The notes under the pieces: model-generated
Databases searched by the model: none
What the model was told of the DNA's origin: nothing
What the model saw: the letters and a program-made list of their open reading frames with translations, nothing else
Shown: positions 1-64,000 of the stretch, one piece after another
Position numbering within the stretch: the stretch's first letter is position 1
Layout of the letters: every line of letters starts with the position of its first letter
Assembly: GCA_012295275.1 (NCBI GenBank)
Contig: CM022673.1
Location: 27,838,001 to 27,902,000 of the forward strand
DNA length: 64,000 bases
Direction of reading: 5' to 3'
Source of the DNA: Chrysomallon squamiferum
Lineage: Eukaryota > Animalia > Mollusca
Program-made: the position numbers and the translations under genes

Positions 1-901
1 TATCTTTTATTTTTAATTTATTTATTTATTTATTTATTCTTACTTTTGTAATATAAAAATTAAAAATACACCATCGACAATAAAATAATAATAAAAAGAT
101 TTTTTTAAAACCCACAAAACTATCAACAACAAAAATAATAATATTTATGAACATAAATAAAATTTCCTATCGAAGTAAGCCACTAGTGTACTAAGACTGT
201 CATTTCTAGATTAAACCGTCCACGAATCCAATTTAAACATTTAGTTGGAGAGAGACGATTACTCTTTTTCTTTGTGTGCGCGCGCTCGCGTGTATGTGTG
301 TGTGCGTGTGAGTGTGTGTGTGTGAGTGTGTGTGTGCGCGTATGTGTGTGAGTGTGTGTGTGTTTCTGTGGTTGTGTGTGTGCGTGTGCGTGTGTGTGTG
401 TGTGTGTGAGTGCAGTAAAATGTAAATGGATAGATTAGTTTAGGGAGAAAAAAATTACGATTTCTCTCTTTGAAAAAAAAAAAATGTCCCCTAACAAAGT
501 ACACGAAAAAATATTTACTCCATAAATAATCACTGGCGACTGTAAGACTTAGTTAAGTGCAAAAGAAAGAAAAGAAAGAAATGCGTCAATAAGATATTAC
601 TTGAGGAAACTGATAATAAGAAGCACACAGGCAAGGGTCAAAGGGGAAATTCTGAGCTGGGACTGTCATGTCATTCATTATCACACTGAGAATTCATCTT
701 GGCTCCAGCTGTCAGACATTACCATATATAACCCCATATCACAGCCACTGAACTTTAAACTGATTTAGTCACATAACGTGCTCGTTAAAACAGAAAAGCC
801 TATAACGAGACCAGTTTGAACAAAACTGTTCACCATGTTTTTATCTACATTACAGATAGTTTTCTTTCTTGGTAAGTTCGTTAAATATTATAAAATAGAA
901 A

Positions 902-995
<94 letters not shown>

Positions 996-1201
996 GTGTA
1001 TGTATCTATGTGGGTAGATATCTGTCTCTTTTTTCTGAATGATTCTCCTCCGCATGTTTTTAATATAATTTTTACCTCTTCAAATTTGCACATAAAAAGA
1101 AAAACAAAGATCAAAAGAAATAAATAATGTCTTCCTGGGGTATTTCTTACACTTTTTAACACACACTTTACAGTTTTATATTTTATTTTATTTTACTTGA
1201 T

Positions 1202-1236
<35 letters not shown>

Positions 1237-1330
1237 TTAGTTTATATATATATATATATTTTTTTTATTTCATTATTTATAAATTTTACATATTTGTGTA
1301 ATTATTTATTTATAACGAATTATTTAAGAG

Positions 1331-1434
<104 letters not shown>

Positions 1435-2160
1435 ATGTATATATATATATTCACTCTATTTTATCTAAAATCTAACGGAAAGATAGTTAAATTTAAAAAA
1501 CAGAAAGGATAACGTTTTCAGTAACATTTTCATAATTAAAATACCATTTTATTTTTAAATTATTATCCATGCCTTTTGAACCCATCAGCTTAACAGGTGG
1601 GAACGTAATATAAAATGTAAAAGATTCTTTCCCTTTCAAAACGTAAGGTTCAGTTTGACCGAATTACACAGCAGTAAAACTGTACGACACACAGTGAAAC
1701 TCCACATACCGAAAAAAATAATGCATTGGCGGAAATATTTCATCATCATCAATGTCATCATTGTAATCAATAAACTTCATTCTGCGAAGCCAGTCTTTGG
1801 AGTGTGGCTCACCTCATATGGGTGAACGAGTGAGGGGTGGAGCAATGTTTTGGGTGGATCTTGCACAGACTAAATATAAAATCTCGTTGATGAAATTCTA
1901 AACACAGACCCACACACTTTGACTGTCTGTTATCTACGCGTTATATTTACAGAGATAATGATCTACTCTTATTTACTTTTTTCCTTATTTACTTATTTAG
2001 TTACTTTTTAACTTATTTATTTACTTAGTTAGTTATATAGTTATTTATTTATTTATTTATTTATTTGTAGGCTCATTTGGTTTAAACTTGTTCCCCGTCT
2101 ACGGTACACAGGTAATGTGTCGTTCGGTTTGAATAGATACTTACAAAATAACTGTAATAA

Positions 2161-2255
<95 letters not shown>

Positions 2256-2590
2256 CTCTCTCTCTTTCTCTCTCTCTGTCTCTATCTGTCTCTCTGTCTC
2301 TTCTACAAACAATCGCACTAATTCAACTTGATAATCGGCAACAGTCGAAGATAGCACACTGTGTATCAGATTTTGTTTTAAATTCATAGCAATTACAGTA
2401 CTGTATGAATATAAAACCTTTTTTTCTCCTATCTGTATGGGAATCACAGATATCATCCTGCGCTGAGAAATTTAAAGTCATCGACGGTCATTCGGCATGC
2501 TTATCTGACAAGTTGGGTAGGTTCTATTTTCTAATATTTCATATTAATAATCATATAATACGAAGAAGAAGAAGAAAAATAAGAATAAGA

Positions 2591-2630
<40 letters not shown>

Positions 2631-3636
2631 GTTTATATAAATATATGTATCTATAATGCATATAACTTTACGGTTAAAAAGTGATAAATTTCATAGATGT
2701 AAATAAATAGTAAGTACAAATGATTGATGGGAGAAGGACTGCGAAGCTATTATATTAGAAGTAATTTACTAGATTATGAAAATCAGGGCTTTTAAAACGC
2801 TGAAGGAAAATGTCTTTTCTGTTTTACTTTTTTTCATTATTGTCCTATCTTTTCTTTCTTTCTTTCTTTTTTCTATCTTCTTCTATTTCTTTCCTTCTTT
2901 CTTTTTCTTTCTTGTATTTATTTATTTATTTATTTATTTGTTTGTTTATTTATTTATTTAAATATACAGAAACATTACCTCAAAGTGACATTGATCTGAT
3001 TGTAAAAATGCACAATGAAATTCGATCACAAGTGAATCCAAGCGCTTCCAACATGTTACAAATGGTAAGTCATCATGACTGTAATTTCTTATTCCTGTGC
3101 TTTCTATAGGATTGTCTTTCGTTTTAAAATTGTTTATACTACAACTAGCGCTACAACAACAAAGTTACTACTACTGTTGCTACTTCTGTTATTACTGTTG
3201 TTTTTCCTAATTAGTTTTAAAAGATAAAAATATCTGTATGGTGAGTTATTATGAATGTATATCGTTTTCAGAAACGAATATTTACCGCTACTACTACTGT
3301 TACTACTATTACTTCTACTACTATTACTACTACTAATACTAATGCTACTACAACTATTACTACACTTGCTACCACTACTATTATTAGTACTGTTATTAAG
3401 GTTATTGTTGTTGGTAAGTTAGTGTTAAAGGATATAAATACATGTGTAATGAGTTAATGGCATATTAGCTGATAATATATATCTATATGGTATTATTAAA
3501 TGTCACTAGATAACATAATAATTTAAATTATCATCATCATCATCATCATCATCATTGTTATTAATAGTAATAGTAGCAGTAGCAGCATTGTTGTTGTTAT
3601 TATTATATGTATTTTTATCATTATTGTTAATATTAC

Positions 3637-3675
<39 letters not shown>

Positions 3676-3836
3676 TTTTATTTAAAAAGACGTGGGATGC
3701 TGAACTTGCAATGATAGCTCAAAGATTGGCCGACTCCTGTTCTATGGAGCATGATAGCGGAATCCAAAGAATGATTCCAGGTAATAGATTTATAGAAATA
3801 ATAAAATGCAAAACATTCTGGCTTCTCACAAGAAAA

Positions 3837-3875
<39 letters not shown>

Positions 3876-5987
3876 AAATAATAATAATAATAATAATAAT
3901 AGAATAAATAAGAAGAAGGAGAAGAAGAACAACAACAACAACTACAGTCTGACGCTTTTCCATTGATTCTCGAGCCATTATGACAGAAAGATTATTGTAT
4001 GTATTTACTGGTTATGCTGTGAAATAGCCAAATAAAATCTGTTAAAATGGTTAGCGTTTATTTTCAAGGGAAATTCCTGGTGGGACAAAACATAGCCGTG
4101 GGTGAGAAGAGCTGGCAAACGGTAATAAGCAATTGGGAAAGTGAGAAAAATGATTTCCAGTTTGATAACCCTAACGATTTTACAAAAATACAACGTTATA
4201 CGCTGGTAAGTACCAACAGAAAAAAAAAAAATAATAATAATATATACATATATATTAAAAACCATAAAAATGTCATTTTATAAGCTAAATGAATTAAAAT
4301 TATATTATAAATACATGTTTACTAATACAAAACTAAACATAATAAACATAAAATTATATACACGTATTTTGTATTAATCGTTCAGGTGTGTATCATTTTA
4401 CAAGGCAACGAATTAAAATGAAAGATTTATTTTTGTAAATTCGTCAATGTCGTCTTATCTCATAAGGTAAATTCAGGATAGCACTGCCATGTAAAAATAC
4501 ATTATAAAATTATTTCTCTGATAATAATAATTATTATGTACAAATGATCTACACATTTCAGATGGTCTCGGCTGAAACAAATAAAATTGGATGTGGTTTT
4601 GCAAAGTGTTCACAGAACTTCCATGTGTATGCAATTATGGACCAGCGTATGTTTTATTTATTTGTTTATTTATTTATTTGTTTGTTTGCTTGCTTGTTTA
4701 TTTGTTTGTTCGTTTGTTTGTTTGTTTGTTTATTTATGTTTGTTCGTTTATTTATTTATTTATTTTTTGTTTTTGTTATTATTGTTGTTATTGTTAACAT
4801 ACAGAGAGTATTACATACGATGGACAGGTATATTCAGTATCATATTTAATAATAATAATAATAATATGAAGAAGAAGAAGAAGAAGAAGAATTTGTTAAA
4901 AGATTGTTTTCAGTATCAGACTGTTTTACTTAACATTTATGCTGGGTGCTGCCTTAGGATAACGTTAATGCAGTGTGAATGCAAATTTTAAATAAGTATT
5001 TTACAATGATTTAAAAATACAATAAAATACAATGAAATAAATAATTATTGTGAAAATTATATCGTTGCTTTCCTATTTTATGCCATTTTAATTAATGAAT
5101 TTATTTATTTACTTGCAGTGGAAGACTAAATTTCAACAGCCCGTATGTGGAAGGAACACCTTGTGACAAGTGCAAAAAATGTGTTGGAGGAAAGCTATGT
5201 GGTGAGTAGTAAAGACTCATCAATAAAGAAACAGTGACTTCATTAATAAATAAATAGGAATTTTAAAATTTCTTTTTGTTCTCTGGACTGTCATATTTAT
5301 TTGTTTATTTATGTATTTATTATTATTATTATTATTATTCTCTGGTTTTCTTTTCTTGTTTGTTTGTTTGTTTGTTTCACTGTTTTCCAAATGAAATTAG
5401 TCCTGTTTCTAGGACGATGTATTATATTATTTTAAAAACTGATAGTAAAAATCTCGCCTATTAAGAAAGCGAAGAGGATTTGGATTATGTAACTACAGGT
5501 CTACATCAAATGGCGTGATGTCATCTCATATTCTTGCTAAAGTACTAGTGACGAAAAACAAAATCGTCCGTCTTTTTTCTGAACTTTTTTGCGAAACAAT
5601 TATCAAATATCTAATATTCAGTATTAATTAGCTAAAATTATTATCTGCTTATTTCCTAAGACAAACTGAACAGCTAAAGGAAGAATTACTGAAGTAGTAT
5701 TTAAAATACTTCAGAGACATTGTAATCGAACTGTAGCGCAAGTCTATGTTGAAATAAATGAAAATGATAAGCGAAAGTGAATATTAAATAATGATATGAT
5801 GATGATGATAACGATGCAGTTTTATATTTGTTTTTCTTTTGTTTCAAGACTGTGGACTGACGTGTCTAAATTTGGGAAGACTGGATCTCACTACTTGCAG
5901 TTGTAAATGCCGAATGAATTGGCCATTTTATGTTTTTGAAAACTGTTCATGCACGTATTTCATTTTGTTATTAGTGTATTTTAATTA

Positions 5988-6049
<62 letters not shown>

Positions 6050-6479
6050 GTAGTATTAGTATTAGTATTTATTACTAATCATTTGGTACTGTAATAATAA
6101 TAATGATAATAATGATAATGATGATAATAATACGTCATTATTTCTATCCATCTTTCTATAAATTTCTTCTAATATTAAATCTGTTAACAGAAAATATCTT
6201 ATACATTATTAGCTTCTCATTAAACAATATACTCAAATACTGTTTTATGGTATAATGCATATAACTATTTAGAAAAATAGAGAAAACAATAATAATAAAA
6301 AACTTTTAAAAAACTAACACCAAACCATGGACTACATTTTTAAGACAACAGTTTTAACAATGACTATAAATGTTTTATAATTAACTGTAGGTTTACAGTA
6401 TAGAAAAAAATGTATTACAACTATATAATTAGACTAAGTCTGTCTCACATATTTGTGATTAACAGACATAACGTTTTTT

Positions 6480-6850
6480 TAATATAAGCAAATTTTTGCT
6501 ATTAAACTAATTATTATAAGAAAATATATTTGGATGTCTCGTATATTATTTATATCGTATATCTTTTCTCGCATGTAATAATACCAGTTCATTACATTCA
6601 AATATATAATGAATTCATCTCCAATTTTGTCAAGATTACAAATATGACATTTTCTATTTTGTCTTGAGGTTCTAAATTTACATAAGACATTAGCATTTTT
6701 TGGAGTTGGCACTGTAAGATAATTTTCTAATTGCAATTCTTTTTTCAAAATTATATAATCAGTACGTTTTGGATACGTTTCAATTACAATTTTCCTCGCT
6801 TGCAAAAATTGATCATAAAATATTTTAGATACCGCTGCAATTCACCATTT
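6480..6850 (-). mobile_element. Degraded LINE (non-LTR retrotransposon) ORF2 3' fragment in a CAP intron
   Basis: Translation LENYL...LCKFRTS...RKCHICNLDKIGDEF(H)YIF.C matches the typical C-terminal CCHC region of invertebrate LINE ORF2. It is also present in unit B, so it predates the duplication. Confidence 0.8.
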
Positions 6851-6874
6851 AACATTAACAAAGTTGTGAAATGT

Positions 6875-6919
<45 letters not shown>

Positions 6920-7008
6920 AACCACAATCGTCTAAAATGGTTTTCGTTATATATCTATATTAAGTACGATATTTTAATAATATACTAAAATCCAAATCTG
7001 AATAGTTT

Positions 7009-7303
7009 GCCGTAACCACACTGAGGCAAATGAGGCAAATGATTCATACGGAAATTAACGGTTTTTTCTTTTCTTTTTTTTTTCACCAAGATTTTATTTT
7101 AAAAATATAAAATATAAATCTCTATTCCGATAGAAACGATATCCAGGGAATCAATTGGTTTATGTCTACGGTTACCTTTTGAAATCTACCGACATCATTG
7201 CAATGAAAGACATAACCGAATTCACAGACATCAGACATCCTTTTTTTCGTTTCAATCTTAGATGTTTTTGCCTCTTTTAAAAAAGAGTCTAGTTACGGCC
7301 ATG
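7009..7303. mobile_element. ~300 bp non-autonomous DNA transposon (MITE, hAT-like ends)
   Basis: Inverted ends GCCGTAAC (7009-7016) and GTTACGGC-CATG (7292-7303); subterminal GAGGCAAA/TTTGCCTC. The paralogous site in unit B reads 'atagtttg|tagtcattatta' (~22610), i.e. an empty site. Confidence 0.65.
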
Positions 7304-7861
7304 GCTTTTAGTCATTATTACTGTATTATCAGTTTTTTGTATAATCTTGATATATTGATTCTCTGAGTATTTAATGACTGTTGTTACTTTCTTGACAGTG
7401 GACTGCAGTAGAGGAAAAAGCGACACAGATGCTTGTCAGACGAACTTTGGAAGTAACCCGTGCTATCTCATAGGATTTGACTGCCCTAACAGATGTAAAT
7501 TTTGTCCATGTAAGTATCGATAAATCAAAACGCTGCCATAATAATAATCTGTGATAGAAATGAGAGTTCTGAATTAAATAGTAAAACTGATTTTTTCTAA
7601 AACTATAATAACTATTAAACTATTAAAATACAAGATTTCTAACAGATGAATTTTGTGTTTTAAGTTTATGTCCTGAGAATGCTTTTTCTTTCTCTTCCCG
7701 TCTCAGATGCAAGTTTTGACGCAGACAACAGCAAATCAAAAGCAGATCAGCTTTAAGTAAACACTCAACTTGCATTGTGTCTTATTAAGTATGACTTACT
7801 GAAACAGAGAACTTTAATTTTTTCAAAAATAAATAAGTAAAAAGATTTGGATTTGTTTCTT

Positions 7862-7893
<32 letters not shown>

Positions 7894-8170
7894 TCTGCTG
7901 AGCATAGTAATTATTTTAATTCATTTAATTTTTAATTACAGCATAATAATTTTATTTTACTGAAACATTTATTAGGCCTATATTTCATTACACATTTTGT
8001 ATTGTTGAAACATAAAGGATGTAATGTTAATATTGATTATAAACTCTATTAGTCAATATGAAGTACAAACTTCAGTTTTGAATTAAAGTGGATCTTTTCC
8101 TTCGGGTATCTGAATTCGTTTTATGTACATTATTTTTAAAGTGTACTTTTATGAAGAATACGATATATAT

Positions 8171-9302
8171 TGTCACGGGGCCCAGTGCATAAGAGGTGTT
8201 AGCTTACAAATGCTAACGACCCTGTTAAAATATAGACTCGTTTTTTTCTTTTCTAATTAAGAAACTGACGATTGATTATAATAGATACATATATTTGCAG
8301 ATACTACAGATCTAAACTATATATAATATCAAGTATCCACTATGAACACCAAAACAAAACACAGTATTTATATCACACAGATAATTATTTATTTTACACA
8401 TGTATACTTATTATTTAGTGGTTGAGGACGTGGGAGTTGGTGTTAAATGAAATATTATAATTCTTAATTTTTTTTTAATTTTCCCTAACAGGTTTTCTTA
8501 GAAATAAATATATAACTCAAACTCTCTATGCAGCATATTACAGGCAACATCAAACGGATCAAAAAATCAAACAGAGCATACACAAACAGGATAACCATGT
8601 GTCCCTTCTTCCGACAACGATAACGCAAAATATAATTACCGATAAAATTGCCTAATAATGGCCGACAACTCCTCAGTCATACCCGTGTCTTCTCTTTGTT
8701 CTGTGTTGTCTCCCCTCTCGTCTCTTTTGTCTTTTACTTAAATAAACACGTCGCGGACCTACTTGAAGTCATCAGAGCGTAGCTGAAAAAAATTCCTTTT
8801 GTCTCTCGCTAATGATCTTTAATTGTTAGGTGATTTCAGTTATTGGATTACTGTTAACTAACACTGTAACAGTAGATAGTTAATTAATACATACTATTAG
8901 GAATATTTGTAGAAATGAATGGTTAACATATTTACTTACTTTAATGATGCATACAGGTTAATTAGGAGATGTTAAACTGTATTAAAGTAAGCTATTTTGG
9001 TAAATAGTAAATTTGTTACCGACATTTTCAAAAACGGCACCTTAATAGTACTACAATACAAAATATTATAATGAGTTAAAAAAAAAAAAAGCTCGTGGCG
9101 AATTCTACAAGTACGTAAAAACTAAACTGCGATCCGTGGCTTGGTAAATAAGTTAGGACCATTTTGATAAGTTAAATAAACACAGAAAACAGTACATCTA
9201 AATGTCGCTGATAAAACTTTCCACAGCTTGAACGAGGCTCTGTTACGGTGTGGCTAAGGGCCCTTCTACGTAAGGTAAAAAACATAGTTTACCGTCATAA
9301 CA
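8171..9302. mobile_element. ~1.13 kb unit-A-specific insertion with TG...CA ends, possible solo LTR
   Basis: Absent from unit B (~24110-24140). Begins TGTCACGG and ends CCGTCATAACA, inside a TA/CA microsatellite. No clean TSD and no ORF. Confidence 0.4.
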
Positions 9303-9770
9303 CAGACTCACACACAAGCGTGCTGATTTATTTGGTATAAGACATAAACCTTTGCTAATTATAAAGTATGACAATAAAACAATGTAGATCATATCATATC
9401 ACAAATATTTCATCAACAATATGAACAAAATAAAACTAAACAGAAAACAAGCAAACTTGATACTTATGGCAGAATGATATTAATAAAGGCAAAGAAATTA
9501 AAGTAAATCATTGTAATATTTGCTGAACCTATCACCCCTCAAGGATCTTTTTATTTCTATTCCAAGAAATGAAATATTACAGATCTGTATTTGTGTGTAT
9601 GTGTGTGATGATGTTTTGAATACATATTAAACATAAAGCACCATTTCTAATAAAAGCTTGAAAGTGCACAATATACATATTTATATTTGCAGTTTGTTTA
9701 AACCACCAAAGGCACATAAAACAAATAAAATCTCAGGTCACTGTATTCTTTTACTAAAAGTCCTTTGTAT

Positions 9771-10525
9771 TCATGATGATTTCTGTTTTTTTGTTTGTAA
9801 CGTCAGCCATTGGAGTGTGTCGTATGTTAGCTGTGTGTCGTATGTTAGCTGTTGGATCAGATGACAAAATTTTCGACTGTTTTAATGTCTGACGTATTGT
9901 TCTCAGTTTGTTTCGTATCTGCAACTATCTGTTGAATGTGATAAATGTTTCTTTTTTAAAACATGTAACTGTAGATACTCATTCAGGCAGAGAAAACAAG
10001 AGAATGAGGGATGAGGAGTGATAGAGAGAAAAGAAGAATGAATGAACTGGATATATTATAAAGTTCTTGGCTTGTTTGTGATCTGTTAGGTAATGGTAAA
10101 ATTATTTTAAAAAGAAAAAAAATTATTAATAGAATGAATAAGAGCACATTAACTTCTACTACCCAGAACAGACTGACAGCTTATTTCATGTATATGTAAA
10201 TCAAAAGTCATATAGCAATATATTTTACTTATAAAATCATTCCACTTACATTTTATTCTACATATTCAAAGCAATGTATTATTTTTTTTTCTTTCTCTGT
10301 TCATTTTTGTTTTTCTATAAAATTAATTAATTTTATTATTAACTCTTCTTGTAAAATATATTAAAATATTTCATAACAACATGATGTTGTATTAAAATTG
10401 TATTAAATGAATGATGATATATCAAATGTAGAAATAAAATTAAAATATACCTTGTTTTCTCATCTGAAAGTCCACTTTTTGGCTTTTTCAGTGTATAAAG
10501 CTTCCTTGTATTTAAATTCATTAGA
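9771..10525 (-). pseudogene. UBE2T: Truncated duplicate of the last two UBE2T coding exons
   Basis: Exon from 10525 translates SNEFKYKEALYTEKAKKWTFR* (a deletion gives TGA at 10462-10460). The terminal exon copy at ~9771-9920 has an ~18 nt tandem duplication (tgtgtcgtatgttagc x2). No upstream exons, so no catalytic Cys. Confidence 0.88.
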
Positions 10526-13354
10526 CTGAAAATATAATCAATTTCAAATTAATTCCATCTGGGACATGTTTATTTTCAGTGCTTTTGGAAGAAATAAAGA
10601 TTATTTATTTCTTGATAAATTTATTGATAATTATTTATCTAAAAGAATGATGCTACTAAAACATAACTGATATGATATATATATATATTGTTTTAGTTAG
10701 TTTATATAACTGCTGTTTAAATCGCACATAAGTTGAACTAAATACTATTTCTGTAGATACTTAAAATTATGAAATTTAATTTTCTTATCTTATTTAGGTT
10801 ATTTTTTTCTCATTTTGTTATATTACTGAAGGTGTTTTTTAAATTTAATTATTTATTTTGATTTTTGATTTTTCTTCTTTAAATGTAAGAAAACTGAAAA
10901 CAAATAAATCACAGAAAACAAGAAAATAAACTTAAAATAAAACAATTATTTCAAGCCATTATACTTCATTTTGTTGTTTTTCATTATCAACAAACATATA
11001 AGAATCTAAATATAAAATTTCTATTTAATTTAAACCCATTCACCCAATATAAACTAACCAAAAAAATGGTAATAAAAAAAGAAAAGAAAAAACAGACAAC
11101 TTAAATTTTAGACTAATTATTTGAACAATTTGTTATAGGAAATAATTAGTTTTCCTTAAATATATTTTTTGTCATCAACTTATTTTTCTTTTAAATTGTA
11201 TATAAATGTTTACATTTATTCAAACATTCCTTTCTGTCACTTTCAATTTTGTATTTATTTATTTATTTATTTTTTGCAACAAATTCTTTTCAGTGAGTTT
11301 TCTTGTAAAATTTTATTGCATATTTTTAATCCCTTATTGCAATTGTATATGGTGAACAGGCAGGACCAAATAAAAGGTACAAGCCCTGATGTTAAAAAGT
11401 AACTACTGCAGAATCATTTTTCTTCTGCACTGTGATAATTTTGGACTATTTTTCTGAAGTTGTAACGTCATCATTCATTTATCTTTCTTTGTTTCTTACT
11501 GATTTCATACTACATATTACTTTAATTACTCATATTTCTTTCAAAATTTTCTTTACGTTCTTCTGTCATACGGCAAGAACTTTTATAATCCTAATTATCG
11601 CTTAGAAAGTACGTGTTACAGTCAGGTCCGTAAATTAAGACAAACGAGTTCTCATTTCAGTAATATCAAAGAGTTAAATATTAAGGTAATAAACCTAAAG
11701 CTGATAAAGTATAACCAAAATGAAGATAAATGCACACACTACATATATAAAGTAATGGTTATTGTCTGGTGTCTATGTCTACGTTGAACAGAAGCAATTA
11801 CTTCAGCTAATTTCAAATAAAAATGATTGTAATTTATTACTCTTTGAAATAAATTTAAATCCAGATCAAATCCTAATTTGTTGCTTTGTTTACAATGAAC
11901 ACCTGCAGGTATAGTTTGTAATGGTTTCTTTTTAAAAGCCTGGAAAATCAAGAGGAAGTCGCTGAGAGGCTTGGCAACGGTAACAATTTTCTGGAGCCAA
12001 ATCCTTTCCACTCTTACGTAATCCTTTTTCACTACTTCTGTCTGCATTGATGTAACCTTGCAATATTTAAGTGTTTAAAATTTATAAAAGCTAAAAATGA
12101 TAATCTCATGGAGTAGTAGATGTTTGATATTTGTCTCTATGTGAAATGTGTTTACACAAACACACTGCAGCCTTTCCTCCTGCCCTACTCAAGTCATGTA
12201 TTTATAAACTAATTTTCAGTTTCTTGTGTGATATCAACTACATAATGTTTCGATGATTTCCATAATAATTGAAACCTAAGTTTCAAGTTTACTACTAAAT
12301 GTTCTGTGGTATTTTTATTTACATATTTCTTTATTTATTCATTTATTTATTTATTCTTATTTTTGTAAAATTAAAATTAAAATTACACCACCGACAATAA
12401 AATAATAATAAAAATATTTTTTTTAAAAACCCACAAAACTATCAACAACAAAAATAATAATATTTATGAACATAAATAAAATTTTCTATCGAAGTAAGCC
12501 ACTAGTGTACTAAGACTGTCATTTCTAGACTAAACCGTCCACGAATCCAATTTAAACATTTAGTTGGAGACGATTACTCTTTTTCTCTGTGTGCGCGTAT
12601 GTGTGTCTGTGTATATATATATATATATGTGTGTGTGTGACTGCGTGTGTCTGTATGTATGTGTATATGTGCGTATGTGTTTGTGTGTGTGTGTGTGTGT
12701 GTCTGTTTCTATCTGTGTTTCTATCTGTGTATATCTCTGTCTACATATATGTGTTCGTGTCTGTGTGCGTGTTTGTCTGTGTGCGTGTTTGCGTGTGTGT
12801 ATGTGTGTGTAGTAAAATGTTAATGGACAGAGATTCATTTATGGAGAAAAACAAAATTACGATTTTTCTATTTGATAAAAATATCCACTAACGATGTTGA
12901 CGATAAAATATTCACTGTATAAATACTCCCTGGCGATGGTATGATTTAGCTAAGTGCAATCGGAACACAGGGCTCATATAAGGAAAGAAAAGAAAGAAAT
13001 GCGTCAATAAGATATTACTTCAGGAAACTGATAATAAGAAGCACACAGGCAAGGGTCAAAGGGGAAATTCTGAGCTGGGACTGTCGTGTCACTCATTATC
13101 ACACTGAGAATTCTTCCTGGCTCCAGCTGTCAGATTTTTGTTATCTTCAACTTATGTATTCTCAAAAATGATCAGTGCACCCGTCGATAAATTTGCGCCA
13201 ATCGCAGCGTTGTCAGCGACTCCGATGTAGTCCTGCATTACCCGATATAACCACTTCACACATACACTGAACTGTAAACCGATTTAGTCATATGAGCTGT
13301 TAGTTAAAACGAAAAAGCCTATAACGTGAACAGTTTGTCTAAAGACTGTTGATG

Positions 13355-23380
<10,026 letters not shown>

Positions 23381-24374
23381 ACATCCAGCTTACGTCTGTC
23401 TTATTATTACATCAGGTTTTAAGTAAAAACCCACTTACGTCTGTGACAGTTTTTCAGTAAAAAATACTAAAAGTAAAAAAAGGTGATTGTCTTTTTGTTT
23501 TTAAAAATTTACGTCTGAACATATTAATTTATTGGGTTTAATGATTTAAACACCCAAGTCTGTCTTATACAATAAGTAAACACCCAACGTCTGTCTTACC
23601 AATGAATCTTACGTCTGTCTTACTAATCTAATGAAACAAACGTCTGTCTTACTACAATTATCACGTCTGTTTATGATTGTCTGTTTTGTTTTAAGAAAAT
23701 AATGACAGTTTTTCACAAAAAGTATGATTGTTTTGTTTTTTAAATTTGCTGAACATAGTAAGTGCAGCTGTGGTGTATATATCTTTGTAATGAATAATAC
23801 AATAACAACATTAACATTTATAATAATAATAATGCAATTATAACTGAAAGACGTGAAAATGAAGCTAAATGCAAATATCTGACGATTTTTTAATTATTTT
23901 ATTTTTTAAATACACCATAATTTTATTTTAATGAAACATTAATTAAGCATATATTTCATTATACATTATGTATTGTTCAAACACAAAGTATATGATGTTA
24001 ATATTGAAATAAACTATGTTAGTCAATATAAAGTAAAACTTCAAATTTTAAAGTGAATCTTTTCACCCAGGTATATGTACACTAGTTTTAAAGTGCACTT
24101 TTATGAAGAATATATATATATATACATACATGCACAAAGATGGTATATGACATAAACCTTTGCTAATTATAGAGTATGACAATAAAATAATGTAGATCAT
24201 ATCATAAATATATCTTCAACATTATGAAAAAACAAACAAAACGATAACTAGATAGTTATAGCATAATTATATTAATAAAGGCAAACGAACAAAAAGTAAA
24301 TTATTGCAATATTTGCTGCTTCTATCAATCTTCCAGGATTTTTTTATTTCTATTCCAATAAATTAAATATTACA

Positions 24375-24429
<55 letters not shown>

Positions 24430-24598
24430 CGCGTGATGACATGCTTTAAATACACATTATACATGAAGTACGGTATCCAACAAAAACTTGAAAGTGCACA
24501 GTATATGTTTATTTGTGCAGTATGTTTAAACCACCAAAGGCACATAAACCAAATAAAATCACAGGTCACTGTATTCTTTTACTAAAAGTCATTTGTAA

Positions 24599-28038
<3,440 letters not shown>

Positions 28039-28152
28039 TTTCAATGACCTACAAACCTAACCACGATAACTGAACTAAATCTTATTCTTTAAAGTTCCCA
28101 CCAAAATGAATGTCAAAAATGGGTTAGACCCATTTTCAATTGTCGTTAAACG

Positions 28153-28210
<58 letters not shown>

Positions 28211-28416
28211 TAACATCAACTATTTTCTGTGTCATTACATATGTTTCTACCAATATATTTTTTCCAAATGTAATATGGTTAATATATTTTACGACAAACA
28301 CTTCAAGGGAAAATTTAGTTTATTAAAAACCCACAAGAAATGGTGCGTTAGCATCTCTTTATTTTAGAGACGGAAATTGATGATAAAATAATGTAAAAAT
28401 ACCTATAATTACGAAT
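28039..28416. promoter_or_regulatory. Putative bidirectional promoter between UBE2T and VHL
   Basis: Divergent start codons only 378 bp apart. Contains an (ATT)n tract and a CGGAAAT ETS-like core near 28371. Confidence 0.7.
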
Positions 28417-29112
28417 ATGCATTCAAATTTAAAATCGATAAACTGTGATACACAAGTAAGTGTAATTTTCAAAAACGATACGCAACGCAAAATCGACATT
28501 TACTGGATAGGTTATGACGAGAGGTACGTTCGTTATGCTCGTAATTTGGCACCAGGTTGTATCTTCAAAGTGTCAACATTTGAGACGCATCCTTGGATTG
28601 CAAGAGATACCAAAACGGGAGCTGTGATTTGCTTTAACAAACGTCAGAATGTCTTCATTCCTGAAGCTAACGAACATGGTTTCCCAGTGATAGTAACATT
28701 AAATATACCAGGTGATTATTGTTATTATTACTGTTACGTTTACTTTGTTAATCTGAACATTACTTAGCCTATTTCTTTTCAGTTTAAATGCATATATAAA
28801 ATTGTTGTTGTTGTTAAATTTGATTATGTTAACGTATCATTATCTGAATATTATTCAAGTATTTTGAGTCTAAATCTAGTAAATGCTTGTATAAAATTAT
28901 TACTGATTTAATGCAAGTAAAGATATTATTTTTTTTTTTTCAAATATACACATTTTTGTTTTTCAGTGTACTCACTAAAAGAAATTTGTGTTCAAATTCT
29001 CTGTTACATGCCCATTTCTGATGTTAATAATCTCGAACTGCCAGAGGAACTGAAAGAAAAGTTAAAAGAAAAACGTTCACTGAACTGTGACAAGGAGTAT
29101 ACACCTCGCTGA
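28417..29112 (+). CDS. VHL: von Hippel-Lindau protein homolog (CRL2 substrate receptor), ~146 aa
   Basis: Exons 28417-28711 and 28967-29112. Beta domain LKSINCDTQVSVIFKNDTQRKIDIYWIGY...RY...STFETHPWIARD; alpha domain with BC-box PVYSLKEICVQIL and LELPEELKEKL. Confidence 0.92.
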
Positions 29113-29124
29113 ATTGAAGCACCA

Positions 29125-29128
<4 letters not shown>

Positions 29129-29210
<82 letters not shown>
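29129..29210. repeat. (GA)n microsatellite just after the VHL stop codon
   Basis: Seen directly. Confidence 0.97.
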
Positions 29211-29212
<2 letters not shown>

Positions 29213-32200
29213 ACTGTTTAATAGAGATTTAGATGAACAAGAAAACAGAAAAGAAAATAAGCACAGCAACTTAATGACTATATGTCTGATAGTGTCTATA
29301 AACTGATGATATTTTAAATGAATAAGAAAAAGCAAAAAAAAAGCACAAGTCAAAGAATAATTTAATGAGCTTTGTGCTAGAATCGGAAATACTCAAATCA
29401 TGAGCACCAATTCCAAGGAAACTAAAAATTCTTTTTGGACAAAATTTTAGTAAACTCTATCACAGAATTTTTTTGGATTGTATACTATTTTGGATATCAT
29501 CAAATTAACAATTTTGTCCTCATAAGAAGATTATGCAAGTTATTCTGGAGCCTAATCCAAACTGGAAATCTTTATACAACTTCTTTGAAAATGGATGTCT
29601 AATTCACAATAATATTGGTGATGCAAATCATGGCAGATGTTTTTGTTTTGGTCATTAGCATGTTTTTTCAGGGGTTTAAACATACATTAAACCACTTAAA
29701 AATGCCAATATAATAACTAGCATCATGGCATTATGAATGTAAGCAAAACTGAAATGGAGGAAAATGTATGAAAATCTGAAAGAAAAGAGTTACATCTGGT
29801 CTGAAGCATACTGTGATGGTTAGAACAAATTATCTATATGCTTTTGTTTTATTATTTCATGTCATTTTTTTTAAAAATTGATAAATATATCAGATATGAC
29901 AATGAAGTTCCCTTAAAAGCTGCCATTAACTCTTTTGTGACAGTATTTCATAGAAATATGGAAAAAAAAAAATCATTTATAGATACCTATGTATTTATTT
30001 CTTATTATTTTTCTATACATAATCACAAAAAAATAAACAATCTTCAGATATGTTTTTGTATTTGTTTAATATTTTGTTGTTAACATTTGTTATAACAAGT
30101 TGTGTTTAAATAAACATAGAATGTTAAAAAAAACTACACCAAAATGTATTCAATTTTTATATCTCCATAAGCAATTAAAATGACAAGTTTGTGTATGAAT
30201 ATTAATAAAAGTATGCTAATTTCTAAAACAAAAGGAATACAACACAGTGAAAGTAGTATATTAATAGTTGTATTTTCATTTGTATCTAAAAAAACAAAAT
30301 TCAAATAATCAGTGACACAGAATGTGTGACAGTTCACACAAATATACATTAAAACCAAAGGAGAATCAAAACAAAAACCATACTGTAAATGGCAGCATCA
30401 TTTAAAAGGTTTTAACTGTACAAGATTTATTTTATTTCCATCTTTAGTTAAATTACAAATGTTATTATTTGATAAGAAAAAATGTACATGAATTTTAAAA
30501 GTATTAAAAATTATACCAAAGTTTTTTCATTCTATTTATTATTATTATTTTTTTTAATTTTCTGAAGTTACATTAAGGACTGACCGTATGACCTATAAAT
30601 CCTCATAACGTCACATCAGCCATCTAGAACAGTAATGGTTAAATGTGCATGTTGTGATGCCAGTTAAATGGTACAAATCTCATAAACGTGTGTGTATACA
30701 TATATACATAGATATTAAATATGCCTACTGTAATGCCATTTATACTGTACAGATCTCATAAATGTGTGTATGTCTATACATATATACATACAAATTAAAT
30801 TTGATTGCATAATGTATCACTTAATCTGAGCATAACTTAGCTCTTTTGGATTTAAATGCATCTAGTTATTATTCATTTAATGCAGTTAAAGATATCTATT
30901 ATAATAATAAAAAAATTGTTTTAAAATGAGCTGCCTGTATGTTTCAAACACACACACACACAGTGAAACTAGTTTTAGCTTTCTAGCACAAACTATATAT
31001 ATGAAATAAGGTATCATTTTCATTAAACCTGTTTTGAATACTTAATAAAAACATTCAGATACTTGTAAATGATTTTTCTATTTTGTCAATACCAAGCTTT
31101 CCTAATAATAAAATATAAGCATGCAAAGCTTTTAGATTTCCTTTTTTTATATGCATTTATATTAAAACTGAACAGCAAATAAATATGTGATCTCTGTTGT
31201 TTTATTTATTCTTTATTTATTATTTAAATACAACAGTTACATAAAAAAGCCTCTGAATTTTTATACGGGTTGCCATTTTACCATTTCTCAAACATACATT
31301 AATTATATATTGGAATTTCTTGACACAGCAGTATAAACAAATCTACTTTGTTTCTCAGTTTATTCTTTTAATTCCCGATCATTTTCTGTAAAACTTAGAT
31401 GCATGACTGATAAATATGTTCATTGAATTATTTACTCATGATTTTTTTTTTTTTTACCACCATTATCAAATTTATAAAATATTCAAAATATATTATTTCT
31501 TTGTTTACATAACAGAAAACATCTTAAAATCTTCCTTCATGACTATCTCATTAAAACAAAGTTTTAAAATCTGCAAATGCATTTTTATTCGATCTTTAAA
31601 AAATGAGGCTAAGAGCAAAATTTTGTTGAAATACAATGAAAAAAAAAATACTTGAGGCAGAAACAAAAGTTATGCCAGGATCGTCACTGAGAGGCTTTTT
31701 TTCAGTAAGATGAAATCTTTAACAATATTTATCATTTAATAACAGATAAACAAATACAAAACAGATCTGTTTGTGTAAAAACTAGAATAGAAATATAACT
31801 TCTCTACAATAACACCATTTAAAGCACTTTTGTATAAAACTAAGAAAACATGAGTTGTAAAAGTAATATTTCAGTGAACTAGTGAACACAAGATATTAAA
31901 AAACAATCATCATTGCACATTTTATCAACAAGTCAGTTACATTCTGTAAAACAACATTAACAATTCTTATCAATACTGTAATTAAACTAACAAGTACTGT
32001 TAACATAAAAACACTGTTGCAGCCTTATGTTCATTAGCAGATTAAGAAGATAACTATTACCTTAACAGTCAGATGGTTAATATTTCTTCATTTACAACAG
32101 TATAAAATAAAACCAGAAAACATTTTGAAACCTGACACTAATAGATGTTGTGCTGTACTATATGTGACACTTATGAAAAGCTGTCATTTTGATCTTTCAA

Positions 32201-32874
32201 AATCCGATATCCCTCAGATTTATCAGATTTGCACAAAGCTTTTGAACTTCTTAACAGCAGCTGAAAATTTCAATTAATTAACTCAATTTCTTAAATGAAC
32301 AGAAAGCCACAACGTACGTACAAATACATGGACACACTAGTATGCAAGTAAAAGGAGTCAACTAAAAACACAGCTATGAGATAAATTAAACAATTAATTG
32401 TACAATGTAGCTCGCTGGAAACCTGATTGTGATATTTCACTGCATCTTTAAATATTTCAATCACTACTGTATCTTACACAAAATTCATTTACCTTTAACT
32501 AAATTTCCTCTTTTTGGTGAAAATAATTTTGTTCACCCTCAGACGAAAGCTTTCCCAATTTACGAAAACACATTTTTATCTTTTATCAACAACATTAACA
32601 TTAATTAACGTATTAATTAACAACAAATCTACAACTACTGTAGACAACAAAACATAAATAAATGAATGAAGATACTTGCATTTCCTTCTTTAAGATATGA
32701 AAAGTTAATAATGGATTTGGAAAAAGTTTTTGGAGACATTTGTTATTTGACTGTCATGTTTTATTTGAGCTCTGCCGATTGCCAAGTGATAGCCAACAAT
32801 ATATTCTGGCAGTGGAGTAAGTAATGCAATATGTGGAGAGGTGAGTAAAAACGATGATAGACAGAAAACTAGTG

Positions 32875-33839
32875 CTAGGACGAAGGAATGTCCAGTCTGA
32901 AGAGGTCAAAGTCCACTTCTTGTCGGATTACACCAGTGAGAACAAATTCAGGATTGTAGACAGCTGAGGAAGAAAGTGAAAAAAGAATTAAAAAAGTGAA
33001 AAAAGAATTTAAAAAAAAAAAAAAAAAGGAATAATAAATGTTGTTTAATATGTAAAAAGTATCTGAGTAACATTTATTTTAGGTAACATAGTGATGTAAC
33101 ATTATAATTATATCAACTATAAACAATTTGTAGAATATGTATTTCACTATAAGATATTAAGTAGTAGAATGTAAATATCTATTCAGTTTGATCTTTTCTA
33201 ATTATTTTAAATGATCTTTGTGAAATATGTAGGTAAACTGGTATTTCATATCATTTTAAAATATTAGTATAACAGTTTAAATATTTTATACTAAAATTGA
33301 TTTTTTTTTTCCTTTTTGATTTCCATTAAATTTAATGTTTTATACTCATTTTAAAAGAATATTGAATTTAAAATGTTCAGGTAAATACTCACCTATTTTT
33401 TTTGCTATCAAATCCCTGCACAAAAACCTGTCTTTCAGACAGGTTATTACCACAAACGTTGGATGACCCTGAAAATGTATATTAATGATTAAAATCCTAA
33501 ATAAATCAAATGCTATGTAACTATGACCAAGTGAAGTTATTTCATTATTGATGACAGATCACCAATTAAATAATTTACTGAATTTAATACTGAAAGATTC
33601 CACATTTCTCTGTTCATTTACCTATCAAGTTCAATTTATGATTGGGTACATGTTACGTTATTGCTGAATTAAGTTAAGTTTGCTAATCAAACGATAAATT
33701 TTCCATAAAAACATTCAGTGAAAACAAATTGACAAATGAATCCTACTGGTTTACAGGTATTGCTGTAAAAATGTTATACCACCCAAAGATTGTAATCATT
33801 AATTTAAAAAAATACATATTTTTCTATTCATTTACCAAA

Positions 33840-33929
<90 letters not shown>

Positions 33930-36900
33930 TAACAATAACAATAACAATAACAACAACAGCAATAATAATAATAATAATAAAATATAATATTTTAATAATG
34001 GTGGTCACAGTAAGAAAATCTGCCATCCAAAATTTTAAATTTTCCAAAAATTATTCTCAAAGAAAGTTTCACTAATATAGACTTTCAAATCAGTGAGAAG
34101 AAAACATGGTATACACTTCACCTTCTCATCTACTTGTTCCGCTATAGTCTTTGCTGAAGGTCTACGTTGGACCATTTCACCTCCTGCAGTTTCTACAATA
34201 TTTTTTATATCCACAACTGGAGGAACAACACTGGGAGTCACGTAAAATGTCAGACCCTGAAATGATGAACAAGAAATTTACAGTACATTTTTTAAATTTT
34301 TATTTTGTTATTAAAATAAATTTACAGTCATTAAGAATAAATAGTCTAGTATAATGTCACACCCAAACACACACATTATATATATATCTTTGTTACAGAT
34401 TATAACAATATTGTAACAAGACCACAAGTATGAACAGAGGTTTGCATTTTTATTATTTTACTTGTGACATTATTTCATACAGAGAATTGCAAATATTTCT
34501 TGACCAAAAATATATGGCTTAATGAAAATTCAGTAAGATAAATATGAATGTTAAATACAAATGGCTGAAACAGAAAATGGTGTCATCAAAATATAAAAAA
34601 GTGACTGATTTTCAGTCCTCCATTGTTTTAGGATCAAATAGCGAGACAGAGGTAAATACACAGAGACTCTTTATCCATTTGTTAACCTTGTACTGACCTT
34701 GAACAGTGGCTTTGATCTTGCTTTTCGAACTGATTCTGCCAACCTGCAGCCCAATTCAGTTTCACCTTTCTCATCATTAAGAAAATATTTTTCTTCATCT
34801 AAAACGGAAAAAAATAAAAATAAAAATATAACATACGTTTAATCTCAGAGTGCATTGTAATGTCTAAAAACGAACAGCCCTAAATACAGTAATTTTAATA
34901 ACAATAAACTAATTATTTTCTTCACCTAGAAACCTGTGCTGCAGAAGGCTTTCTTCCAGCCAAGTCTTTGTGAGGATATACTTGCACACGTTGATTGCAA
35001 TGAAAAACTTCAGCGTTCGTGATATGACCTGCGTCACTAGGTGAGTGCATTCTTTAGGATTGGTAACAACAACACCACCCAAATCTTCTACAATCTGAAA
35101 AACAGAAATACACAGCTGGGTTATCTGTTCCACAAGTCACACAATTATAATACTTTTACAAGTCTGTAAAAAGGTAGCATTCAACAGTATTATTTTATTG
35201 TCATATTTTACTATAGGTTTTGTAGTATAAAATAAAATAAAAATTAAGAAAGATAAAGAATTATATTAAACCATTAATTCAAGTAGCCACAGGCATACTT
35301 TAAAGTTCAAATATGTGTAGTTCAGAAAATGTCAGACAATGCACTTATGACATCCCTAGATTCAATTATGAATACTGTATAAATTGTTTAGTACATAATA
35401 AACTTCTTAATTACAGTTTATAATTAATGCACTGTTTAATATCTTACCGATGAAAGTTTCTTGCTTACAGAACACGAGAATCCTGTAAACAAAACTCTGG
35501 GTTTTGAACCATCATCACCTGCACTGTTAAGTCTAAAATTTAAACAAATTAAATTTAAAAAAAATTAATGTTAAAATGTATTGATATATTTGTGCATTTC
35601 TCACTGTATAAAAAACATATGCTTTGAAATTATTTATATAAAACTGTATGGCAATGTAATAAAGCAAACTTTTATTCAAGTGACTAATAAATACCCAGAG
35701 AAAGATTATAAAATGATGTTATCATCAGTTTCACGTGTAATTAAATCTACAATAATTACAACAATAACCTAAAAGATAAAATTAATTTTGTTAAATTTCA
35801 AATGTTCATTAATTCTTTTTATTTTAGTTTAATTTTTTTGTTTTTCACTACTATATATGCTAATTTATCTACTTTAATTTAAGTGCACACATTTGAAACA
35901 TGTTTGAAAAACAACATCTTCACCAAAACTTTTATTAATGTAAAAAAAATAAAAATAAAAATAAAATTATAACAACTTCAGTGTTTTATAATAAAAAGTT
36001 CAATTGTGAGGACATTCATGACAGTTCATGTAAACGTACCTCATCCTCTTAGCACTGGAGTCTTCCTTGCCACTTTCTGAAAGTGAACGTTTCTGTGAAC
36101 CATTTTCTTTGTCTGGTTCTGTAACTGGCTTTGGACGAGGGATAAACCGCTTAAAAAACAAAACACCAAATGTAAATCCAATATTAAAACACAAAACTTT
36201 TATAAATAAAACTGAAAAACAAAACTTTTTACTTTTTAAAAAAAAAAAAAAAAAAATTAAATAAATAAATAACAACAAACAAACGTTGGTTAACTTCATT
36301 TATATTTCAATATGAAAATAACTAATTTTATGTTACTGGCTAAATAAACAGGATCATTAAAACATATATATATATATATATATATTTTTTATTATTATTA
36401 TTTGTTCTTTTATAATAATCATTTCAATAATAATAAAACAAAAGACAGTTTAATAATTTTTACCTTCCATGCGTCTTTAGAAATTTTTAATGGGTTTTTC
36501 CAGCCAACTGAAACAGAACAAAACACACATATTTATTTAAGTGGAAGATAGTAAAGCTGTCAGTTACAAAAAAACAAGACTTCATGATTATCAAAGATTA
36601 ATTTCTCAAAAAAAAAAAAAAAAAATTTAAATTCTGGTTCCAGAAAGAAGTAAATAAAAATTTGATTCCAGAAACCAGTAAAAAAAATAATATAAAATTA
36701 ATTTGTAAGTAAACAAAATGTATTTATTGCCGTCAGTTCAAACCAATGTACTGTAACAGAAAGCTGTTAAAACTACCCACCCATGAGATGAGGAACTCGA
36801 GACAGATCCAGGAGAAAGTCCCTGCCCTGGCTGTGTTGTAGGTATCGGGTGTGGATGGGCAACCTGAGGGCATCGAGGTGTCCAACAACGAGATCGGACA

Positions 36901-37068
36901 ACCAGGACACGTTCACAACAGGAATTCGCCATTCCTTGGCCTTCGAATACTTAGCACCTTCAGGTCTGGAAACAAACCAAAATACAGTGAAAACAGTAAC
37001 AAGACAGGTCTGTATGGGGATGTACTCTGTGTGTGTATGTGTGTACATATGTATGTAGGGATGTACTC

Positions 37069-37101
<33 letters not shown>

Positions 37102-39000
37102 CTGTGTGTGTGTGTGCACATGTATCTTTGACTTTACACTCTATTTATAAGCTGCAAAGGTTTATTTACTTCTTAGCAATGAGGACAGAGGTTGTGTGAG
37201 TCATATATCCCGTGTACTTGGCACCCAAAGCATTTATCATCTGTTTGATTCTCTTCCTTTCTTCACCATCAAAATTTGTTATGGACATAACCTGGAAAAT
37301 ACAAATTTAACAAATTATCCAAAAATATCTTTTCATATGCCATAAACAACTACTTATTTTATATACCATCTTCCACTGTTACATTTCAGTATAACTACAA
37401 TAATTAGAATCTCTTCATTTTTCAGATCAAAGATAAAGTGTTTATCTAGCAGCAGTACATGTAATAATCAATGATTAACTGTAAAGATTTTTCATGGAGC
37501 AAGTCTACAATAGCAGCACCTTTCGTGATCAGATTTCGTCAAAGAATTAAAACAAAAAAAGCAGAGAAAAGGAACATAAATTTTTTTTTTAATTTCTACC
37601 TGTTTACTGCAAGGTTTCTGATCCCAGAACAACAGAGGCAGATGAAGAGCCTGCCATGGTGGAATCATCTTTTTCTCAAGAAGGACGTCGTTGAGCCAGA
37701 ATGCGGTTACTAAACGTCTCTGATCTTTCAGAGCCTGCAAGTGTCGTAATAAATAAAACTTAAAGTTTCTTTATATGAATTTTATCCCTAGGTTGTATAA
37801 GTATCTTTTTTAAAAATTGGAAGTAATGATACTTTTAATGGTAAAAATTGTAATGAAGAAGACAGAATACAAGGGTATTAACAAGAATTCTTAAGAACAA
37901 GATAAGTTAAAAAAAATAATAATAATATTTTCATTACAAATAAGTCATACTGTATATTAGATTTACTGCATGAATACTATTAAAATAGGAGATGAAGATG
38001 TGTGGATTTTGAGAGAACCAGATATCATATCAATATTATATAGTAATATTTATGTATATACTACACAGTTTATCAGCTGTTTATTTATGCTGGGAACAGG
38101 TTCAAACTCACAACAACAAAGACATCACTTTGCTGGTTTGCACAGAGAACATGCGTCACTCTGCTAGAATAGGAAACATCCATCTGGCCACCATGTTGCT
38201 CAATAACCTAAAAATAAAATTAATTTTGTAAATTTCCAATACTCATTTATCTAAATTTTTTCCTTTCTTTTTTTTTTTCCTTTTTCGCTAATGAATATGC
38301 TAATCTTTGAAATGCATATTTAAGAAAAAAGTATCTTCAACAATACTTTTATTAAAGTAAAAAAAAATTTAAATAAAATAACCTGCCAATTGAGAGTGAT
38401 AAAAAAATCTTAGATAAGAAGAAACAAATATTTTTATTTTATTTTTAAACATTATGAATAAAAACAGATTAAAAATGAGCAAAGTTAATGGAAATTCTTG
38501 AACAGTAATACATTAGATTAACATTTTATATAATAATTTTTATTTTACTTATTTATTTTATTTGCTCTAGTTAACAATAAGGTATACAAACATTATTAAT
38601 TCATTTCTAATTGCATTCCACAACTGATTCAGAAAGTTGCACTTCTGTGACTAAACATGTGAAACTGATATATATATATATTTTTTTTTTTTCCTAACTG
38701 ATGTTGCCTAATTGATATAATTGTGTTTATAACAGTGAATAAACTATTGAATAAACTACACAGACACAATTTAAAATATCTCACAAGTTTCCAGGTGTCT
38801 ATCTCCTCCTGCCCAAGAATCTTCTGATAATCAGTAACAAAGAACACACAGCCAAGCAGACACATGTCAGGTGGAACTGAGGTAAAGATAGAGTATACAT
38901 ATATTAATACACGTTATTCATTCTTTTATCATACATACCAGTAATACACAATATTACATATCTACCTATCTATCTATATCTATAAAACACCATTATTACT

Positions 39001-39032
<32 letters not shown>

Positions 39033-42000
39033 CATATGTATGCATATGTATGTATGTATAAAGATATATATATATATATATACACACACATATACTTATA
39101 ACTGAGCAATATACAGCTTTTTTATAAGATTGTAAGCACACACAAACTACCAAGATATATCTAAACATATTTTTTATTTATTTCACTGGTATTTGATTGC
39201 ACAGTGATTATAAACTTACTTTAATTTTATTCTTTATGTGCATGATGATGGCTGATTACTCCAATACGACACCAAAACCAATCATTATGAAAATAAGTTA
39301 TTTTTCGTAAACATCATCATTCTTTTCATGTAGATATATATATATAAAGATATCTATGATGAGAACAAGAACACAGTGATAATTTTTCTGTTAGTAAACT
39401 CACCGCTGTCTGAAGGATCATGGCCCCAGTACTGTGGTGTTATTGGAGGGGTGGGAACAGCCAGAGTTTGCAGAGGTGGGTGGGGGTAACCAGGTATGGG
39501 AGGCACAGGACGACTAGGTGTCACGCCCAATTTCTGCTGTATCTGTTTATTTACAATGAACAAAAAAAAATTAAAATAAAAATTAAAAAAATATATATTT
39601 AAAAATTATGAAAATGTTCAGACCTGTTAATATATTAAGTTTTGGAATGTTTAAAATATGACATGCTAAGTAAATTTAAAGGTAATTAGCTTTCTGAATT
39701 TACAGCAGCTGAACTAGCAATACATTTTCCACTATCCTGCACTGTTAGCAGTAACATAAAAATAAAGCAAAAACAAGATCAGTTTGAAAATTTACAAATA
39801 CTGTTCAAAACTGTTTCTAAGCTAAATTCAGAATTTGTTCTGTATATTTTACTTTTTGCAGTTTTCAGTCGGACTTTTGAAGCAGAAGATTTGTTTTATA
39901 ATCACAAATTACAATAAACCATCAGCTTATTGTCAAAATATTTTACATTTGTCATCCTCAGTAATCATATTTATCATGATGCAAAATAACGGCATTTTAT
40001 TCTTTATGGTACTAACATGGTACTAATATCAAATAAATAAAATAAAAAAATAATGTCTAGTAAACTTCATTTTGACCAGTAGATATTTTTAACATATTTA
40101 TCACAATGCACAGTAATTTCATGTAAATAAAAAGATAAATGTCAAGTAAACTTCATTTTGACTACTATAATGCACAGTAATGGCAGGATACTAACATCAA
40201 GTAAATAAAAGGATAAATGACAAATACAGTTGAGATATTTTTAATCTACTTACTCTGGCTACTGTTGGTCGAGGTGGTTCAACATTATTGGTGATATTTT
40301 TCAGAGTTCTGTTTGGCTGTTGTACTTCTTGTTGCTGTTGCTGCTGCTGTTGCTGCTGGTGCTGGACATGAGGTGCGGCCATCCTTGGCGATCCTTGTGA
40401 ATGACCGTGAGGAAACACCATGGCTGGGGGAGTAAGTCGGGGGTCGGGGCTGTCAACAACCTTTCCACTTGCCTGCAGTCGGTTACTGACCATTCTGGCC
40501 AGGGCTTCTTTTGCACTGGAACTGGGCGTCCCAGGACGGCTGCCATTTCGAGGAGAATCATCTGATGACGACTTGCGCCGAAGTCCAGTAACAATCTGCT
40601 GAGCCATCTGCTGTCCAGGGCCAGGACTGATAGCCAGTGACCTCTGCAGCTGCTGTTGCACTTCTGCTTCAGGCTCTGTTTGTGGCTGAGGTTGTGGTGG
40701 TTGTTGTTGCTGCTGCTGTGGTAGTGGTTGCGGTTCTGGTGTTGGAGGAGGTGGGGGTGTGGCTGGTTTGTATGTAACCAGACTCGGGTGATAGATTTTC
40801 TCATCCTGCAGTGCGTTCTTGGAAACACTGTCTGTGATCCAGTCTGGACAGATTATTTTTATGTTTTCGTGATTTTTCGCTGCTTCGTATTTTGCCTGTA
40901 AATATTAAAACAAAACTAGAAAATGCTTTCAATTTTTGTTGGAGGTATTGTCAGTACAGCCTTTCTTTTCTTTTTATTTTTTTTAAAGTTCATTTAAATG
41001 AATTTGTAAATGGAGAATAAATTATATTCTATATGATGTCTGTTTGTTTTCATTTATTGTTGAACATTAAAAATCTAAGGAAATTACTTTATTTATTTTT
41101 TTATTTATTTCATTGCTATTTTTCTTTCACATTTAATAATAATGTAAAATATCTGATACACAAAGCAAAGACAGAAATGAAATGTTTCAAATTTTTAAAT
41201 CCAGCAGTTTCAAGCGTACAGTAATAGATGATTTTTTTGAGTTTATATTTATACAAATAATTTTTATTTTTATTTTCTTAAAAACCGTATTTCAACTTGA
41301 AACAGTTACCGATGTTGTTGAAGATGTCACTAAATGTGTAACATTTTTATCAAGTCGGAGTTGACAGTGTCCACCATGATACTTCACCATCCCCCACACA
41401 ACTTTGGCATCCTCCTTATCCAGCTGCACAAAAATAAACCACAATTAAATAAAGATATTTTCTTGTAATGACAACATTATATTTCACTTTTTTATTTTAT
41501 ATCATCCATAAATGACATCAAGCACATGATATTTCTGAAATAACTTTCAGCAAAAGCCTGAAACAAATTAATTTTTTTTTATTTCATTAATTTATCACAT
41601 AGTTTATACTTATTGTCTTGCATATTATATAAAATAAAATTTAACAAAAATTTGTCTATTCATACTAATATATGTGAAATACTTACATTAGATGGACAGA
41701 CTACAATTCCTGAAAAGAGATGTCCTTCAAGGCAAAATATTTCTTTTCTGTTTATGGGTCAAGGTTTATTAGCATTCTGTTGAAATGTTTACAACTTAAA
41801 AACCAACAACTGGGAAATGTATAATAGGAAAAAAAATATTAAACTAAATGAAAACATTCTCAATACACTGATACACAGTTATTATTCATTTGAGAATTAT
41901 ATTACATAATAAAAGTGATCAAATAAAATATTGCTATAAAATATAACACCATTAACAGTGATTGCTATATTTTAAATTAGTAAAAAAAGGTAACATCAAA

Positions 42001-43384
42001 TAAAAAGAAGTAAAAAAAATATTTTTACACACACACACTCATGCACAAGCACAGAGAGAGATGTGTGTATCCTTCTTTTCAGCATTATCAAAATATCAAA
42101 AAGTGATAAAACAAAACGACATCAGCTTCATTATACCTTCACACGCTTGCTATTCATAACACATTAACATTAAAAATAAAGCAGTAATATGATAGCAAAT
42201 GAAATAAATGAGACAATGGCTGGTTTTACAGATATATATATTTATAGTATACTGTTATAAATTATGTAGAACAGTCAAGGATACGCCAGTAGTTTTCCAC
42301 ACTGCACTGAAAGAGATACCCATTCACTCTGAAACAAAGAAAACATAAAACTTTAGTATATAATGTCAAAAGCCTGTTTTAGTACCTATGTTATAACTAT
42401 CTCTCCTCATACTACCGGTTCTGTCTATTTGAGGCTTGAAAATAAATATAAATTCAATAAAACTAATAAAACTGTTTCAATTTATTAGACTTCACTTTCT
42501 GCAATTTTATATACTGCTTTGTGGATGTGCTGATTTTAAGTCATTTCATATTGTTTCATAAACTGCAAATGTTATCTAAAACGCAAACTTTAGGATGCAT
42601 ACTTATTCAGTTGTCCACATTTGTTTGCAACACTTGATTAATCATTCAGAATACTTTATAATGTACTTCTTGTAGAAAATTTGTATATTTCAATAGGTCT
42701 ACTACATATGTACTACACTTACTCGAACAACTGGAAGTTCAAACAACTCTTTGGCTTCTGAATATTCATCATGCTCTGTTGTGTCTGAAATAACATGACT
42801 GACCATTTCACTCAGATAGGTATCCCTCTTAGCACCTCCTGCATTGAGCAGCTGCATTATCTACATTGACAAAACAAACAATTAATTGTACTAATATTAT
42901 GTTGTTGCTATTGTGTTTGTTTATTATTAGTAGTATTATTATTCTGTACATATATAGACTGCTTTTACAGGAGCCGTTTCTTAAGTTGTGTACGATAAAA
43001 ACATTTTAATTTACTGAACTATTATGAATTTCTCAAAAGTCAGTTTCAAGATTAACTTAAGGGAAAGAAATTAAGGAGGACGACAAAAGAGTTCATTTAT
43101 TTTATTCTCATGTTCATATTCTAATTTTGGATCTTGTTTAATTGTCATTTATTTCAGTTGTGTAAAATCCAGACGTGCCAGGTTATGTTAATTTATAAAC
43201 TAGGAAAACGAAAATAATTTTAAGATAGAGAAATAAACAGAGTTACTGCCCCTCTTCTGAAAGTAGACAAAGTAATATTAAAACCTACTCTGTCTGGAAT
43301 ATCTCCAACAATGTAATAAATAACATTTTTGAAGAAATCTTTTGGCACATTATTCACCAAATCGTTTTCACTTTCATCACCCAT
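32875..43384 (-). CDS. PAXIP1: PAX-interacting protein 1 / PTIP (multi-BRCT protein with Q/P-rich linker), ~890 aa, 20 exons
   Basis: Exons 43384-43289, 42860-42723, 42328-42285, 41747-41687, 41423-41310, 40895-40254, 39542-39404, 38876-38785, 38207-38112, 37734-37600, 37291-37170, 36965-36781, 36507-36464, 36149-36040, 35532-35448, 35094-34926, 34798-34698, 34256-34122, 33468-33393, 32963-32875 (2673 nt, phases consistent). N-terminus [17 protein letters not shown]; motifs [34 protein letters not shown]. Confidence 0.95.
41748..42284 (-). other. U12-type (minor spliceosome) GT-AG intron, PAXIP1 intron 3
   Basis: 5' splice site GTATCCTT at 42284-42277. Branch-point CCTTGAC (41764-41758) lies ~10 nt from the AG with no polypyrimidine tract. 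This splice restores the frame (LLA|[13 protein letters not shown]). Confidence 0.88.
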
Positions 43385-44182
43385 AATAAATTAAATTGCT
43401 TTTATCACAAATATTTTAGCTTGATAAATGTGTTAACATTTCCCGCTGAAATTGACACTTTCCACAATATTTTACCTAAGTCGTAAACCGAGGTATACAT
43501 AAATAGTTACAGACTCAACTAGTATCAGCAATTCTGATTCTGTTATAAAGAAAATAACATATACGTATGGTTAAATTAAGATAAATATTATACGACTTCA
43601 GTTTTTTATATTTAATCAAAGTCGTTAATTTACTAATAGGTCAGATTAAACAAGTTCAAAACTGCAAAGGAAATACTATACCATTGTTAAAGTTTTACAA
43701 TTAAAATATTTTAAATAAACGTAAAAAAAAAACAAAAAAAGAAGAAGAAGAGAAGTAAAAAGAGCTGAACCTTCACGAATTTTCAGATACGAATACATTC
43801 TTCTAAAAAGTATTGGTTTGTTTATTTATGAAGAGCCTTGTTATTATTTGCTTTTAAGTTTTTTAAGCTTTTGTTTTAATACTGGTACTCCACCTTTTGC
43901 ATTTCCTAGTTCAAGATATTAAAATTACATAAATGACACTTAAAAGACATGATTTATGAGATTACACAGCTATATATTCAATATAGGAATTAATCGTGAT
44001 TTCACTGGCGGATTATTTTCGCGGTCTCTTCTGGTTATTTCTAAACCCCATCTTTAATGTTACCGTAAATCGTTTTAGGTTGCGGCCATATTTGTTTTTG
44101 TTTGATCATGCTTCAAATGTGACTTCGTCTAGTTGTTAACCAAACACTTTGTATGCTCCACTAAAACCAGCAACGTTTGGGT
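43385..44182. promoter_or_regulatory. Putative shared divergent promoter of PAXIP1 and DCAF7, with a probable non-coding first DCAF7 exon
   Basis: Head-to-head genes. CpG-richer patch at 43995-44180 with a YY1-like GCGGCCAT (44082). Strong donor GTAAGT at 44183 and acceptor ttttatcag at 44880, just upstream of the DCAF7 ATG. Confidence 0.55.
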
Positions 44183-44839
44183 GTAAGTTAATTTTTAATA
44201 TCACAAAGTAAAAACAAAAATTGTTAAACATTTTATCTGTTTTATTCTGCGATCATTTCTGTAGTCTGCATCTATAGATTCTATATCAAAATACACAAAA
44301 GTCGCTACTGTCATCCATCCACTCAATCACTGACAATGACACTTGTTACGTTAGCTTTAGAAGTAGCGTTATAGTGTTGATTAAATCATAAACAGTTATA
44401 AGCATAAGATTTCTAGATGGAAAATCGTCGTATAATGTTTTCGAGATGAAGAACTATTTTATTTAATAAATTTATAATTACATCTTAAGTAAAATAATTC
44501 AAAATTGGTTACACCTTCTACAATTTATTGTTATATTTATCCTTTTTATAGCATCACTATATGTTACATTTATATTTCTGTTAGTATTTATTTTACATCA
44601 ACGTTTGTTTGTAAACTGTAGAATGTGATAGTAAGTATACTTTGATCTAAAATTGAAAGAAGCAAATTTAGGAACAACAATAAAATTAAATGAAACAAAA
44701 AATCATTTGGCTTTAAATAAAATGACTAAAGAATAAATAAATTTGTTTTTGTTGTTATGATCATTGTTTATATATATATAGACAAACACACACACACACA
44801 CACACACATGTATACATACATAATACTTACACATTCATA

Positions 44840-44873
<34 letters not shown>

Positions 44874-44898
44874 TTATCAGATATAAAGAACAAACAAA

Positions 44899-45091
44899 AT
44901 GTGTTCAATATCATCGGGTCCAGGACCCGCTAAGAGAAAAGAGATTTACAAATACGATGCACCATGGACAGTCTACAGTATGAACTGGAGTGTTCGACCT
45001 GACAAAAGATTCAGATTGGCACTTGGCAGCTTTGTTGAAGAATATAACAATAAGGTGTGTGTTATATGTATATATATATATATGTATCTGT

Positions 45092-45126
<35 letters not shown>

Positions 45127-48100
45127 GGAGAGAGAGATTATGCAACTCTTCTTTGATTAGATTGTTGTTCTTTTTTCATCTTTCTTCCATGTTGTTAAAC
45201 ATTTATTCATTCATGATTTATATTTGTGTGTGTATGGAAATATTGATGGATATACTGATAGATATATAAAGATTTGAAATGATTATATTTTGTTGAAAAT
45301 GGTTTATTCTGTTCTACCTACAGGTTCAAATTGTGGCACTGGATGAGGAAACCTCAGATTTTGGTGCTAAAAGTACATTTGACCATCCTTACCCCACCAC
45401 AAAGATTATGTGGATTCCTGACACAGTATGAAAATGTCATTGCTCTCTTGCCCCCCAAAAAAACAAAATTGTGTGATTCTCAGCTATCAAAAGAATAAAA
45501 CTTTTTTTTTTTTTCAATTTTAATTTAATTAAATTTCTTTTTATTTTAGGTTTTTTAGATTTAAATTAAATAATATTTGATTGAAATTGTGAAATAAATT
45601 TTTTTACTGAATCTTATATATTATCATTTGAAATTTAAAAACAAATTATTTATATTTATTGTCATTGGACAATTGGTAATTATTTTTTAAAAAATTTGAG
45701 AATTCTGGACTTTTATTATTCATTTGTTTTTAAATTTATTTATTCATTTGTTTTTAAATTTATTTATTCATTCATCGTTTATTTTTTATTTGATAAATCA
45801 GAGTAGTAATTTCTGTTTGTTTACAGAAAGGAGTATTTCCAGATTTACTGGCGACAAGTGGAGATTATTTACGAGTGTGGCGAGTTGGAGATGCAGAGAC
45901 TCGACTAGAATGTCTGCTTAACAATGTAAGTGACTTACAACCCGTAACACTTTAATATTCCTTTTAGAAATTTACAGAATTCGTAGCATTTATTTCATAC
46001 CCTGTTTTCAATTTCATTTCACAGAATAAAAACAGTGACTTTTGTGCACCCCTGACATCTTTTGACTGGAACGAGGTAGATCCCAACTTGCTTGGAACAT
46101 CAAGTATTGATACAACCTGCACAATATGGGGCCTTGAGGTAATAAATGTCTTTTATGGATCTTTTAAACAGAACTGGAATGTCTGATTTATTTTTATTTA
46201 TTTTTTTTAAACACATTTTTTTTATGAGTTTAGTTTGTAATAATTGAATATAATGTTTTCTGTTGCAACGGTGGAATAGGATACAAAAGTTAGGAGTTTG
46301 CTTTTCAAAATCAGTTTTGTTTAGTTTTGTGTTTTTATAATTTTTATTTTTATTTTATTGTTCCCTTCTTTTACAGTAGTTAGATTTTAGAAACACAATA
46401 ATAATAAGCTATAAAAAGTAAACATAATAAAGCCTGGAAAAGAAAAAAGTGATATATATATATATATACATACATACATACACACACACACACATACACA
46501 CATTTTTGGAGAAAATGGTTAAATGAATAAAAATCTGCTAAGATTGTAGAAAACAGATTCAGTTTAATCTATGACAGAGACTGTTATCCTTTCTTAGTTT
46601 TGTGAATTTTTGACAGGACAGTCTCTGCATGTTATTGTTCTATTTTGTTTAGACTGGCCAGGTTCTGGGCAGAGTGAACATGGTGTCAGGTCATGTAAAG
46701 ACACAGCTGATAGCTCACGACAAAGAAGTGTATGACATTGCTTTCAGCCGAGCCGGAGGGGGCAGGGATATGTTTGCTAGTGTTGGTGCGGATGTTTACT
46801 GTATCCGTTGTCACATTTTTGTTTCCTTAGTAATTTGAAAATTTGTGGGATTTGATTCAGAACAGTTGCAGGGATTTGTGGTTATTAAATATTTGGCAAC
46901 TGCAGTTTGACATGTGAATTTTGTTAACAGTAATATCTGAATTTATTTAAAAAAAATTAAAAAAAATGTTCCTGTGTTGATTTTGTAAATGATATTTCAT
47001 TGTTATAGTGATTATATTCCAAGGGTAATTTATAACTTAAAATGTGTGAGTAATTAAAAATCTAGTCCATTATGACTTGACTACTTTAACATATGAACAT
47101 GATTATTTTTAATATTTATGTGTGTGTGTGTGGGTGTGGGTGTGTATATATATGATAAAAATAAGCTGAATAGCCATTATGTTTTGTCTGTTTTGTATAT
47201 TCAAGGTGCTGATGGTTCAGTCAGAATGTTTGATCTACGTCACTTGGAACATTCGACAATAATCTACGAAGATCCTCAGCATGTTCCACTGTTGAGACTC
47301 GCCTGGAACAAACAGGATCCAAATTATCTGACAACCATGGCAATGGATGCCTTAGAGGTTTGTGTCAATAGTCAGACATTTTATGGAATCTTTTTAATTT
47401 AAAATAACTGTTTATTCAGCTACTTTTCAGTTGACAAAACCATACAACATTTTGGTTTACACATTATCCGGCATATTAAAAGAACTGGTTGTGAGTGTTC
47501 AGTTATTAACATGTTTCTATGTGTTGGCTAATATTATACAACTTTTAATATTTACATGTAAAAAATATCAGGAAATACATAAAGAGGTAAATACCATTTG
47601 CAATCTTTTTCTAACACTATTTATACCTTCTTGGCCTCTCTCTTTGTCTCTGTACTTTATCTTTGTACTAGATAACAAAACAGTAAGTAGAATTTCTGAA
47701 AATTTGTTCCTGTTTAATTTTGAATATTTTTGTTCCAGGTCATTATTTTAGATGTCAGAGTCCCATGCACTCCTGTAGCCAGGCTGAACAATCACAGAGC
47801 TTGTGTTAATGGAATTGCGTGGGCACCACATTCCAGCTGTCACATTTGTACAGCAGGTAGGTTTAAAACTTCTTAGATAATACAGCATAGTAAAACTTTA
47901 CATATACCTGTAAGAGTAATTACATTTGCATTTGAGCAGGGAGACAAAATTCATTCTCTGAACGTTTGTTGAGGACATTTAGATGTTAAACGTGACTGTT
48001 TTTGATATATATAAATATATTCTTACACACACATATAAACACACAGTAAATGCATGTATCAAAATGTGTTTGTTGGGTATTATTTTTGTATTTTTTAAAT

Positions 48101-48327
48101 TTGATCCTGTTGTTACATTGGTTGAAGTGTACAACGTAACTCTCTGTTTCTCAGCTGATGATCACCAGGCTCTGATCTGGGACATCCAGCAGATGCCACG
48201 TGCCATCGAGGACCCCATTCTCGCCTACACCTCATCAGGAGAGATCAATCAGATCCAGTGGTCGTCCACGCAGCCCGACTGGATAGCGATATGCTACAAC
48301 AACAGCCTGGAGATTCTCCGGGTGTGA
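44899..48327 (+). CDS. DCAF7: DDB1- and CUL4-associated factor 7 (WDR68/HAN11 WD40 protein), ~348 aa
   Basis: Exons 44899-45054, 45324-45425, 45827-45925, 46025-46138, 46653-46785, 47206-47357, 47739-47856, 48155-48327 (1047 nt). [42 protein letters not shown]...[23 protein letters not shown]...[15 protein letters not shown]. Confidence 0.97.
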
Positions 48328-50277
48328 ACTCTCTAGTGTCGTAGCAGACCTGACCCTGCGAAAATATTTTTACGAATATCATCAAATGTGGTGCTGGAGG
48401 ATTTAGACATCTGCAGTGAAAGTATCATCATTGCCAACCAGTTTAAAACGAATAAGTCTTACTGTGTGCATTATTGGCAGTTGAAAAACAAAGCCTACTT
48501 TTACTGACTTGGTCGTTCACAAGTTGGTAATTTGATACCATTTCTTTGCCTGGGTAATCAATTGATAGAAATAATGTTTTACTGTTGATAGACTGGTTAG
48601 TTTTACCTCCATAGTGTCCTTTACAGTGAGTTGCAGTGTTTCAGAGTGTTTGAATTCAGCGATAAAGACACTTGTTTGTGAAAACATCAAAGAAAATGTT
48701 TAACTGCGTAACTTGAACATCCTTTCATACCAGTTTTATAATAGATCTGAGACATGTACTAAAATGTAAATATAAAAACTATAAACTGTGTATCCAGGTA
48801 TTTTTAAAGGTTTAAGTTTTTGAGGAATTCTCAGTAGTAAGAATTTTTGTATGTGAAAACAAATTGGCAGTTAAGTGTTTGGTGTCTTCTAAGAAAATGA
48901 CCTTTTATATATTTTGAAGAACTCAAAAGTTAAAGAATATTTACAAGAAAACCTCCTGCCATACATTTCTGAATGAACAAGGAATATCTTCATCTTAAAA
49001 TTAGTTTTCAAATTCATCTTGAATTGACACCAAAATAAGTTCAATATTTCAGCTTTTCTTTTTTTTTCATGTTAGTAACATCCTTTCATTTCATTTTCAT
49101 GATTAATGAAAAGTTTCAGTTAGTTTTATTTTCTTTAGCTCCAGAATAGATGGAAATATTTGATTATAACAATATACATTTTACCATTAAATATCTTTTA
49201 TCTTTATACAAAAATTACTAATGTCTGTCAATTTGGAAGTTGTATTTTGTTTTTAAAATATGGTGTTTATCTGGATTATGTAATACACAAATTCACCAAA
49301 AATTCAGTATATGGAAAAATATTTTGATCACCAGATTTTAATCTTTGTTCCATGCTTAGTTTGGATTTTTCTCTTTTTTATTTATTATTCTTAAATTATT
49401 ATTTTATCTCATTTGATTATCAGTTTGTAAATTTATTCTTTATCACATTATAGAAAGTTTAGTTCTTGGGGTTTTTCTTGTTTTTTCAACAATTCATTAT
49501 ATTTGGGTAATCATTTTCTTAATAGTCTTGTAAAAATATTGCCAAATTAGATATATCCTCCTTTTAGTGATTTGTGCATTTTTGCTGAAATTAGTTGTAG
49601 TAACATGAATAATAATATCACTAGTTTATTTTTTTATTTTACTTCTTTTTTATTTTCTTATTTTTTTTAACTTTATTATATGTATCGAATATTTGGAACA
49701 AAAGGTATAGCTCAGTACTGGTATGTAATTTTCAGTGTACATTCTAAATGACAAGTATGATTATTTCAGGATGCTATATGTGCATGAAACACGTTTAAAT
49801 ATATTGTATTAAATTTTTACTATATTTGGTTATCCAAAGACAAAATTAGGAAAAATTAGGGGTTTTGGAGTTTTCTTTTGGCAAATTGTGAAAATGTTCA
49901 AAACAGTAATTGACAACTACCTGTTTACTTATGTCGTCTGTTATACATAATTTCAATACAAAACATACTTCAAAAGTTATTTTCTTTTTACTAACATGTC
50001 TTAGTGAAAAAGTTTGGATTATCATGTAAGCATGAGTTGTTGTTTTTTTTAAATAAAATTTTTATATGGTTTCCACAGGTCCTTAAAACCCATAAAAGTC
50101 CAACATTTAAAATTGTCAAATTAAATATACTTAAATTTCAAGGTGATGTTCGAGTCATTTTCCTTGCACCAGTATTTCGCACCCTAGTGGTTTACTAGTA
50201 TCAGTACAAGACCACACAACCATGATTATCACCAACTTACATCCAGCACTATGGTGTGTGTGTGTATATATATATAT

Positions 50278-50625
50278 CAGTGGTCTCCCTAGCATTTATG
50301 AAAGGGATGTCGAAAATCGGCACAACTGGTGCAAGTTAAACAAAGGGATGGTACAGAGACTTTTCAGGTTACAAGAACTTTGAACAATGTTCAAATTACT
50401 TGATTGTCAAAAATACTCCTATAATAATTGCATCAGATGCATTAACTATTAACAAGTTTATTTTACTAGCAATTAAACAAAATCAAAGTGTCTGTTTAAT
50501 TTATTATACAAAACGAAGTTCAGCAAATTAATGGCTGGTGGATATTGCTGATGAATGGTGGGCAAACTCATAGTAAGCTGCAAGTAATCGTGAGCCTGCC
50601 ATCTCTTACAGTATGCAGCGAGACC

Positions 50626-50629
<4 letters not shown>
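50278..50629. mobile_element. ~350 bp MITE with hAT-like terminal inverted repeats, in a (TA)n tract between DCAF7 and MYG1
   Basis: Left end CAGTGGTCTCCCTAGCAT; reverse complement of the right end CAGAGGTCTCGCTGCAT. Both ends abut TA repeats. Confidence 0.65.
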
Positions 50630-50656
<27 letters not shown>

Positions 50657-52317
50657 CCATCATACCATTCATTATTGACCATCAGAGGTCCATAGTATCA
50701 TTTGGTACTGATCCTTAAAAGTTCTTAGAAAGTCCATAAATTTCTGATGAAGTCTTGTTTGGGAAAAGTGTTCATTTTCTGTTCAGTTTGTACTATTTTA
50801 CAATTTAAAAAAACCAACATTGTATTAATTTTTTAAAAAATGAGGAGTATGCCTGTGAAATCTGAACACTTTTGTAATACGTTTAAATTTAAAATTTTCT
50901 ACGTATGAATAGTGATCCAAGTTTTACACAGACATGGAAGCACAGTTATATTTTCAGTTTGTTAACTTCATTTCAAACATTCATTTATAAGTAATGCGTG
51001 CAGTCATGATTCCTTTGCAATATATGTGTTGTTAAAATTCATAATGTAAATAGGCAAAATGTGGAATTTATTTCGACGTCTAGCAAAATATTTGTTTTTC
51101 ATCGGATTTTATTTACAGATCATTTACAATTAAATTTATATCAAGATAAATGATTTCAAATCAGTAGCAAATACTGTCCCACTATTTTAACCACAACAAT
51201 GATTAGTTGGGTTCAAGTTACAAAAATAAATGCATCGGTTATAAATGCCATTTTGTTTTCTTTTCACAAACAGTAATTATAATATTCTTGCCTGTTGATT
51301 TAGGATGCTATCTAATAAAAGAACCATTCTGTTTTCCATTTTTAAATGGAAATCTTTCAATACCTGTATGTCATTTTCTTTGTCTGTAGAAAGAAAGAAA
51401 ATTGGAACTTTTTCCCAAGTCAGCACTTTATTGATAATCACACACTGATGGGGTTTTAACTTTTACTCTAACATTTCTATTATTAGCAGTAAGAAAGTTT
51501 TTTGCACTCCACCAAAACATCGTAATTAAATGCCAGATATCTTCACAAAACAACATCGCCGAATTTTACATAATGAAAAACTGTTCCAAAAGTTGAAGAG
51601 TTAATTATACACTCAAAGCATTACAGGTAAACCCAATGAAGAGAAAACAATATATTCATATTTCCACATTGTGTTTATTAAATGCATATCATTTTCATTA
51701 ATTATAGTCATTGTTCATGAAACATATTCACTGCATTAATTGCTTGAAAGGGATTTTGTGTTGTACTGTGAATATTTTTATACAAAATGCTTGTAATATA
51801 AAATGCATCATCATTAAATGTGTATAAAAAAAAAAAAAATGTTTTTGTTTTATTAATAAAGAATAGAAATAATTTCCAAGACTCAACAATACAACATCAC
51901 TTGGTTACACAAAGACCATGAAATACATCAAATCTTTTCATTTTTCATTAATTTATCTGCCATATTTTTGAGAGTTGCCCAAATTTTTTAAATCAATTAA
52001 TTTGAAATTTCTCCAAATTACAAAGAACATTCACCAATTTCACAATCTGAATCTGTAAATATTTCCAGACTACATAATATTAAAATATTTTTCAGTTTTT
52101 TTAATTTCTTTTTCTTGAAGACATAATTTAAAAAAAAAAATATCTTAATTGCAGTCATTATTTCAGATTTGTCAGCATACATAAATATTACTTCCAAATT
52201 ACAGTATTTTTCAAAACAATTTACATCATTTAATGTATAAATGTCGGGCACTTATATATTCGCATTTACATTTTTAGAAATTTATTTACTAAATCTTGTA
52301 AATGTCAACATTGATTA

Positions 52318-53876
52318 TCAGCTACCATTCTGAGCTTGTTGTTTTAGACATCTTCTCGCCATTTCCAAAACACCTTCGTATGTCTTGTTCCCTCCAATAA
52401 ATCCAGAGGAATGAACAAAAATACAGCCAGGAATTCCAGTCTTTTTAGAAAGTTCCTCATCCCTCAATCCACGCCATTCGTCCAGCATAGAGAGTCTGAA
52501 ACAACAAGTTGTTATTAAAAATAAACTTCACGTACAATAGTGTATATAAAATTAACAGATTAGGGGAGTACGTTTATATAATACTAGCTAATAACAGCAG
52601 ACTACATATAATTATATTTTCTTTTTAATTTTTTTAATTTTATATATATATATAAATATATATATATATGAATATATATATAAATTGTAAAAAATGAATA
52701 AAATAAGTTAAGAACAAATTACTTATTATTTGTAAATACTGTTTTTGTTAAAAGAATCTTTTAAAAGATTAATTTCTGATAGATTTAGGTTATTAATGCT
52801 ACTTTCCGACATAATTCATTCAAACAAAATAAATTACATTAAATAAATTCTTTTAGAATATCCCTTTAAATTCTGAATAGAATACATAAATTTTAAAAGC
52901 TTCCTGACTAAAAGAAAATCTGAAGAAACCGTTGAAACAGAAGTTGGAGATAATTTAAAAAAAAAACGTTCACCTGTTTTCGAATGAACCCAGTCTCACA
53001 GGAACACACTGAATGCGCCAGGCACCATTTTTGTCTGAGAAGAGGACATACTTGATTGGTGGACTGATACCTTGCTCCTCCTCGATTGCAAACAGATGAT
53101 CCTTCCACGGCACACCGCCATTGAACAGGCAGACTATTTCACCACTGGGATCGATCTGCAAAATAATGTTTAAAAAAAAAATGTAAAAGACATTTTTCTT
53201 AATGAGTACATTATTTAAATGTTGGTACATCTCAAAAAAATTGTTTTAGGATTTTTTGTATGATGATCACTATGACGTGAAACCTGCTATGGTCCCATCA
53301 CTGGTTATTATTCATAAAAGTTAGCAGCAAACAATATTTGTATGTGTGCCTTGGTATATAGAGACAGGAAAGTAAACCTTTGACATGCCAGTGTTGTTCT
53401 ACTGGTATAGTACATATTACCTAATACAGTAATAATTCTGAATGATATTTTTTAAATTCTACTTTGCAATTTAAAATCCTCTTTAATAAATGATTTGATG
53501 GTTTCTATGACATTAATTTGGAATTTTATAAGTTGTATAATTCCTCCCTGTCTGCAATGTCACTGAATTATTTTTATCTTTTTCAGTTTTTTAAGTTCAA
53601 ATAAAAATATTAAATAGATCTCACCTCTTTTCTGCTTTCAATAGCTTTTAGTACAATATCTCTTGCAGGCAGCCACGATGCTTTGTAAAATTTAACTCTA
53701 TCCTCAAATTCATCACCAACCATTTTCATTGCTTTGTGAAAACATTGCTTAAACAAAAAACAAAACAAAAATGTTAATAATGGTAATCCTTTTTTTTAAA
53801 TATTATTTTATTAAAATCCATTAACCAATACTTTAGTCCAGTTATTTATTACAATGAAAAGGAAATAAGATAAACA

Positions 53877-53915
<39 letters not shown>

Positions 53916-56309
53916 TTTATTAACAATGAGTTTTGAACCAGTAATTTCAGACATCTGTTTTAACCTGGGATTTTAATGGTAGAAGTTATTCATTTTTACG
54001 TATTTTATTTACATACTTCTATGTCAGTGTTAGTTTCATTCCAGTTGGGATTGAGATAGCTCACTCGTGTGCTCACAGTTGTGGAGATTCGATACCTGAA
54101 ATATGTTTTTAAAAAAAACCTATATTCAAATTTCTTAAAGATTTTGCAAATAAAATTTAAGATTATTGTATTTCATTAACTGCAATTTTAAATATCTGAA
54201 AACTACAGTGGCAGAAATGCAACAACATCCTGATTTTCCTAACAGAGAAACACTATTTACTTTTCTTATGACAAGCAGCAACAGTTATTAAGCATCAGCG
54301 TATTAATTCATTTTCAAACAAACGATTTGTTATTTTAATGACATCTCAGCTAATATTCTGAACATCTAAATCCTTATCATTTTGACATTATTGTTATCTA
54401 ACATTAAAACAGTTATTAAAATTAGAATAAATATTAAATATGACTGAAAGATACACTATTTTACTGGACCTGATGTTATCTCTATGTTGAATTGGAAGCA
54501 GTGTGTTAATATTAAAACAGATAATGAAATAATATTATTAAAAGAAAAATATTTTAATGATAACAAAGAGCAAAAAATCTTCAAGTCTTTTTTCTCTGAT
54601 GCAAACACAATAACAGCCAAACATAATGTTTTTTATTTTGTTTTACCTATATTATTATACACTTTTTAAAACAGAAAACCTCACCTTGGGATTTCATCTG
54701 TTTGATGAATTCCATTATCAATGGCGTCTATTTCCTCCATAAAGTTTTCATACAGTTTGTCAAAGATCAAGTCAGTGGCAGGATCTGAATCTTTGAGTCC
54801 AAGAAGCTGCTGAATGACTCTGTGACCAAAATGAACGTAAATCAGACCAGCACTGCTCAGCTTTGTCGTCCACGGCTTTTTGGGTTTTAGACTGTTCACA
54901 GTTTCGCTGAATGTTCTAAAATTCAAAACAGATTTCTTAGTATTTGTAAATAAAGGAGAAATTTTAAAAATTATTTTTTTATATTATTATTTATTGTGTC
55001 ATTTTGATTAGCAAATGAATTCCATTAGAAAACTTGTGTAGTTATAATAATAGTATTATTTTCACTGAATGGTTAATAAGTATTAAGTATTTTGTGTACA
55101 TGTCCATTTGTATTTTTTAATAAAGCAAAATGAATCTGAAAATTTGTATGTAGTATATATTTAAAAAAAAGAAGTCTTGATGTTAATAAACATCAAATGT
55201 TTCTCTATATTTGTTTCTAGGAAAATTCTACCTTTGGTGATGATCAAATCTGTTCTTGCTTGGATCAAAAACTCCACCTACATCTACAACTATATCACAA
55301 GTTTCCAGAACCTTTTCATCTCTTGTTCTGTAAACAAAAATTTGTTTTTAATAAAATAAACATTTGAAATGGATCAGTTCATCTTGTCTAGATGATTTTA
55401 ACCTCTTTAGTATTTTAAACATTGCTTCAGTAGTCACAATATTTATTTTGACTGTGTCTGCAGAAACGACTATAAATATACCAAGTTGTAAAAACAATCT
55501 GTTGAAAACATCAGTAATTATTATTCATCTTGACAAACGGTTAATTCAACAAATCTAAATATTAACTAATAAAAAAAATGTGTTAGTTACATACAAAATG
55601 TTATAGAAAAGCTAGTGTAGGCCTAACACCAAATTAAGCATCAAATAAATTTTGTAAGCATAAGAAAATGAGTTTCCTTGATGTCAGCAGATATCAGAAA
55701 GAACATTACGTTCATACTTACAAATTATTATAATCATGCAGTTAATAACTATTAATAACTAAAAACTATACATGATTATTACTGATTTCAGAAACAGTCA
55801 ATATTTTGATGATGTTATATAACTAGCAAAAGATATTTCTTCTTTAATGTTGAAAATCTAGAAAAAATATATATATTTCTATTTTTAAAATCTAGAAAAA
55901 GATTTTTTAAATGTCCTACATCAAGGATGAAAAGTCAGCTGAAAAAAAGTGAATTGTATTTAATAATTTTTAGAGCTAAAGTATAGACAAATTTAGATGA
56001 TTTGGGGCTTAGTTTGATAAATTAACCAAGAATCAATTGAACTTATTCATTTTTATTAATCTAATGATTAGCAAAGTTATTACTAACCTAACTATCTCAG
56101 CATCTTTATACTGTGGTAATAATTTCAACATGTAACATGCCAACACCTCATCACAGTGAAAATTTCCATTGTGTGTTCCAATCTTCATCATGCAAGCTTT
56201 CTTTGAAGCAGGCTCTCCAGACATGTAGCAAAAATTATGGAATTTGAGAACAGACGTAAATCTAGAAACATCAAAAATAAATCTTTAATAATATTAACTA
56301 TCATGATAC

Positions 56310-56374
<65 letters not shown>

Positions 56375-56763
56375 ATTAAATTTAACCAGTTATTTAAACA
56401 TAATTATTATGATAATAATAGTTGAAAATATTCATTATATCGCATGTTTATGGCTCATTAATAACATGTCTTGTCTATTATGAACTGGTTAATCTAATCG
56501 TAGATCTTGATTAATCATTTAATCAAATTAACCAATTTAATGCCGTTCAAGTTTCAGTCTTAGTTCATTAATTAAGTTTAAAAGATTAGGAGTAGAACGA
56601 TAATTAATTCAGTTTTATTCTGAATTATTTAACATCACTGTGTTGGACTATATATTTAAAGTGGATAAATAATAATGTTTAGTTAAGTATTAAAATCCAC
56701 TAATGGATGCACACACTTGATATGTTGTCCAACTTTTGAAAACGCGGTAGAAATGAAAAGCAT
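52318..56763 (-). CDS. MYG1: MYG1 exonuclease (DHH family); 341 aa from Met at 56224, ~369 aa if the upstream presequence exon is used
   Basis: Exons (56763-56717 tentative), 56261/56224-56088, 55327-55232, 54915-54685, 54095-54017, 53747-53625, 53155-52974, 52495-52318. Motifs [26 protein letters not shown]...[49 protein letters not shown]. Confidence 0.94.
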
Positions 56764-57027
56764 GCGCGCCGAATTCGATTGCCTCGGGTTTAGTCTCGAT
56801 CATTTAATTTCAGTGTCTAGTGAACGAGACCAAAGTGTTTCTTATGTTTAAAAATATTCCTCCGATATGAATCAGCACCTTAATTAATATTTGTACTTCT
56901 TACTTTTTTTTCTTCTTCTTCTTTTAATATAATACTTGTAAAATATATGTCTTTTGTCATCTTTGCTTACTGTAAATAGTATTGCTTCACGAAGAAGACC
57001 GCAAATGACTGACATTGTGTTTATTGG

Positions 57028-57093
<66 letters not shown>

Positions 57094-57647
57094 CGGCATT
57101 CCGTTCTACCAGAATAATCTTCTGCAACAAAAGGTAATTGAAAACGATAACGCAGTTACTATTACGATGATGATGATAAAACTGTATGTATTTAGGAGCC
57201 GCTACATTTATATTTAGTTATCGCTAACAATAAACATCCTGATCCTTTGTGTAACATAACGCGAGTATCTCTGTTATTCACCTGTTTTATTTTCATTTTA
57301 ACTACATCCCGTACCTTACTGTGAGTGCACGTACTTCAGAAAAGTTGATTGTGTGAATCCGGATGTACGACCATCCCGTTTTAGATTAAGATAATGATCG
57401 CAGGATAAACATAGTCTACTATCTTACTCACTTTCTTATCTATGTACCTCAGTGATTCTAAGGTGAAACAGATAATCAAACTACATAGAAGAAAAGTATG
57501 TAAAAATATTTTTAGTTACAATAAAAATTTCAGGTATGTCAATGGCTACAAACTAAGCAAATATGTGTAGATTTAAAATGATAGTTATATTAAGAATAAT
57601 ATGTGTTAATGTGTCATTCTAACGTAGTCCTATATTTTTGAAATACG

Positions 57648-57750
<103 letters not shown>

Positions 57751-58304
57751 TATGTATCTGTATGTATATTCATATATAAGTGTGTGTCTGCTTCTTGTTT
57801 TGGGGGTAATGAATGTATATATTGCTGCAGATGCTGTTCGACTAATATTGCTATTAATACGACGATAACTACTGCTATTATTATTACTAAATTTATTATT
57901 ACTTCTTTTATTACTAGTAGTACTGTTAGTATTACTACTGCTACTGCTACTACTACTACTACTACTACTACTAATAATAATACCTTTACTATCGATTTTT
58001 CAACAAATACTATTAAAACATCTTCTAATAATAAAACTAATTTACTCTAGCACTACTGAATATCGACCAGTAATTAATTACAAGCTATATTTATAGTTTA
58101 TCCAGCGTGCCAGACATCAGAATGTCAGACGTTTCTAAAAGCAGAATATTACCTGCTGTTTTTGTTTACATTCTCTTTTATATGGCTTGAGACTTATCTT
58201 TAACATTTCAACACAGAAAGGAACGAAAGACAAAACTTTTATTTAACGACTCTTTGAACACAGCTCTAACATAATGGTTAAGCACAATACAGATAAAATG
58301 TGTT

Positions 58305-58412
<108 letters not shown>

Positions 58413-58926
58413 CTGCCTCTGCTGTGCTTTAATTTAGAGGATTTGTTTTTATATGAAAAGACAGCAAATTTTTGCAAAATGAATTTTTGTTTTGTTTTTA
58501 GTCTGTTAAAAATTGTTTAGCTGATGAATGACATAACCAACTGGTCCAATGAATAACTGACTGAGTTGTTGCCTATTTCACATATTATGCAATAAAAATT
58601 ATTCTCATGCTACAGGACATAGTCACTAAATATAAAATTGTTTTATTGTTTTGGACAGCTATTTTACTGATATGGTTGGTTGGTTAGCTGATTGAATTTT
58701 TGTTTTATTTTGTTGATTGAGTTTATTCAATGGCTGACGGTTGATGGTTGATTATTGATTCGGTGAGTGGAAATTTACGGGTAGCTGGTTATGCAGTAAT
58801 TTATTATTGACTAATACAACAGTTAGAAAAGATTTACCCGATTCCTTCGGTACTTTGTTTGTGTGTTTTCTTTAGATGGATCGCGATTGTTTTTTACTCT
58901 ATTTGTTCGACGTGGTTTGGTCGTTG

Positions 58927-59401
58927 TCTGACTGATTGAATGAATTACTGACTGATTGACTGACTGACTGATTGACTGATTGACTGTCTTACTGATTGAC
59001 TGTCTTACTGACTGACTGACTGACTGACTGATGAACTGACAGACTGACTGATTGACTGACTGATTGACTGACTGATTGACTGACTGACTGACTGACTGAC
59101 TGACTGACTGACTGATTGACTGTCTTACTGATTGACTGTCTTACTGACTGACTGTCTTACTGACTGACTGACTGACTGACTGATTAACTGACTGACTGAC
59201 TGACTGACTGATTAACTGACTGACTGACTGACTGACTGACTGACTGACTGACTGATTGACTGTCTTACTGATTGACTGTCTTACTGACTGACCGACTGAC
59301 CGACCGACCGACCGATCGATCGATCGATTGATTGATTGATCGATTGGTCGACCGACCGATCGATCGATTGATTGATTGATTGATTGATTTATTGATTGAC
59401 T
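58927..59401. repeat. Compound tetranucleotide satellite (ACTG)n grading into (ACCG)n, (ATCG)n and (ATTG)n
   Basis: Seen directly; includes a recurring higher-order unit 'attgactgtcttactg'. Confidence 0.95.
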
Positions 59402-59835
59402 GGTTGCATGTTCAATAACTAGTTCTGCTCATACGGTTGTTTACTTGTGCATTCGTTTGGCAGCTTTTTTTTTTTTCTATTTTTCTTTTTCTTTATTCTT
59501 GTCATCTTTTATGTAATCGCTTTCTCCATCGTCGTGGAACATAATTAGCGGATTATATGTAATTCTGCTCTTACCGATTTGGTACTTGTACAGAAATTAG
59601 TTGTGGTAACATGAATAATAATGGCATTAGAATCGGATGTGTGACAGTGGTTTATGAAGACGTAGGCGGTAGATACGACAAGCCACGCAAACTTGAATAG
59701 TCAAAGTAATTATAAAGGCAGCCATTGATTTTGACGAAATAGTTGTTTTTGCATTTGAATTTCTTTTCTTTTTTCTTGTATATTTTTTTTTTTTTTTTTT
59801 TTTTTTTATTTTTTTTTTTTTGATTATTATTATTA

Positions 59836-59888
<53 letters not shown>

Positions 59889-61139
59889 GTATTGTATTGT
59901 ATTTTGATTTTGATTTTTCTTTATTTTTTTTTTTTTTTTTATTTTTTAATTTTAATTTTTAATTTTTTTTATTTTAGATATAATAATTATATTTTGTATT
60001 AGTAATACATCAGTAGCAGATATATACATGTAGTCAGCGCCGGGTATAGTTTTATGGAGCCCTTTTGCATAGGCTTAAATTAAATATATCAATAAATAAA
60101 TAAATAAATAAATAATAAGAAGTTAAGTTCAAAAAGCACATATTTTAAAATATATATATATTTCAGTAAAAGGAGAGAAATTCATATTTTTTACTCTCGA
60201 AAATTAACCATTTTGGAAACAAAAACGAAAAACCTTCGACATTAACATGACCCCAAAGTGAACGTACTTGGTTTCAACACACATTTTTTTTTTTTTTCAA
60301 ACTGTGAAACTGTACGAAAACAAACATGGCGGCAAAAGAAATTAATGTCGCAATTCGAAGCAGTGGTCTTTCATTAACAGGTCTGTTAACTGTCTTCAGT
60401 TGAGTTAAATCAATTCTCGAAGGGTTCAGAGTTGTTAGCCTGTCTGTCTCAGAAACTGATAACTACGAAAATTCAATAAGAGTAATTGTTTTGCCATCAC
60501 GTCGAAAGTACGTCAAACGTGCAGACGACAAGCTCCGTTTGGAATCTTCGAAAGAGTCATCTGATAGAGAATATATGGTGGAATATCTGAGTTAATGGGA
60601 TATTGATGCCATAGAAAGAAAGACAATAATTATTCAGTTATGAGTAACGTATTTTAGGATTAAGTCGACTTAACTAAACGAATACAGATAATCAAGTATC
60701 TTTTGTGCGGAATACATTATTTTACTCAAGTTAGAGTACCTGTTTTAACACAGTTAAAAAAAAAAAAAAAGAGAATGAAATCAATTTTAATTTATAAACT
60801 AAATAAAGGCAAAAAGAGTTTAAAATAAAAAATAAATAAATAAATAAAACGGAGAGAATATTAACGCTAAGTATCCAAAATAGCAAGAAAACATAGAGAT
60901 AAATAATATAATTCAGTCCCAGACACAAATCAAACACACAGAATAAACAGATATACACACATAACAAATGAACTCAAACTGAGACACGATATTTTTGTGT
61001 ATGTGTATGTATTTGCGTGTATGTTTGTATATGGGCACAAAACATCTACGCACGTACGTACGCATAAATTATTTGTCTGTGAAGAAGCTTTCGTAAACAT
61101 AAACACGAGAAGTCTGCTCTCTAAAGTTCAATAACAAGA

Positions 61140-61340
61140 TAACTGACCGTGTACAGATATAAGTACGTCTGGATTGGTCACGAGTGCTTGCAGCAGTCGA
61201 TAAGTCCAGCGTAAAGTGAAACGTCTTATCTCAGCCGCGGGTGGTATAGCTGAGAACACGCGGCCATTACACGCTAAGTATGACGTCATTGCTGAAGTAT
61301 TGATATTGTGTCAAGAGGATACGAAAGTACTGAAGATTTA
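61140..61340. promoter_or_regulatory. Promoter/enhancer-like CpG-richer patch
   Basis: Inverted CCAAT (GATTGG ~61172), YY1-like CGGCCATT (61261) and a perfect CRE TGACGTCA (61281-61288), in AT-rich surroundings. No linked gene recognised in the window. Confidence 0.35.
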
Positions 61341-62029
61341 CCAGCGCATCAGGATATCCTCAATTTTAACTGATTAAATTGTTTTGAAAAATATATACAG
61401 CCTTCGTTATTTCTTGTATAAAAAATATTTTGAAAAAAAAAACAGGACACGCAGATAGTTTTTTACTCTCGATAAATGAAGAAAGGAATCCAGTTTTGAA
61501 ACAAGTTAACCTTAACAGTATAGAGTAGTCTTTAAAACTGACGCACAAATACAAGCAAATAAACATAATCAACAACAACTACTACTAATACTAATACTTC
61601 TAAACCAGCAACAAGTAATAGAAATGAATTTTATAATAATAAATAAATGTGTGTGTGTGTGTATATATATATAAACAAAATAAAATAAAATAAATAATAA
61701 AGAAGACTTTGAATTTATAACATTGCAAGTAATATATGTGGAAGAATTAATACTTCGTTGCTATGTATAGTGGCACAAAGATACTGACAAAATCATATTG
61801 AAATATATTGCTCTATAGCAGACTGCAAAACGTAAGGCTCATAATAATTCAGTTTTCAGTTGTTAGTCCACACAAAAAAATAAAAAAATAAAAAGTTATC
61901 TAATTATAAAATATAGTGTCTTGATGGATGAATAAATAACAAGTGAAGATCTCATTTTCTAATAAAGTCGGAACTTTGTGTTCCTCATATAAAATTATTT
62001 GTGTTATTTATCTCTTTTTCCTTTTTTCT

Positions 62030-62145
62030 TTCTTCTTCTTCTTCTTCTTCTTCTTCTCTATCGTTTTCTTCTTCATCTTCCTCCTCTTCTTCTTCTTCTT
62101 CTTCTTCTTCTTCTTCTTCTTCTTCTTCTTCTTCTTCTTCTTCTC
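62030..62145. repeat. (TTC)n microsatellite; (ATT/AAT)n tracts also at ~5992-6049, 19125-19380, 27246-27298, 28156-28208, 33840-33920, 56312-56373, 63668-63730
   Basis: Seen directly. Confidence 0.95.
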
Positions 62146-63666
62146 TTTGATCTTGAGCAAATGTCGCTCAAACTAATATCCCACGTTTTCAGCTCAGTGT
62201 ACCTCGTCGTTAGAGAAAACATATCTTGCATAACTTCAAACCATTTCTTTCATCATGGTCAAATTGTAGAGAATGGGAAAAATGCCTTTAAGTACCATCC
62301 TTGGCCATGACTTAGATTTACAATACACGGTTTCGCCGATCCTTTAAATTCTTAAAAATCTCTGTTCAAGTAATCGCTTCGGCACGTCACAAAGGTGTAT
62401 AGCTGTTTACACCTGATCATAAATCAAAAAGGAACGACGAAGGAGAGAGAGAGATACTTGTACAAGGGCTGTAAAAACTGGTCTGTTTAACAAGCGTCTC
62501 TGTGAGATCGAGACTCAGTTATAAAGAAAGGGTCTGCAATGTCTGTCTTAACACTAAGATATACGATATGGTTGTACTTTTGAATAGTTTTGATTTGTTT
62601 TATTTATGTATTATTTCATTTTTAAAATATTTTTTGTCATTTTTTAAATTATTTTTATTATTGTTTTTATTATATATATAAATAACTTTTTTTTTAAATT
62701 TTAAAAAAGATAAAGAAAAAGGATTATTATTACTTTATATGAAAATATATATATCAAAAAAGAATGCTATTATTGTTTTCTTTTATTAATTTGTATCCAT
62801 TAATTTATTAATTCATTTCCACCATAAAAAATCAGCTAAAAATTAATTTTTAAAAAACATCATTAAATGAACAGCCCAAAGCTTGTAGGACCGTAGAATA
62901 ATAATTAAAAAAATAATAATAATGATAAATAAAAACAAAATAAAAACAAACAAAAAAAAAAAAAAAAAAAATAAAAATAAAAAAAAAAAAATAATAATAA
63001 CATTTACTGTATGTATAGATAAATTACACACACATATAGCATCCAGGAATGCAGGCAACATATTTAATTGTCATATTTGCTGACAGAATTTTTTTTATCC
63101 GGGGAAAAAAAATAAAAAAATAAAGAAAACACAGAAAGAAAAAAAAATCACCATACACAGATAAGGTCACAGAAAGAAAACATTTCATCATTCACTATTT
63201 TCATTACAAACTTCACTAATTAACTCTTTGATACGCACTGATTTAACCTACACCCAAAAATAGCGTTTAAATAATTGAATTTAGTTCGCAGTAAGAAATC
63301 CATTAATTACTTTAACAGGCAAACAGGACGGATTATGCGCAAACAAACCTTTTGTGAATATGGACATACAGGCTGTCGTCCTGTAATGAAATTGCTTCTG
63401 TCGTATTGACTTTACAAGCAGGGAAACGTTATACAGTTCATTTTGTAGAAACATACAGAAAAGGAAATAATGATTATTCCTCAACTGGGTTTTTATCTGA
63501 TGTAGACATTTTTGGTCCCAGTGTCTGATATGGTATTAAAACAGCTAATCCGATATTTTTAAGCTTTGTCGGAAAATAATAAGTGTTCACCTTAGCCACA
63601 GCTGTTAAATGTACAGAAAGTTGGGTTTGGCTGTTAATTAATTTATAAATATTTTTTGTTATTCCA

Positions 63667-63730
<64 letters not shown>

Positions 63731-64000
63731 TAAATATAATTTTTGTTGTTGTTGTTGTAGATAATTTAATGTTTAAAACATTTGAAACTCACGTATATGT
63801 TTGTGGGTAAACATGTGTGTATGTGTTTGTGTGTATGTGACTCAGAGAAATATATCCCCCAAAAATCCGTAAAAGCAAAATTAATATAAAGATAATGTAA
63901 AAATAATTTTAAATTTCATAAACATTTATATTGATAATGTATTCTTTACATTGCAGTTATAATAATTATTGTCTGTGTTATTATATTCCACCTGTCTCAA

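What the first reader, a model, noticed from the sequence alone, without database searches (positions are those of the whole stretch)
4069..4205. Exon diverges faster than its introns between the two CAP paralogues: 18 replaced codons vs 1 silent
Seen: hand alignment of exon 6 (4069-4205 vs 19738-19874) gives 18 amino-acid-changing codons and one purely synonymous codon (CTG/CTT). That is about 30 substitutions in 137 nt, whereas the ~100 nt of intron just upstream differs at only a handful of positions. A neutrally decaying pseudogene should not diverge faster in exons than in introns. Known: exon-accelerated evolution is typical of toxin, immune and gamete-recognition gene duplicates, and CAP/CRISP proteins are recurrent venom components, including in molluscs. 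Inference: at least one copy went through positive selection after duplication.
Basis: partly seen in the sequence, partly recalled or inferred. Interest (0 to 1): 0.8.

Follow-up and report, generated by a model that had tools for sequence, protein, structure and literature searches.

The report
Fast-evolving exon in duplicated snail gene
In a pair of duplicated snail genes for a secreted cysteine-rich (CAP) protein, one exon really did change about twice as fast as the introns, mostly on the line leading to the now-broken copy, likely from a short burst of selection for a changed binding site; this is a known pattern after gene duplication, the statistics are only borderline, and nothing points to venom.

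Summary
The counts are exact: 30 differences in 137 nt, 18 replaced codons and 1 silent. The framing overstates them. Neutral change gives about 20:4 (P≤1 silent 0.07-0.08). The upstream 97 nt (5%) is unusually conserved against a 12% intron mean, and dN/dS from exon 6 alone (1.3-1.7) is not significant. With a pooled neutral rate, omega is 2.4-2.7 (nominal p 0.002-0.015), borderline after allowing for 10 exons and for uneven non-coding divergence. New here: against a Gigantopelta orthologue (61%), 11 of 13 polarisable replacements lie on the line to copy A, including loss of the CAP-cavity His. Two DNA runs hold a third version sharing most of A's exon 6, and a non-B contig is in frame where A is frameshifted, so the burst likely predates A's inactivation. 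Silent sites are not older, which argues against conversion from an old paralogue. Both spliced RNA contigs are B-type. A also lacks B's hydrophobic tail. Relatives occur in scallops, oysters and brachiopods, so venom is unsupported. Verdict: real, likely episodic selection after duplication, a known kind of event.

The parts
835..7756 (+). Copy A of the CAP gene, 11 exons (835-871, 2071-2111, 2450-2516, 2970-3064, 3690-3780, 4069-4205, 4562-4646, 5119-5201, 5849-5950, 7399-7509, 7707-7756); broken
4069..4205 (+). Exon 6 of copy A: GQNIA motif, helix, aromatic loop and GHYTQ motif of the CAP domain; 11 of 18 replacements are A-derived, including G152Q, H153R, Q156L (B numbering)
4161..4205 (+). 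Most divergent part of exon 6 (17 differences in 45 nt): the loop aligned to the Pry1 aromatic loop plus the cavity His motif
   Evidence: weak, motif-anchored alignment, E 0.14-0.4
4628..4629 (+). 2-nt insertion in exon 7 of A; the shifted frame stops at 5127-5129 after 187 codons
5951..5952 (+). GC instead of GT at the intron-9 donor of A
7707..7756 (+). Last exon of A, lacking 39 nt of Asn-rich spacer and 41 nt that encode B's hydrophobic tail
13355..23380 (+). Copy B, intact, 11 exons (13355-13391, 16937-16977, 17283-17349, 18504-18598, 19420-19510, 19738-19874, 20281-20363, 21003-21085, 21578-21679, 22704-22814, 23247-23380), 326 aa: signal-like N-terminus, CAP domain, Cys-rich region, hydrophobic tail
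   Evidence: spliced RNA contigs across exons 6-7-8-9
19738..19874 (+). Exon 6 of copy B, keeps GHYTQ; 30 of 46 residues match the Gigantopelta orthologue (A: 21 of 46)
8..10643 (+). Duplicated unit A (alignable non-coding flanks; may start left of the window)
12324..25500 (+). Duplicated unit B

Best explanation
Exon 6 changed about twice as fast as the introns, mostly on the line leading to copy A, likely through a short burst of positive selection that remodelled the predicted ligand-binding loop and cavity of a duplicated CAP protein before copy A was inactivated. Shown: a tandem pair about 12% diverged in non-coding DNA; B is intact, spliced, and keeps the family's residues and hydrophobic tail; A carries the exon-6 excess, has lost the cavity His and the tail, and is frameshifted. 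Inferred order: (1) duplication into B and an A-type ancestor; (2) a burst of replacements in exon 6 of the A-type ancestor while its frame was open; (3) a further split into A and a third copy about 3% apart; (4) A broke. Inferred function: B is a likely membrane-anchored CAP that binds a divalent metal and lipid; the A-type protein would have lost the metal-binding His and changed its sterol-loop surface, like tetrad-less lipid-binding CAPs.
For: Exon-6 omega 2.74 (p 0.002) with shared dS, 1.9-2.3 with the intron rate, and 2.44 (p 0.015) with double hits; it differs from the other exons (0.69) at p 3e-5 and is the only one of 10 exons with p<0.05. Polarity: 11 A-derived, 2 B-derived, 5 ambiguous in exon 6 against 12, 7 in exons 3-10 without 6; A-derived rate 11/46 vs 12/208, p 0.0006. 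The 11 A-derived codons hold 18 nt changes against 8.2-9.4 expected on one lineage (p 0.002-0.008). Silent differences in unreplaced codons are 1/15.3 sites vs 10/127 elsewhere. A third version in run X2 differs from A at 9 of 227 nt where B differs at 33; at least 11 of 16 A-derived changes are therefore shared, against 5.6-6.7 expected (p 0.03-0.08). A non-B contig in X4 is in frame at A's break, and two contigs in each DNA run carry Trp159. All 21 Cys are kept in A with no in-grid stop, and replacements avoid conserved columns overall (6 of 49 vs 12.5 expected, p 0.011).
Against: Exon 6 alone does not reject omega = 1 (p 0.34-0.36) and the whole gene gives 1.0. The exon was picked after looking: times 10 exons, the double-hit p becomes 0.15 and the empirical non-coding null (P of ≥18 replaced and ≤1 silent 0.005-0.022) becomes 0.05-0.22. 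Double-nucleotide mutation is significant in this pair (p 0.0005), and such codons are a known source of false positives (10.1101/165969, abstract). All 6 hits at family-conserved columns are in A (W93, G152, H153, Q156, W159, N186), which looks like loss of constraint. The third copy is seen only as separate contig pieces, 5 of its 9 differences were not listed, and its state at His153 is unknown. Neither of the 2 spliced RNA contigs is A-type or third-type (depth about 3). Polarity rests on one outgroup protein at 61% identity, with no outgroup DNA.
Confidence: 0.55

Rival explanations
1. Relaxed selection plus clumpy mutation: the A line lost constraint soon after duplication, and exon 6 is the upper tail of an uneven neutral process with many double-nucleotide mutations.
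For: Whole-gene omega 1.0. Non-coding 137-site blocks range 4-31 with variance three times the mean. Scan permutation P 0.084. 18:1 is not significant. A has a frameshift, a GC donor, two deletions in the last exon and six hits at conserved residues. No A-type RNA contig among 2 spliced contigs.
Against: Relaxation caps at the neutral rate, but A-derived changes alone are about twice it. Silent sites in the exon are not raised. The other exons are slower than introns. All Cys are kept. A non-B in-frame contig exists.
Confidence: 0.3
2. Gene conversion: exon 6 of the A line was copied from an older, unseen paralogue, or conversion homogenised the rest of the unit and spared exon 6, so the exon is simply older.
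For: The family has more than two versions. Divergence is patchy along the unit and the flanks of exon 6 are slightly below average (intron 5: 6.8%, intron 6: 10.4%). Exon-6 dS by pathway counting is 0.21 against 0.11 elsewhere.
Against: An older tract should be rich in silent changes: 1 seen against 4.8 expected at donor dS 0.4 (P 0.05), though dS 0.2-0.3 is not excluded (P 0.25-0.11). The excess stops at the exon borders. A's residues are rare in the family (many found in 0 of 24 homologues). No donor lies in the window.
Confidence: 0.11
3. A venom or toxin gene under predator-prey arms-race selection, as in snake CRISPs and cone-snail Tex31/Mr30.
For: CAP fold; the orthologue's best PDB matches are snake CRISPs; database names read 'cysteine-rich venom protein-like'. 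Snake venom CRISPs show Ka/Ks>1 (PMC6062510, passages).
Against: The same names are on scallop, oyster, chiton and brachiopod proteins. The nearest relative is from a vent snail that hosts endosymbionts (PMC5333402, abstract). B and 16 of 24 homologues end in a hydrophobic tail suggestive of membrane anchoring. In snake CRISPs the selected sites lie mainly in the C-terminal CRD/ICR domain (PMC7150914, passage), whereas here they lie in the CAP core.
Confidence: 0.03

Closest known systems
Gigantopelta aegis XP_041367728.1 ('cysteine-rich venom protein kaouthin-2-like', 342 aa; P0042) and the lophotrochozoan CAP + Cys-rich family
   Same: 61% identity to B over 298 aligned residues, next best hit 49%; same CAP domain with GQN in place of GEN and the same Cys-rich C-terminal region; CAP fold in the model (pLDDT 78).
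   Different: Only one Gigantopelta protein appeared among 35 hits. Here there are at least three versions, one with a remodelled exon 6, no cavity His and no tail. No function is on record for this subfamily in the papers I found.
Exon-accelerated venom gene families (snake PLA2, 3FTx, CRISP; 'ASSET')
   Same: A coding segment more diverged than nearby introns between recent duplicates (PMC2711939 and PMC6062510, passages).
   Different: One exon of ten, omega not above 1 gene-wide, one lineage only, in the CAP core and not the toxin-like C-terminal domain, and in a lineage with no sign of venom.
Tetrad-less lipid-binding CAPs (Schistosoma SmVAL4) and yeast Pry1/Pry3
   Same: SmVAL4 lacks the CAP tetrad yet binds and exports sterol; in Pry1 the tetrad (His208, Glu215, Glu233, His250) binds Mg2+ and a flexible aromatic loop (CBM) binds sterol (PMC4921858, PMC7340583, passages). 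Exon 6 spans the positions of Glu215, Glu233, the loop and His250.
   Different: No binding was tested here. The alignment to Pry1 is weak (E 0.14-0.4), and the exact CBM limits (around F239-F244) are recalled, not read. Copy A as it stands makes no full protein.

Membership tests
CAP superfamily (PF00188) | CAP domain with alpha-beta-alpha fold and CAP motifs | tested here: met
   Orthologue PF00188 E 8e-22 and CAP fold; B exon 5 hits PF00188 only weakly (E 0.047, below cut-off; 1 of 5 exon pieces hit); B exon 7 hits SmVAL4 at E 2.5e-6. The spliced B protein itself was not scanned against Pfam.
CAP superfamily (PF00188) | Cavity tetrad His-Glu-Glu-His | tested here: inconclusive
   B has His101, Gln117 (Gln is the family norm, ≥20 of 24), Glu136 and His153, so 3 of 4; A has Arg at 153, so 2 of 4. 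His153 is present in 24 of 24 chosen homologues, but left-out multi-domain or faulty models have Arg (Octopus repeat 6), Pro (Haliotis repeat 2) or Asn (Pomacea P0027) there.
CRISP proper (CAP + hinge + ShKT-like CRD/ICR) | C-terminal CRD/ICR domain of vertebrate CRISP type | tested here: inconclusive
   Pfam finds only CAP in the orthologue. Foldseek aligns 172-246 columns to snake CRISPs, with rmsd about 2 Å for the short alignments and 6.6-8.2 Å for the long ones; the Cys-rich tail is longer and lower in confidence.
Venom CAP/CRISP toxins (Tex31, Mr30, svCRISP) | Expression in a venom or salivary gland and secretion into prey | not testable with these tools
   RNA runs carry no tissue label and are contigs only; indirect evidence is against.
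Exon-accelerated toxin gene families | Ka/Ks above 1 across the mature coding region, exons faster than introns | tested here: not met
   Whole-gene omega 0.85-1.0; all exons 10.2% vs introns 12.0%.
Exon-accelerated toxin gene families | A local coding segment faster than the neutral rate | tested here: inconclusive
   Exon-6 omega 2.4-2.7, nominal p 0.002-0.015, borderline after correcting for 10 exons.
GPI-anchored CAP proteins | C-terminal hydrophobic anchor signal | tested here: inconclusive
   B's best 15-residue hydropathy window is 1.82; 16 of 24 homologues reach ≥1.6; A lacks the segment. No GPI predictor was run.

The most novel reading that the evidence does not exclude
After duplication, one CAP copy in a symbiont-hosting snail lineage was rebuilt by positive selection into a released, metal-free ligand scavenger: cavity His lost, sterol loop rewritten, membrane tail deleted. 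An intact third copy still encodes it, probably at the host-microbe interface, while copy A is its dead twin.
Probability: 0.17. Interest if true: 0.6.

Novelty: new member of a known kind. Interest (0 to 1): 0.3.

Why it matters
If the burst is real and the third copy is intact, B and that copy form a natural before-and-after pair, about 12% apart in DNA, differing chiefly in the CAP cavity His and the adjoining aromatic loop. What these two sites do is still argued for the CAP superfamily, and the pair would allow a direct test in a non-venomous mollusc. If it is only relaxed selection, it is an ordinary decaying duplicate and a good warning about raw replaced:silent counts and hand-picked intron baselines.

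Tried and rejected
No whole genome is held for this window, so other copies could not be read directly. Word-indexed protein searches with B exon 6 and with the B exon 7 region found nothing; phmmer (34 hits) and an alignment query (35 of 1671 candidates) supplied the relatives. The top phmmer hit with six repeats is an Octopus protein, not this locus. An exact-pattern scan of metagenome contigs found 0 matches. tblastn and blastn show no third CAP copy inside the window. Template switching or local copying as the source of the 3' cluster: the longest matches were 8-12 nt of AT-rich sequence, not convincing. Assembly artefact: rejected by the X4 contig matching 4071-4434 with 1 difference. Exon 6 alone under the double-hit model did not converge to sensible values and was not used. 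Copy number from contig depth was not trusted, because overlapping contigs are summed. Lack of A-type RNA contigs is weak, at depth about 3. Paper searches found no study of this subfamily or of this duplication (2, 185 and 2 papers matched; I saw listings only, apart from the papers named); the library lacks most subscription papers, and no supplements were opened.

Full report
Locus. The window holds a tandem duplication, unit A at about 8-10643 and unit B at 12324-25500. Each unit carries an 11-exon gene with matching exon lengths and AG/GT borders. Copy B gives an open 326-aa protein with a hydrophobic N-terminus, a CAP domain, a Cys-rich region and a hydrophobic tail. Copy A has a 2-nt insertion at 4628-4629 that leads to a stop at 5127-5129, a GC donor in intron 9, and two deletions (39 and 41 nt) in the last exon, the second removing the hydrophobic tail. 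No third copy lies in the window.

Observation. The comparison is flattering in two ways. First, 30 random changes in this exon give on average 20 replaced and 4 silent codons, and one or no silent codon in 7-8% of trials. Pathway counting gives dN 0.269 and dS 0.206, ratio 1.3, p 0.80. Second, introns overall differ at 12.0% (316/2629 strict sites) or 13.7% unmasked, and 30 non-coding blocks of 137 sites range from 4 to 31 differences. Exon 6 is still faster than introns (p 0.0014; 0.012 unmasked) and than the other nine exons (56/710, p 7e-6), which are slower than introns.

Tests of selection. A pairwise codon model gives omega 1.7 for exon 6 alone (p 0.34), 0.82 for the rest and 1.0 for the gene. 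With one shared synonymous rate exon 6 gives 2.74 (p 0.002), and with the intron rate 1.9-2.3 (p 0.0007-0.005). Ten of the 18 codons carry several changes, and adjacent double changes are significant in this pair (p 0.0005). Allowing them gives 2.44 (p 0.015), the only one of 10 exons below 0.05, and still different from the rest at p 3e-5. Such codons are a known cause of false positives (10.1101/165969, abstract read). Laying real non-coding mismatch patterns on the exon gives P(≥18 replaced and ≤1 silent) of 0.005-0.022 under three maskings. After allowing for ten exons the evidence is borderline.

Relatives and polarity. phmmer with B exon 6 gave 34 hits, and an alignment query gave 35 of 1671 candidates. 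The closest is Gigantopelta aegis XP_041367728.1 at 61% over 298 residues; the next is 49%. Others come from scallops, oysters, a chiton, a brachiopod, a nemertean and land and sea snails. I aligned 24 mostly full-length, single-CAP-domain homologues, leaving out fragments, arthropod hits, multi-repeat models and near-duplicates. With Gigantopelta as outgroup, exon 6 has 11 A-derived, 2 B-derived and 5 ambiguous replacements (p 0.022), while exons 3-10 without 6 have 12 and 7 (p 0.36). A has lost G152, H153 and Q156, present in 23, 24 and 23 of 24 homologues, and outside exon 6 also W93, W159 and N186; B has lost none that A keeps. All 21 Cys are kept in A, and replacements avoid conserved columns overall (6 of 49 against 12.5). 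His-less repeats do occur among the left-out proteins, including an Octopus repeat with Arg at that site. By a weak, motif-anchored alignment to yeast Pry1, exon 6 spans three tetrad positions and the aromatic loop before GHxTQ. PMC4921858 and PMC7340583 (passages read) describe the tetrad as metal-binding and a flexible aromatic loop as sterol-binding; the loop's exact limits are recalled. The orthologue's model (pLDDT 78) has the CAP fold, with Gigantopelta residues 141-154 and 163-172 helical and 155-162 a loop, which covers the replaced positions 136-171.

Other individuals and RNA. Eleven runs were listed, and I laid four on 2330-5900 only; the tables were cut (113 letter rows and 193 pieces not shown). 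An X4 contig matches A over 4071-4434 with 1 difference. The two spliced RNA contigs, one each in X8 and X9 at depth about 3, carry B's letters and confirm the junctions of exons 6-7, 7-8 and 8-9; none is A-type. Of 35 listed differences that I classified, 14 are neither A nor B. One X2 contig differs from A at only 9 of 227 nt over 3973-4199, where B differs at 33, and two other pieces give 5 vs 14 and 5 vs 37. So a third version exists, about 3.4% from A (19/559). In X4 a non-B contig is in frame at A's break, and two contigs in each DNA run keep Trp159. In X4 intron 6, the A, B and third types stand at similar depth (37-50, 45, 44), which fits a third locus better than an allele, but depth here is rough. 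Assigning these pieces to one copy is inference. If they do belong together, at least 11 of the 16 A-derived changes in the covered span are shared, against 5.6-6.7 expected on that stem (p 0.03-0.08). The third copy's state at His153 was not shown.

Conversion. An older tract should be rich in silent changes. Unreplaced codons of exon 6 show 1 in 15.3 sites against 10 in 127 elsewhere; a donor at dS 0.4 or more is unlikely (P≤0.05), one at 0.2-0.3 is not excluded. No local template explains the 3' cluster.

Mechanism. The best reading (0.55) is asymmetric evolution after duplication: B stayed close to the ancestral, likely membrane-anchored CAP, while the other copy took a burst of replacements around the CAP cavity and aromatic loop, split again, and one daughter (A) broke. 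The sequence differences, polarity, B's splicing and the third version are shown. The order of events, selection as the cause and any change in ligand binding are inferred. Relaxed selection with clumpy mutation remains a strong rival (0.30), conversion a weaker one (0.11).

Comparison and novelty. Exons outrunning introns is known from snake venom families, including CRISPs (PMC6062510, PMC2711939, PMC7150914, passages read). Here it is one exon, one lineage and the CAP core, and the gene-wide test is not met. Venom is unsupported: the names are shared with filter feeders, and the nearest relative's genus hosts endosymbionts (PMC5333402, abstract read). Three searches found no paper on this subfamily or duplication, within a library that lacks most subscription papers. 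It is a new member of a known kind, of modest interest unless the third copy proves intact and expressed.

Noticed in passing
window 7707-7756 vs 23247-23380: A 41-nt deletion with a 2-nt microhomology removes exactly the hydrophobic C-terminal tail in copy A; whether it came before or after the frameshift is unknown.
   Followed up: partly
window 4111, 4151, 4169: A-type exon-6 contigs differ between runs X2 and X4 at these sites; 4111 and 4151 would change the amino acid if the rest of the codon is A's. This hints at continued variation among A-type copies.
   Followed up: partly
window 2483-2488 vs 17316-17321: Two adjacent codons in exon 3 differ at 4 nt (DG vs NN); the Gly is ancestral, so B changed, and NHS creates a possible N-glycosylation sequon in B.
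   Followed up: no
window 5849-5950 and 7399-7509: Exons 9 and 10 (Cys-rich region) also have many replacements (8:3 and 9:0), omega 1.4 and 1.1, neither significant.
   Followed up: partly
window 28414-28764: VHL beta-domain exon (PF01847, E 9e-12).
   Followed up: no
window 36776-40904 (minus): BRCT-domain gene with a Gln/Pro-rich stretch (PF12738); PAXIP1-like by recall.
   Followed up: no
window 47103-48324: Exons that resemble DCAF7/WDR68 by recall; no Pfam hit at 0.01.
   Followed up: no
window 52973-54983 (minus): MYG1 exonuclease exons (PF03690).
   Followed up: no
window 14283-16600 and 17400-18300: Two B-specific insertions in introns 1 and 3, the first starting with about 1 kb of degenerate (CT)n; no second copy of their unique parts in the window.
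   Followed up: partly
P0001 (Octopus vulgaris, 1934 aa) and P0002 (Haliotis asinina, 636 aa): Multi-repeat models of the same CAP unit (6 and 2 repeats) in which the last repeat has lost the cavity His; His loss after tandem duplication may recur in this family.
   Followed up: no
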